Below, in pieces: positions 1-63,080 of a stretch of 63,080 nt of DNA (position 1 is the first letter of the stretch; every line of letters begins with the position of its first letter). A model generated the notes under the pieces. That model made no database searches. It was not told the DNA's origin and saw only the letters and a program-made list of their open reading frames with translations. A program made the position numbers and the translations under genes. This DNA is from Candidatus Microgenomates bacterium (GTDB taxonomy: Bacteria > Patescibacteriota > Microgenomatia > JACPZF01). The stretch covers positions 1 through 63,080 of the forward strand of contig JACQHK010000053.1 of the NCBI GenBank assembly GCA_016199065.1, in the 5' to 3' direction.

Positions 1-54
1 CTCTTATACTGTGCAGTATCATAGTGCTGTGGAATCGGAATTGTCCATGAAACC

Positions 55-78
55 AAAAAAGAGGCCGAAGCTGACTCT
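55..78 (-). terminator. Rho-independent-type hairpin downstream of ORF 130..669
   Basis: Minus strand reads AGAG-TCA-GC-TTCG-GC-CTCT followed by TTTTTTGG. This is a GC-closed UUCG tetraloop stem plus a U-tract, about 50 nt past the stop codon. Confidence 0.45.
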
Positions 79-129
79 ACTTACCATTTTTAAATAGAAA
101 AATCTTCAATCTCCTGTTGGTAAATTTCT

Positions 130-669
130 TTAATACGAAAGTGACATTGTGTCTTGATGGGTTAAACCCGCACCCTTGCCGGTAAAGTTGATAGGTACGC
201 TTTTACTGTCTTTATTAACTACCCCACTAAACTGTGCGCTGGCTGGTATATTAACAAAAAACGGGCTGCAAGCCCCTGATATTGAACCAGTGATTGGTCC
301 ATTATTTTTTCCGTTAAACGTTCCTTTTAACTTACCATCGCAAGTTCCGGCAATAGTACCGATCACCGATCCTCCGTCTAGAGGAATGTTTGCAGTCACG
401 TTCACTGAGTAACCTTTAAAACTATACGTTCCTGTGGCTACGACCGCTCCCTCAGGTTCAACCTCTTCTTCTTCTACCCTGTTTAGTAAGCAGTCAAAAA
501 ATTCTTCATAGCCACAATGCTTAAAATAGTACCCGAAAGCCTCATTAGAGCCAATTCCTAAGAGTAAAACTAAAATAATAGCAAAGATTAATACCGGGGC
601 ACAGCCGATTTTACCTGGTTTAGCTGCAGGAACTTCCGGAGGTTGACTTTTTTCCTTCATTAGACTCAT
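130..669 (-). CDS. Hypothetical membrane-anchored protein with a Gly-rich repeat ectodomain
   Basis: 179-aa ORF with an N-terminal hydrophobic helix (CAPVLIFAIILVLLLGIG), an acidic linker (EEEEVEPE) and repeated G-x-I-x-G-x-C segments. No family recognised. Confidence 0.5.
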   Translation of the reverse strand: MSLMKEKSQPPEVPAAKPGKIGCAPVLIFAIILVLLLGIGSNEAFGYYFKHCGYEEFFDCLLNRVEEEEVEPEGAVVATGTYSFKGYSVNVTANIPLDGGSVIGTIAGTCDGKLKGTFNGKNNGPITGSISGACSPFFVNIPASAQFSGVVNKDSKSVPINFTGKGAGLTHQDTMSLSY

Positions 670-820
670 TAAATCTTATAAAAATCTAAAAGTCAATTCA
701 GCATCGGCCAGGTTTCCCAAAAAGGCGTATAATGTATCTATCTCACAATCCAAACCAACTATTGTTTTCTTAAGTACCTATCCTCCCAGAGAATGTGGTA
801 TAGCAACATTTACCGAAGAT

Positions 821-2929
821 TTGCTTAAGTCCAGTCAAAAATTTCTCGGATCATTGGTGGATTGTAAGGTCGCGGCTCTAAATGTCTCCCCGCTGGATAC
901 GCATAAATATCCTCCGGAAGTTGAATGGAAAATTGACCAAAGTAACAAATCAGACCTGATAAATCTGGCCCAGATGTGTAACGACGATGTGCAGATCACC
1001 GGAGTGATTATTCAACATGAATATGGTATTTTCGGCGGAAGTGAAGGAAATTCTTTGCTTTCCTTCATGCGCAACTGCAAAAAACCGATGCTCGTTACTC
1101 TTCATACAGTACTTCCTAAACCGAGTCCGAAAATGAAGCAAGTAACCGCAACAATCATTCACTCCGCTGTCACGGTCGTGGTTCTAACCAACAGTTCAAA
1201 AAAAATCATCGAAACACTCTATCCTGAATCTATAGGCAAAGTTTTTATGATTCCGCACGGAATTCATCAGGTCGCGTTTTCAACGGCGCAGGAATATAAA
1301 ATAAAACTGAAATTAGAGAACCACCTTGTTCTTTCAACCTTCGGACTGCTCAGTCGTGGCAAAGGAATTGAGTATGTCTTAAACGCCCTGCCGAAAGTTA
1401 TTAAAAAATATCCTTCGCTTCTTTATCTTATTCTGGGAGAAACCCATCCGGTAATTCGCAGACATGAAGGAGAAAAATACCGTTTCGAATTAGCAAAGAT
1501 TATTACCAAGCTAGGGCTGGAAAATCACGTCAGATTTTACGATCAATATTTTAGCCTTCCGGACCTATTTGAGTTTTTAAAAGCAACGGACGTTTATGTT
1601 TCTGCCTCTACTAACCCAAACCAGGCGGTAAGCGGAACTCTGTCTTATGCTTTAGGAACAGGAAGAACAGTCATCAGCACGGACTTTGCCCAGGCAAAGG
1701 AAATTGTCACTGCCGAAACAGGACGATTAATTCCGGTTAAAAATTCTTCAGCCTTAACCTCTGCCCTGGTTGATCTTTTAGGCGACCAAAAAAGTCTAAG
1801 AAAAATGCATCACAACGCCTACCTAAAAACCCGCATTATGCTTTGGCATAAAGTTGCCAGTGAGTATTTAAACTTACTGGAAAGAATGGTCGTTCCGGCG
1901 CTAAAAATTGATCATCTGGTTAAAATGACCGACGATTTTGGGCTCTTTCAGTTTGCATCTTTGACAATTCCTAACAAAGCTTTCGGCTATACTTTGGACG
2001 ATAATGCCAGGGCACTTGTTGTTTGCAGTTGGTTAATGAAACAAAAGTATTCGAAGGAGGTAGAAGTTTTACTTAGACTATATATCGCGTTTATTAAAAA
2101 ATGTCAGCTGGCAAACGGGTCATTTATAAACTACATCGGCTTTAAAGATAAACTCCCTACCATGCAAAACAGCAAGGAGGACTTGGAAGACACTCAGTCC
2201 CGCGCGTTGTGGGCGATGAGCGAAGTTATGACTAATAAAATTTTGGCAGATGACATCCGCAACGAAGCAAAAAAAATCTTTCTGTTGGCGCTTAAAGCAG
2301 AAGTAAAATTAAATCATTTGCGCGCCAAGGCTTATTTCATTAAATCTCTAACTCTGGCGGTCGGCGTTTTACCGGAGATGCGTACAAGACTAATAAAAAT
2401 AATTACCGACCATGCCGATTCTTTATGCACTGCCCTTGCCGATCATTCCGTCAAAAAGTGGCAGTGGTTTGAAAGTGAATTAAATTATAATAACGCTCTT
2501 CTGCCGGAAAGTTTACTGATTGCCGGAGAAATATCGGAGAACACAACGTATACTAAAAAAGGCCTCCTTTCTCTTGAGTTCCTGATCAGCAAAACCTTTT
2601 CTAAAACTTATATTCCCATTGGTCATTCGCAATGGTACAAAAATAAAGCAAAACGGAGCAACTTTGATCAACAACCAGAAGACCCGGCATCTATGATTTT
2701 AGCGTTAGTAAGAGCATACCGCCTTACAAAAGATTCGCGCTATAAAAGGCTGGCAAATAAATGTTTTAGCTGGTTTCTCGGTAACAACAGTCTGAAAAAA
2801 TCTCTGTATGACTATCAAAACGGCGGCTGCTACGATGGTTTGCACCCCGACCGGGTTAATTTAAATCAGGGCGCAGAATCATTGGTTTCCTATCTAATGT
2901 CCAGCTGTACTATTAGACAACTCAACTAA
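821..2929 (+). CDS. GT4-type (GT-B fold) glycosyltransferase fused to a ~330-aa C-terminal domain of unknown function; the true start is probably upstream of 821
   Basis: 702-aa ORF. The N-terminal half has a glycosyl transferase group 1 layout (STFGLLSRGKGIEY, LILGETHP, VSGTLSYALGTGRTVIS). The track start is a TTG. The frame stays open back to 689 and encodes IVFLSTYPPRECGIATF, typical of the N-terminus of this GT family. Confidence 0.8.
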   Translation: MLKSSQKFLGSLVDCKVAALNVSPLDTHKYPPEVEWKIDQSNKSDLINLAQMCNDDVQITGVIIQHEYGIFGGSEGNSLLSFMRNCKKPMLVTLHTVLPKPSPKMKQVTATIIHSAVTVVVLTNSSKKIIETLYPESIGKVFMIPHGIHQVAFSTAQEYKIKLKLENHLVLSTFGLLSRGKGIEYVLNALPKVIKKYPSLLYLILGETHPVIRRHEGEKYRFELAKIITKLGLENHVRFYDQYFSLPDLFEFLKATDVYVSASTNPNQAVSGTLSYALGTGRTVISTDFAQAKEIVTAETGRLIPVKNSSALTSALVDLLGDQKSLRKMHHNAYLKTRIMLWHKVASEYLNLLERMVVPALKIDHLVKMTDDFGLFQFASLTIPNKAFGYTLDDNARALVVCSWLMKQKYSKEVEVLLRLYIAFIKKCQLANGSFINYIGFKDKLPTMQNSKEDLEDTQSRALWAMSEVMTNKILADDIRNEAKKIFLLALKAEVKLNHLRAKAYFIKSLTLAVGVLPEMRTRLIKIITDHADSLCTALADHSVKKWQWFESELNYNNALLPESLLIAGEISENTTYTKKGLLSLEFLISKTFSKTYIPIGHSQWYKNKAKRSNFDQQPEDPASMILALVRAYRLTKDSRYKRLANKCFSWFLGNNSLKKSLYDYQNGGCYDGLHPDRVNLNQGAESLVSYLMSSCTIRQLN

Positions 2930-3880
2930 ATGAAGATTAAACAAATTAAAGATATTTTTCGCGATAATAATATCGCCCGATATAATATGGCGGTCTGGCA
3001 AAAATCAGGAGAAGATTCATTGTGTTTCATCGGACGCGAAGTTGCCACGCCCGGAGAAAGCGGACAGCCTGATACCGGCATTCTAAAACTATTTGAAGTA
3101 AACACCTCAGGCACTGTTATTAAGGAAAAGGTCATTTGGAAACCGATATTTGAGGGAATAAACCTTGAGGATCCCCGAGCCCTGGAGTTGCCTAATGAAA
3201 ATTTGGTCATCGGGCTTACGGCAGTACTTCGTGATACGAAAGGTGTACCGACTCCTTTTCCCGCCCTTGTCAACATCGACTCTTTTGATTCCTGGAAAAA
3301 AGAATTGCCTCCCTTTCTTATTATTGATACTTTCGGGCCAGGAAAAAATATTACACCTATTGGCAGGCATTCTTATCTTTTTCGACCGGATGCGGCAGAA
3401 TACTTCCATAAGCTTTTAGTTTTCTCCCTGCACTCACAAATTCCGGAAAAATTAGGCGACATAGAATTTCCTCTGGACCTTCCTTGGGCAAGTTGGCGAA
3501 TCGGAACGACGATGCCGCCGATCTGGTTAGCTTCCAATGAGGCACTTTTTATTATTCACGGAATTTCCCAAAAAAAGATCGACGGAAGGGAAATATACGT
3601 TTACAGTATCGGGCGGGCGAAATTAATTCGGAATAAAAACAAATTTACTGTAATGGTGTCACCAGAACCGATACTTACTCCTGATAACTTTTTAAATGAT
3701 GAGGGGTTGCCTCTCGTCGAAGAATTGCATCCTGAAAAACGCCGTGTTGTCTACTCCTGCGGTGGAGTGATTAAAAAAAGCACTCCGGAAATATTATCGC
3801 TCTACGTTAACGTAGGAGACCGGACAACTTTTGAAGTAGGATTTTCTCTAAGCGAATTGAAAAAAGGTCTTTTTGATTAA
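2930..3880 (+). CDS. GH130/DUF377-like glycosidase-related protein (beta-propeller type), tentative
   Basis: 316-aa ORF whose ATG directly abuts the TAA of the upstream glycosyltransferase. Its size and pairing with a group-1 GT resemble the known GT plus PH1107-related glycosidase gene pair. The family call is from memory only. Confidence 0.5.
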   Translation: MKIKQIKDIFRDNNIARYNMAVWQKSGEDSLCFIGREVATPGESGQPDTGILKLFEVNTSGTVIKEKVIWKPIFEGINLEDPRALELPNENLVIGLTAVLRDTKGVPTPFPALVNIDSFDSWKKELPPFLIIDTFGPGKNITPIGRHSYLFRPDAAEYFHKLLVFSLHSQIPEKLGDIEFPLDLPWASWRIGTTMPPIWLASNEALFIIHGISQKKIDGREIYVYSIGRAKLIRNKNKFTVMVSPEPILTPDNFLNDEGLPLVEELHPEKRRVVYSCGGVIKKSTPEILSLYVNVGDRTTFEVGFSLSELKKGLFD

Positions 3881-3923
3881 ACATGAGAATAGGGAAAGGA
3901 TACGGTATGAAAAATTATGAGTT

Positions 3924-4199
3924 TTATTTTCGGTATGCCGAGAGGTGCTTGTTGGAAGTCTTAATCCCTTCGTGAACGTGATACAAGGCTGCCAACAAGG
4001 CTGCTGTTAGATAGACTTCCCAAATCGGCAAATCATAGAAAGTGGCACATGGGTAGTTGGTTAAAGGAGAAACTAAGTCACAAATAGTTTGATAGGCAAA
4101 ACGATCCACGTTTAATAAATCAATTACTCCTACTAAAACGAAGAGTAAAACGAGTGTTATGAAAAAGGAGTGTTGAACAAACCATCCTTTATACGGCAT
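3924..4199 (-). CDS. Small hypothetical membrane protein
   Basis: 91-aa ORF with two clear hydrophobic helices (FFITLVLLFVLVGVIDLL; VYLTAALLAALYHV). Confidence 0.4.
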   Translation of the reverse strand: MPYKGWFVQHSFFITLVLLFVLVGVIDLLNVDRFAYQTICDLVSPLTNYPCATFYDLPIWEVYLTAALLAALYHVHEGIKTSNKHLSAYRK

Positions 4200-4321
4200 A
4201 TACTTTCATGAAAGCACTTTGAAAAACAAAATGCAAGTGTTTTGGCAATACTTCTTTAACTTTAACATTTTTGTGGTAAATTAATTGTATGATTATGGGA
4301 ATATAATCAATTTTTTTAGGG

Positions 4322-5506
4322 TTAAAAAGCTGTTTCTTTTTTAACACCTGGTCGAAGAACCTGGAAAGAGAGAAAGAAACAAGCAAGTATTAAGACTGCA
4401 CCAACAACAAAAGGTAAGGGAATAGCAATGGTAGCCACTGCTCCGCCCAACAAAGGACCAACTATCATCCCGATACTTTGATAAGAAGCATTAAGTCCCA
4501 TGATGGAACCCTGAGACTTGGCATCGGCTTCTTGGGAAAGAATCGCAGGAATTAACGTTTGAGAAATACTGTTAAATATACCGATAATTAAAGAGGCAAG
4601 AATGAAAAGACTCAAGGTACGGGAAAAATACATGATCATAAACGAGACGGAAGTTAACAGCAGTGCAATAGAAAAAGCCTTTCTCATTCCCAATAGTTTA
4701 GTAATTCGCGCTACCAAAAAAGTTTGAGAAATTAAACCGACGATACCAAAAAAAGTAAACAAAAGAGCATTTTGTTGCTCGGTGATTTTTAAAACATTCA
4801 GGGTAAAGGGTTGAAAACCATAGATCATCGCGCAAGAAAAGGCTAGGAAAAAGAGTAAAGAAATAAAGAATGTCACGCCCACATTGGGATCAAAGAGAGT
4901 CTTCGTTAATTTCGGAATGTCGATAAGTTTTCCCTTTTTAACTTCTCCCATGTGCTTGTTAGTTTCAGGAAGATAGAGATACATCAAAACAGCAGAAATT
5001 AGTGTCACTATCCCGGCAATTATAAAAGGTACGGCAGGACCAAATCCCACCGTCAAAGCAGAAACTGCCGGTCCGAAGACAAAACCAAAACTAAAGGCCG
5101 CTCCGACTAATCCAAACGCTTTGGGCCGTTCTTCAGGTTTGGTTGAATCAGAGATTACGGCAAAAACGACCGGAATATTACCCGCCGTTAGTCCATCCAG
5201 AGCCCTGGCCAAATACAAAAACCAAAAATTGGGAGCAAAAGCCATGGTGAAAAAAGATAAAGCAGTTCCTAAAATAGAAATTAATAGCAATGGCCTTCTA
5301 CCATATTTATCAGACAAACGGCCGATGATCGGTGTAGAAATAAATTGGAAAATTGAATAAGTCGCAAAAAGTAAACCGTTTTCAAAATCCGATAGTCCGT
5401 ATTTTTTAGAATACGCATATAGTATGGGGATAATAATTCCGTAGCCTAGCATATTTACCACCGCCACCAGGGAAACGATCAATAAATTTCGGTTGTTTTT
5501 TAACAT
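4322..5506 (-). CDS. MFS transporter (drug:H+ antiporter-like)
   Basis: MFS motif A GRLSDKYGRRP and about 12 predicted TM helices. The track start at 5545 lies in the loop of a perfect 12-bp hairpin, so the ATG at 5506 (MLKNNRNLL) is preferred. Confidence 0.85.
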   Translation of the reverse strand: MLKNNRNLLIVSLVAVVNMLGYGIIIPILYAYSKKYGLSDFENGLLFATYSIFQFISTPIIGRLSDKYGRRPLLLISILGTALSFFTMAFAPNFWFLYLARALDGLTAGNIPVVFAVISDSTKPEERPKAFGLVGAAFSFGFVFGPAVSALTVGFGPAVPFIIAGIVTLISAVLMYLYLPETNKHMGEVKKGKLIDIPKLTKTLFDPNVGVTFFISLLFFLAFSCAMIYGFQPFTLNVLKITEQQNALLFTFFGIVGLISQTFLVARITKLLGMRKAFSIALLLTSVSFMIMYFSRTLSLFILASLIIGIFNSISQTLIPAILSQEADAKSQGSIMGLNASYQSIGMIVGPLLGGAVATIAIPLPFVVGAVLILACFFLSFQVLRPGVKKETAF

Positions 5507-5524
5507 AATCGCCCAACGCACAAA

Positions 5525-5557
5525 TACGAGAATTTTAATTTTCATAAAATTCTCGTA
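5525..5557. promoter_or_regulatory. Perfect 12-bp inverted repeat between the DUF1059-like gene and the MFS gene (operator or terminator)
   Basis: TACGAGAATTTT-N9-AAAATTCTCGTA, read directly from the sequence. Confidence 0.45.
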
Positions 5558-5573
5558 ATGTTTAATTTAAAAT

Positions 5574-5792
5574 CTAGACTGCCACGGGTTGTAATCCTTG
5601 ATTAACCATTTGAGTTACCATTTCTGCTGTAGGAATTGGCTCTTCGGGTTTGTGATACATTTTCATATGCTCTTTAGTCATGGCTAAGTCGTTTTCGGTC
5701 ATCATCTGAATTAATTTTGCTGCCGCTTCCTCACGAGTTGCACCCTCAGTTTCCATCACCTGACCACAAGTACATGTCATGGAGAATTTCAT
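5574..5792 (-). CDS. Small Cys/His-containing protein, possibly DUF1059-like
   Basis: 72-aa ORF preceded by a strong SD (AAAGGAGGTGATAATAAATG). It has an N-terminal CxC motif and His residues. The family call is tentative. Confidence 0.45.
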   Translation of the reverse strand: MKFSMTCTCGQVMETEGATREEAAAKLIQMMTENDLAMTKEHMKMYHKPEEPIPTAEMVTQMVNQGLQPVAV

Positions 5793-5850
5793 TTATTATC
5801 ACCTCCTTTTTCTCGTCCGGAGACGAATAAGGTAGGTTTTTTTATAACAC

Positions 5851-5880
5851 TTGTCAAAGAACTGCGCAATACTCTAAAAT
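5851..5880 (+). promoter_or_regulatory. Sigma70-like promoter candidate for ORF 5916..6236
   Basis: TTGTCA-N18-TAAAAT, about 35 nt upstream of the ATG. Confidence 0.35.
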
Positions 5881-5915
5881 AGCTATGGAAGAAAATTATT
5901 ACTAATTAATTATTC

Positions 5916-6236
5916 ATGACGACCATACCATTTATTATCGTTGGTGGATTCTTGATTGGTTATCTGGTATGTCTTTTTTTTACTCATCCGAAACGCCTGA
6001 AAAATAAGCTTCCCTCCATTAACGTCGGAAGGTTATATATTGCACCCAATATTAAGATAAAAATTCGCGGTCGTTTCTTTCATCTACATCATTGGGTCCA
6101 TCTGACGATTATTTTTACAGTTATGGTTTATTTATCTCAGGATATCTTCATCACCTATCTGTTTTGGAAAGGAATAGTCCTAGGCGGTATCTCCCAGGGA
6201 TTAACCTACAAAGACCGTTTTAAATTCAGAGAATAG
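5916..6236 (+). CDS. Hypothetical membrane protein
   Basis: 106-aa ORF with three hydrophobic segments. Confidence 0.45.
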   Translation: MTTIPFIIVGGFLIGYLVCLFFTHPKRLKNKLPSINVGRLYIAPNIKIKIRGRFFHLHHWVHLTIIFTVMVYLSQDIFITYLFWKGIVLGGISQGLTYKDRFKFRE

Positions 6237-6258
6237 TTTCTGCTTCTCTAATTTTATT

Positions 6259-6906
6259 ATGCTACTTATTGCTCATCGCGGTGATAAAACTAACTATCCG
6301 GAAAATACCATTGAGGCTTTCCGTTCGGCTTTGGAAAAAGGCTCAGGCGGCATCGAATTTGATGTTCAGGTCGAAAACGGCGAGCCGATTATTGTCCATG
6401 ACTATATCAGAAACAATTCCCAACCATATCCCCGATTATCTCAGGTATTGGAAGAATTTGGCAGCCGAACCCATCTGGAAATCGAAATTAAGTCATTTAA
6501 AGTTGAGGAGTTTAAGGTAATCAGCAAAACGGTTAAAAATTTTTCTCCGAAAGATATGGAAATTACTTCCAGCATTCATCCTTTAATACCACATATTAGA
6601 GAGACCTTTCCTAAGACTTATATCGGTGAGATTTTCCCGGACAAATTATTTGAGAACTGGATGACGGAAGAATTTTTAGAAATGTTTTTTGAGGGATATC
6701 TGAAATTAACCGGAGCCAATGTTATTCACCTGCCAAGCTTTCTTTTCCAAGCGTCTGTTATTCAGTATTTGAAAAACAGAGGTTACCTCCTCCATCATCA
6801 TTTATCAACAGATGAACAAGGCGAATATAATAAATTAATAAACTTGGAAATTGATTTTGCAACTTTTGACAATATCAATTTATTGGAAAAAATAGAAATA
6901 AGATAA
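6259..6906 (+). CDS. Glycerophosphodiester phosphodiesterase family protein
   Basis: N-terminal GDPD signature IAHRGDKTNYPENTIEAFRSALEKGSGGIEFDVQ. Confidence 0.8.
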   Translation: MLLIAHRGDKTNYPENTIEAFRSALEKGSGGIEFDVQVENGEPIIVHDYIRNNSQPYPRLSQVLEEFGSRTHLEIEIKSFKVEEFKVISKTVKNFSPKDMEITSSIHPLIPHIRETFPKTYIGEIFPDKLFENWMTEEFLEMFFEGYLKLTGANVIHLPSFLFQASVIQYLKNRGYLLHHHLSTDEQGEYNKLINLEIDFATFDNINLLEKIEIR

Positions 6907-6910
6907 AAGG

Positions 6911-7504
6911 TTATTTCTTATTTGTCTGAAGATATTTATATAGTTGAAATCCCAAAATGCTTCCGACAATTTCTACGGCGTAGTATTCAATATGAGAAAC
7001 CCCAAGCCCCACACCCACTGCCGGATTAAGAATACCCGCCCCGCCTCCTAAAGCAGAAAGAGTAATGCCCAAAAGTAATGATCCTCCAACCACGAAACCT
7101 GAAATTTCATCCGGCACAGATTTATAAACTACGGCAGCAATCCCAAAAGTAAAAATTATCATTCCCAATAATTCAAATAACAATTCGGTTATAAAGATTT
7201 CTGATCCTGCTGGAAAAGGCAGATTTAGTTTTTTATGGATCAAAAAGATTAATAAACCTGCCAGTAACTGACCAATAATATATTTAATAGCCGATAACCT
7301 ATCAATTTTTTTGAGAGACCACAAACCTATGGTAACCGCAGGATTTAAATGACAACCGGAAATTCCTCCAATTGTAAAAACGAAAAGAGTTAAAACTAAC
7401 GCTGCTAAAATTGGGGTCGGAATAAAAAATTGTTGAGTTAGAGACAGAAATACCACCAAGGAAAGAATAAGAGTACCAATAAATTCGCTAAGAATTTTCT
7501 TCAT
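6911..7504 (-). CDS. MIP-family channel (aquaporin/aquaglyceroporin), short form
   Basis: Two NPA boxes (HLNPAVTIG and ILNPAVGVG) and six hydrophobic helices in 197 aa. Confidence 0.85.
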   Translation of the reverse strand: MKKILSEFIGTLILSLVVFLSLTQQFFIPTPILAALVLTLFVFTIGGISGCHLNPAVTIGLWSLKKIDRLSAIKYIIGQLLAGLLIFLIHKKLNLPFPAGSEIFITELLFELLGMIIFTFGIAAVVYKSVPDEISGFVVGGSLLLGITLSALGGGAGILNPAVGVGLGVSHIEYYAVEIVGSILGFQLYKYLQTNKK

Positions 7505-7727
7505 AGATACGAAATAAAATTAAGTAATTTTTATCTTACTATTTACTATGTTAACTAGCAATAATGGCTAATTTGGGATTTATTTAAAAATTATATGGTG
7601 GTTGTTAAAGGGTTGAATTTTATAAATGCCATTTAAAAATTCTGACTATTTTATCAACCCGGGAGATTGTCAATGTTACTGTTTTACTCTTTTCGGAAAG
7701 TTTAGGAAAACTAAGAATACAGCCAGC

Positions 7728-7752
7728 AAGCTCTTTATAACAGAGCTTTTTA
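7728..7752. terminator. Hairpin just downstream of the CsoR operon
   Basis: AAGCTCT-TTATAAC-AGAGCTT with TTTT on the plus strand and an A-tract on the minus strand. It lies about 30 nt past the stop at 7781. Confidence 0.4.
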
Positions 7753-7780
7753 TAGTTGATAATTTCTCCTTCATCCGAAA

Positions 7781-8044
7781 TTACTTTGACCATTTATTGT
7801 AAAGTAAAGCAACTGCATAGACTGATACCCACACGAGTAAGGCAACAGTAATTCCGCCAATTAGAAACGTTACTATGTCTAGTGGAACAACTTCTTTGGA
7901 ACTTCCGAGACCAAATGTATGAAACCAACTTTGACTGATAACAAAAAGTAAATCCGGTACTAACAGAGACAGGATTCTGCAAGCAACATAGATAACTAAA
8001 CTGACAGCTGTAGAAGCGTTGGCAAGGACGATTGGTTTTATCAT
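7781..8044 (-). CDS. DUF5676-like small membrane protein
   Basis: Two to three TM helices. The ATG at 8044 sits 6 nt after AGGAGGTG, whereas the track start at 8053 is a GTG inside that SD. The family call is from memory of similar ~90-aa proteins in metal loci. Confidence 0.5.
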   Translation of the reverse strand: MIKPIVLANASTAVSLVIYVACRILSLLVPDLLFVISQSWFHTFGLGSSKEVVPLDIVTFLIGGITVALLVWVSVYAVALLYNKWSK

Positions 8045-8082
8045 GTTTTTCACCTCCTTTCACCGGTTAATAAATCGCAGGT

Positions 8083-8238
8083 TTACTTATGTTTATGTTC
8101 ACCCATCATAAACAACATCATGGCCGGGCAGATAAGAACGAGTAAAAAGGGCAAAATATTAGGTAAATTGATTTTACCGGTAATTAATCCGATTAAAACA
8201 AAAAATGCGATAACCAACAATACTCCTAGTCTTTTCAT
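8083..8238 (-). CDS. DUF2933-like small membrane protein (51 aa), absent from the ORF track
   Basis: Hand translation gives MKRLGVLLVIAFFVLIGLITGKINLPNILPFLLVLICPAMMLFMMGEHKHK. It has one or two TM helices and a C-terminal C-P-x-M-M-x-x-M-M-x-x-H-x-H tail, and is packed between neighbouring operon genes. Confidence 0.5.
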   Translation of the reverse strand: MKRLGVLLVIAFFVLIGLITGKINLPNILPFLLVLICPAMMLFMMGEHKHK

Positions 8239-8247
8239 GTTTAAAAT

Positions 8248-9120
8248 TTATTTTCTAATTTTTTTACTAATCCAATAAAGAAAAAATATTAAACTAACAA
8301 TAAATATTGCGTTAAGAAGAATATTATTACCGTAATATCGGTCAACAAACATTGCGGCATTTTGAATCATCTTAGTAAATCCATCGATAGATTCCATTGC
8401 TAGTTTGCCTTGTATGGTAAGTATTAAAATCAACAAGCCGGTAAGAAAAAAAACCACTCCGGCGATTAAGTTATTAGTTAGAATTTGATATTCCTTTCCC
8501 AATAACTGAATAGCAAAAAGTGGTTTTCTCAGAAAAGCGACTCCCGATATTTTCCCATCCAAAAAAACGGAAATTAATAACAATGGAAAAACCATGCCCA
8601 AGACGTACATGCCGCCAATGGACAGGGCACCAAAAAAACTTGGTGAGAGAAATGTTAAGGTCAAGATGCCAATTAATACCGGCGCACAACAGGCACTGGT
8701 GATTCCGGAAAAAATGCCGAGAGTAAAAACTGATAAAAAATCCGGTTTGGAATTAGCTTGATCTCTCTGAAAATTAGGCATGGGAAGTTTAATCCCCAGA
8801 AAAGTAATAAAAGAGACTAAGATCATTACAAACGCACTCAGTAAGTAGACAATGTCGTGATTAACGAAGAAGAATTTAGAAATTGCTGCTACTCCTAAAA
8901 CGGCAGGCAATAAAACCGTAAAAATGCCTAAACCAAAAACTAGAGTCATTAACAAGACTTTTTCTTTTTCCTTAAAAACATTGCCTAAATAAGCAGGAAG
9001 TAAAAAGGTTACACAACAGGGGGCAAACAACGCCACTACCCCAGCGACAAAGGCAGCCAACAATGAGGTTTGAAAGAGCATTCCCCCACTAGGCTCCACA
9101 ACTTCCTCCCTTACTTTCAA
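8248..9120 (-). CDS. CcdA/DsbD-family transmembrane thiol-disulfide (or metal) transporter-like protein
   Basis: Membrane-embedded Cys motifs (LFAPCCVTFLLP and ITSACCAPVLIG) in a multi-TM protein. The track start is a TTG. The ATG at 9081 (MLFQTSLL), just after the upstream stop, is an alternative start. Confidence 0.65.
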   Translation of the reverse strand: MKVREEVVEPSGGMLFQTSLLAAFVAGVVALFAPCCVTFLLPAYLGNVFKEKEKVLLMTLVFGLGIFTVLLPAVLGVAAISKFFFVNHDIVYLLSAFVMILVSFITFLGIKLPMPNFQRDQANSKPDFLSVFTLGIFSGITSACCAPVLIGILTLTFLSPSFFGALSIGGMYVLGMVFPLLLISVFLDGKISGVAFLRKPLFAIQLLGKEYQILTNNLIAGVVFFLTGLLILILTIQGKLAMESIDGFTKMIQNAAMFVDRYYGNNILLNAIFIVSLIFFLYWISKKIRK

Positions 9121-10009
9121 ATCCGGGGATATCCTGGACTTGTTGTTGAATCCTACTGGCAGCTAATGCCGAGGAATATTCCTGTGAAAGGGCAATCTTG
9201 GGATCAACGTCTTTCCATTTGACATTCTGCTTCGAAAACATAGCTGCCATTTCTACATAATGTTGGGGAAACCAGTAAGAGTTAAAGGCTAATAAATCCT
9301 GATAAATTTGTTTCTCTGATAAACCGGCTTTTACCGCGAGCTGGATGTATCCTAAGGCTGCCATTCCGTGATTACAGTCAGGAAAGGCCGTACTATTACC
9401 ACAGCAGGGCCGATAAACGTTTTCGGCAATCTTTTTTACCAGATCTTGTTGTTCGGAAGTTAGTTTAATAATCTCCTGTGACGAATATAATTCCATTGGT
9501 CCTTTGGTTCCCAATGTCCAACCGCCGGTCGAAGCAAGTCTTGCCACCTCTAACCCTTCTTGTTTCATCAACCCTTCATCTAAAACTTTACTTTTATTTA
9601 CTAAACCTAAAGCCCATAAGGTATTTACCATAAATCGTGAGTTATTTTCGTTAATAACCATATTATGATTTGAATTGCCCTCTAAATATTTCAGATGGTC
9701 CTTAACGTTAACGTCTTGTGCAAAAAGTTCCTCAAATTTTTGTTTATCGATAGCTCCGGATTCGACAAGTTGTTTTCCTAAATCATTCCATTTAACCAAA
9801 GTTTTATATCCTTTGTAAGGAACGACTTCCTGTTTTAGAATTTGGATAAATTCTTCGGGATTTTTTGTTGTTTGAGAAAGTTTAGAAAGAGCCGAGTTAA
9901 ACTGCCTGGTCAACAAATAATACTCGCCGAGACCAACCAATAAACTAGTATCCAAAACAATGGCCAATACTAACCATAAGGGAATAACTTTCTTAAGTAG
10001 TTTTTTCAT
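9089..10009 (-). CDS. Membrane-anchored Cys-rich protein of unknown family
   Basis: 306-aa ORF with an N-terminal TM anchor, a CCGNSTAFPDCNHG cluster and a C-terminal GGSCGA tail. Its start overlaps the upstream stop in an ATGA. Confidence 0.6.
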   Translation of the reverse strand: MKKLLKKVIPLWLVLAIVLDTSLLVGLGEYYLLTRQFNSALSKLSQTTKNPEEFIQILKQEVVPYKGYKTLVKWNDLGKQLVESGAIDKQKFEELFAQDVNVKDHLKYLEGNSNHNMVINENNSRFMVNTLWALGLVNKSKVLDEGLMKQEGLEVARLASTGGWTLGTKGPMELYSSQEIIKLTSEQQDLVKKIAENVYRPCCGNSTAFPDCNHGMAALGYIQLAVKAGLSEKQIYQDLLAFNSYWFPQHYVEMAAMFSKQNVKWKDVDPKIALSQEYSSALAASRIQQQVQDIPGFESKGGSCGA

Positions 10010-10494
10010 TTAACCACCTTTCCTTTTAAATTAAATTCCAGTTTTGGTTGACTGGCATCATTGGTTTGTACCGTAATAATCCTCTCGACTGGTCCAACTC
10101 CGGAAGGACCATGAAACTGCTGATCAAAAACGACTATCAGCTCTGCTTCCTTTCCCGGAAGCACTTCTCCTGTCCATGAGGAGGAAGAATGCATGTTAAA
10201 CAGCGGGCTTAACTCTTGTTCCGTTTTTATTTGGGCAGAAGTGCAGGCACATGAGGTTTTTATGTTATAAAGTTTTAAAATATCGGTACCTGAATTTTTA
10301 ATTTTGAACGATTTTGTTGCCTTTGGTCCCTCGTATTTTATTTCCCCCCAATCATAGGCGTTATTTTGCGTTGTAATTTTAGCATTTGAAGAAGCTTTTA
10401 TATCAACGGGAGGTTTATTTAAAACCAATATTCCGGAGAAGACAATTAAAATTGTAGCGAAAATAAGAATGATAATAATTTTCTTATCGTTCAT
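10006..10494 (-). CDS. DUF1573 domain protein
   Basis: Signal anchor followed by WGEIKYEGPKATKSFKIKNSGTDILKLYNIKTSCACTS, the DUF1573-type beta-sandwich motif with CxC. ATGA overlap with csoR. Confidence 0.7.
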   Translation of the reverse strand: MNDKKIIIILIFATILIVFSGILVLNKPPVDIKASSNAKITTQNNAYDWGEIKYEGPKATKSFKIKNSGTDILKLYNIKTSCACTSAQIKTEQELSPLFNMHSSSSWTGEVLPGKEAELIVVFDQQFHGPSGVGPVERIITVQTNDASQPKLEFNLKGKVVK

Positions 10495-10763
10495 AAATCA
10501 TGCTGTTTAAATACTTTCATAATTTCTTCGGTAGATTTCTTAACTTCACCTCTTTTTACAAAATCGACTACACAAGTTTGGAGATGATTTTCCAGCAAGA
10601 GATAATCAACTTCTTTTAGGGCATTTTGTACAGCACGTGATTGGTTAATAATATCAATGCAGTATTCTCCATTTTCTACCATTTGGAGAATTTTTTCCAA
10701 ATGACCCTTGGCAATTTTGATACGGTGTGTCAATTTTTCTTTTTGAGAAGGTAATTTATTCAT
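10491..10763 (-). CDS. csoR: CsoR-family metal-sensing transcriptional repressor
   Basis: 90 aa with RIKIAKGHLEKILQMVENGEYCIDIINQSRAVQNALKEV and NHLQTC, giving the C-H-C ligand fingerprint of Cu(I)-sensing CsoR. Confidence 0.85.
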   Translation of the reverse strand: MNKLPSQKEKLTHRIKIAKGHLEKILQMVENGEYCIDIINQSRAVQNALKEVDYLLLENHLQTCVVDFVKRGEVKKSTEEIMKVFKQHDL

Positions 10764-10768
10764 ATCCC

Positions 10769-10789
10769 CTATCCTCCCACTAGGGATAG
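10769..10789. promoter_or_regulatory. Inverted repeat at the csoR 5' end (candidate operator or 5' UTR hairpin)
   Basis: CTATCC-N9-GGATAG with nested TCCC/GGGA tracts. On the minus strand it overlaps the GGAGGA ribosome-binding site. Confidence 0.3.
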
Positions 10790-10867
10790 AATAAAGAAAA
10801 AGACTTTCGCCGTCTGTGATCTACGTCACCTTAAGTCAGATATACCGAATTGGAGATTAGGCACAGA

Positions 10868-11680
10868 CTAAATGTTAACCAACTCCAACTTCGCGTTTTT
10901 AAAATGATTTACTAAGAATAGTTTAATTAAGTCTTCATATCGGTGAGTTAAATCGGTCACGTAATAAGTTCGGCGTGAGTTTTTGTCTAATTTGCTTTCC
11001 ATTTCCGGATGTCTTTGTAAATAACTTTTAAACTTCTCTGCCACCACTTCTCCTTGAGAAATGACTTTTACTCTCGTCGGTAAATTTCTTTTAATTTGGT
11101 CACCGATTAATCCATAGTGGGTGCAAGCCAGAATCAGCCCGTTAAGTTTGGTAAGTGGCAGAGCTTTAAGATATTTTTTAATTAAGAGATCTAAGCCTTC
11201 CCATTCTAATTCTCCCTCCTCGATCAAAGGCACTAACAAGGAGCATTCTTTTTGATAAACTTTTATTTCCGGGGCCAGCTTTTTTAATTCGGCGGGGTAG
11301 CTTTGTGAATCAATGGTCGCTCTGGTACCGATGATGCCAATTTTTTTAAAATTTTCTTCTACTGCGGCTTCTACCGTGGGAATAATTATCCCTAGCACCC
11401 GACGCTCGGAGAAATTTTCCGGTAAATATTTTCGTTGTAATCTTGTTAAAGCATTCGCCGAAGCAGTATTACAGGCCAAAATTACGATTTGACAATCTTT
11501 GTGAAAGAGAAAATCAACTGCCCTCTTGGTAAATTGATAAATTAGTTCAGGAGATCGTCCGCCGTATGGCACCCGAGCATTATCTCCTAAGTAGATATAG
11601 TCGTAGGCCGGTAAGTATTTAAGAAGTTTTCGGAAAATATACAAACCTCCCAATCCTGAATCAAAAACGCCAATTTTCAT
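10868..11680 (-). CDS. murI: Glutamate racemase
   Basis: IGVFDSGLGGL, LACNTAS and ACTHY motifs. Confidence 0.9.
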   Translation of the reverse strand: MKIGVFDSGLGGLYIFRKLLKYLPAYDYIYLGDNARVPYGGRSPELIYQFTKRAVDFLFHKDCQIVILACNTASANALTRLQRKYLPENFSERRVLGIIIPTVEAAVEENFKKIGIIGTRATIDSQSYPAELKKLAPEIKVYQKECSLLVPLIEEGELEWEGLDLLIKKYLKALPLTKLNGLILACTHYGLIGDQIKRNLPTRVKVISQGEVVAEKFKSYLQRHPEMESKLDKNSRRTYYVTDLTHRYEDLIKLFLVNHFKNAKLELVNI

Positions 11681-11787
11681 CGTTTTAATATTTCAAAAAA
11701 TTACTTCTTGTTTGATCTGTGCGAAAAAAGTATTATAAAACTGATATTGATTATAGTTAGTCAGAAAACACTTATCCAGTTTCGGCT

Positions 11788-12192
11788 ATGATTGCAGAAA
11801 ATACCATTGACTTCTTTTTATATCTACCTAGCGGCTACCGCTTCAATCAGAAAGATTTCCAAAAAGCCCTGATAAAATTTTTTCAAGATTTTGATTTAAC
11901 TTTTAAAGACATTGATGATGAAGGAGTCGTGATTACTCTTGCTGAGGGAGATCCCCTCAACGAAAAAGCTCATCGCGTACTCCAAAAACTGGGAACGGAT
12001 GACAAATTGCATTTTGAGTATAACTTTGCAGGGGCTGCGATGGTATTCTATTTTGTTCCCAAAGATGATAAATATATTGATCAATATAACCAGCTTTTCG
12101 AACTGTTTGGAAAAACAATAAACGCCGGTCATTCTCAAGCGCTTAAGATGAAAAAAGAGGACGAAGCCTGGACAATTGACAAATTTTTCTAA
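11788..12192 (+). CDS. Hypothetical protein
   Basis: 134-aa ORF in a clean intergenic context. No motif recognised. Confidence 0.45.
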   Translation: MIAENTIDFFLYLPSGYRFNQKDFQKALIKFFQDFDLTFKDIDDEGVVITLAEGDPLNEKAHRVLQKLGTDDKLHFEYNFAGAAMVFYFVPKDDKYIDQYNQLFELFGKTINAGHSQALKMKKEDEAWTIDKFF

Positions 12193-12296
12193 ACTTTCTT
12201 ACCCAACCTTCCACTTTACTTAGCTTCGTAACCTTCAATTATTCTAAAAAAAATATGTTCCATGTCTTTTAGATGCTTTAAATAATCAATCCGGTG

Positions 12297-12315
12297 CTCA
12301 ACCTGGAAGGTTGAG
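12297..12315. terminator. Hairpin between convergent genes (possible bidirectional terminator)
   Basis: CTCAACCT-GGA-AGGTTGAG, an 8-bp perfect stem followed by GTTTC. Confidence 0.45.
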
Positions 12316-12325
12316 GTTTCGGTTA

Positions 12326-13399
12326 CTATTCTCCTAAGTATTTCTTAAAAAACTCCACTGTCTTTTGCATAGCCTGGGTAAAACTTGCGCCGGTAATATT
12401 ATGTCCACCGCTTTCATATTCATTAAACTCATGTATAACCGCGGTCTCATTAAGAAGCTGATTTAAATTTCGACTATATTCGACACTAACCACGTCATCA
12501 TCGGCTGCATGATTTAACTGAATCGCGCCTTTTAGGTCAGTTAAATAATTTGTCGGCGCAACCTGTTGCCAGAACGTACTTTCAGCACTGGGTGAACCAT
12601 ACAAATCATTAAGCCTTTGTCTATCCCTGCTTCTTTGAGTAATTAACTGGGGAGGTCGATAACTGGCATCGCTTATGCGATACTGGCGTAAGTCAAGATA
12701 GGTATACCCGGCACCAGCCCAGATTACTACTGCAGGAATATCCGGTTTTACCGCAAAACTTCTTAAAACCACGTTTCCGGCCATGCTATGACCCCATAAA
12801 CCAATTTTCTGGGGATTTATCAAATTAGAACTAGCCAATGCCGCATAAGCATTGAGCGTATCAATTATATAATCAGATGAATAGTAAGCACCGCCAGGCA
12901 TACCTTCCGATTGCCCATTACCGCGCAAATCTACTTTAAAAACTACGAAACCGTTCCTGGCGATATAATCAACATAGTCAGTGTATCTCTCAAGAGTCTG
13001 ATATTGTGTCGGCGGAATATAACCATGAAGAAAAACGATCGCCGGCCAGCCACCTGACGGTGTTTCCCCTTTGGGAATTGTTAACAGTCCGTTAATTTTT
13101 AGACCGTCAGAATTATAAGATGTCAAATAACCAATGTAATTAGTTGTCTCGTAGGCTTGGTCCATAGTTCCCAAAGCGCTTTGGTAATTTCTATTTCGTA
13201 AATAAGGAATGGTCAGTTCCTGAAAAGGAAACGGAGTGGGAGTAACTGAAGTTAACAGAGAATCCATCGCCCTAGACAGAGAAAAATTTTCGGAGCCAAT
13301 TTCTCTTTGACTATTTTTTGTCCTGTAAAGTACGACAAAAAAAAGAACGGTCAAAATTAAAACGATCCATAATTTTTTTTTCTTTAAATTATATTTCAC
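12326..13399 (-). CDS. Alpha/beta hydrolase (S9 / dienelactone hydrolase-like), membrane-anchored
   Basis: Nucleophile elbow GLWGHSMAGN, an N-terminal TM anchor, and a C-terminal D and H consistent with a catalytic triad. Confidence 0.75.
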   Translation of the reverse strand: MKYNLKKKKLWIVLILTVLFFVVLYRTKNSQREIGSENFSLSRAMDSLLTSVTPTPFPFQELTIPYLRNRNYQSALGTMDQAYETTNYIGYLTSYNSDGLKINGLLTIPKGETPSGGWPAIVFLHGYIPPTQYQTLERYTDYVDYIARNGFVVFKVDLRGNGQSEGMPGGAYYSSDYIIDTLNAYAALASSNLINPQKIGLWGHSMAGNVVLRSFAVKPDIPAVVIWAGAGYTYLDLRQYRISDASYRPPQLITQRSRDRQRLNDLYGSPSAESTFWQQVAPTNYLTDLKGAIQLNHAADDDVVSVEYSRNLNQLLNETAVIHEFNEYESGGHNITGASFTQAMQKTVEFFKKYLGE

Positions 13400-13404
13400 T
13401 TGTT

Positions 13405-14043
13405 TTACTGTTTTGTTCTATTTTTGCTCTTTGCCAAAAGCTCTATCACTTCTTTATCACTCACTTGTGAAAAATCCTTGTAATATGAACCAATAGACGT
13501 AAAGTAATCAGGGGTTAACAGACAATTAATATTATCAATTTTAGGTAAAATTGTGGAGAGACAATCTCGCGCACATACGGGAGCGGCGAAGACAACTTGT
13601 TTGGCTTTTAACTTCCTTATTGAAGCAATTGCTGCTTGGGCTGTTAAGCCGGTGGCCAATCCGTCATCGACCAAAATTACAGTTTTATTCCCTACTTTAG
13701 GAAGAGACCGACCAGCGCGATAAACCCTAATCCGTCTTTTCATTTCCGTTTTTTCCTGATCAATTATTTCTTTTACTTCGTCTCTAGAATATTCGACGCC
13801 ACTATGAACACCCATAACGAGAGTATCTTTTTCCGACAGGGCGCCAATGGCATATTCGGAATTAAATGGCGCGCCGATTTTTCTAACTACCAAGACGTCC
13901 AGAGGTAAATTTAACTCTTTGCTCACCTCATAACCAACCACCACTCCACCTCTTGGTAGGGCAAGTACAATTGCCTTTGAATTTTCATAACTTTTCAAAG
14001 TCGCCGCCAATTTTTTCCCAGCATCAGTTCGATCCTGAAACAT
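13405..14043 (-). CDS. Phosphoribosyltransferase family protein
   Basis: PRPP-binding loop VILVDDGLATGLT. Confidence 0.75.
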   Translation of the reverse strand: MFQDRTDAGKKLAATLKSYENSKAIVLALPRGGVVVGYEVSKELNLPLDVLVVRKIGAPFNSEYAIGALSEKDTLVMGVHSGVEYSRDEVKEIIDQEKTEMKRRIRVYRAGRSLPKVGNKTVILVDDGLATGLTAQAAIASIRKLKAKQVVFAAPVCARDCLSTILPKIDNINCLLTPDYFTSIGSYYKDFSQVSDKEVIELLAKSKNRTKQ

Positions 14044-14154
14044 AAGAGCTTCTTTCTCTCAATATTTTACAATAACCAAGAAACCCACCGTTGAAAGCAA
14101 AGATAATCTATTAAGCTGAAAGTAAGAAACTAATTAATAATTATAAATTATTAA

Positions 14155-14799
14155 TTAGTTGGGGGCGTATTGTTTCATCATCTGCTGAATTTGTTCCTGA
14201 GACATTCCCGGAACTCCCGTACCGCTGGGAACGACCGGTGGCACCATCATTTTAGATAAATCCGTAAACTTCACGTCAGCAGGAGGTGTAAATAAAGCTT
14301 CATCAACGACCCCTGGTTTGCAACTGTCTTTGAATTTTTCCAGCGTAGCTAGAACTTCTTGTCCGTTAACCGTTTGGTCCGTTTTGGTAGTGGGTTTTGT
14401 TATTCCGGTTACGGTTGGTAAGGGAGTAATACTTACTTCAGGAACTTCCATCATCATTCCTTCTTTTTTCACCTCATTCCAAAAATAGATTTTTTTATCT
14501 TTCATAATCATGTTCGTGGAATCTTCGGGTTTAACCGCCATCATGTTAACCCTTACTGCTCCGTTCTTTACGTAAGACTCGGTTTTTCTTCCTTGATCAT
14601 CAGTAAAAGTACAAACCAAACTTAATGATTTAGACAAAGCATCCTTAATTGAAGAAAAGGGACTGGAAGCAGTATCTGCCACTTTTTTAGTCGCGTTCTG
14701 CATTTGATCCTGAACCTGAGATTGGGTATTTTTCAAAAAGGAGCAACCGCCCAATACGGTAAGAAGAACAGAAAATAGAAGTAAAAACTTTATTTTCAT
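14155..14799 (-). CDS. Hypothetical lipoprotein
   Basis: Signal peptide with lipobox LTVLGGCS. Confidence 0.55.
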   Translation of the reverse strand: MKIKFLLLFSVLLTVLGGCSFLKNTQSQVQDQMQNATKKVADTASSPFSSIKDALSKSLSLVCTFTDDQGRKTESYVKNGAVRVNMMAVKPEDSTNMIMKDKKIYFWNEVKKEGMMMEVPEVSITPLPTVTGITKPTTKTDQTVNGQEVLATLEKFKDSCKPGVVDEALFTPPADVKFTDLSKMMVPPVVPSGTGVPGMSQEQIQQMMKQYAPN

Positions 14800-14974
14800 T
14801 AATCTTAGGATAACAATTTTTTGTTTTTTGTCAAGAATAAATTATTAGAATTACCGATTCGTCATTTTCTCTAATAGTTTTTAACTATATTACGACTAAA
14901 AAGATAGATATTGTCTGTTTGAATTATACCAACAACCTATTCAACCCCTGGGGTCGAGACTATAAGTTTAGAAC

Positions 14975-15505
14975 TCATTTAATTATTTCATAAAATAACC
15001 GAAGCGATCCGGAAGAATTTAATCTTTCTACTTTTTTTAATTTTAGCCCGGCTTGAAAATCTGTGTTCTCCACTAAATTTTTGCCTCTGCCAAAAATTTT
15101 GGGCTCGATCGTTAAAATCAATTCATCTACCAAATTTGCCTGGAAAAAGAGAGCATTTATTTCTCCTCCACCTAAAAGCAGTAGCCTTTGGTGACCTTTC
15201 TTCTCTAACCTATTTACTAAATCAACGGGTTTTTCTTTGGTAAATTCCAACTGTCCTGCAATTTGTTCTCTGCGGTATTTCTTGGGATTAGTAGTCAAAA
15301 CGATACGCAATTGCCCTACCCGATGTCTCATATTTCTCCTGGCAGCTTCGTAGGTTTTACTTCCTATCACCGTTAAATTATTTTTTTCTTTCAGTTTGGT
15401 AAATAATTGTGCATCTTCTTTAGAACTCCAATCACGAACATGGCGATTGTCTCCTTTAGTTATTTTGCCATTGACTGATGAAACCATTACGCAAGTTATT
15501 TTCAT
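14975..15505 (-). CDS. RibD C-terminal domain / dihydrofolate reductase-like reductase
   Basis: MVSSVNGKIT, VIGSKTYE and LLLLGGGEINALFFQANLVDELILTIEPKIFG. Confidence 0.7.
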   Translation of the reverse strand: MKITCVMVSSVNGKITKGDNRHVRDWSSKEDAQLFTKLKEKNNLTVIGSKTYEAARRNMRHRVGQLRIVLTTNPKKYRREQIAGQLEFTKEKPVDLVNRLEKKGHQRLLLLGGGEINALFFQANLVDELILTIEPKIFGRGKNLVENTDFQAGLKLKKVERLNSSGSLRLFYEIIK

Positions 15506-15642
15506 GGCTTTGTTAAATATGAATAATATAGCGCAGGTTTAGTTTGTCAACCCAGGGCTTGCAAGAGGGTTACGAATCTATACAGCCTGGAATGTTGAGA
15601 TGCAGAATAATTCTCTTTTTTTAGATTTCTCAACTTGATATA

Positions 15643-16164
15643 TTAAAAAAGACTTTTGATAAAGTACAAAACACTTTCCCATATTACGACAAGTACCGGT
15701 GGAATAAGGCTATTCTTTTGATAAATATTGCTTTGGGACACGGAAGTAATTGCCTCCTGAGTCACTGTTTTTCCGGAAATTTCCGAAAGCAGACTATGTA
15801 AATCAAGACTTTTTCCCTGAAAAATGGCCAGGCCTGTCACGAGAACGAAAATAAAGGCAATCGATAAGACAATTATTAAAATAGTAATTTTCAATAGTGG
15901 TATATCGTTAGTGGTAATAATTACTGTGTTGGTTCTGTTTTCGAATTTATTAACCGGAAGAAGAGTTTTTTCATAAGCCGTCTCTACTGCCGAAACAGAA
16001 GAGTTTCGGTTTCCTTCTTCAGCCTTGAGAGTAGCTAGTTTATGAGCTTCGGCAATTTTGTCTTCTTTAAAACCTTGGGGAAGAAGAACGCTATAGAGAG
16101 CATTTAAATCCTTGCCCTCCTTGACCAACGCTTTTACCTTTTCGTAAAGTTGTGGATCAACCAT
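15643..16164 (-). CDS. Hypothetical single-pass membrane protein
   Basis: 173-aa ORF with a central TM helix (ILIIVLSIAFIFVLVTGLAIF). Confidence 0.45.
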   Translation of the reverse strand: MVDPQLYEKVKALVKEGKDLNALYSVLLPQGFKEDKIAEAHKLATLKAEEGNRNSSVSAVETAYEKTLLPVNKFENRTNTVIITTNDIPLLKITILIIVLSIAFIFVLVTGLAIFQGKSLDLHSLLSEISGKTVTQEAITSVSQSNIYQKNSLIPPVLVVIWESVLYFIKSLF

Positions 16165-16235
16165 TAAAACTAGTATGCCGACTTTGAAAAAGATTTGTCA
16201 AATGAAAAATACTACTTTTAAGGCAAGAGGTGAAG

Positions 16236-16850
16236 CTATTTTTTCTTTCCTGTAGTAATAACTACGTCATAATCGCCTGACGAAGAAGATATCGTCGAAG
16301 AAACGCTTGCATAAAGTGTATTTAAAAGACTTACTAAATCAATCTTAAGTTCTGCGGGAAAAGAAGGATAGAAAACTACTTCTGTGTTGGCCTCGGCAGA
16401 GGTAGAAGATGCATTTCCTGCTTTTACGTTATCTGCAGAATAACCATCGGCGACTAATTTAGATCTTAAAAACGCGGCATCACCCGTTGCGGCTGTGCCA
16501 TTAAGAACATTTATGGTGGCCTTTTGTTTAGGTGTGGCGGCTGCGCTGGTCACCTTAGGTGTTGCCGTAGGCGAACCTTTTGCTCCAGTCGTTGGAGAGG
16601 GAGTAGAGGTAACGACCCCTGTCGGAGCTACTGTTACCAACTCCTGAGTGGGTGTAGGTGTTACCGGAGAAACAGTTGGTGAAGCAGATCTGGAACGCCA
16701 GAAGAAAAATCCAACTCCCAGAAGGACAAGTACCACGACAATGATAATCAAAACATTAACGTTTATTTCGTAAGAATCGCTTGTCTTAGAGCTTTCCAGA
16801 TTGATACTGGGAAGTGATGGATTGTTTTCCATTGATTCTGACATAAACAA
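16236..16850 (-). CDS. LytR_C domain protein with a Thr/Pro-rich linker
   Basis: TM anchor, a PT-rich linker, then INVLNGTAATGDAAFLRSKLVADGY, typical of the LytR C-terminal domain. Confidence 0.6.
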   Translation of the reverse strand: MFMSESMENNPSLPSINLESSKTSDSYEINVNVLIIIVVVLVLLGVGFFFWRSRSASPTVSPVTPTPTQELVTVAPTGVVTSTPSPTTGAKGSPTATPKVTSAAATPKQKATINVLNGTAATGDAAFLRSKLVADGYSADNVKAGNASSTSAEANTEVVFYPSFPAELKIDLVSLLNTLYASVSSTISSSSGDYDVVITTGKKK

Positions 16851-16911
16851 TGACTAATATAGTATTACACGAATTTTTAAATTGCAAGTCCGATAATCTC
16901 TTCTCGACTAG

Positions 16912-18294
16912 TTATTTCTTTTTAATCGTTGTCTGTGTTTTGGTATCTTCCACGTCGTATCCCATTTTTTCTATTTCGTTTCTAAGACGATCAGACTCTA
17001 TCCACTTTTTTGCTTTTCTTACCTGTTCCCTTTTCTTAACGAGTTCTTTTACCGTCTGAGGAATCTCTGTTTTGGAAAAAGTTAATAAATCCAATCCGAA
17101 TACTTCATCAAATTTTTTAATATTTACTATCTTTTCACCAGGAGCTAGTTTTTTGTCATCAACCATCTGCCAAACTACCGATAATGCCTGCGGTAGATTA
17201 AGATCGTCATTAATCGACTGTAAAAACTCAGTAGTGTATTTTTCCTCTTCTGATAAGGCTATTTTCCCTGCTTCTTGCCACTCGGTTATTTTCTCTTTTA
17301 ATCTCTCCAGCGCTCTCCGCGCACCGCTTAAGGCTTCCCAGGTAAAATTCATGGTCGTCCGGTAATGTGTGTTTAAATATAAATAGCGCAAAGACAGCAT
17401 ATCAAAGCCTTTTTTCTGTAGATCTTGTCGGGTATAAAAATTACCCAAGCTTTTACTCATTTTTTCTCTTTCAACCAGTAAATGGGCAAAGTGCACCCAG
17501 TATTTGGCAAAGGGCTTGCCCGTAGCTGCTTCACTTTGGGCAATTTCGTTAGTGTGATGAATTGGAATATGGTCAATGCCTCCGGAGTGAATATCAAAAG
17601 TCTCACCTAAATATTTCATGGCCATCGCCGAACACTCGATATGCCATCCCGGAAAACCAGTTCCCCAAGGACTTTTCCATTCCATTTGCCGTTTTGTCTC
17701 CTTGGGTGAAAACTTCCAGAGCGCAAAGTCTGTGGAATTTTTTTTGCCCGGTACGGGTTCTACCCGGGCACCTGCCAGTAAGCCTTTTTTATCCAACTTG
17801 GCCAATTTCCCGTAATCCTTAAGTTTTGCTGTATTAAAATAAATTCCGTCTTCGATTTGATAGGTAAAGCCTTTTTTCTCTAGCTCCCCTATTAAATCAA
17901 TCATTTCCTTAATGTGATCAGTTGCCTTACATATCACGCCGGGAGTTATCACGCTAAGCTGTTTTAAATTCTCAAAAAAATCTTTCGTATAAAATTGCGC
18001 GATTTCCCAAACTGATTTTCCCTCCCGCTTAGCACCCTTTTCTAACTTATCCTCACCGGTATCAGCATTACTCGTCAAATGCCCTACGTCAGTAATGTTC
18101 ATCACTCTCCTGACTTGATAACCATTAAGCATCAGTACTCTCTGCAAAAGATCATTGCCCACGTAAGTTCGGTAATTACCGATATGCTGAAAATCGTAAA
18201 CGGTAGGACCACAAGAATAAAAACCAACCTCAGGAGGATGAATTGGTTTAAATGACTCAATCTTACGGGAAAGGGTATTATAGAGTTTTAACAT
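16912..18294 (-). CDS. cysS: Cysteine--tRNA ligase
   Basis: Class I HIGH (HIGN) and KMSKS motifs, with CGPTVYD at the N-terminus. Confidence 0.95.
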   Translation of the reverse strand: MLKLYNTLSRKIESFKPIHPPEVGFYSCGPTVYDFQHIGNYRTYVGNDLLQRVLMLNGYQVRRVMNITDVGHLTSNADTGEDKLEKGAKREGKSVWEIAQFYTKDFFENLKQLSVITPGVICKATDHIKEMIDLIGELEKKGFTYQIEDGIYFNTAKLKDYGKLAKLDKKGLLAGARVEPVPGKKNSTDFALWKFSPKETKRQMEWKSPWGTGFPGWHIECSAMAMKYLGETFDIHSGGIDHIPIHHTNEIAQSEAATGKPFAKYWVHFAHLLVEREKMSKSLGNFYTRQDLQKKGFDMLSLRYLYLNTHYRTTMNFTWEALSGARRALERLKEKITEWQEAGKIALSEEEKYTTEFLQSINDDLNLPQALSVVWQMVDDKKLAPGEKIVNIKKFDEVFGLDLLTFSKTEIPQTVKELVKKREQVRKAKKWIESDRLRNEIEKMGYDVEDTKTQTTIKKK

Positions 18295-18341
18295 GAAAAT
18301 GAAAATGTATAATGTACAATTATTTCCTTTTATTTTTTACA

Positions 18342-18432
18342 TTATATACTCATCTTACTCCGGTTTGCAGCTCGTCAGAGCGAAAAAGCGGATTAGATGC
18401 TTGCCTGCGCAAGCAGGAGTATATACTGAGAA
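18342..18432 (-). promoter_or_regulatory. Conserved structured element, copy A (5' of cysS)
   Basis: Shares the blocks TCAGTATA, CATCTAATCC and CGGAGTAAGATG with 30914..31020. Two hairpins sit at the same positions in both copies but with different sequences. Confidence 0.45.
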
Positions 18433-18453
18433 ACTCAGGTTACAAACCTGAGT
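18431..18453 (-). terminator. Hairpin terminator after the CofE-like gene
   Basis: AACTCAGG-TTTGTAA-CCTGAGTT followed by TCTC on the minus strand. Confidence 0.5.
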
Positions 18454-18469
18454 TATCGAAGTATTGATA

Positions 18470-19216
18470 CTATTTCTTGCCTTTCTGCCACTTAACACTT
18501 CTTAAAAATGAGGCATATAAATCATCTTCTAAATCAATTTGCAGGTTGTTCAGTTCTTCTTTTGAAGGAACACGATCTTGAAATTTAACAAAAGGTAAAT
18601 CCTCAATAATGGCCAGCGGTGTCTGTTCTCTGCTTTCGCCAGTTACTACTACAGCCGCTGCCGCTAAACCATCCATCACGTTTACCCTTGTGGATTTTAA
18701 AATTTTGCCGAATAAATCTTTTTTACCAATATAATCGTTTACGCCAATAAAACCGCTATGAGTTAGGGTCAGTCCGGTAACGCCAAAGCGCAGGGGTGAG
18801 GTTTTGCTATCGGTAACAATTATACCCAGATTCCTAATTTTAAATTTATTTTTTAGGAATTCTCTTATTTGATTAGTTATCTCCTGTAAATTAACAGGTA
18901 GCAGAATTAAATAGCCGTTTCCATTAGATTCATCGATACCCGAAGAGGCTAACAAAGCATTACCCTTAATAGTGATATAAAACGGGTGTCTGCTTGAGGT
19001 AGGAGCAAGAAAGAAATCTGCTTCTTGTTCAATTAGTTTGTTTTTATTTTCTTTCGTCGTATTTTTCACCAATCTACCTTGGGTAATGGCAATTATTTTT
19101 GAACTTATAGCAACAATCGAGTTTTCCTTAAGGCGAGTAATGTAGCGGTCGATGATTGTAATAATATTTTTATCATTAACCGTAACTTTGTGTGTTTTAA
19201 TCGGCGTGACTTTCAT
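18470..19216 (-). CDS. CofE-like (F420-0:gamma-glutamyl ligase family) protein
   Basis: 248 aa with ISSKIIAITQGRLV, SGIDESNGNG and GESREQTPLAII blocks resembling the F420_ligase family. Confidence 0.55.
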   Translation of the reverse strand: MKVTPIKTHKVTVNDKNIITIIDRYITRLKENSIVAISSKIIAITQGRLVKNTTKENKNKLIEQEADFFLAPTSSRHPFYITIKGNALLASSGIDESNGNGYLILLPVNLQEITNQIREFLKNKFKIRNLGIIVTDSKTSPLRFGVTGLTLTHSGFIGVNDYIGKKDLFGKILKSTRVNVMDGLAAAAVVVTGESREQTPLAIIEDLPFVKFQDRVPSKEELNNLQIDLEDDLYASFLRSVKWQKGKK

Positions 19217-19278
19217 GCTGCTATTATACGATTATCGGAAAAATTTGGCTTGTGAGTTTTCGGACACTGTGAAATAAT

Positions 19279-20310
19279 GTGGTTATGGAAACAGAAGAAG
19301 AACCTCCAAGAATCGAACCCAAATTTGATTGGAAGCAGCTTGGCACTTTACTCTTATTAATTTTGTGTGCGGTTTTTATCTCTTCTTATCTAACTTTTTT
19401 GTATGTTTCAACCCGAACAAAAACTCAAACCCCTTATGCCTCTCCCTCTCTAATCAAAGAAAACATAACATCAACACCAATCCCCACATCTCCCTCTAGA
19501 GAGACTCCCAACATGCAGGCGGCGGAAAATATGCAACTCTATCCTTCACCTAGTGGAAAATTAGTATTTTATATTTTTCCCAACCAAAAGGGCGGAAGTT
19601 TTTCTGATTGTTCTTTTGGCCTAAGGGAGGGCGGTAATAGCGGCACGGTTAGTTTTAATAAAAACATATCTAATTTAGTAGGAAAGGATAAAATCCCCTG
19701 CAGTGAAGGAATGGGCGGTGTTTATCAACAAAATTTTCGTAACTGGATTGAGGACGAAAAATTTATTTTCGACGATTTACAGGGAAAAATTTATATCATA
19801 AATGCTCTCAGCCTGACAACGGAAACTACCTACGCCTACAACCCAACTCATGTTTTTGTTTTGGTTTCAGAGGATTTAAAATATTGGTTGTTTAGGAAAT
19901 ATCCCTCAGCCAATCCTACTTCGTCTTATGTCGTACTAAACCAAAATCAGGAAGTAGTTAAAGATGAGATTAATTTTTCCAATGATGAATACGCCGATTA
20001 CGTTTTGTTTATACCTTTATACGATAAGGTAAATTACGGTATAGTTTTTATGACGAGAAAATTCAGGGAACTACCCACTCCTTATAGTGGTAGCTATACC
20101 ACCGAGGTTTCTGCCCGGTTTGATTTTCTGTCCTTTTCAGATCTTTCCTACCGCACGCTTTTAACCACTGATTTTATCGGTGCTCCTGGAAGGGGATGTG
20201 GTATTAATACTCTGTTATCTAAGGCCGGAGAAATAATTATTAAATCGGACTGTCTGATAGTAGGAAATCAATATAAAGATAGTGAGGGAAATATTCATCT
20301 TAAGCTCTAA
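19279..20310 (+). CDS. Hypothetical membrane-anchored protein
   Basis: 343-aa ORF with a GTG start (an ATG follows 2 codons later) and an N-terminal TM helix. Confidence 0.5.
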   Translation: MVMETEEEPPRIEPKFDWKQLGTLLLLILCAVFISSYLTFLYVSTRTKTQTPYASPSLIKENITSTPIPTSPSRETPNMQAAENMQLYPSPSGKLVFYIFPNQKGGSFSDCSFGLREGGNSGTVSFNKNISNLVGKDKIPCSEGMGGVYQQNFRNWIEDEKFIFDDLQGKIYIINALSLTTETTYAYNPTHVFVLVSEDLKYWLFRKYPSANPTSSYVVLNQNQEVVKDEINFSNDEYADYVLFIPLYDKVNYGIVFMTRKFRELPTPYSGSYTTEVSARFDFLSFSDLSYRTLLTTDFIGAPGRGCGINTLLSKAGEIIIKSDCLIVGNQYKDSEGNIHLKL

Positions 20311-20318
20311 TTAAATTC

Positions 20319-20591
20319 ATGAAAAAAACACTATTGGTTGTTTTGTTATCTGCCAGTATTTTTATTTTAACTGCCTGTTCGCAATCAGGACCATCCCGGG
20401 CGGAAAATACCTATGTGGGAGTGGTAGGAGTAAGTGGATCTTATTTTAGTTTGCAGACGGACGATGACAATTTTAAAATCAGAAGCACTTTCTTGGACTT
20501 AACGCCTTACCTTAACAAAAAGGTTAAGATACACGGACAATTTTCTAAGGAAGTTTTTTTTGTGGACGACGTTAAGCCCGCAACTAATTAG
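20319..20591 (+). CDS. Small lipoprotein
   Basis: Signal peptide with lipobox ILTACS. Confidence 0.55.
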   Translation: MKKTLLVVLLSASIFILTACSQSGPSRAENTYVGVVGVSGSYFSLQTDDDNFKIRSTFLDLTPYLNKKVKIHGQFSKEVFFVDDVKPATN

Positions 20592-20628
20592 ACTATTTGT
20601 CTTTCGTCTTTAGACCTAAGAATATTGT

Positions 20629-21159
20629 CTAATGACCAACTTGCAATGCCTTCAAAGTTTTATTTAGGGCTTCTTCCTTTGAATTGGCGTAAGTATCAAT
20701 TACCAAATCGTATTTTGCCGGATTCCAAAAATCATTGCCGTATAACCGTGTCCATTTTTCTAAATTTTCTTTTTCCCTGGTTTCTAATAATTCCTTAGCT
20801 TCTTCCACCGGCAGGTTTTCTCTATTTACCAATCGATCAATTCTTAAGGCCTCATTACAAACCAAAAGAATTTTAAAAACGTCTGGTAAATCTCTGGCCA
20901 AATATCCCGTTAACCAACCTTCGATAATTTTATTTCGTTGATTTTTGAGCATGTCATAAACCATGGCATCCAAACCGCGTTCGTATTGATCGGGTCGTTG
21001 GGAGGCAAATTCCAGGGGAATTTTATTTTTTTTACTATACTCTCTTTGCAATTCTCCCGTTGAGTGACGCTCCCAACCAAGTTTTTCGGCCAAAAGCTTT
21101 GAAAGCGTGGTTGTTCCTGTGCAAATTAAACCTGAAACGGTGATGTTTTTATACTTCAT
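20629..21159 (-). CDS. P-loop nucleoside monophosphate kinase (cytidylate kinase-like)
   Basis: N-terminal P-loop-like ITVSGLICTGTTTLSKLLAEKLGW and a size of 176 aa. Confidence 0.6.
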   Translation of the reverse strand: MKYKNITVSGLICTGTTTLSKLLAEKLGWERHSTGELQREYSKKNKIPLEFASQRPDQYERGLDAMVYDMLKNQRNKIIEGWLTGYLARDLPDVFKILLVCNEALRIDRLVNRENLPVEEAKELLETREKENLEKWTRLYGNDFWNPAKYDLVIDTYANSKEEALNKTLKALQVGH

Positions 21160-21163
21160 GTAG

Positions 21164-21275
21164 AATTTTCAATTTTCGTAATTTACGAATTTTCAAAATA
21201 ATTTTCAATGCTCAATTTTCGAAACTGAAAATTGAAGATTGGTTTGAAAATTATGAAAATTGGAAAATTGGAAAA
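21164..21275. repeat. AATTTTC/GAAAATT heptamer palindromic intergenic repeat, copy R1
   Basis: The left half carries about six AATTTTC-like units and the right half about five GAAAATT-like units, centred on AATTTTCGAAACTGAAAATT. Confidence 0.8.
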
Positions 21276-22757
21276 CTATCCTTTGGTATTCATTACTATC
21301 GTCTTATATCTCGTTAACTCTCCAATTAAGTATTTTGCTCCCTGTACCATACCTAAACCTGAGTTTTTAAAACCGGTAAAGGGGAAGTGATCTGGTCCCC
21401 GAGCATCTTTGCCGTTAATCTGAATTGACCCCACTTCTAAGGCATTAGCCACTGCCCAGGCGGAATCTAAACTCTTTGTAAAAACGCTTGACTGTAAACC
21501 ATATTCTGATTGATTTGCCAAACCAACTGCTTCCTGCCAATCTTTTACTTTCATAACTGGCAAAATTGGCCCGAAAGGTTCCTCCCAGGCAAGTCTCATT
21601 TTTTTAGTTACGTCAGAAACAATCGTTGCCTCCATAAATCTCCCCTCTCTTTTTCCACCAAGGGCAAGAGTAGCTCCCAGATTTAAGGCATCATCAAGAA
21701 GCTCTTCAACATATTGAGCAGCTTTATCATCAATAATTGGTCCGAGTGTATATTCTTTAATTCGGGGATCTCCTAAAACAAATTTTTTATGTATCACGGA
21801 GGATAATTTTTTCAAAAATTCACTGTAAATCTTTTCTTCCACCATCACACGTTTAATACCGGTACACCTTTGTCCACCATAAGAAAATGATCCCTTGGCA
21901 ATCTCTTCTGCGGCCAAATCCTGATCGCAATCTGCCAAAACAATAGAGGCGTCTTTGCCTGATAGACCAAAAAGTAATTTTTTCATTCCGGCTTTTTTAG
22001 CTACTATTTCGGCAGTCTCATATGAACCAGTTAAGTTAATGGCATCAACTTGTTTGTGAGTCACTAAGAAATCGCCAACATCCTCACCCTTACCGGTTAC
22101 ACAATTTAAAACACCCGCAGGTATTCCGGCCTGGCGAAAAAGTTCAATCATGTGTAGGGACGAAATTGCACCTTGGGTAGAAGGTTTTAAAACAACCGTA
22201 TTGCCGGAAACCAAGGCTCCTACAATTTTAGGCGCACCTTCATTAACTGGGTAGTTAAAGGGGGGAATGGCTAACACTACGCCCAAAGGAACACGCCGGG
22301 CGATGGCAATTTTATTTCTTTTGGTACCGGGGTAAGCCGAGGAATCCCAAACATCACCTACTAACCTTCTTCCTTCTTCTGCGTAATAATCAATTAAATC
22401 AGCCGTGCGCAACGCTTCTTCTTCTGCTTCGGAAAATGGTTTGCCGATTTCTAAAATAATTAAATCACGCAGATAATCAGCATTTTCTTTAATCAAAGAG
22501 GCTGCCTTGTGCAACAAATCAACTCTTTGATAGATCGGTAAATTTTCCCAAGGTTTTTGCGCGTTGCGTGAAGATTCAACGGCCATTTCTGCCTCTTCTT
22601 TAGTTACTGAAGGCACCACCCCAACAATGGAATTGTCAATTGGGGAATGAATTTCTAAATAGTGATCGGTTTTGGATATTTGCCAAGCGCCATCTACGAA
22701 AAATTTATAAACTGGAGGGTTCTGGTTATTATGCAATTCATTAAAATTAGTCATCAT
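21276..22757 (-). CDS. Aldehyde dehydrogenase, GapN-like (non-phosphorylating GAPDH candidate)
   Basis: ALDH motifs EEPFGPILPV and FSYGGQRCTGIKRV in 493 aa. Confidence 0.75.
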   Translation of the reverse strand: MMTNFNELHNNQNPPVYKFFVDGAWQISKTDHYLEIHSPIDNSIVGVVPSVTKEEAEMAVESSRNAQKPWENLPIYQRVDLLHKAASLIKENADYLRDLIILEIGKPFSEAEEEALRTADLIDYYAEEGRRLVGDVWDSSAYPGTKRNKIAIARRVPLGVVLAIPPFNYPVNEGAPKIVGALVSGNTVVLKPSTQGAISSLHMIELFRQAGIPAGVLNCVTGKGEDVGDFLVTHKQVDAINLTGSYETAEIVAKKAGMKKLLFGLSGKDASIVLADCDQDLAAEEIAKGSFSYGGQRCTGIKRVMVEEKIYSEFLKKLSSVIHKKFVLGDPRIKEYTLGPIIDDKAAQYVEELLDDALNLGATLALGGKREGRFMEATIVSDVTKKMRLAWEEPFGPILPVMKVKDWQEAVGLANQSEYGLQSSVFTKSLDSAWAVANALEVGSIQINGKDARGPDHFPFTGFKNSGLGMVQGAKYLIGELTRYKTIVMNTKG

Positions 22758-22854
22758 AATCTTAGTATAACTTTATCCCGTCCAAGAAGACAAGAAGTGA
22801 GAATTGCTCGTTAAGAAAACATAAAACCAGCCATGCCAATAATCTTATTAGTAC

Positions 22855-22883
22855 TTGACAAAAAAAATACTGACCGATAAAAT
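22855..22883 (+). promoter_or_regulatory. Sigma70-type promoter of groES-groEL
   Basis: TTGACA-N17-TAAAAT. Confidence 0.55.
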
Positions 22884-22908
22884 AGCAATCAAAAGATTTG
22901 AGTGCCAA
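22882..22908 (+). promoter_or_regulatory. CIRCE-like inverted repeat (HrcA operator candidate)
   Basis: ATAGCAATC-N9-GAGTGCCAA compared with the consensus TTAGCACTC-N9-GAGTGCTAA (7/9 and 8/9). It abuts the -10 box upstream of groES. Confidence 0.55.
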
Positions 22909-22967
22909 CCATATCTCTCTTCTTTAGACGTTAAGTACATTTTGATTACTTAAATTAAGGAGGATCT

Positions 22968-23282
22968 ATGCAAAATCAGAAAAGTTCTGGTAAGGTTAAT
23001 ATTAAACCCTTGTTTGATTATGTCCTGGTTAAACCCCTCGAGGCAGAAGAAAAAACTCCTTCTGGCATCCTACTTCCCGAAAGCGCTAAAGAAAAACCAC
23101 AAGCCGGACTCATAATGGCGATTGGTCCTGGTGCTTTAAATGAAGATGGAGAAACTATTCCCATGATGGTTAAGGTAGGACAAAAAGTAATGTACAAAAA
23201 ATGGGGTGGAAATGAAGTCAAGGTTGGCCACGAAGAATGGCTATTGGTTGAACAAAAAGATATTTTAGCAATTGTTGAATAA
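22968..23282 (+). CDS. groES: Co-chaperonin GroES
   Basis: IKPLFDYVLVKP, GILLPESAKEKPQ and a strong SD (AAGGAGGA). Confidence 0.95.
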   Translation: MQNQKSSGKVNIKPLFDYVLVKPLEAEEKTPSGILLPESAKEKPQAGLIMAIGPGALNEDGETIPMMVKVGQKVMYKKWGGNEVKVGHEEWLLVEQKDILAIVE

Positions 23283-23300
23283 ATAATTTATTAGAAGTGA

Positions 23301-24983
<1,683 letters not shown>

Positions 24984-25004
24984 ATCTAATTAAAAAATTA
25001 CTTT

Positions 25005-25030
25005 AACCCCGCCCCAAGGCGGGGTTTTTG
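25005..25030 (+). terminator. Rho-independent terminator of groESL
   Basis: AACCCCGCC-CCAA-GGCGGGGTT followed by TTT. Confidence 0.8.
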
Positions 25031-25085
25031 GTAATTAGTTGACAATTGTTAAGTTAAAGTCTAAAATTTTTAAAATTTTGTTTTT

Positions 25086-25775
25086 ATGATCAGAAACGTT
25101 CAGACTTTTCTTGTTGAAAAAACTTTTTTTGTCAGTCTTGAAGAAAACCAAGCGATTAATAAAAAATTAGTTCTCTCCAAAAATCGTCCTCCGGTTATTA
25201 CTATCTCTCGCCAGCATGGTTGTTTTGGTGCAGAAACCGCTGTTGAACTTTCTAAATTACTGGGTAGGGGATGGATTGTCATCCATCGGGAAATTCTCGA
25301 AGCAATTGCTAAAGATTCGGGCGTGGAAAAACAATATCTAACCCAATTTGATGAAAAAACCATTCCCTGGATTCAAGAAGTATTTAATGGCTTTCAGGAA
25401 GAAAGTTTTAATGACGCCAGTTTTCTTAATCATCTGAAAAAACTTACCAAATCCTGGGCGCAGCGCGGGAGAGTCATAATTGTCGGAAGAGGAGCCAATT
25501 TTATTATTAAAGAAGGTTTTCACGTCCGCTTGGTAGCTTCCAAAGATGTACGGGTAAAAAATTTAATGACGATCAATAAATTTTCCCGGCAACAGGCAGA
25601 AAGAGAACTTGAACTAAGTGATCGACACCGAAAAAATTATACTAAGAAATTATTCGGCCAAGACATAGACGACCCATTAATGTATGATTTGACAATTAAT
25701 GTCGACAGTATGCCTTTTGTCGATGTGGCAAAGATGATTTATGCTGCCGCCCACATTCCCTCTCTTTTTAAATAG
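25086..25775 (+). CDS. Cytidylate kinase-like family protein
   Basis: ITISRQHGCFGAETAVELSKLLG N-terminal block, typical of the Cytidylate_kin2-type family. Confidence 0.55.
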   Translation: MIRNVQTFLVEKTFFVSLEENQAINKKLVLSKNRPPVITISRQHGCFGAETAVELSKLLGRGWIVIHREILEAIAKDSGVEKQYLTQFDEKTIPWIQEVFNGFQEESFNDASFLNHLKKLTKSWAQRGRVIIVGRGANFIIKEGFHVRLVASKDVRVKNLMTINKFSRQQAERELELSDRHRKNYTKKLFGQDIDDPLMYDLTINVDSMPFVDVAKMIYAAAHIPSLFK

Positions 25776-25777
25776 TT

Positions 25778-28372
25778 TTAGGGCGTCGGTGAGGGAGTAA
25801 TTTTCTGACAGTGGATTTTCGGTTCGCTCCCTTTAATAAAATATTCCGTAATCGTCGGGCATCCTTCACAGGGTAGCATACCATTCCAAGCACAAACCTG
25901 TACCGAAATTAGCTCGCTGCTTTGTGCAAATTTTTCCTCTTCTTTATCTTTCAATAATTCCACCATGACGTTATGCCAAATTGGTGCAGCTCCGGTTATT
26001 CCTGAAGAAAGATAGGGGTGCATTGGGGAGTTGTCGTTATTGCCTACCCAAACCACCACTAAAACAGAAGGAGTATAACCGATCGTCCAGTTATCCCTTT
26101 TTTCATTCGTAGTTCCGGTTTTAACCGCTACTGTTTTTCCGGGAATTACTAATGCCGAACTTGGGCCAAAAGCCATGGTCCGAGCGTTATTGTCGGAAAG
26201 TATGCTGGAAATTTGAAATGCTACCTCTTCTGGTAAAACGCGGGGGCGCGAACCCGATTTTTCTTCCTCGATTATTGAGCCTTTATAGTCAGTTATTTTA
26301 ATGATCGGATTTAGCGGCTGTTTTTTTCCTTCATTGGCAAATACCCCAAACCCTTCTGCCATATCGACCATGGTAACTTCACCACCACCCAAAGTTAAAG
26401 AAAGACCAAAACGATCTTCGTCTTCCCAAGTCGAAATACCCATTTTTCTTCCCATCTCAATCATCGTTTTTACACCAATGTTATTTAAAACTTTTACAGC
26501 AGGAATATTTAACGAATTTCCCAAAGCCTGACGTAGGGTAACTTTACCATGAAATTTTCCATCGTAATTTACAGGCGTATAAGGACGTTGTCCGGGAATG
26601 TTAAAAGAAATAGCCGAGTCATCAATAATAGTTGAGGGTGTATATCCTCGCTGCAGAGCGGCTGCGTACATGATTGGCTTTATCGAAGAACCGGGTTGAC
26701 GACGAGCCAAAGTAACATTGACGTTTCCATCATTTTCTAAATCGAAAAAATCTTGGGATCCAACCATGGCTAAAATCTCACCATTTTTGGGATTGGTAAC
26801 AAGCGCAGCGCCATTTCCTACCAGTAGATATTTAAGTTTTTCTATTTCCGTTGATACTTTCTCCTGAACCATATCTTGAGTTTTTAAATTTAGGCTGGTA
26901 TAGACGTTAAGACCCCCCTGCTCAACCAATCGTAGGCCGTATTTTCTGGCTAATAATTCTTTTACATACATTACAAAATGGGGTGCGCGAATTTCAATAT
27001 TGGGTTGAGCAAATTTTATTTGTTCTTCGCCGATAACTCTTTCTTGTTCCGGGGTCAAATAACCATCTTCTCTCATTCGTCTTAAAACCTCTTTTTGTCT
27101 TTCCTTGGCTAATTCCGGATGAGCTCCAAAGGGAGAATAAATAGAAGGCGCTGCGGGAAGTCCAGCCAACAACGCGCTTTCTGCTAAATTAAGGTCAGAA
27201 ACCTTTTTCTTAAAATAAGTTTCGGCTGCTGCTTCTACTCCCCAGGCGGTCCCTCCGTAAGGAACCTGATTAAAATACATCTCTAAAATTTCCTCTTTGG
27301 AATAAATCGTTTCTGCCCAAAGCGCCAGAACAACCTCCTTAATTTTTCTTTGAATCGTTTGTTCGGGACTTAATAAGGCGCTTTTAATTAACTGTTGAGT
27401 AATTGACGATCCCCCCTGGAGAGGTTTTCCTTCATTGTTTTTACCATTGGTAAAATTGACAAAACTTGCGCGCAAGATACCTTTTACATCAACTCCTCTG
27501 TGCCGATAAAAATTTTGATCCTCGATCGCCACTGTGGCATTTATTAAATTTTCCGGAATCTCGGATAATTTCACAAAACTTCTGTTTTGGGAAGAATAAA
27601 TTTGATAAAGCAGCGTGCCGTTTCGGTCGTAAATTTTAGTAGTGAGAGGAATCTCGCGACTACTTAATAATTTAGGGTTAGGCAGCTCAGCTACCCAGAA
27701 ATATAAAGTTAACGGAATCACCACGAAAAAAATCGTGATGATAATACCTAAAAGGAAAAATTTAATTTTTGTAAAAAAACCCACGCGTGGGTAAATCTGC
27801 CCCGATTTTTTGAAAGGCGGCACTTTGGGTTTGGCTTTTGCGAAAAGTCTGGGGAAAAAAAGTAAAACTTTAACTAAAAAATTCTGGACTAGGCTTTTGA
27901 AAGAGAATAACGTTTGGAGTAAATTTTTAATTTGAAGGAAAAAACCGGTCGTTGCCTTATTAAATTGCCGAACAATTAAACTAAAAATTTTGTTTGAAAA
28001 GTCTGTTAAAAAGTAAAGATTCGGGACGGGTAAGAAAATTCTTCTTTTTAGATCCTGTAGCTGAGAAAGGATTTTTAAATAAAGGTCCCGCGAAATTTTT
28101 CTTGCCTTGGAAAAAAAATCCTTTGCTTCCTTTCTCTTCTTTTTTTCTTTTTCAGGAAAAGTAAGTAATTTCTTAAACCTCGTTTCGAGAAAAGAGAAGT
28201 TGATTTTTCTGAATCTTATAGGCCATAAAAATAGCCATAATAAAATTCCTCCGATTCCCGATACGAAATTGAGGACTGTTAAAATAATAAGAGCAGCAAC
28301 GTTATTGATATTGGTCACCAAAGGAGCGCGATGTGAGGCAGTGTTCTCCTTTTGTCTTTTACCACGTCCCAC
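25778..28372 (-). CDS. Class A penicillin-binding protein (PBP1A-type) with a ~200-aa N-terminal extension
   Basis: GT51 motifs EDQNFYRHRGVD and GGSSITQQL. Transpeptidase motifs SSIKP, SLN and KTGTT. GTG start. There is an extra N-terminal TM helix plus a basic K/F-rich segment before the usual anchor. Confidence 0.9.
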   Translation of the reverse strand: MGRGKRQKENTASHRAPLVTNINNVAALIILTVLNFVSGIGGILLWLFLWPIRFRKINFSFLETRFKKLLTFPEKEKKKRKEAKDFFSKARKISRDLYLKILSQLQDLKRRIFLPVPNLYFLTDFSNKIFSLIVRQFNKATTGFFLQIKNLLQTLFSFKSLVQNFLVKVLLFFPRLFAKAKPKVPPFKKSGQIYPRVGFFTKIKFFLLGIIITIFFVVIPLTLYFWVAELPNPKLLSSREIPLTTKIYDRNGTLLYQIYSSQNRSFVKLSEIPENLINATVAIEDQNFYRHRGVDVKGILRASFVNFTNGKNNEGKPLQGGSSITQQLIKSALLSPEQTIQRKIKEVVLALWAETIYSKEEILEMYFNQVPYGGTAWGVEAAAETYFKKKVSDLNLAESALLAGLPAAPSIYSPFGAHPELAKERQKEVLRRMREDGYLTPEQERVIGEEQIKFAQPNIEIRAPHFVMYVKELLARKYGLRLVEQGGLNVYTSLNLKTQDMVQEKVSTEIEKLKYLLVGNGAALVTNPKNGEILAMVGSQDFFDLENDGNVNVTLARRQPGSSIKPIMYAAALQRGYTPSTIIDDSAISFNIPGQRPYTPVNYDGKFHGKVTLRQALGNSLNIPAVKVLNNIGVKTMIEMGRKMGISTWEDEDRFGLSLTLGGGEVTMVDMAEGFGVFANEGKKQPLNPIIKITDYKGSIIEEEKSGSRPRVLPEEVAFQISSILSDNNARTMAFGPSSALVIPGKTVAVKTGTTNEKRDNWTIGYTPSVLVVVWVGNNDNSPMHPYLSSGITGAAPIWHNVMVELLKDKEEEKFAQSSELISVQVCAWNGMLPCEGCPTITEYFIKGSEPKIHCQKITPSPTP

Positions 28373-28418
28373 ATCCTAGCTTATAGCATAATGGGAGGGG
28401 ATTTGTGAAGAGGAAAAC

Positions 28419-28505
28419 GAATTTAAAATTTACAATGTACAATTGACAATTAATAATTAGTTGTTTATTAACAATTGGAAATTCGAAAATTGAAAACTGA
28501 AAATT
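28419..28505. repeat. AT-only intergenic repeat, copy R2 (the right arm is GAAAATT-type)
   Basis: GGAAATTCGAAAATTGAAAACTGAAAATT abuts the stop of the upstream PBP gene. The left side is built of CAATT/AATTT units. Confidence 0.6.
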
Positions 28506-30812
28506 TTACTCGGGTGGCCAGCGATTAATTATTACCACCTCATCGTTTTCGTGTGAACAATCAACACAGTAAGCACTAAAAGCATCTTTTACGACAATAT
28601 GTTCCTGTTCTTCAATGTTATCGGTTTGTCCGGACTTGGCGGGTTTGTTTACAGTTTTATCAATCAGGATTTTTTTCTTACTATCATCTACTTCTTTAGG
28701 CTCCGTTCCTTTTATAAAATACTCTGTCCGCGTCGAACAACCGCTTTCTCCCGGAAGCTTACCGGACAACGAACAGATTGTTATACCAACGATATCTGAA
28801 GGCATTAACGGCCACTCGTCGGGCTGATCCTTTAAAACGTATGTCATAATTTTATTCCAAATCGGTGCGGCCCCGGTTATTCCTGAGGAAAGATAAGGAT
28901 GCATAGGAGAGTTATCATTATTCCCGACCCAAACCACTGTCAAAAAAGACGGTGTATAACCAATTGTCCAGTTGTCTCTCTTGTCATCTGTTGTTCCTGT
29001 TTTTACCGAAACAGCCTGATGTTTGGGAATTCGCAGCAGGGAATTTTCGCCAAACGCTCCTGCCCGGGCGTTATTATCAAGCAGAATATGAGAAATAAGA
29101 AAAGTCACATTAAAGGGCAACACGCGTGGTCCAGCAATGTCTAGTAAGGAATGCTTCTTCTTTTTCTCCCAATTAATAACTTCCTTATTCTCTTCTAAAA
29201 TGTTTCCCTTAAAATCGGTAATTTTAAGAATAGGATTAAGATCTTTTCTAATACCGCTATTGGCAAAAACACCAAAAGCAGTTGCCATCTCTGTCATGCG
29301 TACTTCTCCCCCTCCCAATGTCAAAGATAAACCATAACGACTTTCGTCTTTAAAAGTAGAAATTCCCATTGCCGAAGCAGTAGCAACCATATCATGAACT
29401 GAATTTAGCGCCAACATTTTAACTGCAGGAATATTTAGAGAATTACCTAGAGCAAAACGAAGCTGCACTGGTCCGCGAAAATGACCATCGTAATTAACCG
29501 GGCAATAAGCTTTTTGACCAATAATGTTAGCAAAACAAGTTTTGGTATCAATAAAAACCGTTCCGGGGGTGTAGCCCTTCAATAACCCAACTGCATAATT
29601 AATGGGTTTAATGGCCGAACCCGGTTGACGTTCGGCAAGCGTAACATTAACATTTCCATCATGTTCTGTATCAAAATAATCCCGCGAGCCTACCATGGCT
29701 AAAATTTCTCCGGTGGGGGGTTTAATTACCAAAGCAGCACCGTTGCCTACTTTTAAATTTTTAAGCTTTGCGACCTCAGAAGCAACTGTTTCCTGGGCAA
29801 AATTTTGAATATTCCAGTCCAAAGTAGTTGTAACGCGCAAACCACCTCTTTCCACCAAATTAGAACCATACTTTTGCGTCACTAGCTCTTTGATGTATAA
29901 CACGAAATGGGCCGCTTTGATTTGTTCTTTCTGTAAATTAAATTTTAATGGTTCTCTTAAAGCCCTCTCTGCTTCTTCTTTGCTTATGTAATGATCTTCC
30001 ACCATTCTTTTTAACACGCCCTCCTGGCGGCGCTTTGCCAAATCGGGACGCGAGCCGAATGGCGAATAAAGACTCGGCGCCACAGGTAAACCTGCTAAGA
30101 GTGCACTTTCTGCCAGATTAAGCTGGGACGCCTTTTTACCGAAATACCTCTGGGCCGCAGCCTCTACCCCCCAAGCAGTACCTCCGTAAGGAACCTGGTT
30201 TAAATATAATTCCAGAATTTTGTCCTTACCATAAAGAGTTTCTACTAAAACCGCCAGAATTATCTCTTTTATTTTTCTCGTAACGGTCCTTTCCGGTGTA
30301 AGTAGAGCGTTTTTAACTAGCTGTTGGGTAATGGTTGATCCACCCTGCAGCTTGCGATAGATAATCATATCTTTTACGGCACGGATTACCCCTCCGATCA
30401 GGTTTACCCCTTTGTGTTTATAAAAATCTTTATCTTCAATGGCAATCGTGGCATTTTTCAGATTTTGGGGAATTTGTGATAAAGGGACTAAAGTTCTATT
30501 CTGATCAGCATAAATTTCATAAAGTAAAACTTGGTTTCTGTCAAAAATCTTGGTGGTTTGAGAAGGCGGTTGGTTAACTAATTTCTGAACCGAAGGTAAA
30601 TCTTTTAAAATTAACCAATAAAAACTAAGGACGAAAACGGTAATTAAGACCAGGGCCAGGGAATATTTTTGTAAAAAGGAAAAAAATCTTTGCCGAAAAA
30701 TGACCACGAAGGGCTTTTGATTAATATCGCTTTTACCGCTTATATTTCGGCTGGTAACAGTAGAAACTTTTTGTTTTTTATTTCGGGACTTTGGCATGTG
30801 GTAATTATACAA
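28506..30812 (-). CDS. Class A penicillin-binding protein (PBP1A-type), paralog 2
   Basis: EDKDFYKHKGVN, GGSTITQQL, SAIKP, SLN and KTGTT. It shares NDNSPMHPYLSSGITGAAPIW with the downstream paralog. Confidence 0.9.
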   Translation of the reverse strand: MYNYHMPKSRNKKQKVSTVTSRNISGKSDINQKPFVVIFRQRFFSFLQKYSLALVLITVFVLSFYWLILKDLPSVQKLVNQPPSQTTKIFDRNQVLLYEIYADQNRTLVPLSQIPQNLKNATIAIEDKDFYKHKGVNLIGGVIRAVKDMIIYRKLQGGSTITQQLVKNALLTPERTVTRKIKEIILAVLVETLYGKDKILELYLNQVPYGGTAWGVEAAAQRYFGKKASQLNLAESALLAGLPVAPSLYSPFGSRPDLAKRRQEGVLKRMVEDHYISKEEAERALREPLKFNLQKEQIKAAHFVLYIKELVTQKYGSNLVERGGLRVTTTLDWNIQNFAQETVASEVAKLKNLKVGNGAALVIKPPTGEILAMVGSRDYFDTEHDGNVNVTLAERQPGSAIKPINYAVGLLKGYTPGTVFIDTKTCFANIIGQKAYCPVNYDGHFRGPVQLRFALGNSLNIPAVKMLALNSVHDMVATASAMGISTFKDESRYGLSLTLGGGEVRMTEMATAFGVFANSGIRKDLNPILKITDFKGNILEENKEVINWEKKKKHSLLDIAGPRVLPFNVTFLISHILLDNNARAGAFGENSLLRIPKHQAVSVKTGTTDDKRDNWTIGYTPSFLTVVWVGNNDNSPMHPYLSSGITGAAPIWNKIMTYVLKDQPDEWPLMPSDIVGITICSLSGKLPGESGCSTRTEYFIKGTEPKEVDDSKKKILIDKTVNKPAKSGQTDNIEEQEHIVVKDAFSAYCVDCSHENDEVVIINRWPPE

Positions 30813-30913
30813 AATTGCCTACGGCCGGTCGAGTAAGGCTTTATTAAATTAGAGCTTTCTTTCCAAAAACGAAAAATAGTTCTATACTTCAATAACTCAC
30901 TTTTACAAATGAT

Positions 30914-31020
30914 TTTTCAGTATAAACCCTTCAGAGCGAACCTCTTCAGGATGAACTCATCTAATCCTCTTTTCACCCCGCTCAGCGGGGTTTCAAATCG
31001 GAGTAAGATGGGTGTACAAT
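30914..31020 (+). promoter_or_regulatory. Conserved structured element, copy B (5' of the CvpA-CAP gene)
   Basis: TCAGTATA, hairpin, CATCTAATCC, hairpin CCCCGC-TCA-GCGGGG, then CGGAGTAAGATG. The order matches the minus-strand element at 18342..18432. Confidence 0.45.
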
Positions 31021-31028
31021 AAAATACA

Positions 31029-32012
31029 ATGTTCGGAGTTAATCTTCCCTTTCTTCATGGTAACTGGATTGATTTGATCATTATTATCATTTTATTCTGG
31101 TTTTTCTGGGAAGGCATTGGTAAGGGTTTTATAACTGGGATTGTCGACTTATCGGCTCTCTTTGCTTCTTCTCTAATCGCCTTAAAAACGTATTGGGTAT
31201 TTTCCTTTCTTTTAGTGGGTAATTTTTCTTTACCCAAAGGAATTTCTGATGCGGTGGGTTTTCTGTTAGCCGGAATTATCGGAGAGGCTCTTTTTACCAC
31301 GGCTGCTAATTTTATAATTAGAAGGATTCCCCAAAGTTTCTTTAGTTCAAGAATAGAGAAAACACTAGGATTCATTCCCTCTTTTTTAAATGGTCTTCTG
31401 TTGGTGGCCTTTTTCTTAACCGTTTTATTAGCCCTACCAATTAATCCTGCCCTTAAATCGGCTATCATTTCTTCTAAAATAGGTTCGCCGATCGTCTTAA
31501 AAACTCAAGGTTTTGAAAGAACTTTAAATAATGTTTTTGGCGGGGCGATAAACGATACTCTAAATTTTTTAACAGTTAATAAAGATGACGAAAATATCGA
31601 TTTGCGTTTCATTGCAAAAAAGTTTACCGTTGATAATGTCTCAGAAGAACAAATGTGGTCTTTAATCAATCAGGAACGGAAAAAAATAAATTTACCTCCC
31701 TTATCTTCCGATGCAAATCTGCAAACTTTAGCCCGAGAACACGCTCAGGACATGTTAACCAAAGGTTATTTTTCACATAATACACCAGAAGGGCTTACCC
31801 CTTTTGATAGAATGAAAAATAAAAATATTAACTATCAGGCGGCGGGAGAAAATTTGGCTTTTGCACCTAACGTGGAGATTGCCCACGTAGGCCTGATGAA
31901 CAGTCCCGGACACCGAAAAAATATTTTAAATCAGGATTTTGGAAAGGTAGGGATAGGAGTAATTGACGCCGGCGTTTATGGAAAAATGTTTGTTCAGGAG
32001 TTTACTAACTGA
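31029..32012 (+). CDS. CvpA-family membrane domain fused to a CAP/SCP (YkwD-like) domain
   Basis: The N-terminal four-TM segment is CvpA-like (WIDLIIIIILFWFFWEGIGKGFI). The C-terminal REHAQDMLTKGYFSHNTPEG, GENLAF and MNSPGHRKNIL are CAP-domain motifs. Confidence 0.75.
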   Translation: MFGVNLPFLHGNWIDLIIIIILFWFFWEGIGKGFITGIVDLSALFASSLIALKTYWVFSFLLVGNFSLPKGISDAVGFLLAGIIGEALFTTAANFIIRRIPQSFFSSRIEKTLGFIPSFLNGLLLVAFFLTVLLALPINPALKSAIISSKIGSPIVLKTQGFERTLNNVFGGAINDTLNFLTVNKDDENIDLRFIAKKFTVDNVSEEQMWSLINQERKKINLPPLSSDANLQTLAREHAQDMLTKGYFSHNTPEGLTPFDRMKNKNINYQAAGENLAFAPNVEIAHVGLMNSPGHRKNILNQDFGKVGIGVIDAGVYGKMFVQEFTN

Positions 32013-32853
32013 AATATCTTACCAATCTTTTTTGATATTCTGTTAATATTAAATTAGCCGTCGCGCGAGGATGAAAAAAAATTCTGCGCTCCTCAATTTT
32101 TTCCAAAGTAATTTTAGGTTTCATATATGTTAACTGGAGTAAAAAGAAAAGTTTTTCTACCAAATCTAGAGGCTTACTCAACAACCTATTAATGAATGAT
32201 TTCGATTGCTTTAAGGAAATTAACCGACGGGGAAAGGCTCGGGGTAAATCTTTTTTTACCCATTGATTGGCTAACAAAAATTTTTCAAAAGTGTGCTCTT
32301 TGTTAAACAAACACTTAGTTTGCAATATTTCGTGTGCGAGATAGAGATTTCGCTCTGTGGGAGAAAAGTGAAGTTGCTGCTCGTCAAGAAATAAGTTAAG
32401 ACAAATTTTGTTAGACCAATTTTGTATCCCTGGTCTCCTTCTCACCCCCATAATCTCCAATAAAAGGGTGGTTAAGAAACGGGTTAGCCAAACTCTTCTT
32501 TCTGCCGTAATGATTAATAAATCGATATCGTCATCTTTCTTACCATTTTCCATGGCCAACGCTCCGGTTAGGGCAATCATTTTTACCCAAGGAATATATC
32601 TTAAGGAAGAGCTAATCTTTTGCGCAATTAATTTTTTAGAATCGGAGAATCTTAGCCGTTCTTGGCGAATTAAAACATTTTTTTTCCGGCCGTTTAGAAA
32701 ATAATATTTACCTTCTTTTTTAAAAAAATTTAGGGAAATTTTACTGTTGGCCTTGCATTTTATTTGCCACTTAGTAAACTCTTTAAAGGTTAAGGGGTAA
32801 GAAAAAATATCGGCGTAGCAAAGTGCCAAAAAGTTTGCCTTGTTCATGGCCAT
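32005..32853 (-). CDS. Nucleotidyltransferase-fold protein (Pol-beta superfamily-like)
   Basis: LTGALAMENGKKDDDIDLLIIT resembles the G-x-n-D-x-D NTase motif. The start is placed at MAMNK (32853), because the track N-terminus (to 33036) reads through repeat R3. Confidence 0.5.
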   Translation of the reverse strand: MAMNKANFLALCYADIFSYPLTFKEFTKWQIKCKANSKISLNFFKKEGKYYFLNGRKKNVLIRQERLRFSDSKKLIAQKISSSLRYIPWVKMIALTGALAMENGKKDDDIDLLIITAERRVWLTRFLTTLLLEIMGVRRRPGIQNWSNKICLNLFLDEQQLHFSPTERNLYLAHEILQTKCLFNKEHTFEKFLLANQWVKKDLPRAFPRRLISLKQSKSFINRLLSKPLDLVEKLFFLLQLTYMKPKITLEKIEERRIFFHPRATANLILTEYQKRLVRYFS

Positions 32854-32878
32854 TATGATAGCATAAAAGTTAACTATC

Positions 32879-32992
32879 GATTTTCGAATTTTCGTAATTT
32901 TCAAAATAAATCTCAATTTATAATTATCAGGGTTTAAAAATTGAATCTTGAAAATTATTTGGAAAATAGCAAAATTAGGAAAATTGAAAATT
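32879..32992. repeat. AATTTTC/GAAAATT heptamer palindromic intergenic repeat, copy R3
   Basis: GATTTTCGAATTTTCGTAATTTTC on the left and GAAAATTATTTGGAAAATAGCAAAATTAGGAAAATTGAAAATT on the right. Confidence 0.8.
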
Positions 32993-33000
32993 AAGCAAGT

Positions 33001-34002
33001 ATGTTTAATAAATTTAGAAAAATCTCTTCCCTCCACCTGCTATCTCTGTCGGTCTCTGCTTTGGCAATCGTATATTTATTGCAAATAACGGCTAATTTTT
33101 TAAGAATTTTTAGCGACGTTTTTTTGGTCCTTATCCTCGCCTGGTTGATTTCTTTCGTCATCGAACCATTAGTTGATTTATTTACCGGCAAAGGATTAAC
33201 CAGAATTAAATCGGCTGCCTTAATTTATAGCATTGTAGCTATCGTCGTTATTTATCTACTACTAAAGACAACGCCCATCATGATTTCGGAGATTAATTCC
33301 CTCTCTGTCAGTTTTCCTAAATATTTAGATTATTTCCCCGGGTGGGCCAATCGCATTGGCGATTTTTTACTCTCCACCTTAAATAATTCAGTGGCAATCG
33401 TGCAGCAAATTGCTTCTGGACTGTTTTATTTAGTCTTCATCCTTCTCCTGTCCTTTTATTTTGTAGTAGATAAGGAAAAAATTAAAAATGGCTTATTACT
33501 TTTCATTCCCAAACAATTTAGGGACGAGGTAGAATACCTTAACGAAGCTATTAACACCAGCTTCGCCGGATTTATCAGGGCTCAGGTGGTCTTCGGCATA
33601 ATCTTTGGCTTTTTCAATTTAATTTTTCTGTTAATTTTTGCTCCTCAATATGCAATTCTGGCGAGTTTTCTATCGGGTATATTAAACATGTTGCCCCTCA
33701 TTGGTCCGTTCTTGGGTCTTATTCCGCCAATTTTAGTCCTGATCCCGCTGGGTTTTAATCAGGCATTCTGGTTAGTATTGATAATTTTTCTTTTTCAGCA
33801 AATTTTATTTAATCTCTTGGGCCCTAAAATATACGGGCAAAACGTCAAACTCCATCCCATTTGGGTTCTGTTGGCTTTTTTAATAGGTTTTAAAATTGCC
33901 GGGGCGTGGGGTTCAATTTTTGCCGTTCCGGTGGCTTCGGTTTTAGGTATTGTCTTTTCTACTGTGACAAAGAGGTTGGTAAACCGTATTGACCGAGAAT
34001 AG
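33001..34002 (+). CDS. AI-2E family transporter (PerM/UPF0118)
   Basis: About 8 TM helices, with the typical LNMLPLIGPFLGLIPPILV segment. Confidence 0.8.
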   Translation: MFNKFRKISSLHLLSLSVSALAIVYLLQITANFLRIFSDVFLVLILAWLISFVIEPLVDLFTGKGLTRIKSAALIYSIVAIVVIYLLLKTTPIMISEINSLSVSFPKYLDYFPGWANRIGDFLLSTLNNSVAIVQQIASGLFYLVFILLLSFYFVVDKEKIKNGLLLFIPKQFRDEVEYLNEAINTSFAGFIRAQVVFGIIFGFFNLIFLLIFAPQYAILASFLSGILNMLPLIGPFLGLIPPILVLIPLGFNQAFWLVLIIFLFQQILFNLLGPKIYGQNVKLHPIWVLLAFLIGFKIAGAWGSIFAVPVASVLGIVFSTVTKRLVNRIDRE

Positions 34003-35269
34003 TATTTACACCGGTAGAGACGGTAGTTAAAGCACTTTTGGTAGTACTCGTCTCCTTACTTACACTATTTACTGCATCAAGAAAGTATTGAATAATTTTA
34101 TCGTTTATGCCTGCATCATAGGTTCGGGAAGAAAGATACCACGAAGTCAAATCGGAAGCTTGTTTAACAAAGGGACCGGCGATAGGATCATCTTGTATTA
34201 AGTCTGCCATATCGGCTCTTGAATAAGGCTCACCGAACAATCTGACTTTGGATGCCTCAGAGTAGAGTTTTTGCAATGTTTGCTTTTCTGTCAAATATTT
34301 AACAAAAGCCCACGCCTCCGGCTGGTTTTGACTTTTGCGGGAAACTCCTTCTACCCAATAGGTCGCCCACGTAACTTTTCCTCCTGAAAGTTGGGGTACT
34401 GGAACTACAAAAAAATCTAAACTAGGATTGAGAGTTTTAATATCAAAGGCTTCCCAATGAGGACCAAAAAACATCGCCAATTTGCCCTGAGCAAAGGAGA
34501 GCATGGAATTATCCAACGTTTCATCCCAAACCTTATTATCACCTTTGGCAAAAGAGACATAATAATCTAAGGCGTCGATGCCGGCGTTTGATCCATCTGG
34601 TAAAACCGTAGAATCAACTTTGGTCATGTTGGTTCCGTTTTGTAACATCATCAGTCCTAAAATATCGCTCCAGTGCTCAACGTTGTTAGTGGTACCTAGA
34701 GCAGCGCCCGCGGTTTGAATCCTACCCGTTGACGGATCCTTAACCGTTAATTGCCTGGCGAGTGTTTTGAAATCTTCCCAAGTAGAAGGTGGTGTTGCAC
34801 CAGCGGCCTTGAGAATGTCGCTATTGATATATAATCCCAAGGCATCGATCTCTAGTGGTAATCCATAGTATTGATTACCCATCTTTAAATCTTTCTTCAC
34901 AATCGGATAAAAAGTATTTTCAATGACACTGGGACTCATCACGTTATTGGGAACTGGAGAAAGATCGTTTCTTAGCATCGGCAACCAGGTATTATGAAAG
35001 CGAAAAATATCAGGACCGGTACCCTCTGCTAGTCTCGTGGTTAAAGTTTCGCGATATCTTTGAGGAGACATTCTTTTATAAACGATGGTGATATTGGGAT
35101 GAAGTTTTTGATAATCATCAATTATGGTCCTCATTACCGCCTCAGGCTCCCAAAGACCCCAGTATTGCAAAGTTACCTTCTTTTCTGCTGGTTTCCCAAA
35201 AGGAAGATTACATCCGGCCGTAGTAAGTGTAACAACGACTAAAAAAAGAAACAGGAGTAATTTTTTCAT
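33959..35269 (-). CDS. ABC transporter substrate-binding lipoprotein (family 1, sugar-type)
   Basis: Lipobox LTTAGC, 436 aa, and WGLWEP, GTGPDIF and W-rich blocks typical of SBP_bac_1. Confidence 0.8.
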   Translation of the reverse strand: MKKLLLFLFLVVVTLTTAGCNLPFGKPAEKKVTLQYWGLWEPEAVMRTIIDDYQKLHPNITIVYKRMSPQRYRETLTTRLAEGTGPDIFRFHNTWLPMLRNDLSPVPNNVMSPSVIENTFYPIVKKDLKMGNQYYGLPLEIDALGLYINSDILKAAGATPPSTWEDFKTLARQLTVKDPSTGRIQTAGAALGTTNNVEHWSDILGLMMLQNGTNMTKVDSTVLPDGSNAGIDALDYYVSFAKGDNKVWDETLDNSMLSFAQGKLAMFFGPHWEAFDIKTLNPSLDFFVVPVPQLSGGKVTWATYWVEGVSRKSQNQPEAWAFVKYLTEKQTLQKLYSEASKVRLFGEPYSRADMADLIQDDPIAGPFVKQASDLTSWYLSSRTYDAGINDKIIQYFLDAVNSVSKETSTTKSALTTVSTGVNTILGQYGLPTSLSQ

Positions 35270-35314
35270 CCTAAATCTAGGATAGGAAAAATATGAAATA
35301 AGTGCAAGAGGTGA

Positions 35315-36823
35315 TTGGTTTTTGCTAAAATAGCATTCATGGGAAAAAAGGAAAGAAAAAGTTATCAGAAATCAGAAATTGAAATTAAACCTGGTTTACC
35401 CTCTGGTCAGGTCTTCGAGGCAAGGGAGGCAAGAAAAATTTCTTTCTCTCAGATCTTATTATCTTTTGTGATTGGTTTGTTTTTGGGACTAATCCTTCTG
35501 GCCATTTCTTATTATTGGCGTTTTGAAAAAACCTTTGACAATCGTCTTTATCCAGGAATAACAATTAATAATATTGATTTTGGAGGAAAAAGCAAGGAAG
35601 AGGTGGAGAGCTATTTTCAGAAAAAAAATTCTTTATTTAATAATACCCAAGTCGAGTTTGCACTGGAAAATAAAATACTGGCTACGGTTAGCGCGGAAGA
35701 ACTAAAGATCGGCTTTGACGAAAAACTAATTTCTCAACAGGCCTACTTATTAGGAAGAGGACCTTACTTTTTTTCCAATTTACTTTTAAAAGCTAAGACC
35801 TATCTTTATGGCATAGAGCTACCCATCGTAATTGATCTTGACAAAACGAAGGCAGAAGATGCTCTATCAAAACTTTCCCAACAAACCGATATTCCTGCCA
35901 AAAACGCGTTATTTACTTTTTCCGGCGGAAAAGTTGTTGCGTTCAATACTTCCTCTGAAGGAAAAAAACTTAACAGACAAAAAACACTCGATAATCTTTA
36001 TCTAACAATTAAAGAAAAACAAAACAGTCCGGGTAATTTATTAAAGGTCGATGTACAAGTTGAGAAAGTGTTACCCAAAGTAACTACCGAACAAGCTAAC
36101 AACTTGGGTATCAAAGAACTGATTGGTGCCGGTACTTCAACCTTTTTTCATTCAATCCCCAACCGGGTCTATAACATTGGTTTGGCTGCTTCTCGGCTCA
36201 ATGGTATTTTAATTCCACCCGATGGCATTTTTTCTTTCAATGAAAATTTGGGCGATATTAATTCTTTCACCGGCTACAAGCAGGCTTATATTATCCAAAA
36301 CGGCAAAACTATCTTAGGTGACGGTGGTGGTGTTTGCCAGGTATCTACAACATTTTTCCGGGCGGCTCTTAACTCCGGTTTGCCCATTATTGAAAGGTGG
36401 GCACATGCTTACCGGGTAGGATATTATGAACAGGATCAGCCTCCGGGACTAGATGCGACAATTTTTTCACCGACTAATGATTTAAAAATAAAAAATGACA
36501 CGCCGGGTTATATTCTAATTCAAACGGCTTTCGATCCAGAAAATTATCGATTAACCATCTATTTTTACGGGCAAAAAGATAACAGAATTGCTTTAGTTTC
36601 GAAACCGGTAATTAGTAATCAAACGCCGGCCCCTCCTGATGCCTTTCAAGATGACCCTAGTCTGCCCAAAGGACAAGTTAAACAAGTTGATTTTGCCGCT
36701 CCGGGAGCCAAGTCAGTTTTTTCTTACGAAGTTAAAAAAAACGGTTTAACTATTTTTAACAAAACTTTTGTTTCCAATTATCGACCTTGGCAGGCTATAT
36801 TTTTAAGAGGAACAAAAGAATAA
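35315..36823 (+). CDS. VanW-family protein
   Basis: GGGVCQVSTTFFRAALNSGLPIIERWAHAY is the VanW core, preceded by an N-terminal TM anchor. The start is uncertain (TTG at 35315 or ATG at 35339). Confidence 0.8.
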   Translation: MVFAKIAFMGKKERKSYQKSEIEIKPGLPSGQVFEAREARKISFSQILLSFVIGLFLGLILLAISYYWRFEKTFDNRLYPGITINNIDFGGKSKEEVESYFQKKNSLFNNTQVEFALENKILATVSAEELKIGFDEKLISQQAYLLGRGPYFFSNLLLKAKTYLYGIELPIVIDLDKTKAEDALSKLSQQTDIPAKNALFTFSGGKVVAFNTSSEGKKLNRQKTLDNLYLTIKEKQNSPGNLLKVDVQVEKVLPKVTTEQANNLGIKELIGAGTSTFFHSIPNRVYNIGLAASRLNGILIPPDGIFSFNENLGDINSFTGYKQAYIIQNGKTILGDGGGVCQVSTTFFRAALNSGLPIIERWAHAYRVGYYEQDQPPGLDATIFSPTNDLKIKNDTPGYILIQTAFDPENYRLTIYFYGQKDNRIALVSKPVISNQTPAPPDAFQDDPSLPKGQVKQVDFAAPGAKSVFSYEVKKNGLTIFNKTFVSNYRPWQAIFLRGTKE

Positions 36824-36829
36824 ATAAAC

Positions 36830-36858
36830 ATATGTCTTATGAGTCTTATAAGACATAT
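36830..36858 (+). terminator. AT-rich hairpin after the VanW gene
   Basis: ATATGTCTTAT-N7-ATAAGACATAT, an 11-bp perfect stem. Confidence 0.4.
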
Positions 36859-36884
36859 ATGACCTATAAGACAAATTATTTTGT

Positions 36885-37370
36885 ATGCATAACAAAATTG
36901 TTAAATTTACCAATCTGTCATCTCTGATAGAAAAGATTAAGAAACGAGGCAAATCCATTGTCCTGGTAGGCGGGTGTTTCGATATTCTCCATATAGGACA
37001 TTTACGTTTTTTAACTTCAGCTAAAAAAACAGCCGACCGGCTTTTAGTCGCACTGGAGGCCGATGAAAAAGTTAAAGATTTAAAAGGTCCAAACAGGCCA
37101 ATTCATTCACAAAAAGAACGGGCCGAAATCCTTGCGGCACTTTCTGATATAGATTATGTATTAATGTTGCCTAAATTTTCTGGTGACAGGGATTATTTTA
37201 ATCTGGTAGATATCGTCAGACCGGAAATCGTGGCAGTTACCAAAAACGACCCTGCACTAACAAAAAAGAAAGAACAGCTAAAAAAAATCGGTGGCCAGTT
37301 AAAAATAGTTACTCCCCGTATTTCCACCTACTCAACGTCACACCTGGCAAAATTATTAAAAATTGACTAA
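36885..37370 (+). CDS. Cytidylyltransferase-like nucleotidyltransferase (RfaE domain II / TagD family)
   Basis: VLVGGCFDILHIGHLRFL contains the HxGH motif. Confidence 0.75.
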   Translation: MHNKIVKFTNLSSLIEKIKKRGKSIVLVGGCFDILHIGHLRFLTSAKKTADRLLVALEADEKVKDLKGPNRPIHSQKERAEILAALSDIDYVLMLPKFSGDRDYFNLVDIVRPEIVAVTKNDPALTKKKEQLKKIGGQLKIVTPRISTYSTSHLAKLLKID

Positions 37371-38442
37371 ACCTATGCTCATTTTAGCAATAGAAACTTC
37401 CTGTGACGAAACGGCCGTTGCCTTGGTAGAAAACGGCACAAAAATTGTTTCTTCTGTTCTCTCCTCGTCTCAAGATCTGCACAAAAAGACCGGAGGCGTA
37501 ATACCGGAACAAGCTGCCCGAGAACAGATCAAATGCATGATTCCTGTTCTTGACGAAGCATTAAAGGTAGCTTTTTCCAACAGAACTTTATCAGAAACAG
37601 TTTCTCAAATTGATGCTTTGGCAGTAACTTATGGTCCGGGCTTAATAGGTTCGTTGTTAATAGGCATAGAAACAGCCAAAACCCTTTCCTACCTCTGGCA
37701 AAAACCCCTCATACCCGTTAATCATTTAATTGCCCATTTATATGCCAATTGGTTAGAAAATAACAAAGTAAATTATATAAAACCAAACACTGACGTTTTT
37801 CCGGCGCTTTGTCTGGTAGTTTCCGGCGGACATACCGATCTGGTGTTGATGAAAAACCACGGACAACTATCCTATCTGGGTGGAACCAGGGATGATGCTG
37901 CAGGTGAGGCTTTTGACAAAACCGCGAGACTCTTAGGACTGGCCGGTTTTATGGGAGGTCCGGCCATAGCCGCTGCTGCCGAAAAATATCGACAACAGTC
38001 TGAAAAAAATTTACCGAAAATAACGTTGCCCAGACCAATGATCAACAGCGAAGATTTTGATTTTTCTTTTAGCGGTTTAAAAACTGCCGTGGTAAACGAA
38101 GTAAAAAAACTGCAGCAGACTAACGACTTCAATACGCAAACTATAAATGCCCTCTCCTACGAAATACAGGAAGCAATCACTGATGTTTTTGAAAAGAAAA
38201 TATTTAAAGCCCTTAACGTTTTTAAACCAAAAGCTTTCCTGGTTGCCGGAGGAGTATCGGCAAATTTAGTTTTAAGGGAAAAACTAAAAAACGTCTGTGC
38301 CAAAACCAAAGTACAATTTTTTGTTCCGCCAATTAGGCTCTGTAACGACAACGCTGCTTATATCGGCTCTTATGCTTTTTTTAATTATCATCCTGCACCC
38401 TTGCTAAAAATTTCTGCAAATCCCACCCTCGAGATTATCTAA
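37363..38442 (+). CDS. tsaD: tRNA N6-adenosine threonylcarbamoyltransferase
   Basis: ILAIETSCDETAVALV, VSGGHT and GGVSAN motifs. Confidence 0.9.
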   Translation: MTKPMLILAIETSCDETAVALVENGTKIVSSVLSSSQDLHKKTGGVIPEQAAREQIKCMIPVLDEALKVAFSNRTLSETVSQIDALAVTYGPGLIGSLLIGIETAKTLSYLWQKPLIPVNHLIAHLYANWLENNKVNYIKPNTDVFPALCLVVSGGHTDLVLMKNHGQLSYLGGTRDDAAGEAFDKTARLLGLAGFMGGPAIAAAAEKYRQQSEKNLPKITLPRPMINSEDFDFSFSGLKTAVVNEVKKLQQTNDFNTQTINALSYEIQEAITDVFEKKIFKALNVFKPKAFLVAGGVSANLVLREKLKNVCAKTKVQFFVPPIRLCNDNAAYIGSYAFFNYHPAPLLKISANPTLEII

Positions 38443-38486
38443 AAAACGACACGCTTGACTCTCTTTGGAAATTTTTAGCCTCCAAT

Positions 38487-39143
38487 TTAACGATAGTTAG
38501 GGATTTTAAAGGCTGAGGGACAAAGTTCGTTTAAAGGACATTTACTGCAAAATGGTCCTTTGGCAACACAAATTTCCCGTCCGAAATCAATAATACGATA
38601 GGTAAAAGAAAACCATTCTTCCTTGGGTAATAACGACATCAGGTCCTTTTCAATTTTTACCGGATCTGTATTTTTGGTTAAACCGAGTCGTTGTGAAACT
38701 CGGGAAACGTGCGTGTCTACAGCAATTCCTACCACGATATTAAACGCGTTTCCTAAAACGACATTGGCAGTCTTTCTTGCCACCCCCGACAAAGAGACTA
38801 ATTCCTCCATTGTTTTTGGTACTTTTCCTCCGAATTTTTCTTTGATCAGCTTGGCGGTTGCTAAAATATTTTTAGCTTTGGCGTGATAAAAACCGGTTGA
38901 GTGAATATCTTTTTCAAATTCTGTTGCTTCTGCTTTCACATAGTCGTCCAGAGTTTTATATTTTTGCCAAAGTTTGGCCGTTACTTCGTTGACTTTCTTG
39001 TCAGTACATTGGGCAGATAAAATCACCGCCACCAATAATTCCCAATCGTTTTTAAAATTCAAAACTATCTTGGCATGAGGATAGTACTTCTTTAAAATCT
39101 CTAAAATTTTATGAATACTTACTTTCTGATCCATTAAGAGCAT
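38487..39143 (-). CDS. nth: Endonuclease III
   Basis: HhH-GPD region (LVSLSGVARKTANVVL) and a C-terminal 4Fe-4S cluster (C-x6-C-x2-C-x5-C). Confidence 0.9.
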   Translation of the reverse strand: MLLMDQKVSIHKILEILKKYYPHAKIVLNFKNDWELLVAVILSAQCTDKKVNEVTAKLWQKYKTLDDYVKAEATEFEKDIHSTGFYHAKAKNILATAKLIKEKFGGKVPKTMEELVSLSGVARKTANVVLGNAFNIVVGIAVDTHVSRVSQRLGLTKNTDPVKIEKDLMSLLPKEEWFSFTYRIIDFGREICVAKGPFCSKCPLNELCPSAFKIPNYR

Positions 39144-39153
39144 TATACAAAAT

Positions 39154-39182
39154 TTGCCTTAGTCAAAAGCTTTAAGTATAAT
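39154..39182 (+). promoter_or_regulatory. Sigma70-type promoter for the valS leader
   Basis: TTGCCT-N17-TATAAT. Confidence 0.5.
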
Positions 39183-39189
39183 TTGATAA

Positions 39190-39565
39190 TGAGTTACAAA
39201 ATTCCTACCAACGCTTTACCAAAACCAGGATTTGTTAAAGAAACTAGAAGAGTATCGCTACGCGAATCTGTTCGAACATTGGGAGAGAATGTCGTACGGG
39301 GGCTTAGGGTCATTGTTGAAAAAAGAAAACCCTTAAACGCAGGTACTGAGCACTTATTAAGAACAACTGTTGGTCAGCGAGAAAGAGAACCGAGGCTTTA
39401 AATTTCAGGATTAATGTCACCTGAAATATTTGGGAAGAAACCCCGTTAATAAATCGGGGGAGTAGAACCCAACGGGTATGCCCGAGATAGCTGGAAATAA
39501 GATAAACAAAGGTGGTACCGTGAATTAAACACTCACCCTTTAAGAAAGGATTTGGGTGTTTTTTA
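39190..39565 (+). promoter_or_regulatory. T-box leader (tRNA-sensing riboswitch) upstream of valS
   Basis: T-box sequence AAAGGTGGTACCGTG at 39508..39522 (consensus AGGGUGGNACCGCG), with a UGGU bulge. A competing terminator follows. The 5' boundary is approximate. Confidence 0.8.
39527..39565 (+). terminator. T-box terminator hairpin
   Basis: AAACACTCACCC...GGGTGTTTTTT, with an inner CCTTT-AAG-AAAGG stem. The 5' strand can alternatively pair with the T-box AAAGG to form the antiterminator. Confidence 0.7.
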
Positions 39566-39636
39566 TTGGAAAAAGATATATCAAATATGACATATTAGAT
39601 ATAGGTGACATATTTGCTGATTATTTATTAAAAAAC

Positions 39637-41838
39637 ATGATGGACAAAATTTATCAACCAAAAACAGCCGAAGAAAAATGGTATAAATTTTGGGAAGAAG
39701 GTGGATATTTCAAACCAAACGAAAAGAACAAAAAACCTTTTACCATAGTGCTTCCTCCCCCCAATGCCAATGCTCCGCTTCATATGGGACATGCGATGTA
39801 CGCGGTTGAAGATATTATGATCAGATATCATCGGATGCTGGGAGATTCTACTCTTTGGCTTCCGGGAGCAGATCATGCCGGAATTGAAACGCAATATGTT
39901 TTTGAAAAGCAGCTTGCCAAAGAAGGAAAAGGCCGTTTTGACTTTTCTCGAGAGCAGCTTTACCAAATGATTTGGGATTTTGTGCAACAAAATCGCAGCA
40001 CGATGGAAAACCAACTCAGAAGGTTGGGTTTTTCGCTTGATTGGTCACGACTAATGTTTACTCTCGATCCTAAAATTGTAAAAATCGTTTATCAGACTTT
40101 TAAAAAACTTTACGACGAGGGTTTTATTTATCGAGGACAAAGGTTGGTTAATTACTGTACAAAATGCGGTACCGGATTTTCGGAACTGGAAGTAAATTAT
40201 GTTGAGCGTAACGACCCGCTTTATTACCTAAAATATGGTCCTTTTACCATCGCCACGGTTCGTCCGGAAACAAAATTTCGCGATACTGCTCTTGCTGTTA
40301 ATCCTAAAGATAAAAGATACCAAAAATATTTGGGCAAAACTCTGGAGATTCCCGGACTTCTGGGCAACATAAAAATGATGGTCATTGCTGATCCGGAAGT
40401 TGATCCTAAATTTGGCACCGGTATTATGAAAGTTACGCCCGCCCACGATCCGCACGATTTTGAATTAGGAAAAAAATATAACTTACCTATAACTCCGATT
40501 ATTGATTTTAACGGAAGGATGAATTTTTCCTGGTATTTGTCACAAAAAAAGACGCCGAAAAAATACAAGCAAAGAGCTGAGAAATATCATGGCAAGAAGG
40601 TGGCTGAGGCTCGAAAATTAATGGTCGAAGATCTAAAAGAAGACGGACTACTTCTTAAAGTTGACGAAAACTATTCTCACCGGATCGGAACGTGTTATAA
40701 AACCGGCACAGTGCTCGAACCACTCCCTATGGAGCAATGGTTTATGAAAATACCCGAGTTGTCCAAAACTGCTCTTAACGCCATCAATAAAGGTAAAATT
40801 AAATTTCAACCGCAACGCTTTAAAAAAACTGCTCTGGATTGGTTAAAAAATTTTCATGACTGGAACATTGGCCGGCAAATTGTTTGGGGGATACGAATAC
40901 CCGCTTGGAAATGTCAAAATTGCCAGCGGTGGATCATTACTGCAGGAGAAATACCTCGAGATTGTCCTAATTGCCAAAACACTAATTTGGTTCAGGACCC
41001 AGATACTTTTGATACCTGGTTTTCTTCCGGACAATGGCCGTTCGCCACACTAAAAAGCACCCGACCTGGTGACTTTGAAAAGTTTTACCCAACTTCCGTT
41101 ATGGAAACTGGATACGACATTTTACCCTGGTGGGTCTGCCGAATGATAATTTTCGGTCTGTACGTAACAAAAAAAGTACCGTTTTCTACTGTTTATCTTC
41201 ACGGCATCGTCAGGGACTCTAAGGGTCAAAAAATGAGTAAATCCAAAGGTAATGTGGTTAATCCCATGGAACTTGTGGAAAAATACGGTGCTGATGCTTT
41301 ACGTTTTTCCTTAATCTATGGTACTAAAGCAGGTGCTGATCAAAACCTTTCCGAGGATAAGGTACGGGCAATGAGAAATTTTGCCAATAAGTTGTGGAAC
41401 ATTGCCAGGTTTATTGAACTAAATATACAGGGACAAAAAATTGAATTTATAGAATCAAAAAAGAAATTTTCTTCTTTCGGAAAAGAAACTAAAGAATGTA
41501 CCTGGTGTTACGAAACACTCAATGAGGCTTTGAGTATGGCTAAAACCATAACAAAACAAATGGAGCAATACAAGTTCGGACAGGCTGCGGAAAGTATTTA
41601 TGCCTATACTTGGCATAAATATGCCGATCTTCGTCTGGAGGCTGCCAAAAAGATGCTGCAAGAGAATCTCTCTGATACTCCATACGTCAGGGGTACCCTG
41701 CTTATCGTGCTAGAAAAAATCTTACGACTTCTCCATCCTTTTATGCCTTTTGTAACCGAAGAAATCTGGTCCGAAATGAAGCAATATTTTGCTAATCAGC
41801 CCCAAAATCCATTAATAGTTGAGTCTTGGCCAAAATGA
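39637..41838 (+). CDS. valS: Valine--tRNA ligase
   Basis: PPPNANAPLHMGH (HIGH) and KMSKSKGN motifs. The start is moved to the ATG at 39637, because the track start at 39556 is a GTG inside the terminator stem. Confidence 0.95.
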   Translation: MMDKIYQPKTAEEKWYKFWEEGGYFKPNEKNKKPFTIVLPPPNANAPLHMGHAMYAVEDIMIRYHRMLGDSTLWLPGADHAGIETQYVFEKQLAKEGKGRFDFSREQLYQMIWDFVQQNRSTMENQLRRLGFSLDWSRLMFTLDPKIVKIVYQTFKKLYDEGFIYRGQRLVNYCTKCGTGFSELEVNYVERNDPLYYLKYGPFTIATVRPETKFRDTALAVNPKDKRYQKYLGKTLEIPGLLGNIKMMVIADPEVDPKFGTGIMKVTPAHDPHDFELGKKYNLPITPIIDFNGRMNFSWYLSQKKTPKKYKQRAEKYHGKKVAEARKLMVEDLKEDGLLLKVDENYSHRIGTCYKTGTVLEPLPMEQWFMKIPELSKTALNAINKGKIKFQPQRFKKTALDWLKNFHDWNIGRQIVWGIRIPAWKCQNCQRWIITAGEIPRDCPNCQNTNLVQDPDTFDTWFSSGQWPFATLKSTRPGDFEKFYPTSVMETGYDILPWWVCRMIIFGLYVTKKVPFSTVYLHGIVRDSKGQKMSKSKGNVVNPMELVEKYGADALRFSLIYGTKAGADQNLSEDKVRAMRNFANKLWNIARFIELNIQGQKIEFIESKKKFSSFGKETKECTWCYETLNEALSMAKTITKQMEQYKFGQAAESIYAYTWHKYADLRLEAAKKMLQENLSDTPYVRGTLLIVLEKILRLLHPFMPFVTEEIWSEMKQYFANQPQNPLIVESWPK

Positions 41839-42440
41839 AGCTGGAAGACCTTAAACAATTTCCGCATATTTTTCGCAAAATTACCGCAAAAGTCGTTTCT
41901 ATTAAACAGAACGTCGTTGTTTTTCTCCAGTCTCTGGCTCCGGAAAGGAAGCAATTCGTCATAAAGCTGTTGCCGTTGCTTTTTTTTACTGTTTATCTAC
42001 TATATGTTGTCTTCTACCCGCTCTCTGATTTTGAAAAGATAAAAAATAGGGTCATTAAAAATCCTCAAGATTTTGAGGCTCATCTACTGCTGGCCGAACA
42101 ATTTAAAAATAATCGTCAATACCTAGAAGCGCTCGCAGAAATCGATCTTGCCCTTAAGTTAACTCAAAACCCAGGCCTTCTAACAAAACGTCAGGAAATT
42201 ATTCACGAAATTAATAGACCCAAGAGACTTAAAGAGGAATTAGATTACTGGAATAGCATTATCCTTAAATTTCCCAACTATCGCGATGCCTATTTGACCA
42301 AAGCACTGCTTGAATATCGACTTAAAAATTTTTTTGCCTCGGCCAAAGGTCTGGCATTGGTTATTCGTTTTGACCCCAATTTTGAGGCCGCCCAAAAATT
42401 AAAGGGAATTTTGGAAGAGATGGGATATCAACTAAATTAG
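41835..42440 (+). CDS. TPR-repeat membrane-anchored protein
   Basis: ATGA overlap with the valS stop, one TM helix, then TPR-like repeats (AHLLLAEQFKNNRQYLEALAEIDLALKL). Confidence 0.6.
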   Translation: MKLEDLKQFPHIFRKITAKVVSIKQNVVVFLQSLAPERKQFVIKLLPLLFFTVYLLYVVFYPLSDFEKIKNRVIKNPQDFEAHLLLAEQFKNNRQYLEALAEIDLALKLTQNPGLLTKRQEIIHEINRPKRLKEELDYWNSIILKFPNYRDAYLTKALLEYRLKNFFASAKGLALVIRFDPNFEAAQKLKGILEEMGYQLN

Positions 42441-43144
42441 CTGGTAGGTTTTTCTTCGGCTTTCTCGGTCGATTTTGGTTCTTCTTTCACTGCAGCTGTC
42501 TCGCTTTCAACCACTTCGCCCTCTTTAGCCTCAGCCGCAGCCTTTGCTTCTTCTGCTTTCAATTCTTCTTCAGCCTCCTTAGTTACCAAAGAGCCAATCT
42601 TAAAAACCAATTCTTCCTGTTTGGTCAGAATGGTAACTTTGTTTTTGTCAAAAATTAAGTCTTTCACTAAAACCGCCTGATCCACCTCTGTCAATCCTTC
42701 AATATTGGCTTCTAAGTGATCAGGTAAATCTTGAGGAAGAGCTTCAACTTCTACCTCCGACAGCGGTTGAAGCAAAACACCCCTACGCTCGGTGACTGCT
42801 GGAGATTCTCCTTTAGCCACCACTGGAACTGTAGAAGTGACTTTTTCTTTTAAGTCAACTTGATAAAAATCTGTGTGAAGAATTTGTTCTGTAAGCGGAT
42901 CTAACTGTAAATTATGAATCAGAACCGGTCTTTCTTCTTTTTCTCCTTCAACTAACAGCTCTATCAGGCCGGTTTCTCCTGTTTTACTATATACCTGTCT
43001 AAAGGTTTTTAGGTCTAATTCTAAAGAAAGCGATTTGACTTTTTTTCCGTAAAGCGTAGCCGGCACAATACCCTGTTTCCTTAGTTTTTTTACTTTTTTA
43101 CCCAAAACAGTTCGTTTTTTAACACTTAGTTTTTCTTTTTTCAT
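42437..43144 (-). CDS. rplY: 50S ribosomal protein L25 (Ctc form) with an acidic tail
   Basis: GKKVKKLRKQGIVPATLYGK, PVLIHNLQLDP and HTDFYQV. Confidence 0.85.
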   Translation of the reverse strand: MKKEKLSVKKRTVLGKKVKKLRKQGIVPATLYGKKVKSLSLELDLKTFRQVYSKTGETGLIELLVEGEKEERPVLIHNLQLDPLTEQILHTDFYQVDLKEKVTSTVPVVAKGESPAVTERRGVLLQPLSEVEVEALPQDLPDHLEANIEGLTEVDQAVLVKDLIFDKNKVTILTKQEELVFKIGSLVTKEAEEELKAEEAKAAAEAKEGEVVESETAAVKEEPKSTEKAEEKPTS

Positions 43145-43186
43145 AGGAACAAATTCTACAGAGCCTGACAGGTATTTGTCAACCGA

Positions 43187-46126
43187 TCACTTAACTTCCA
43201 CCTTGTCGAAGGCGAAATCAAAGACTTTATCTTCACGTAACTTATCTTCAATCGTTATTTTATTGTTTTTAACTTTTGCCTCTTGAGGAAGCGATTTAAT
43301 CAGGAAAATTTCCGGCCTTACAAGAGAGAAAGAATATTCATCGTTCTGGGCGCCAAGCTGTTTTTGTATAACTAAACGATAGTTTTTGTTCTGATCAAGA
43401 GTTATACCCCCGGTATTTAGCTTCATGACAATGGTAAGTTTTGCTCCCGGAGCAATTTCAGTTAAAAACCCAAAACTGTTTTTTCCTTCTTCTGAGGACT
43501 TATCTACCAAGAGGGCTTCTTTAGAAGAATTCTTACTAATAGCTGACGTTGTGGCAACAATTTCTCTTTCTTGACCATCAAGACTGATGCTTTCTAGCTG
43601 TGTATTAAGCGGCTGATAAATCCGAAGGTAGTTTTTGTATCTACCCTTTTGAAATGATTCGGCAGAATTATTGTTTTGATAAATCAAAGTAATGGTTTTT
43701 TTAGTGGAAGAACCTGTTAATTCCGTTTCTACCTGAACTTTTTTGGCTATTTCCACATTGGCCTTATTAACACCTAAGTTCGCATCAACCACCATTAAAT
43801 AGTCTCCCAAACAATCCTGAAATTCCAAACAGGGATCACCACTTAACCTCCCCGCCCAATTAAATCTAGCCATTAAATTTTCGGCTGATTCGTCATGGAA
43901 AAAAAATGCTAAATGTTTTTCTTCCAGGCTTGTTAACAGTGAAGAAAGCAGGGTCGGGCTGTTTTTGGTTCCTTCCAGAAGTAGTTTATCTAAAAGTCTT
44001 CCCGAAAGGGCGCCCAAAAAGTCTCTTTTTTGTGTCGAACCAGGAAAGAAGTTTTCTTGACTGTAAAATGTGGCTTTTTCAAAGAGGTTTTCGGCGGTAA
44101 TGGTTTCTTGATAATCGGGCAAATTGATTGGACCCACTACCCTAACCAGGTCGGCAATTGCGTTAAGATCGACAAAAAAAACACCGTCAGCTTTTCTACC
44201 CACTTCTTTATCTAAAAACCACTCTGCCTTTTGCGAAGAAAGTAAAAAATCCGGCGACCAGTTGCTGTCTCGCAAATACCAGTGCGGTTGTTCTAAATAT
44301 TCACGTATTGGCCTGGGCGGCTCGATATGTCCAGTGAGCTGACCATCTGCTGTGTAAACGTCCTCAACCTTTAATTCAACCATTTTCCCTTTATCAAAAG
44401 TCAGAATTCCGTAAGAACCGATGAAGCCTCCCGCCGGGCGCTGTTCCATATTGTTAGAAAAAAGTATTAGATAGGTTCTTTTCCCTGATAGACCAAGAAC
44501 TTCGGGTAGAATATCGATTAATTCTCTTGCGCGGGAAACCATTAACCTACCTTTTAAAAACTGTCCTGTCCCTTGAACGATTTTTTCTCTGCTTATTTTT
44601 CCTTTTAAAAAACTGCTTTCGATATTAATGTTGGGTATTTGGCTTTGAATATACGATAGTTTGTTATTAGCCTCATCAAGATTTTTTTTAACATCGATTA
44701 TTTTTAAAGATACCCCACCTTCCTGATCTTGAGAAAAAACCGTTTTGGTTACATCATTAAAATCAGCCGCAGCTTCAATGAGCGAAGTGGCGGCGCTAAC
44801 ACCGTCTTTTGTTAACAATAAAATCTTTTCGGTTTCCTGATATTCTTTTTCCTTACCTGCGAGCGAAAAAATCGATGAATAAAGGCTTAAACTCCTTTGT
44901 ATCCCATCAACATTACCGGATAATTCTCTCGTGGTTTTTGACATCTCTGTCAGATTTTGAGAAGCAATTTGCCTCTCCAAAAGCTGTAAGTTACTTTGGG
45001 TTTTTTTAACAATTAAAAAGAGATAGAGTGCCGGTGAAAATAGCAGTAATAAGAACAGTAAACAAAGGACAGTAATTAGAGTAAATTTTTTGTTTATGAC
45101 AATTTTTCTCGAAATTGAAGAGGGATTATTTGGTAAATCAGGGAAAATTTTTTGTTCCTCATCTTTTGAAAAAGAGTCGTCTTTGTTAAAGAAAGAAAAC
45201 GTCTCCTCAATTCCCTTCTCTGGGGAGATTTCCGGATTCCAAGCGAGTTGTTTGGCAGAGGATTTTGGTCTTTTTTGCCAGGAAAAAACTTCCTGGCTAT
45301 CTTTAACCATCAGAATTCTTCCTTCACCGTTCAACTTCTTTTCTAGGATTTGAGCAAAAGACAAAACATTAATCGGTTGTGGGTTAACAAGATTAAAGAC
45401 AAAGCCTTTGGTCTCATAACCAAACATGGCTTTTAAAATACCGCTTATGGCATCTTTAATAAATGTAGGATATAACAGATTTAAACCATCATCCTCGACA
45501 ACAAGAGGTTTTTTTTGAAGTGCTTCATAGAATAATTTGGCTAAATGATTGGTCTGGTTTAATTTCATACGAGGCCCGTATAAATCCAGCAGTCGGATTA
45601 TTCGTAAATCGAGGTGAAATTTTTTGTAATATGCCGTAACCAAAGCCTCGGTATATTTTCTGGTCTGTTCGAAGAAAGAATCAGTGGATTTAAATAAAGA
45701 TCCATAATTTTCTTCTCCCGATCCAGATAGTTCGATTTTTTCCCAAAGATTTAGAGAAGTTGCCAGTAGAAATTTAGCTTCTTTCTCACGAGTTAATTCG
45801 AGAATTTTGGTAATAGCAAGGGGTTCCTGAGTATCGTCCTGTTCCAAATTGGAAAGATGAAAAATGTAATTTATTTCCTCTTTAAACCTTAAGCTATCTT
45901 GACTTAGATTGTATGTAAAATACGAAAAATTAGGATGGGACAAGGCAATGGATAAATTACTGGTCTTGGATTTATCTATCTCATCGATGCCTATTACCTT
46001 ACATTTTAGCTTCAATAATTCTTCTATTAAAAAAGAACCCACCGCACTGTTTGCACTGCTAACCAGTACGGTAGAGGCTTCTTTAGCTTCAACAAAGTCA
46101 AAATATTTTTGGGCAGTTTCACTCAT
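43187..46126 (-). CDS. Fusion protein: degenerate NAD-epimerase/dehydratase-like domain, TM segment, then DUF4012-like domain
   Basis: 979 aa. The N-terminal ~320 aa resemble an SDR epimerase, but VLVSSANSAVGSFL replaces the GxxGxxG motif. A central TM helix (LITVLCLLFLLLLFSPALYLFLIV) follows. The C-terminal part has RPAGGFIGSYG, characteristic of DUF4012. Confidence 0.65.
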   Translation of the reverse strand: MSETAQKYFDFVEAKEASTVLVSSANSAVGSFLIEELLKLKCKVIGIDEIDKSKTSNLSIALSHPNFSYFTYNLSQDSLRFKEEINYIFHLSNLEQDDTQEPLAITKILELTREKEAKFLLATSLNLWEKIELSGSGEENYGSLFKSTDSFFEQTRKYTEALVTAYYKKFHLDLRIIRLLDLYGPRMKLNQTNHLAKLFYEALQKKPLVVEDDGLNLLYPTFIKDAISGILKAMFGYETKGFVFNLVNPQPINVLSFAQILEKKLNGEGRILMVKDSQEVFSWQKRPKSSAKQLAWNPEISPEKGIEETFSFFNKDDSFSKDEEQKIFPDLPNNPSSISRKIVINKKFTLITVLCLLFLLLLFSPALYLFLIVKKTQSNLQLLERQIASQNLTEMSKTTRELSGNVDGIQRSLSLYSSIFSLAGKEKEYQETEKILLLTKDGVSAATSLIEAAADFNDVTKTVFSQDQEGGVSLKIIDVKKNLDEANNKLSYIQSQIPNINIESSFLKGKISREKIVQGTGQFLKGRLMVSRARELIDILPEVLGLSGKRTYLILFSNNMEQRPAGGFIGSYGILTFDKGKMVELKVEDVYTADGQLTGHIEPPRPIREYLEQPHWYLRDSNWSPDFLLSSQKAEWFLDKEVGRKADGVFFVDLNAIADLVRVVGPINLPDYQETITAENLFEKATFYSQENFFPGSTQKRDFLGALSGRLLDKLLLEGTKNSPTLLSSLLTSLEEKHLAFFFHDESAENLMARFNWAGRLSGDPCLEFQDCLGDYLMVVDANLGVNKANVEIAKKVQVETELTGSSTKKTITLIYQNNNSAESFQKGRYKNYLRIYQPLNTQLESISLDGQEREIVATTSAISKNSSKEALLVDKSSEEGKNSFGFLTEIAPGAKLTIVMKLNTGGITLDQNKNYRLVIQKQLGAQNDEYSFSLVRPEIFLIKSLPQEAKVKNNKITIEDKLREDKVFDFAFDKVEVK

Positions 46127-46321
46127 GTTCTTAAAAATTTTTTGCGGAAAACATTTTTTGCTTCATGCGTCTCACTTTATCCATGATCAAGTCATAATTC
46201 GACGGATTTCCGCTTCTTACGGTTCAAGCAATACTGAGCTTCAATTTTAAAACTATTTTAGGGAATTTAAAAGCGGCGCATGCAGGAAAAATCTCCAAAA
46301 GGATTTAGGCCTTTCACAAGT

Positions 46322-46756
46322 TCATGAATAATCTAGAGCCAGATTTACTTCTCGGTCTGCAAGGGAATTTTTTTCACGGGGAATATATTCATAATAAACA
46401 GGACAGGATAAAAAAACTTCGTGCTTTTTAATTTGTAAAAATAAATTTTTTAACGCTGGCTCTTTTACCTTAAAGCTTCCCGCAAGTTGGGAAGCAACCA
46501 GCTGAGAATCTAAGAAAAAAATAATCTTAGTTAGGGAAAGGTTTAATTTTTCTGTCTGTTCTGAAAGATAAACCATTGCCTCTAAAACAGCGGTGTATTC
46601 TGCAAAGTTATTGGTAGTAATGCCTATTTTTTTTCCGAATTTATTCCGCAAAATCTCCGCATTGGTCTTTTCGTCAACCTCTAATACTATTACGCCAATT
46701 GCTGCCGGTCCGGGATTACCTCGTGCACCACCGTCGGTATAAATATGAAAAATCAT
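46322..46756 (-). CDS. rnhA: Ribonuclease HI
   Basis: IYTDGGARGNPGPAAIG, NNFAEY and a C-terminal REKNSLADREVN. Confidence 0.8.
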   Translation of the reverse strand: MIFHIYTDGGARGNPGPAAIGVIVLEVDEKTNAEILRNKFGKKIGITTNNFAEYTAVLEAMVYLSEQTEKLNLSLTKIIFFLDSQLVASQLAGSFKVKEPALKNLFLQIKKHEVFLSCPVYYEYIPREKNSLADREVNLALDYS

Positions 46757-46765
46757 AAATTTAAT

Positions 46766-48031
46766 TTAACCGCTAGTTTTATTCTTTTTTATTATTCTCC
46801 ATACAGGTATGGCCAATAAGAGAGTAACGCAGACTTCGGTAATAAGAGTAGTAGAAGCAGCGGCTAAATAACCGTAGCGAGGAATAAGTAGGATATTTAA
46901 GAAAATGTTCAGGATCATGGAAAAACCGTAAAAGGGAACGAGCAGTATTTGTTTCTGGGTCGTAATTAATACCCACATAAAAAAACTGGAGAGGAAGAAA
47001 GCGGGTAGACTTAAAGAAAGGATGCGTAGGGCAGAGATGCCACCAACAAAATCTGCTTGTTTATCTCCGGCGGTAAAGTTGATAAGAAACGGTGCAATAA
47101 AGAAAATTGTTAAGGCCAAGACCAGCGACGTACCGATCAAAAAGACTCCTATATTTTTAGTCAGTTCCGAAAAATTACCGGGCCTTTCTTTAAGCTTTTC
47201 TAAAAAGACAGGGTAGAGTGAGTTCATAAAAAAACTGGGAAAAATAATCGCCATTTCAAAAAACTTGTAAGCCAGTCCGTATATACCTACCTCTTGGGTT
47301 GATCTGGTAAGGGTCAAAATAAAAGAATCCACTTTAAAATAAACTAGATTAAATATTAGGGTTAGGCCAAGCGGCCAAGAAAAGGCGATAATTCGTTTCC
47401 AATAAGTAAAATCAAAACCCAGACCGAACTTTTTTTCAGCTAATAAATAGCAGAGAAAAACGGAAATGGCTTGCCCAAAAACGTACGCAACAAAAACATA
47501 ATAAACCGGCAGGGAAGAGAGGGTAATAAAGTAAGCAACAATAAGAGTAAACAAATTACCAATAATTAAAGTGAGACTGAGCTTGTCGTAACGTAAATTT
47601 TTTTGAAACCAAGCGCTAAAAGTCGTAATCATTGCCTGAGTAATCATTGTAAGAGAAGCGATAATCACGCCAATTCTGGTAACGAAAGTAAACCCCTGTC
47701 CTGATCCTTGAGGAAGAACAACTAAGAACGCCAGGGAAAGAAAAATTAAAAATAAGGCAAAAATTAAGCGCAGACCCATCAGATTAGAAAGATGTTTCAA
47801 AGAAGTTTCTTCATCCTCGCTTAATTTCTTAACGATGTAGGCGTTGGCTCCGAAATCAGCAAAAATATAAAAATAGGAAACATAAGTTAAAATCTTGGTG
47901 AATTCTCCAAAACCAACCGCGCCGTATTCTCTTACTAAAAACAGGGTAATAAAATAGGTGATTCCGGCTGTAAAAAATCTTCCTACTGCCTGGGCGGTTG
48001 TATTATAAAAAATGGTTAATTTAGTCGACAT
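46766..48031 (-). CDS. Polysaccharide flippase (MOP/Wzx-like)
   Basis: 421 aa with about 12-14 TM helices and a typical oligosaccharide flippase layout. Confidence 0.7.
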   Translation of the reverse strand: MSTKLTIFYNTTAQAVGRFFTAGITYFITLFLVREYGAVGFGEFTKILTYVSYFYIFADFGANAYIVKKLSEDEETSLKHLSNLMGLRLIFALFLIFLSLAFLVVLPQGSGQGFTFVTRIGVIIASLTMITQAMITTFSAWFQKNLRYDKLSLTLIIGNLFTLIVAYFITLSSLPVYYVFVAYVFGQAISVFLCYLLAEKKFGLGFDFTYWKRIIAFSWPLGLTLIFNLVYFKVDSFILTLTRSTQEVGIYGLAYKFFEMAIIFPSFFMNSLYPVFLEKLKERPGNFSELTKNIGVFLIGTSLVLALTIFFIAPFLINFTAGDKQADFVGGISALRILSLSLPAFFLSSFFMWVLITTQKQILLVPFYGFSMILNIFLNILLIPRYGYLAAASTTLITEVCVTLLLAIPVWRIIKKNKTSG

Positions 48032-48034
48032 TCA

Positions 48035-49381
48035 TTATTTACTATTGTTTAAAGTTCTACTAAAAATGGCTCCAAAAATAAAAGAAGAAAGCAATAGACC
48101 TTGTTGTAAAGTATACAAATAATGATCAAATAAACCAAAGATTAAAAATTGTCCTAATAAAATAATTTTTAAATTAAACGCGTTATTGGTTTTTGATTCA
48201 GAAGCAATTTTTTTAACCGCGCAAAAGAACAATAGGCCCCAGAGTAAAATTCCCAACAGGCCTGTTTCTGCGGCAATTAAGAGATAGATATCGTGGGCCG
48301 GCTGTAAAAAACGAACGATTTGGCTCGACTCTGCCAGTCCATTTTTAGCAGCCAACAAAAAATTATTTAATCCCACACCAAAAAACGGGTGACTGTTAAA
48401 AAGTGTTAAGGCCAGATCGTTAAACTTAAGACGTATCAGGTAGCTTTGCTGATCTACGTCTAGTAGTGAAGTAAATCTCGACCAAATAACTGAATACCAG
48501 CCAAAACTTGCCATAAGCAATAGGGTAAAAACCAAAGTTAAAATTTTCGTTTTGTTTTTTAACCATAACAAAAATAAACTCAGCAGTAAGACTAGTAAGG
48601 CAACCCTGCTTAGGGTTAATATCGTCGCTAAAAAAACCAGGGTTAATAAAAAAATTAAAAAGACATTTTCTTTTTCTTTTATCCTGTTTGTGAAACCTTG
48701 ATAGAGAAACAATATTAAAAACAGGGCAACAACCAAATATCCTCCGAGCACATTGGGGTGAGGTAGTGTCGCATATGGACGAAGTATTAATTCGTTGTTA
48801 ATAATTGCTTGTGAAATAAAAGGCGTGCTGGCCGTAAAACTTCTTTCGCCTAACCACCACCACAAACCACCCACCGAGCCTTGTCGAATCACCTGCCAAA
48901 TGGTTAAAAAAGATTCATAAATAATTCCTGCCCCGAAAAGAATTGCTGTGGTTTTTAGATTGAGCGATTTTCCCAACTCGCGTGAGAAAAAATAACCTAC
49001 AAAAGCAATTTCCCCTATTTTTATAAGTTTTATAAGGGCCAAGGTTTGATTAAGCGCCCAAAAGGTTTCCAGCCCTAAAAATCCCCACGCAAGAAGAAAA
49101 ATAAAACCGGGACTTAGTTTCCAAAGTAAGAACTTTTTCTCCCCGGGACTATTTTTTTTAAATCTTAACAACCAAGAAAACAGATCAAAAAACAAAACTC
49201 CCCAGATTAACAAATCGGTAAAATAAAGACTGGGAGAAAGATAGTCTACCCGTAGTCCGTTTAGATAACTATAGTCAGGCCAAAAGTGTCTGCTAAGTTG
49301 AGTGGGAAAGAAAAGAATTAAGAGATAAAAAAAGAGAGTTCTAATTTTTACGATGGTTGAAAAAAGCGAGGAATTAGTCAT
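48035..49381 (-). CDS. O-antigen ligase/polymerase-like (Wzy_C) membrane protein
   Basis: 448 aa, polytopic, with the LSRVALLVLLLSL and HPFFGVGLNNF, AHDIYLLIAAETGLLG blocks seen in the O-antigen ligase family. Confidence 0.7.
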   Translation of the reverse strand: MTNSSLFSTIVKIRTLFFYLLILFFPTQLSRHFWPDYSYLNGLRVDYLSPSLYFTDLLIWGVLFFDLFSWLLRFKKNSPGEKKFLLWKLSPGFIFLLAWGFLGLETFWALNQTLALIKLIKIGEIAFVGYFFSRELGKSLNLKTTAILFGAGIIYESFLTIWQVIRQGSVGGLWWWLGERSFTASTPFISQAIINNELILRPYATLPHPNVLGGYLVVALFLILFLYQGFTNRIKEKENVFLIFLLTLVFLATILTLSRVALLVLLLSLFLLWLKNKTKILTLVFTLLLMASFGWYSVIWSRFTSLLDVDQQSYLIRLKFNDLALTLFNSHPFFGVGLNNFLLAAKNGLAESSQIVRFLQPAHDIYLLIAAETGLLGILLWGLLFFCAVKKIASESKTNNAFNLKIILLGQFLIFGLFDHYLYTLQQGLLLSSFIFGAIFSRTLNNSK

Positions 49382-49387
49382 CTTGCC

Positions 49388-49440
49388 CTATTAACCAATA
49401 GCTATCTCGACCTGGGCTCGAGATGAGGGTTGGCTAATAG
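49388..49440. other. Long imperfect hairpin filling the jag / O-antigen-ligase intergenic gap
   Basis: CTATTAACCAA-TAGCT-ATCTCGA-CCTGGGC-TCGAGAT-GAGGG-TTGGCTAATAG. Confidence 0.5.
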
Positions 49441-49443
49441 CCA

Positions 49444-49896
49444 TTAGCTATTTTTGGGTTTAATAACCAAATGTCTATTTTTTCCTTCTCCTTCAGAGAA
49501 AGATTCTACGTCGGAATCGCTCGAAAGAGCTAAATGAACTATTCTTCTCTCGAAAGAAGAAAGGTCGGTCAGAATCGATGCCCTGCCGGTAGTTTTAACC
49601 CTCTCGGCAATGTTTTCCGCCATGCTCTTAAGATACTCTTCTCGTTTTTCTCGGTAATCTCCGACATTAACCACAATTTTAGGCCATACACCCAGTGCTT
49701 TGTGCGCAAGAAGATTAAGAATCAGTTGTAAAGAAACCAGGGCCTCGCCGTGATAGCCGATAATCGCACCCGACTGTTCTGTTTCAATGGCAACTTTAAT
49801 CGTCTCTTCGTTTTTTTCTACTGAAATCTTGCCCTCGATTTTTACTAATTCTAATAATTCCGAGGCTAATTTTTTAATTGTTTTAACGTCTTCCAT
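49444..49896 (-). CDS. jag: KH/R3H RNA-binding protein Jag/KhpB (short form)
   Basis: R3H motif SFERRIVHLALS and conserved synteny downstream of yidC. Confidence 0.8.
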   Translation of the reverse strand: MEDVKTIKKLASELLELVKIEGKISVEKNEETIKVAIETEQSGAIIGYHGEALVSLQLILNLLAHKALGVWPKIVVNVGDYREKREEYLKSMAENIAERVKTTGRASILTDLSSFERRIVHLALSSDSDVESFSEGEGKNRHLVIKPKNS

Positions 49897-49914
49897 AAAG
49901 CAAATTTTACTTAG

Positions 49915-50673
49915 TTAAGAAACAATTTTCAACCTGACCAAAAGCGGTCTCAATCCTCCTAATCCCGTCACAAAATATTGCTGCACCACAGAAAATACTG
50001 TAGTAACAACCCAATAAAGAGCCAGCCCTGAAGGAAGAGAAAAGCCAAAAAAAACTGTCATGGCGGGCATTAAAAAAAGCATTTGTTTTTGCATCGATTC
50101 CTGCATATCTTCTTCTTTGGCTTTTTTCTCGGTTGTTACTTTTTCCTCCGGCCCCTTAAGAAGAACGTTTTTACTTGCAGCTGAGGGCATCATCATTAAA
50201 GAAAGTATTAGTTGGGTAGCACCGGCCAAAAGAGGCAGGATAAAAGTTCTATCCGGCTTTGACAAATCGATCCCTAAAAATACCTTGTTAATCGTTAACC
50301 CGTTAACTTGACCGTTATTTAAAAAATTAATAAAAACCTGATAGAGGGCAATTAAGACTAAAAATTGAACTAAATAGGGTAGACAGCCCGCCAGCGGATT
50401 AAAACCATGCTCCTTGTAAAGTCGTAGCTGTTCCTGTTGTAATCTTTGTTTGTCATTGCCGTGTTTTTCTTTCAACGCATCAAGGTGCGGTTTTAACTCC
50501 ATCATTTTTTTAGCGCTTTTAAGCGCGGGAATGGTGATCGGTACCAAAACGGCGCGTATAATAATGGTGAGTGCTATTACTGCCAATCCGAAGTTGTGAA
50601 ATAAAATGTTATAAAGCCAAATTAAGGCTGTTAATAGGGGTTGGTAGAGTATGGCATTCCAGAGATCACCCAT
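49915..50673 (-). CDS. yidC: Membrane protein insertase YidC (short type)
   Basis: GLAVIALTIIIRAVLVP, NPLAGCLP and ALYWVVTTVFSVVQQ. Confidence 0.9.
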   Translation of the reverse strand: MGDLWNAILYQPLLTALIWLYNILFHNFGLAVIALTIIIRAVLVPITIPALKSAKKMMELKPHLDALKEKHGNDKQRLQQEQLRLYKEHGFNPLAGCLPYLVQFLVLIALYQVFINFLNNGQVNGLTINKVFLGIDLSKPDRTFILPLLAGATQLILSLMMMPSAASKNVLLKGPEEKVTTEKKAKEEDMQESMQKQMLFLMPAMTVFFGFSLPSGLALYWVVTTVFSVVQQYFVTGLGGLRPLLVRLKIVS

Positions 50674-50676
50674 AAC

Positions 50677-50745
50677 AATTTATTTTTCAATTTACTTAAT
50701 TTTCCTAATTTTCGAAAATTTGAAATTTGTGAAAATTTGAAAATT
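50677..50745. repeat. AATTTTC/GAAAATT heptamer palindromic intergenic repeat, copy R4
   Basis: CAATTTACTTAATTTTCCTAATTTTCGAAAATTTGAAATTTGTGAAAATTTGAAAATT, centred on AATTTTCGAAAATT. Confidence 0.8.
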
Positions 50746-50980
50746 ATCTTACCGGATCGTAACCACCCTTACTTAGGGGGTGACACCGTAAAATACGACC
50801 CAAACTTTTAATAGTGCCGCGTAGTATACCATATTTTTCTATAGCCTCATAAGCATACTCTGAGCAAGTGGGAAGAAAGCGACAGCTGGCGTCGGTTAAA
50901 AACAACGATCGGGTAAGGACATTATTAAATCTTAAATATTTCTGGTAAAAACGAATGGTAGAGAGAATAATTGTTTTCAT
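50744..50980 (-). CDS. yidD: Membrane protein insertion efficiency factor YidD
   Basis: IRFYQKYL and [19 protein letters not shown]. Confidence 0.9.
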
Positions 50981-50990
50981 GGTGACTTAA

Positions 50991-51326
50991 CTATAAGGTT
51001 TTATTCGTTAGTTTAACCCCCACAATAACCTCCTCTTTGATCGTAGAAAATGTCGCTCTTGTTATTTCTTTTTTTGCATAAATAAGTATTTTTAACTGAG
51101 GCAATATTTTTAAATAAGGACGAATTGCCTCTACTAGACGCCTTTTTATTTTATGACGCGCTACCGACGATGCCGCAATCTTTTTAGAAACTATAATTGA
51201 TAACCGGGGCAGGACCGAATTGTCGCGCTGAATAAAAATATTAAATAGCTGGCCTTGCCAAACCAGTTTTTTATTTTTTAATAAGAGGCCATCTTGAAGT
51301 GGTAGGCGGTTTTTTTTAGGAAGCAC
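50991..51326 (-). CDS. rnpA: Ribonuclease P protein component
   Basis: Basic 111-aa protein with GTG start and SVARHKIKRRLVEAIR. Synteny rpmH-rnpA-yidD-yidC. Confidence 0.85.
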   Translation of the reverse strand: MLPKKNRLPLQDGLLLKNKKLVWQGQLFNIFIQRDNSVLPRLSIIVSKKIAASSVARHKIKRRLVEAIRPYLKILPQLKILIYAKKEITRATFSTIKEEVIVGVKLTNKTL

Positions 51327-51463
51327 TAAAGCGAAAGTCTAGCTCTCTTTTTGAGCCTTCTTCTTTTCAATATTTTTCGTCCGGAGCTCGACTTCATTTT
51401 GGTTTTAAAACCGTGCTTCTTTTTTCTCTTTAATTTTTTAGGCTGATAAACTCTTTTTGGCAT
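51326..51463 (-). CDS. rpmH: 50S ribosomal protein L34 (absent from the ORF track)
   Basis: Hand translation gives [45 protein letters not shown]. The TAG stop overlaps the rnpA GTG start by 1 nt. Confidence 0.9.
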
Positions 51464-51529
51464 AATTGGCCTATTCTAGACGAATTAGGTTTCTAATTCA
51501 AGACTTCGGTTTTTAAACTCAAAGATTAA

Positions 51530-51616
51530 AAGTCAAAGATCAAAACTGCAACCAAAAAGTAAAAAGTTTTAAGCCTTAAGTTACAACTTTTACTTTTGAG
51601 TTTTGATTTTTGACTT
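51530..51616. repeat. Long imperfect palindrome of the AAAAGTAAAA / TTTTTGACTT type, in the rpmH-dnaA spacer
   Basis: The left arm is AAGTCAAAGATCAAAACTGCAACCAAAAAGTAAAAAGTT. The reverse complement of the right arm is AAGTCAAAAATCAAAACTCAAAAGTAAAAGTT. Confidence 0.7.
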
Positions 51617-51635
51617 CTTTTTTCACCTTGTTTCT

Positions 51636-51682
51636 TGTGGATAAGTATGTTATAGAGAACTTGCTACAACCATTTATCAACA
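51636..51682. promoter_or_regulatory. DnaA boxes upstream of dnaA
   Basis: TGTGGATAA at 51636..51644 is a perfect TTATCCACA on the minus strand. TTATCAACA at 51674..51682 matches 8/9. Confidence 0.7.
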
Positions 51683-51717
51683 ATTTATAAACAGTAGCTT
51701 CTTCTGCTCCGATCAAC

Positions 51718-53073
51718 ATGGACGAAAAAAGTCTCTGGAAAACAGTTTTGGCCGAACTACAACTAACACTAACGCCGGGGTCTTACCAAACACTCTTTGC
51801 CAAAAGTAAGTTAGTAGCGCGGGAAAAAACAAGCGTGACTATTGGCTTAGCCAATAGTCAAATTAAAAACATGGTAACGGAGCGATATTATTCGCTTTTA
51901 AAAGAAATTGTCGACCGAATCACCAAAGGTCCACAAAAATTAATTTTTGTAGTTAATCACACAGTAGAACCAGAAAAACAGTCTGCCGGACCCCTATTTG
52001 AAGTACTTGACGAAGAGCAAGAAAAAGAAGAACACGTCGAAAAAATCTTGCAAGACCTTCATCTTCGGTCGGATTTTACTTTCGAAAATTTCGCCGTATC
52101 CGGTTCAAACCAGCTTGCTTTTGCCGCAGCCTCTGCCGTAACAAAAAATCCAGGAAGCGCCTACAACCCTTTATATTTGTGGGGCGGGGTCGGTGTAGGA
52201 AAAACTCATTTAATGCAGGCCGTAGCTATTTCTCTTTTGCACAAAGACTCAAAAACTAAAATTATTTATGCTACTAGCGAAGAATTTACCAACGAGATCA
52301 CGATGTCAATTAGAAACAAAAACACCGACCGTTTTAAAAATAAATATCGCAACGCCCAAGCATTATTAATTGACGATATCCAATTTATTGCGGGCAAGGA
52401 CACCACCCAAGAGGAATTCTTTCATACCTTTAACACCGTACAAAGAGAAGGGGGGCAAGTTATTTTAACCTCTGACAAACCACCACACGAAATAGGCGGA
52501 TTAGAAGATCGCATTCGTTCCCGCTTTGAGGGCGGCCTGGTCGTAGATATCCAACCGCCCGACCTAGAACTAAGAGCCGCAATTCTCTTAATTAAGGCCA
52601 AACAAAAAGGAATCGAGCTTCCTCCAGGACTGGCGCAGCAAATTGCCCAAGAAACTGAAAGCGCCAGAAAGCTGGAGGGGTTTTTGGTAAAACTGATCAA
52701 TTCCGTAAGAGACGGTGGAGCAGAGTTAAATCAAGACCTGGTAAGGGAGCTCTTGGGAAAAAAGGCGCTGTCTGGCACAACAAGTCGCATCGAACCAAAG
52801 GCGGCACTACAGGCCGTTTGTAATTATTATTCAATAAAGGTCGCTGATCTTAAGGGAAGTAAAAGAAAAAGAGAGATCGCCAGACCAAGACAGGTTTTAA
52901 TGTGGGTCCTGAGAAACGAGTGTAATTTAACGCTGGAGGAAATTGGTCTGTTTTTGGGCGGCAGAGATCACAGCACGGTAATTCATGGTGTGGAAAAAAT
53001 ATCCCAGATGTATGATTCATCAGAAATTATTAAAAAGGATGTTTTGGGGATAAAACAAAGAATGTATGGATAA
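51718..53073 (+). CDS. dnaA: Chromosomal replication initiator protein DnaA
   Basis: Walker A GGVGVGKTHL, LLIDDIQF, and a C-terminal DNA-binding domain containing GGRDHSTVIH. Confidence 0.97.
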   Translation: MDEKSLWKTVLAELQLTLTPGSYQTLFAKSKLVAREKTSVTIGLANSQIKNMVTERYYSLLKEIVDRITKGPQKLIFVVNHTVEPEKQSAGPLFEVLDEEQEKEEHVEKILQDLHLRSDFTFENFAVSGSNQLAFAAASAVTKNPGSAYNPLYLWGGVGVGKTHLMQAVAISLLHKDSKTKIIYATSEEFTNEITMSIRNKNTDRFKNKYRNAQALLIDDIQFIAGKDTTQEEFFHTFNTVQREGGQVILTSDKPPHEIGGLEDRIRSRFEGGLVVDIQPPDLELRAAILLIKAKQKGIELPPGLAQQIAQETESARKLEGFLVKLINSVRDGGAELNQDLVRELLGKKALSGTTSRIEPKAALQAVCNYYSIKVADLKGSKRKREIARPRQVLMWVLRNECNLTLEEIGLFLGGRDHSTVIHGVEKISQMYDSSEIIKKDVLGIKQRMYG

Positions 53074-53298
53074 ATTATTGTAGTTATAAACTTATCCACA
53101 AAACAACGTTGGTTATTAACAATTTTATCCACGCTGGCTTGTGCTTCTTTTAAACAACGAATTTTTTCCGAAACGCGGCAACCGTTTAAGACAGAGAAAG
53201 ATATTGTCTACTTTTTAGTACGAAGCCTACTACTATTACTATCTTGAAGTAATAAATGAAAGGAAATAAAATAACACAACCTTTGTTAATAATTAATT
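53074..53298. other. oriC candidate (dnaA-dnaN spacer)
   Basis: TTATCCACA at 53092..53100 (perfect), TTATCCACG at 53125..53133 (8/9), five consecutive CTA/TTA trimers at 53227..53241, then an AT-rich stretch up to dnaN. Confidence 0.65.
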
Positions 53299-54420
53299 AT
53301 GAAAGCAATTCTTTTACAAGAAAATTTTTCCAAAGCACTTTTTATAGCCAGTAAATTTACTCCCCTTCGTGCCCAACTACCAATACTCTCAAATTTTTTC
53401 TTAGAAGCCAAAGAAGGGCAAATTTTGATTTATGCCACAAATCTAGAGTCAGGAATAAAAATAGGGGTTCCTGCAAAGATTGAAAAAGAAGGTAAGGTAA
53501 TCGTTCCGGCAAAAACACTCACCGAGCTAGTTGCGGGATTGCCCAACGACAAAGTTGCTCTTGAATTTTTGGAAAAAAAACTAGAAATTAACTGCCTGCA
53601 GCATAAGGCGTCACTTAATGTTTTTGTGGGTCAGGATTTTCCTGCCTTTCCCCAAGGGAACAAAAAGAAAGAAATTGTCATAGGAAAAGATGTTTTAAAA
53701 GAAGTCTCGAAAAAAGTTGTTTTTGCTGCGTCTTCCGACGAGACAAGACCAACACTAACCGGCATCTTAATTTCTCTAGGCGAAAACGCCATCACCTTTG
53801 TTGCCACAGATGGTTTTAGGCTTTCCCTAATGAGCTCAAAGGCACCCTATGTTAAAAAAGAGGAGACTACTACCACCCTTCTTTTGCCGGCCAAGATTTT
53901 ACAGGAGCTTAATAAAACAGTTTCCGACACGGAGGCTGAAGAAGGCGTTAATTTGGAAATTCTCGCAGAGAGCAACCAGGTCATTTTTTCCAGCGGGGAT
54001 ATCACCTTGTTTAGCAGAATAATTGAAGGAAAATTTCCACCCTATGAAAAAATTCTTCCCAAGGAATTTGTTGTGAAAGCAGAAGTAGACAGAGAAAGTC
54101 TATTAGAGTCGGTAAAAATTGCCTCTATTTTTGCCAGAGATGCCGGCAACATTTTAAAAATTAAAATAGAGAAGAAGGCACTTAAAATTTCTGCCAATGC
54201 GCCCCAAACAGGAGAAAATACCAACGAGGTTGAGGCACTGACAGAAGGTGATTCCGTAGAGGTTGCCGTGAACAGCCGTTATCTTCTTGAGTTGTTAAAC
54301 AATATTGATTTTGAGCAACTTGGCCTTCGCCTTGCAGGACCATTAAGCCCGGTGGTTTTTACGGAAAAAGGCAAAGAAGATTTTTTGCATATTATCATGC
54401 CGGTCAGGGTGCAGGGTTAA
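53299..54420 (+). CDS. dnaN: DNA polymerase III beta sliding clamp
   Basis: 373 aa with ATDGFRLS, FPPYEKILP and SPVVF motifs, in the position after dnaA. Confidence 0.95.
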   Translation: MKAILLQENFSKALFIASKFTPLRAQLPILSNFFLEAKEGQILIYATNLESGIKIGVPAKIEKEGKVIVPAKTLTELVAGLPNDKVALEFLEKKLEINCLQHKASLNVFVGQDFPAFPQGNKKKEIVIGKDVLKEVSKKVVFAASSDETRPTLTGILISLGENAITFVATDGFRLSLMSSKAPYVKKEETTTTLLLPAKILQELNKTVSDTEAEEGVNLEILAESNQVIFSSGDITLFSRIIEGKFPPYEKILPKEFVVKAEVDRESLLESVKIASIFARDAGNILKIKIEKKALKISANAPQTGENTNEVEALTEGDSVEVAVNSRYLLELLNNIDFEQLGLRLAGPLSPVVFTEKGKEDFLHIIMPVRVQG

Positions 54421-55468
54421 GGAGATTGCTGTTTTTTACTGCCGGAAGGTAAACGGAAATTTTGCCCCTTTTCCCAGAAGAGCTAATTGCCTCACCCCCC
54501 AAAACATAAACGGGTGGTAATAAATTTTGTTTTTGAGGATAGACCAAATAAGCAATTTCTAGTGTTGTAAAATTAACACGAGCCAGGTCGTTTATATCCA
54601 AATCTGAAGCGCCATTTTCGTCGGGAATAATTTGTATAACTCGAAAGGAAGAGAAGGGAGTTTTTTTAACTTCATTAACCCCCAACAGTTCATATTTGCC
54701 GAAATTATTAGTGTTAGTTTTCGGATTATAATATTGAATCTTAACGATTTTCCCCGATGTTTTGTCGATGAGTAGGCTTACCAAACTGCCCGCTTCACCG
54801 ATTCCCACAAGAGGAACTTCTTCAATTGTGGGACGGAAAGTGAAAGAAAGAATTGTGGCGCTTGAAGAACTTGTTGTTTCTAATTCGTCTCCGATTCTTG
54901 TAAGATTGGTTACCGCGGGAGAATTACTGAGATTTCTTTCTAGACCATTCTCTTTTAAAAAAGTAAAAACGCGGTTGCCAATTTCGTTTTCTGAGTTGCC
55001 AGCGAGTAAGGTTTTTGATTCTCCGGAAAAAGAGAAACTTCCATTAAGTAAATTCCCTACAAAAACCGACCGACCAACCTCCTTGTAATAAGTTTTACTG
55101 GTCTGGTCTGAAATTACTTTCGGCGCGATCTTCCCCAGGAGCTTATTAGAAATACTATTAAAAAGATTCATCAACTGTTCTTCGCTCTGTTCTTCCAGAG
55201 AATAAATATTTATTACTGCTGGAAGCTCTCCCTTTTGAAAAGAAAAAGAGGCCTTCGTATTAATGGGCAGAGGCTCTGCTTCAATGAGGCTTTCGCGATA
55301 AATAATTTTTCCGAAAAAGTTTTTCTTGTCGGACCGGCTTTGGACAGAATAAACAGATGCGGCTATTATGACAAGAAGAATCAGAAAAAGTATTCGAATT
55401 ACTCCGTTGTTAAACAGAGAAAGCAGCATGTCTTTTAATTCTTTTTTATTTACCACAATATTTTTCAT
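54404..55468 (-). CDS. Hypothetical membrane-anchored extracytoplasmic protein, translationally coupled to the giant M23 protein
   Basis: 354 aa with an N-terminal TM helix (ILFLILLVIIAASVY). Its ATG lies 3 nt after the upstream TAA, and the upstream gene's final GGAGAA serves as the SD. Confidence 0.55.
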   Translation of the reverse strand: MKNIVVNKKELKDMLLSLFNNGVIRILFLILLVIIAASVYSVQSRSDKKNFFGKIIYRESLIEAEPLPINTKASFSFQKGELPAVINIYSLEEQSEEQLMNLFNSISNKLLGKIAPKVISDQTSKTYYKEVGRSVFVGNLLNGSFSFSGESKTLLAGNSENEIGNRVFTFLKENGLERNLSNSPAVTNLTRIGDELETTSSSSATILSFTFRPTIEEVPLVGIGEAGSLVSLLIDKTSGKIVKIQYYNPKTNTNNFGKYELLGVNEVKKTPFSSFRVIQIIPDENGASDLDINDLARVNFTTLEIAYLVYPQKQNLLPPVYVLGGEAISSSGKRGKISVYLPAVKNSNLLNPAP

Positions 55469-55471
55469 ATT

Positions 55472-58400
55472 TTATTCTCCGTGACCGCCCCCGCTTGTAG
55501 CCGGACAGCCGCCTATTATAATCAGACAGGGATTAATGGTGTGCTGTGATCCATTATAAAAGCAGGACACTTCTCCACAAGTTGCCGCACTAAAATGCAA
55601 GTGTGGCCCCGTGCTTTTTCCTGTTGTGCCGGAATAGGCAATTACTTGTCCGGCAGTTACAGAATCTCCCTCATTGAGTCCGGTTGTATAAGCGTGAGCC
55701 GCATCTCCCTGAACTCCTCCCAGGTGGGCATATAAGTAATAGTCATTATTTTTTCCTTTAATAATAATATAGTAACCAAACCCATTGGCCATATATCCCT
55801 TTTTATGAACGGTTCCGTTCACAACAGAAACGAGCGGAGTAGAAAGACCTAAGGGAATATCAATTCCATTATGGCGTCCAGGCTCGTATCCTTGTGACAA
55901 AGAGCTGGGTTTTCCTCCGGTTGGCCAGGCGCTTATTCCGCCCGACGGACCAGCATTAAGCGGTGTAGTTAATTCCGCCTGACAAGAAGGAACGGTTAGT
56001 GGGCCAAGCGGTCCCAAAGAGGGGGTATAGGGAAGCTGTGCGGAATCTGATTCTCGCACGAAGGCATAATCAGTTTCTTCCCCGGAATAAACTACATCTT
56101 TCAAGCAAACTTCAATCACCGAGCCCTGGGGAATTTTATATAAAACTTGTCCTTGGGTTAATGAACCGGCCAAAGAATTGATTTTCTGTTCCAGCTCCGG
56201 GCTGTTTGCGCCGTATCTTAATAATGTATCTCTAATTTCGTTAATATAACCAATCTGTTTTTCCATAAGGGATTTATTGTTGTCGATTGATTTCAATTGG
56301 TCATTTAACTGTTTTATTGCTTGGGTGCGTTGTTCGGGTGTGGCGCCTTTTAGTCCCGCATAAAAACCTTCGGCCTGTTGGTTCAGCTGGTTGGCAATTG
56401 CCAAGTTTTTATTTATATTAATACAGGACGGTAAACTGGTTGATGTAGCACAATTACTAATCACCTCGTTTATTTCAGGGCGGTAACCGCTATAAGAAGT
56501 AGTAGCGAACCTAACAAGATAATCTGTTTGTTTGACGATATTATCAAGCGTGGTTTTTTGGTGCTGTTCTATAAGTTCGTTAATCTCCTCGTTGGTAATA
56601 TTTGGTCTACTTTCTATTTCATTTAATATTGCCAATTCCTGTTGCAATAATAAGTTTTTTTGGGTATTTAATAAAGAATCCTGAACGATTTGCTCGACGA
56701 TTAGCATTTTTGCATTCTCGCTGTAGTTTGCGACTCCACCGTTTTCAACCGCCTGGGCGAGTTGCTTAATGCTTTCTAGTGCCCGACGGTCAATCTCTCC
56801 TGAGGTATCTAGGGGTGGGGTGATGGAAAAAACGTATTGTTTGAATCCCCGATAGACTTGTTCTTGGTATCCTAGTCCGTAGCCACCAACGGTCTGGTCT
56901 TTTATAAGATCAATAGGTGTCGTTGTACCGGGTAATGTGACTTTTACTGAATAGCCCCCTACGGTAAATTTGTTGGGAGGACCAAGAAATTTAGTTTTGG
57001 TGATTTGTGAAGGATAATATTCCTCTTTTATGGTTGTTGTCCAGCAGATATCTTTTTTTTCTCCCTTTTTGAAGGTGGAAAGGGTAGAGCCGTTAAACTT
57101 CGGCTGGTCTATTGAGAAACATTTTGAAACGGCCGTTACTCCTTCTAGCCTTTCAGAAATTGGTATCCAGTAAGCAGCGCCAATTAAAACTACGGCAAAA
57201 ACTGTAAAGGCAACGACCGCGATTAGTCCGGTTACGGCAACCGCAGCAATTAAAGAGGTGCTGATTGCGGTAATTGCACCGGCAATGCCGGTTAATACGG
57301 CTGCAATTGGTGCTGCCGCCGCGGGTAAAAGTGCCGCGATGGTAGTTAGGATGGTGGGGGCAAATGAAAAAACCAATCCGGTTACAAGAGGAAAGAAAAT
57401 ACTGTTGACAAAAGGAATATCAAACCCCATCAGGCCGGTAACGACCTGAATACCCGTACCTATCCAAAAACCAGCATTAAACAAACCGATAAATCGGGAA
57501 AATAACGGAATATAGCTAAAAAGGCCCGAGGCTGCTGCTAGTCTGTAGACTGCGTAGAGTATTGGATTAAGGGCAAACCAGCCAATTGCCGCGCCAATAA
57601 GGGGTGCCAAAAAGACGCCTGGAAATAAGATCGAAGCAAGCTCCCAGCCAATTATGGCACCGGCCAAATTAGATATCCCGACTCCGCGAAAAGAAGCCCT
57701 GATTGTTTTAAAGAAATTGGTTAGGCCAGGATGCGCCGTCTGAAAATTACTAATAAAGGAATTAAAAACGTTTGGTAATCCTGAATAACGGAAGTTTAAA
57801 TATCTTGCGTACCATCCTCTTGGTTGGGCTAAAAACTGGCCACCCTCTTTGTACAACAAAACCTGTGTTTTTCCAGCCTGGGAAATTAAACTAAAGCCTG
57901 GACCTTCTGCTATTTCAAATTTTAATAAGTTGTATTCTAGGCCGGGTGCTACTCCTACGGTTTTTCCAAAACGAAGATAATCCCAGAATCTTCCCACTCC
58001 TGGTTTGGCAATAATGTTCCATAAATTACCTTTGATTTGCCACAAATAATCTGCGGCGACGGGCATCCAGTTTTGGTACCAGGGAATATATTGCTGAAGA
58101 AAAGCTTCGTAGGGGGATAAAAATTGTGAAATGGCCAATCCTCTTATCGGGAGTCGGAAAAAACTACCCACAGGAGAATTAAGCCAATAGGCAAGACGCT
58201 GTATTGGCCCTGGTCCGAGAAGACTATTGGTAAATCTGATCAGTCCTCTTTGCCACCAGTTGAGCCGGGATAATTCTGCTTCACTAATGCGTAAAGAGAA
58301 TCCTTTAAGTCTAGCCTCCGCTGCTCTTATCTCTGCCTGGTTAAAAGCACCCTCTTGTTTAAGCGTCCTAATCTCGTTAAGGGCGTTTTTATAATCTCCA

Positions 58401-60127
58401 ACCCATCTCATAATTGTCGGATCTTTAGCTACGTTTAATACCCATTGATATCCCCAACCAACAGCCGTTCCGGTTCCAAAACCGACATATCCTCCGAGTT
58501 CTGCGCCCGCAACGGGGTCCATTCCCAAGAGTTGGGCGATATTTTGCCCAATGGCTCTTCCCAAGTGATAGCCAGAATATGCCCCGGAGAGGGTATTAAG
58601 GCTGGGAAGAGCACGAACCATGTGTCCTGCAGTTTTCCAGGCGATTTGTGAAGTTTTTACTGCAGGATTATTGAGAAATCTGTCAACGAAATTAGTGAGT
58701 TTTTGCCAAAAACTTGAAGAGCGAATGACCTCCTTAACGTGGTTTAGTAATACCTTATCAGCCAGCCTAATAATATTTCCAATTGTTAAATCAATAATCC
58801 ACTCGGCTATCAAGATTGACAGCCAAGAGAGAGGATCCCTATCAGTTCGTTTAAGATTCTTACTTACGCTTTTTAAGCCAAAGGTACGAAAAAGTGTAGG
58901 TAAGGCAGTTTCTTTGGTGGGTAATCTTTTTAACCCTAATTCTGTCTCGCGTTTTTCAATAAGTTTGTCTAAGGTCTTTATTTTTTGTTCATTCCATGGC
59001 TGCTCGTGAAAGGATTTTCGCTTTTCATTTTGCAATTTAAGTACTGAACTTTCCGTAGAAATTGCTTCCAGAAAGTCTCCGGTAAAATTTACTGCCTGTT
59101 GTAATTTTAGGATGGGAACAAAAACCTTACCCCTTAACTCATTTCCATACATGTCATATCTTTTGGCCATTAGTTTGGGTCCGCCAAGTCTGCCAACCAT
59201 GTAGGCAGTTTCTCCTGCCGCGTCGAGCAAAAAATCAATGGCTTTTTCTTCAGGGAGGTGATTTACCAAATATTCCATGCGATAAGGACTCCACCAAGAT
59301 TTACCCAATTGGTAATTGATGTTAAATTGAATTTCCTTGCCTCGAAGATTTTCTAAAACTTCTCCCAGCGGTCCTAAGGTTCTGAAGAAAAAACTCCAGC
59401 CCGCCTCATCCAAAGCAGGATGGAGGTCTTTTAAGGTATGAATGCCATATCTAAGTGCACGGAGATGGGCATTTTGAATATAATATGCCTCATAAGAGGC
59501 GTCTTTAGCCCCCAGCTTAGCCGCCTGTAGATTTTGAGCCAACCCTGCATAAGATTCATAATAAGCCTTTTTCAGTTCACCGTACATTTTAGCTACGGTT
59601 CCTAAATCTTTGGGAGAGACCGGACCAACCCTTTCTTCCTGTTTTTTTAATTCTTCAGGGGTTTTGGGCATTAAAAGCGATGGCGTTTCTCTTATTGGTC
59701 TTTGGGTGGCGAGTCTTGTGTAAGAAGGGGGCTGAATTGGTTTTGCGATCCTTTGGGCTTCGGGTTTTGGCTGAATTACTTCAAAGATGACTTCGGTTGG
59801 GTAACTAACACCGTAATTTTCAATTGCAATTTGTTTGGCTTCGCCTTCTGAATTGACCGTTACCCATCTCCCGTCAGGAAGTGCTACGCGATATTCTTTT
59901 CCCTCACCTAAAGAAGGACGGCTGGGTTTTCGCGGATAGGCAGGTGAGACGGTTGTCGTTCTTGCCGGAGGCTGGGGTGGCTGGGCAACTTTATATTCCA
60001 CGCCCTCAATGACATTAGGCGGAGAGCCACCCGAAGGGGATTCCTCAGTTTCGCTGTCTATATCAACGATTCTGCTGGGAGGAATAATACTAGCGCTTCC
60101 TAACTGTGGTTTTTTCTTGTCGGCCAT
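55472..60127 (-). CDS. Giant multidomain membrane protein with a C-terminal M23 (LytM-type) peptidase domain
   Basis: 1551 aa. It has a Pro-rich N-terminus and a Gly/Ala-rich TM cluster (about 57160..57700). A coiled-coil-like Q/N/L-rich region follows. The M23 domain has HNGIDI and TGKSTGPHLHFS (about 55570..55930). Confidence 0.85.
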   Translation of the reverse strand: MADKKKPQLGSASIIPPSRIVDIDSETEESPSGGSPPNVIEGVEYKVAQPPQPPARTTTVSPAYPRKPSRPSLGEGKEYRVALPDGRWVTVNSEGEAKQIAIENYGVSYPTEVIFEVIQPKPEAQRIAKPIQPPSYTRLATQRPIRETPSLLMPKTPEELKKQEERVGPVSPKDLGTVAKMYGELKKAYYESYAGLAQNLQAAKLGAKDASYEAYYIQNAHLRALRYGIHTLKDLHPALDEAGWSFFFRTLGPLGEVLENLRGKEIQFNINYQLGKSWWSPYRMEYLVNHLPEEKAIDFLLDAAGETAYMVGRLGGPKLMAKRYDMYGNELRGKVFVPILKLQQAVNFTGDFLEAISTESSVLKLQNEKRKSFHEQPWNEQKIKTLDKLIEKRETELGLKRLPTKETALPTLFRTFGLKSVSKNLKRTDRDPLSWLSILIAEWIIDLTIGNIIRLADKVLLNHVKEVIRSSSFWQKLTNFVDRFLNNPAVKTSQIAWKTAGHMVRALPSLNTLSGAYSGYHLGRAIGQNIAQLLGMDPVAGAELGGYVGFGTGTAVGWGYQWVLNVAKDPTIMRWVGDYKNALNEIRTLKQEGAFNQAEIRAAEARLKGFSLRISEAELSRLNWWQRGLIRFTNSLLGPGPIQRLAYWLNSPVGSFFRLPIRGLAISQFLSPYEAFLQQYIPWYQNWMPVAADYLWQIKGNLWNIIAKPGVGRFWDYLRFGKTVGVAPGLEYNLLKFEIAEGPGFSLISQAGKTQVLLYKEGGQFLAQPRGWYARYLNFRYSGLPNVFNSFISNFQTAHPGLTNFFKTIRASFRGVGISNLAGAIIGWELASILFPGVFLAPLIGAAIGWFALNPILYAVYRLAAASGLFSYIPLFSRFIGLFNAGFWIGTGIQVVTGLMGFDIPFVNSIFFPLVTGLVFSFAPTILTTIAALLPAAAAPIAAVLTGIAGAITAISTSLIAAVAVTGLIAVVAFTVFAVVLIGAAYWIPISERLEGVTAVSKCFSIDQPKFNGSTLSTFKKGEKKDICWTTTIKEEYYPSQITKTKFLGPPNKFTVGGYSVKVTLPGTTTPIDLIKDQTVGGYGLGYQEQVYRGFKQYVFSITPPLDTSGEIDRRALESIKQLAQAVENGGVANYSENAKMLIVEQIVQDSLLNTQKNLLLQQELAILNEIESRPNITNEEINELIEQHQKTTLDNIVKQTDYLVRFATTSYSGYRPEINEVISNCATSTSLPSCININKNLAIANQLNQQAEGFYAGLKGATPEQRTQAIKQLNDQLKSIDNNKSLMEKQIGYINEIRDTLLRYGANSPELEQKINSLAGSLTQGQVLYKIPQGSVIEVCLKDVVYSGEETDYAFVRESDSAQLPYTPSLGPLGPLTVPSCQAELTTPLNAGPSGGISAWPTGGKPSSLSQGYEPGRHNGIDIPLGLSTPLVSVVNGTVHKKGYMANGFGYYIIIKGKNNDYYLYAHLGGVQGDAAHAYTTGLNEGDSVTAGQVIAYSGTTGKSTGPHLHFSAATCGEVSCFYNGSQHTINPCLIIIGGCPATSGGGHGE

Positions 60128-60186
60128 ACTCCTAAACTATAGCAAAAGAGGTATGGTTTGGAAAGCGGATTGGTGTAAAACTTGCC

Positions 60187-60636
60187 TTAAAACACCGGAT
60201 AAAACGGGGATTTTTTAATTTTTATTCCTTCCTCTTCAATTTCACCGATAAAATCTTTTACTTTGTCTTCGTGAAAAAAGTGCCATCGGGAAATTCCACC
60301 AATAACTGCTACAGTTGCGACCAACGACCATAATTGTAAAAAGGGTTTCAGGGTATGACTAGAGACCCAGCTTAAAAAGGCACTGCTCGAAAACAGAACT
60401 AAAAAAACCAAAGTCAAAATGCCCGCCATTCTACTGCGGGCTTTCTTTTCCTGGTGGGCCAAGGAATCTTCCGGCGGGACAGGGAAAAAGTCGGACTGTG
60501 TTTGCGGAAACGGTCTGGTCATCATTTTCTGTAACTCTTGTACTTCCCGATCAGAAAGACTTACCTGTCCGGTGTTTTGGCAAATTGCACAGCCCTTACC
60601 TCCGCAGTTTGGGCAAACATATGTTTGGGTTGGCAT
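60187..60636 (-). CDS. Membrane protein with an N-terminal DnaJ-type zinc finger
   Basis: CPNCGGKGCAICQNTGQ gives two CxxC motifs (the first is CxxCxGxG). Two or three TM helices follow. Confidence 0.55.
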   Translation of the reverse strand: MPTQTYVCPNCGGKGCAICQNTGQVSLSDREVQELQKMMTRPFPQTQSDFFPVPPEDSLAHQEKKARSRMAGILTLVFLVLFSSSAFLSWVSSHTLKPFLQLWSLVATVAVIGGISRWHFFHEDKVKDFIGEIEEEGIKIKKSPFYPVF

Positions 60637-60712
60637 ATATTTAAAAATTAAAATGTAAAAAGTAAAATGACAATTTAAATTTTTTCTCTATCATTTTTTA
60701 TTTTTGACTTTT

Positions 60713-60731
60713 GCCTGTCCTTCCGACAGGC
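60713..60731. terminator. GC-rich hairpin after the Clp ATPase gene
   Basis: GCCTGTC-CTTCC-GACAGGC, flanked by A/T tracts on both sides. Confidence 0.45.
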
Positions 60732-60743
60732 GGGCATTTTTAA

Positions 60744-62897
60744 TTAAACTCCCAGTTCCTTTTCTCCCCACAATATATCGTCTCCTGGCTTAATCCTGCC
60801 CTGCAGGATTTGTTGGGCGAGCTCGTCTTCTATTTTTTGCTGCACAAGCCTTTTTAGGGGTCTTGCACCGTATTCGGGAGAGTAGGCGGTTTGGGCAAGT
60901 TTTCCTAGAGCTTCTGGTGTTAAGGAAAACTTAATATTTTGTTCTGATAATCTTTCCTGAACCTTTTTTAATTGGATTTGGGCAATTTTTACGATTGCCT
61001 CTTTAGTTAAAGAACTCATCAGAATAATTTCATCAATTCTGTTTAAAAATTCGGGACGGAAATAAGAACCAAGCGCATTCATAATCTGGTCTCTTTTTTT
61101 CTTTTCATCTTTTTCGTTGGGGTCAACATATTCGCCGATTTGAATATTGGAAGTCATTATAATAATGGTATTTTTAAAATCAACCGTGTGCCCTTGTGCG
61201 TCAGTAAGTCGACCGTCTTCTAAAACTTGTAAAAAAACATCAAACACCTTAGGGTGTCCCTTTTCTATTTCGTCAAGTAAAATTAAAGAATAAGGTCTAA
61301 GCCTGATGGGATTAGTCAACTGCCCTCCTTCTTCGTATCCTACGTATCCTGGAGGGGCCCCCAAGAGCCGATCGGCAGTATGAGACTCGGTGAATTCACT
61401 CATATCCAGTCTTACCATCGCACCCTCACTGCCATATACCAATTTAGCTAATACTTTTGCCAGTTCTGTTTTTCCCACACCGGTTGGTCCGAGAAGCAAA
61501 AACGAACCAAGAGGTCGTTTGGGATCTTTTAAGCCTGCCCGCGAACGGCGAATTACATCAGCGACTTCTTCTACTGCCCGATCTTGACCAACGACAAACT
61601 CTTTGATTCTCTCTTCCAGCCCGAGTAGATTTTTCGCTTCTTCTGCGGAGAGGTCGGTTAAAGGGATACCTGTCCGTTGGGAGATAATTTTTTGAATATC
61701 TTCTCTTAGCACTTTATCCTTGTTTTTAATTTTTACTTCAGAGGAAGCTTCGTCCAGAAGATCAATAGCTTTATCGGGAAGATAACGGTCGGTAATATAT
61801 CTCTGAGAAAGTGTAACGGCCGATTTAACGGCCTCAGCGTCGATAGCGACTTGATAATGATTCCCCAATTTTTTAGCAACTGCAGAAAGAATCTTAATCG
61901 CACTTTCGGTGTCGGGTTCGGCAACATAGATTGGTTCGAAGCGACGAGAAAGCGCCGGATCTCTTTCTACATATTGACGATACTCTGTCGGTGTGGTAGC
62001 GCCGATGGTATGTATCTCCCCTCGGGCAAGTGCGGGTTTTAAAATATTAGCCGCAGACATCGAACCGGCCATACCCCCGGCGCCAATTAGCATATGCATT
62101 TCATCTACAAACAAAATCACATTTCCCGCCTTTTTAATTTCGTCAAGTAGAGCAGTAAATCTTTTTTCCAACTCTCCTTGGTATTCAGTTCCAGCCAAGA
62201 CCGAAGTGAGATTTAAAGAAAGCACTTTGACATCTTTTAAAACCGGAGGTACTTGCCCGTTAATTATTTTTTGTGCCAATCCTTCTACAATCGCCGTTTT
62301 TCCTACTCCCGCCTCTCCGATTAATACGGCATTACTTTTAGTTCTTCTGGCCAATACCCTGATCGTTTGTTCGATTTCTATCTCTCTACCGACAACCTCA
62401 TCAAGTTGTCCGTAGCGTGCTCGTTTCGTCAGGTCCAGACAAAACTGGTCAAGGGTGGGTGTTTTTTCCAGTGAAAGGTTTCCGCCCGCCATTTGCGTTA
62501 CTACTTTTCGTGCCTTATCTATATCAAAAAAAGAAGGAAAAATAACAGAACAAGCCAAAAAGAGATCGTAAAGGCTAACTTCTGCTCGATTAAAAAGAAA
62601 ACTTTCACTATATGCAGAAAAAATTATTTTTTTTAATTCTACGGAAAACACCACCCTGTCTTGATGAGCCTGATGATTAATATCTGTAGAATCCTTTAGT
62701 CCTACAAAAAGCTTTTCTTCTAAACTTAGCTGTTCCAGGACCTCTTTAACTTCCTTGCTTTTTAAAAGAATTTTTAGGAGGTGGTAGGGCGTTGCCTGTG
62801 TAGAATTTTGTTGCGCCGCCAATAAAAGAGTTTCGGCCAAAACCCGCTTAGTATCGTCGTTGTATAAAGAAGTGATATCCAGAGAGTTGGTTGACAT
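60744..62897 (-). CDS. Two-ring Clp/Hsp100 AAA+ ATPase (compact ClpB/ClpC-like form)
   Basis: Walker A GEAGVGKT (D1) and GPTGVGKT (D2), Walker B ILFVDEMH and LILLDEIEK, and sensor GARPLKR. It is only 717 aa. Confidence 0.9.
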   Translation of the reverse strand: MSTNSLDITSLYNDDTKRVLAETLLLAAQQNSTQATPYHLLKILLKSKEVKEVLEQLSLEEKLFVGLKDSTDINHQAHQDRVVFSVELKKIIFSAYSESFLFNRAEVSLYDLFLACSVIFPSFFDIDKARKVVTQMAGGNLSLEKTPTLDQFCLDLTKRARYGQLDEVVGREIEIEQTIRVLARRTKSNAVLIGEAGVGKTAIVEGLAQKIINGQVPPVLKDVKVLSLNLTSVLAGTEYQGELEKRFTALLDEIKKAGNVILFVDEMHMLIGAGGMAGSMSAANILKPALARGEIHTIGATTPTEYRQYVERDPALSRRFEPIYVAEPDTESAIKILSAVAKKLGNHYQVAIDAEAVKSAVTLSQRYITDRYLPDKAIDLLDEASSEVKIKNKDKVLREDIQKIISQRTGIPLTDLSAEEAKNLLGLEERIKEFVVGQDRAVEEVADVIRRSRAGLKDPKRPLGSFLLLGPTGVGKTELAKVLAKLVYGSEGAMVRLDMSEFTESHTADRLLGAPPGYVGYEEGGQLTNPIRLRPYSLILLDEIEKGHPKVFDVFLQVLEDGRLTDAQGHTVDFKNTIIIMTSNIQIGEYVDPNEKDEKKKRDQIMNALGSYFRPEFLNRIDEIILMSSLTKEAIVKIAQIQLKKVQERLSEQNIKFSLTPEALGKLAQTAYSPEYGARPLKRLVQQKIEDELAQQILQGRIKPGDDILWGEKELGV

Positions 62898-62904
62898 ATA
62901 AGTT

Positions 62905-63034
62905 AATTTTCCAATTTACTAGTTTTCCTAATTTTCCAATAAAGTTTCAATTTTACAATTATCAAATTTTGGAAACTGAAATTTGAACATTGATATTTGT
63001 TTAGAAAATTCGAAAATTATGAAAATTGTAAATT
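62905..63034. repeat. AATTTTC/GAAAATT heptamer palindromic intergenic repeat, copy R5
   Basis: The left arm is AATTTTCCAATTTACTAGTTTTCCTAATTTTCC and the right arm is GAAAATTCGAAAATTATGAAAATTGTAAATT. The left arm is nearly identical to that of R4. Confidence 0.8.
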
Positions 63035-63080
63035 ATAAGTTGCCAATTATTCCCCACAAAACAACGATTAGAATTAGTCC

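Follow-up and report, generated by a model that had tools for sequence, protein, structure and literature searches.

Genes and features of the locus

The window analyzed here, a stretch of 63,080 nucleotides that is the whole of one contig (JACQHK010000053.1) of a Candidatus Microgenomates bacterium, contains a minus-strand open reading frame (55472..60127; ATG start, stop codon 55472..55474) encoding a protein of 1551 residues, which NCBI names 'M23 family metallopeptidase [Candidatus Microgenomates bacterium]'. This gene is real, and we refer below to its product as the giant protein. The neighbors described here lie on the same strand. Downstream, a gene that begins 3 nt after the giant ORF (54404..55468) specifies a protein of 354 residues, in which a domain of unknown fold comes after an N-terminal membrane anchor. 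Upstream are a gene for a 149-aa protein (60187..60636), with an N-terminal CxxC..CxxC zinc finger (CPNCGGKGCAICQNTG) and then two transmembrane (TM) helices, and one for a 717-aa ClpB/ClpA/ClpV-like double AAA+ ATPase (60744..62897), which is devoid of the ClpB middle domain and scores under every NCBIfam cut-off. The contig ends inside a gene for an 84-aa zinc-finger/TM protein, of which the last 15 codons (GLILIVVLWGIIGNL) and the stop are retained (63033..63080, minus strand). Scans of the window for tRNAs and Rfam families returned nothing, and a promoter/terminator scan of 54000..63080 gave counts near the shuffled expectation.

Domain architecture and predicted topology

The giant protein starts with MADKKKPQLGSASIIPP and is free of an N-terminal hydrophobic signal or signal peptide. 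Its hydrophilic head (aa 1-167; 59627..60127, minus strand, as are all segments below) is rich in Pro, with 27 such residues in the first 200 aa, and in PxxP, of which six overlapping motifs fall in aa 1-150, the rest of the protein averaging 0.43 per 150 aa; this head is conserved in the closest homologs only. It is succeeded by an all-α, Cys-free region (aa 168-810; 57698..59626), presumably cytoplasmic, for which no match was recovered in Pfam, PDB or BFVD, and which includes a semi-hydrophobic conserved helix (aa 435-456) with the signature RDPxSxL..GG..D..G..N..R and a set of Gly-rich helices (aa 500-570). Next comes a Gly/Ala-rich TM bundle of ~7 helices (aa 811-992; 57152..57697) that has only 5 charged residues and holds the most conserved positions of the family, namely N812, G823, G827, G845 and the W987..P989 motif.

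The residues after this hydrophobic block form, in order, a β-sandwich predicted to be extracytoplasmic (aa 1001-1105; 56813..57127; conserved C1003 and C1028), a Q/N/L-rich helical stalk (aa 1111-1324; 56156..56797; conserved C1226 and C1235), a small β domain with the motif (F/Y)YxIPxGT..VC (aa 1330-1395; 55943..56140; conserved C1341 and C1382) and an M23/LytM metallopeptidase domain (aa 1400-1551; 55475..55930), which closes with a Cys tail (C1517, C1522, C1534, C1541). AlphaFold predicted long helices for the stalk, with single helices of up to 38-42 residues. The structural model is confident for the C-terminal part (pLDDT 85.9) and of low confidence for the TM bundle (pLDDT 35-65). An initial annotation, made from the DNA letters, had outlined a Pro-rich head without a signal peptide, an N-terminal part of ~800 aa, a hydrophobic cluster at 57160..57700, ~560 trailing residues with Q/N/L-rich segments and a coiled coil, an M23 domain and two terminal Cys motifs. 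Every one of these features was borne out: the cluster agrees with the computed Gly/Ala-rich hydrophobic block (aa 816-992; 57152..57697), the trailing part measures 559 residues with a Q+N peak of 19-20 per 100 aa in aa 1101-1300, and the Cys motifs correspond to 1517/1522 and 1534/1541.

All 10 Cys of the giant protein lie after aa 1000, a placement with a chance of (549/1551)^10, or ~3e-5, under a uniform spread, and the same pattern is seen family-wide, with even Cys counts. Across 37 members, the mean net charge is +3.0 in the 25 aa before the TM bundle and -1.6 in the 25 aa after it. Because of these charge and Cys distributions the C-terminal 560 aa, including the M23 domain, are predicted to be outside the cell, and the N-terminus inside. 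A cytoplasmic M23 domain, which the initial annotation had named as a finding that would speak against its interpretation, is hence the opposite of what both patterns indicate.

The M23 domain and its relation to EnvC-like proteins

The only Pfam domain detected in the giant protein is Peptidase_M23 (PF01551; aa 1418-1514, E 2e-18, 66.7 bits against a cut-off of 28.7), and there was no SLT, muramidase, CHAP or NlpC-P60 domain. The five catalytic residues are all present, in the motifs HNGID (H1419, D1423) and HLH (H1509, H1511) and at H1468; they are invariant across six close homologs and align with those of LytM, the model of the domain matching LytM 4zyb_B in a Foldseek comparison with TM(target) 0.76, an rmsd of 2.0 A and 34% identity over 131 columns. 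Judged by its residues, the domain is catalytically intact and probably an active wall hydrolase. The same genome encodes two class A PBPs, which implies that peptidoglycan is present. The domain offers a defined wall hydrolase that is open to expression and assay.

In Foldseek, the C-terminal model matched best the EnvC chain of the FtsEX-EnvC complex (8tzl_E, 446 columns, E 5e-9; also 6tpi), a match that results from the shared layout of a coiled coil and a LytM domain. Together with weak NCBIfam matches to NlpD, MepM, ActS and DipM, and with the position of the gene among housekeeping genes near dnaN, it raises the question of whether the giant protein is a housekeeping wall-remodeling or division protein of the EnvC/FtsX kind, in which the coiled coil controls LytM and the neighborhood of type IV secretion system (T4SS) genes described below is unrelated. 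However, the NCBIfam matches are confined to the M23 domain and all fall far under their cut-offs (e.g. 39.9 bits against 311). Moreover, the LytM domain of EnvC is non-catalytic, whereas the M23 domain of the giant protein keeps all ligands; most members of the family are without M23; neither ftsE nor ftsX is adjacent, the partners being constant genes of a T4SS locus; and the family is found in one class of the CPR, although a component of the divisome should have a wide distribution. We therefore consider a role of the EnvC kind quite improbable.

A family of giant membrane proteins in Microgenomatia

An exhaustive HMMER profile search of 1.84 billion representatives recovered just 47 clusters of the giant family, with members mostly of 1150-1600 aa; every named one belongs to Microgenomatia. 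A word-index homolog search with the whole protein had returned only 3 full-length proteins, and with a 37-sequence profile the same 3 along with two unrelated phage M23 proteins; this kind of search was swamped by the long query with its low-complexity stretches, and the family was revealed by the exhaustive one. A locus search with a 6-sequence alignment yielded L004 (good and new), L005 (partial) and L006 (an irrelevant M23 match). No PDB sequence matched a profile of aa 168-1367 at E<=1, Foldseek found no PDB match with E<1 for the N-terminal/TM model, in which the TM region is poorly modeled, and tblastn with aa 168-1395 gave no plasmid match.

The M23 domain is present in 7/37 members and absent in the other 30, which stop 54-91 residues past the start of the (F/Y)YxIPxGT..VC motif (54-69 in all but one). 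The domain is an accessory of one subclade, added to the family at its outer end, and since 30 members lack it, wall cutting cannot be the core function of the family. The suggestion of the initial annotation that the protein is a device for remodeling or breaching cell walls accordingly fits the M23-bearing members and does not extend to the core of the family.

In its size, helicity, Gly-rich hydrophobic segments and C-terminal M23 domain the giant protein resembles the M23-bearing tape measures of phages, and it could be pictured as the tape measure of a prophage or tailocin with a terminal M23 lysin, one of the two designs to which the initial annotation had likened it. The PHROG tape-measure families match its M23 domain, phrog_4197 matches the hydrophobic block at E 0.009, and the best BFVD matches of the N-terminal/TM model are tape measures, albeit non-significant ones (top E 0.04, TM 0.08). 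Yet no significant similarity to tape measures extends beyond M23: tblastn of aa 168-1395 against 50,697 phage records gave nothing. Nor are there phage genes in the window or in 13 related loci; the neighbors are instead dnaN and genes for the ClpB-like and zinc-finger membrane proteins, in a chromosomal position near the origin that is kept across genera. These observations effectively refute a phage tape measure, leaving it an exceedingly small probability. A true M23 tape measure, P0051 (locus L016), lies among T4_baseplate, Phage_base_V and GPW_gp25 genes; by these neighbors it is a real phage protein, and we rejected it as a Saccharimonadia-type counterpart of the giant protein.

Conserved gene neighborhoods and a probable link to type IV secretion

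Homologs of the ClpB-like ATPase occur upstream of the giant gene in 13/13 related loci, as do those of the 149-aa protein in all 13 related loci with upstream sequence. The 354-aa protein shows a different distribution, with homologs in 5/5 M23-bearing lineages and 0/6 M23-less lineages. The constant pairing with both small flanking genes that the initial annotation had suggested checking hence holds for the 149-aa gene, whereas the 354-aa gene goes with the M23 domain; because of this co-occurrence we propose that its product is a partner or regulator of M23.

The relatives also place the truncated edge of the window in context. In four of them the 84-aa gene is preceded by genes for PrgI/VirB3-like, TrsD-like and VirB4 proteins, the order in L001/L002, L004 and L005 being PrgI/VirB3-like, TrsD-like, VirB4, 84 aa, ClpB-like, 149 aa and giant. 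In L001 and L004 the 84-aa gene directly follows virB4 and precedes the ClpB-like gene, and the VirB4 of L001 scores 401.9 bits on the NCBIfam model 'VirB4-like, CD1110 family' (cut-off 325). L001/L002 and L004 continue after the giant gene with a ~350-aa gene and then dnaN and dnaA; the sequence of L005 stops inside the giant gene, and that of L003 begins inside the ClpB-like gene, with an identical gene order from there. More distant members (20-24% identity), in L008, L010 and L012, lie beside arrays of 4-9 PF18895 T4SS (VirB2-like) pilin genes and have PrgI within 10 kb of the giant gene, and L012 also has TrsD-like and VirB4 genes. The window itself has no T4SS gene, just the 15-codon tail of the 84-aa gene. 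The remark of the initial annotation that no phage or T4SS genes flank the giant gene is literally correct within the window but misleading, as the T4SS flank is missing because the contig ends within the gene that lies beside virB4 in relatives. Of its two designs, the lead towards conjugation-type T4SS proteins proved productive, as the gene order of relatives reaches T4SS genes or pilin arrays, and the tape measure did not.

These T4SS loci have further common features. A VirD4 coupling protein is absent from every related locus examined. Encoded divergently nearby are large hydrophilic proteins (~980 to >2280 aa) that have neither a signal peptide nor a Pfam match. Directly after the giant or the bitopic gene, 6/7 other lineages encode a protein of ~440-470 aa with a signal peptide and 5-6 TM helices; the sequence seen for the window clade contains no second polytopic candidate. 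This ~450-aa polytopic family has no PDB sequence, Pfam or NCBIfam match, and profile-profile comparison detected no relationship between it and the giant family. The giant proteins constitute an undescribed family of membrane proteins of ultrasmall Microgenomates (CPR) bacteria, within a T4SS/pilus cluster near the replication origin. Patescibacteria T4SS loci in Microgenomatia have been reported to adjoin dnaA/dnaN, and VirB6, VirB8 and VirB1 were largely undetected in this class in a 2025 survey (PMC12102498); the supplementary files of that survey, in the portion consulted, make no mention of M23 or ClpB.

Functional implications

We regard it as moderately probable that the giant protein serves the Patescibacteria type IV secretion/VirB2-pilus apparatus as an integral-membrane subunit specific to one lineage, the class Microgenomatia, and has a built-in peptidoglycan endopeptidase. 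The ~800 N-terminal residues would lie in the cytoplasm, where they could dock the ATPases of the locus, VirB4 and the ClpB-like AAA+ protein, while about seven Gly/Ala-rich helices would span the membrane. The last ~560 residues would project outwards as a disulfide-stabilized β-sandwich, a helical stalk of ~6 nm and the small β domain. At the tip, in the subclade of the window, the LytM-type M23 domain would cut the peptide cross-links of peptidoglycan and might open the wall locally, a VirB1-type task, for the assembly of the machine or pilus through the producer's own wall; alternatively, its target may possibly be the host wall at the contact site. Several observations weigh against such a subunit. 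The connection to T4SS genes runs through the 15-codon fragment in the window and through relatives of 30-37% identity or less; no resemblance to known T4SS components was detectable in the N-terminal and TM parts of the giant protein (Pfam TrbL/VirB6 and PrgH, PDB, Foldseek); and the cassette of zinc-finger proteins, ClpB-like ATPase and giant protein could be a separate machine that is merely a neighbor of the T4SS.

In a more specific proposal, the 'extended VirB6' missing from the Microgenomatia T4SS would be the giant protein, in extremely divergent form, its bundle being the translocation channel or pilus platform and its hydrophilic domains lineage additions that include a fused VirB1-like hydrolase. 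Its polytopic layout, in which large hydrophilic domains accompany at least 5 hydrophobic helices, is the one by which such proteins are defined (PMC12857230), and the scarcity of VirB6 in Microgenomatia has been described as 'suggesting extreme sequence divergence' (PMC12102498). That conservation peaks in the TM bundle, and that the window clade has no rival polytopic candidate in the sequence seen, is also in keeping with this idea. However, no member matches Pfam TrbL/VirB6 (giant protein E<=0.1; 37 members E<=1e-3), and no PrgH-type match was found; Foldseek gave no VirB6/TrwI (R388) match, with a poor model of the TM region; and the ~440-470-aa polytopic protein is a better VirB6 candidate by size and layout. 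Furthermore, 800 aa precede the TM bundle, whereas the known extended VirB6 proteins TcpH and ConG have an N-terminal TM domain. A T4SS cluster with virB4 accompanies the gene in relatives (L001, L002, L004, L005 and L012), the window having just the tail of the locus. With a polytopic layout and no profile match, the giant protein is a candidate VirB6 only, and this identity appears unlikely.

The link of the giant gene to the ClpB-like and 149-aa zinc-finger genes, seen upstream in all 13 loci, is tighter than its link to VirB4, and it allows for a distinct Hsp100-driven device, in which the giant protein, the ClpB-like AAA+ unfoldase and the zinc-finger membrane proteins form a channel for unfolded proteins, or in which the giant protein is itself a tape-measure-like cargo for the host envelope, its hydrophobic helices inserting in the host membrane and its M23 domain cutting the host wall. 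The absence of VirD4, the nearby signal-less hydrophilic proteins, and the tape-measure-like composition and BFVD matches can all be read in this direction. Against it, those matches are not significant (E 0.04-0.2, TM <0.1), the family-wide positive-inside and Cys patterns favor a stable N-in/C-out protein in the membrane of the producer, an interaction with the ATPase would be purely putative, and ClpB-like genes near the origin can be ordinary chaperones. We give such a device a low probability. Similarly low is our estimate for a form of the idea joined to the T4SS, wherein the trio of a DnaJ-like zinc-finger membrane protein, the ClpB-like protein without a middle domain and the giant protein would be a new Hsp100-powered export gate on the Patescibacteria T4SS. 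The unfoldase would replace the missing VirD4 and thread or hand unfolded cargo, for which the neighboring ~980 to >2280 aa proteins are candidates, to a channel or platform formed by the giant protein, with M23 as an optional wall-opening tip.

No T4SS before that of Patescibacteria had been shown to be essential to its own bearer, and the epibiotic, host-dependent way of life of a very large share of bacterial diversity is believed to rest on it. Its composition beyond Saccharimonadia is poorly known, and the giant protein and its constant partners are concrete candidates for the missing parts; the latter, a ClpB-like ATPase and zinc-finger membrane proteins, suggest that a T4SS is linked, unusually, to an unfoldase of the Hsp100 type.

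Comparison with known systems

The export gate sketched above would be analogous in principle to the HSP101-EXP2 translocon (PTEX) of Plasmodium. Among proteins of known structure, the best match of the whole C-terminal model remains EnvC (8tzl, 6tpi), which likewise places a LytM domain behind a long extracytoplasmic helical coiled coil. EnvC acts as a soluble activator in the periplasm under the control of the ABC transporter FtsEX, and its LytM domain is degenerate, whereas the stalk of the giant protein is fused to its own TM bundle and ends in an intact active site, in a context without ftsEX.

Extended VirB6 proteins (TcpH, ConG and Orf15 of Tn916; SEML1_0013) are polytopic, with at least 5 hydrophobic helices, large hydrophilic domains and 700 to 1100 aa (PMC12857230; PMC10633639). 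The giant protein differs from them in the central rather than N-terminal position of its TM bundle, in the lack of detectable sequence or fold similarity and in the presence of a separate VirB6-sized polytopic gene in most related loci.

The VirB1-like protein PrgK of pCF10 (DELTA class) is encoded in an MPF-FATA-type T4SS locus; anchored in the membrane, it has its N-terminal part in the cytoplasm and its wall-hydrolase domains, LytM/M23 among them, outside the cell (PMC12857230). With its topology predicted from Cys and charge patterns, and its synteny taken from relatives, the giant protein would likewise be a membrane-anchored wall hydrolase of the LytM/M23 type, exposed outside the cell and belonging to a T4SS locus. 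PrgK crosses the membrane with a single TM helix and depends on a muramidase domain, its LytM domain being described as regulatory, whereas the giant protein has ~7 TM helices, ~800 putatively cytoplasmic residues and all M23 catalytic residues, and is free of the lytic transglycosylase/muramidase or CHAP/NlpC-P60 domains that typify VirB1-like proteins such as PrgK, TraG of pIP501 and CwlT.

By position and published description, we set the giant protein beside SEML1_0007 of Candidatus Southlakia epibionticum (Saccharimonadia) as its positional counterpart. SEML1_0007 is essential, measures 1113 aa and has the fold of a peptidoglycan peptidase at its C-terminal end (Wang et al. 2023, PMC10633639); its gene comes right after virB4 and is a few genes away from dnaN/dnaA (PMC10633639 supplementary tables). 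The two differ in that the C-terminal domain of SEML1_0007 has a Hedgehog/DD-peptidase (M15-like) fold rather than M23, that no ClpB-like gene is listed between its gene and virB4, and that its bearer belongs to a different CPR class. Both are nevertheless large proteins of a T4SS locus ending in a peptidoglycan peptidase domain, the AFDB structural neighbors of SEML1_0007 include a CPR 'Peptidase M23 domain-containing protein', and SEML1_0007 is needed for epibiotic growth.

Domain anatomy of the giant M23 protein

The giant gene is an ATG-initiated open reading frame on the minus strand (55472..60127), and its product of 1551 residues is named in the database 'M23 family metallopeptidase [Candidatus Microgenomates bacterium]'. 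The hydrophilic N-terminus (MADKKKPQLGSASIIPP...) lacks a signal peptide and opens a proline-rich head, with 27 prolines among residues 1-200 and 6 overlapping PxxP motifs within residues 1-150, as against 0.43 per 150 residues elsewhere. A hydrophobicity scan identified a single continuous Gly/Ala-rich block at residues 816-992 (57152..57697) and one isolated semi-hydrophobic helix at residues 435-456; Gly-rich helices are also present at residues 500-570. The 559 residues C-terminal to the block include a stretch (residues 1101-1300) with a Q+N content of 19-20 per 100 and the sole Pfam domain of the protein, Peptidase_M23 (residues 1418-1514; E 2e-18, 66.7 bits against a cut-off of 28.7). 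The expected residues of this domain are all present, namely HNGID (H1419, D1423), H1468 and HLH (H1509, H1511), and they are unchanged across the 6 closest homologues. Among solved structures it is closest to StM23 (9gy1), LytM, zoocin A and lysostaphin, and by itself the domain is ordinary. These observations confirm the anatomy proposed in the initial annotation, which had described a protein without a signal peptide, a PxxP-rich head, a Gly/Ala-rich hydrophobic cluster at about 57160..57700, about 560 residues behind it that include Q/N/L-rich segments, and a canonical LytM/M23 core, whose catalytic ligands prove to be intact.

Distribution of the family

A HMMER profile of residues 168-1367, with the M23 domain excluded, was searched exhaustively against 1.84 billion representative sequences (E<=1e-3) and recovered only 47 clusters, mostly of 1150-1600 residues. 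The named members derive from Candidatus Gottesmanbacteria, Beckwithbacteria, Curtissbacteria and Microgenomates, and all are annotated as hypothetical; one identical sequence is deposited under both Curtissbacteria and Uhrbacteria. A profile search of PDB sequences with residues 168-1367 gave no match at E<=1, nor did tblastn searches of 72,556 plasmids and 50,697 phages with residues 168-1395 give any. The approximately 1400 residues outside M23 belong to a family that has not been described and for which no relatives were detected beyond a single CPR class. Its most conserved positions (N812, G823, G827, G845, W696, S1001 and C1028) are found within the TM bundle or near it. The M23 domain is present in only 7 of 37 members, and the others terminate 54-91 residues past a conserved (F/Y)YxIPxGT motif (54-69 in all except one); hence, one part of the family has gained the peptidase as a C-terminal extension.

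Predicted structure and membrane topology

The AlphaFold model of residues 990-1551 is confident (pLDDT 85.9) and comprises a β-sandwich (about residues 1004-1103), a bundle of long helices (residues 1111-1324) with single helices of at most 38-42 residues (~6 nm), a small β unit (residues 1337-1392) and the M23 domain at its C-terminal end. Foldseek searches of the PDB with this model retrieved M23 enzymes (e.g. LytM, 4zyb; TM 0.76, rmsd 2.0 Å), and the best whole-model alignment was to EnvC of the FtsEX-EnvC complex (8tzl_E; 446 columns, E 5e-9), because both have a coiled coil followed by LytM. This shared arrangement might suggest an EnvC-like housekeeping regulator of the wall, but the intact M23 active site, the lack of this domain in most family members and the narrow phyletic range all argue against it. 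The model of residues 168-1000 is all-helical, with a mean pLDDT of 67 that rises above 90 at residues ~487-707 and is poor for the TM bundle; with the bundle thus poorly modelled, it found nothing in the PDB with E<1, and tape-measure matches in BFVD were non-significant (best E 0.04, TM 0.08). The phage tape-measure reading raised initially was rejected: a true M23 tape measure, P0051, by contrast sits amid baseplate genes.

All ten cysteines of the giant protein lie after residue 1000 (1003, 1028, 1226, 1235, 1341, 1382, 1517, 1522, 1534 and 1541), for which the chance under a uniform spread is (549/1551)^10, or about 3e-5. Seven of the ten do not vary among the three closest sequences, and family-wide nearly all cysteines lie beyond the last hydrophobic segment, in even numbers (6-12). 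Over 37 members, the mean net charge is +3.0 (3.6 K/R) in the 25 residues leading into the TM bundle and -1.6 (0.8 K/R) in the 25 behind it. From these two independent signals we infer that the segment preceding the bundle is cytoplasmic, and that the C-terminal ~560 residues are extracellular and contain disulfides. The helix at residues 435-456 and the Gly-rich helices at residues 500-570 might dip into the membrane. The M23 domain would thus be located outside, as the initial reading demands, rather than in the cytoplasm.

The T4SS locus of close relatives

Upstream of the giant gene, and likewise on the minus strand, lie genes for a 149-residue protein (60187..60636, after a 59-nt gap) and a 717-residue ClpB-like protein (60744..62897), and at the window edge the final 15 codons (GLILIVVLWGIIGNL*) of another gene (63033..63080). 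The window is one entire contig of 63080 bases, cut within a conserved locus; the remainder is ordinary chromosome surrounding the replication origin (yidC, yidD, rnpA, dnaA, dnaN, two class A PBPs, GroEL, LeuRS and CysRS). Two close homologues, P0002 and P0003, are 37% and 30% identical to the giant protein and collinear with it along the full length. In L001, a 155-kb contig carrying a relative of the giant gene, the GLILIVVLWGIIGNL* fragment matches the C-terminus of an 84-residue zinc-finger/TM protein encoded between virB4 and the ClpB-like gene. The gene order there is PrgI/VirB3-like (with a CarboxypepD_reg domain), 246-residue TrsD-like, 637-residue VirB4, 84-residue protein, ClpB-like, 149-residue protein, giant protein, 343-residue protein and the convergent dnaN and dnaA. 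The VirB4 exceeds the cut-off of the NCBIfam model 'VirB4-like conjugal transfer ATPase, CD1110 family' (401.9 against 325 bits), and the order recurs in the Candidatus Gottesmanbacteria MAG L004 and in L005. Since the window is cut in the 84-residue gene and these relatives carry T4SS genes (virB4, TrsD-like and PrgI/VirB3-like) beyond it, the apparent absence of flanking T4SS genes noted initially is a contig-end artefact.

In L004, an intein that includes a LAGLIDADG homing endonuclease interrupts virB4 (2231..5890, 1219 aa; Intein_splicing E 8e-17, LAGLIDADG_3 E 5e-18). L005 (CAYJSC010000054.1, 5.5 kb) encodes VirB4, the ClpB-like protein, a 150-residue protein and the start of the giant protein, all typical of Microgenomatia, and the MAG that contains it is labelled 'uncultured Gammaproteobacteria bacterium', probably through a binning error. 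Downstream of the giant gene, a 354-residue gene (54404..55468, minus) and dnaN (53299..54420, plus) are convergent and overlap at their 3' ends by 17 nt (54404..54420), as also in L001 and L003. Elsewhere the window encodes two tandem class A penicillin-binding proteins (25778..28372 and 28506..30812, both minus), a VanW/PG_binding_4 protein (35315..36823, plus) and a 979-residue epimerase-DUF4012 fusion (43187..46126, minus), indicating that the organism synthesizes peptidoglycan and devotes coding capacity to its envelope.

Conserved partners of the giant gene

Nine further loci of distant members were read and then compared by tblastn. Adjacency to dnaN, whose constancy the initial annotation had left to be checked, is limited to the window clade (window, L001/L002, L003 and L004). 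T4SS genes recur as arrays of 4-9 PF18895 pilins (L008, L012, L015), a PrgI-like gene (L008, L010, L012) and TrsD-like and VirB4 genes (L012).

The ClpB-like gene and a gene for a 133-158-residue zinc-finger/2-TM protein lie upstream of the giant gene in 13 of 13 loci with upstream sequence. The 717-residue protein is a ClpB/ClpA/ClpV-like double AAA+ ATPase without the ClpB middle domain that falls under every NCBIfam cut-off. It is bracketed by the 149- and 84-residue membrane proteins (also in L001, 7114..9969), whose N-termini bear CxxCxGxG-like zinc-finger motifs (CPNCGGKGCAICQNTG; CPTCEGQGCGECGNFG) that recall the cysteine-rich domain of DnaJ. All 13 related loci keep this trio upstream of the giant gene. 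So striking a linkage might mean, as a less likely alternative, that the giant protein and the unfoldase form a distinct export gate, or that the former is delivered cargo; we consider it improbable that an Hsp100-driven gate stands in for the T4SS coupling protein.

Two polytopic proteins occur in all lineages but the window clade. The first, of ~200-235 residues, is encoded immediately upstream of the giant gene (L008 8839..9456, L010 1593..2300, L012 9340..10035); it has an HExxH motif (LHEMSHIL, LHELSHIL), is without a Pfam match and is reminiscent of site-2/M50 intramembrane proteases. The second, of 430-473 residues, is encoded after the giant gene (L008 14793..16214, L010 7944..9260, L012 14024..15436; also L007, L013, L014 and L015) and combines a signal peptide with 5-6 TM helices; it has no match in Pfam, NCBIfam or the PDB and is a candidate for a divergent Microgenomatia VirB6. 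It bears on the possibility that the giant protein is itself the missing extended VirB6 of this class, for which the sequence offers no support: hhalign detects no relationship between the two families, and the polytopic protein is a better-sized candidate in most loci. Of the VirB1/VirB6-like design proposed initially, the T4SS association is thus borne out by the relatives, whereas the VirB6 identity is not.

A ~350-residue, N-terminally anchored protein is encoded downstream of the giant gene in 5/5 M23-bearing lineages (window 54404..55468, minus; L001 14747..15778; L003 6047..7084; L004 14079..15275; L010 6850..7899) and in 0/6 M23-less ones. It has no match in Pfam, NCBIfam or PHROG. This co-occurrence suggests that it forms a functional pair with the M23-bearing giant protein, for example by regulating or inhibiting it or by binding the wall. 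As to the pairing with two flanking small genes that the initial annotation asked about, only the one upstream is a constant companion; the downstream one accompanies M23.

Two Beckwithbacteria loci have toxin-antitoxin/defence-type genes inserted amid the cassette (HicA and partner, Fic, AbiEii and partner; L008 9444..9940 and 13883..14836, L012 7985..9336). Adjoining the cassette and divergent from it are genes for very large hydrophilic proteins (~980 to >2280 residues) on the minus strand (L008 17574..22046, L012 17148..21431, L014 17947..24380, L015 17842..24396, L001 1..2651). They have at most one hydrophobic segment, no signal peptide and no Pfam match, and could be cargo or cytoplasmic machine parts.

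Functional implications and comparison with known systems

We rate the giant protein as a T4SS-associated membrane or wall-hydrolase component, and the best-supported reading makes it an integral-membrane subunit, specific to Microgenomatia, of the T4SS/pilus apparatus of Patescibacteria. On this reading it would be anchored N-in/C-out with an extracellular stalk, which in this subclade bears a predicted-active M23 endopeptidase that may perform VirB1-type wall opening or attack a host wall, with the 354-residue protein as likely partner or regulator. The analysis shows the anatomy, the intact active site, the family and the synteny directly; the topology, the part played in the T4SS and the substrate are deduced from these.

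Most Patescibacteria possess, on the chromosome, a T4SS akin to the MPF-FATA type of monoderms, with VirB2-like pilin arrays, usually without a relaxase or a nearby coupling protein, and located near dnaA/dnaN in Microgenomatia and Paceibacteria (Quinonero-Coronel et al. 2025, PMC12102498). In Microgenomatia, VirB6 is reported as 'scarce', VirB8 as almost undetected and VirB1 homologues as mostly apart from virB4 (PMC12102498). In its main text and the supplementary files covered, there is no mention of the giant family, of a fusion to M23 or of the ClpB-like gene. The family sits within a system that attracts current interest and whose inventory of components has gaps in exactly this class.

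In Southlakia epibionticum the T4SS locus SEML1_0006-0019 is essential (Wang et al. 2023, PMC10633639). According to its tables, dnaA, dnaN and recF are followed on the opposite strand by SEML1_0004, 0005, 0006 (lysozyme/CHAP), 0007, 0008 (VirB4), 0009 and 0010 (PrgI). SEML1_0007 is an essential protein of 1113 residues with a C-terminal DD-peptidase fold, and its structural neighbours include a CPR 'Peptidase M23 domain-containing protein' (PMC10633639). In its position within the locus, the giant protein corresponds to SEML1_0007.
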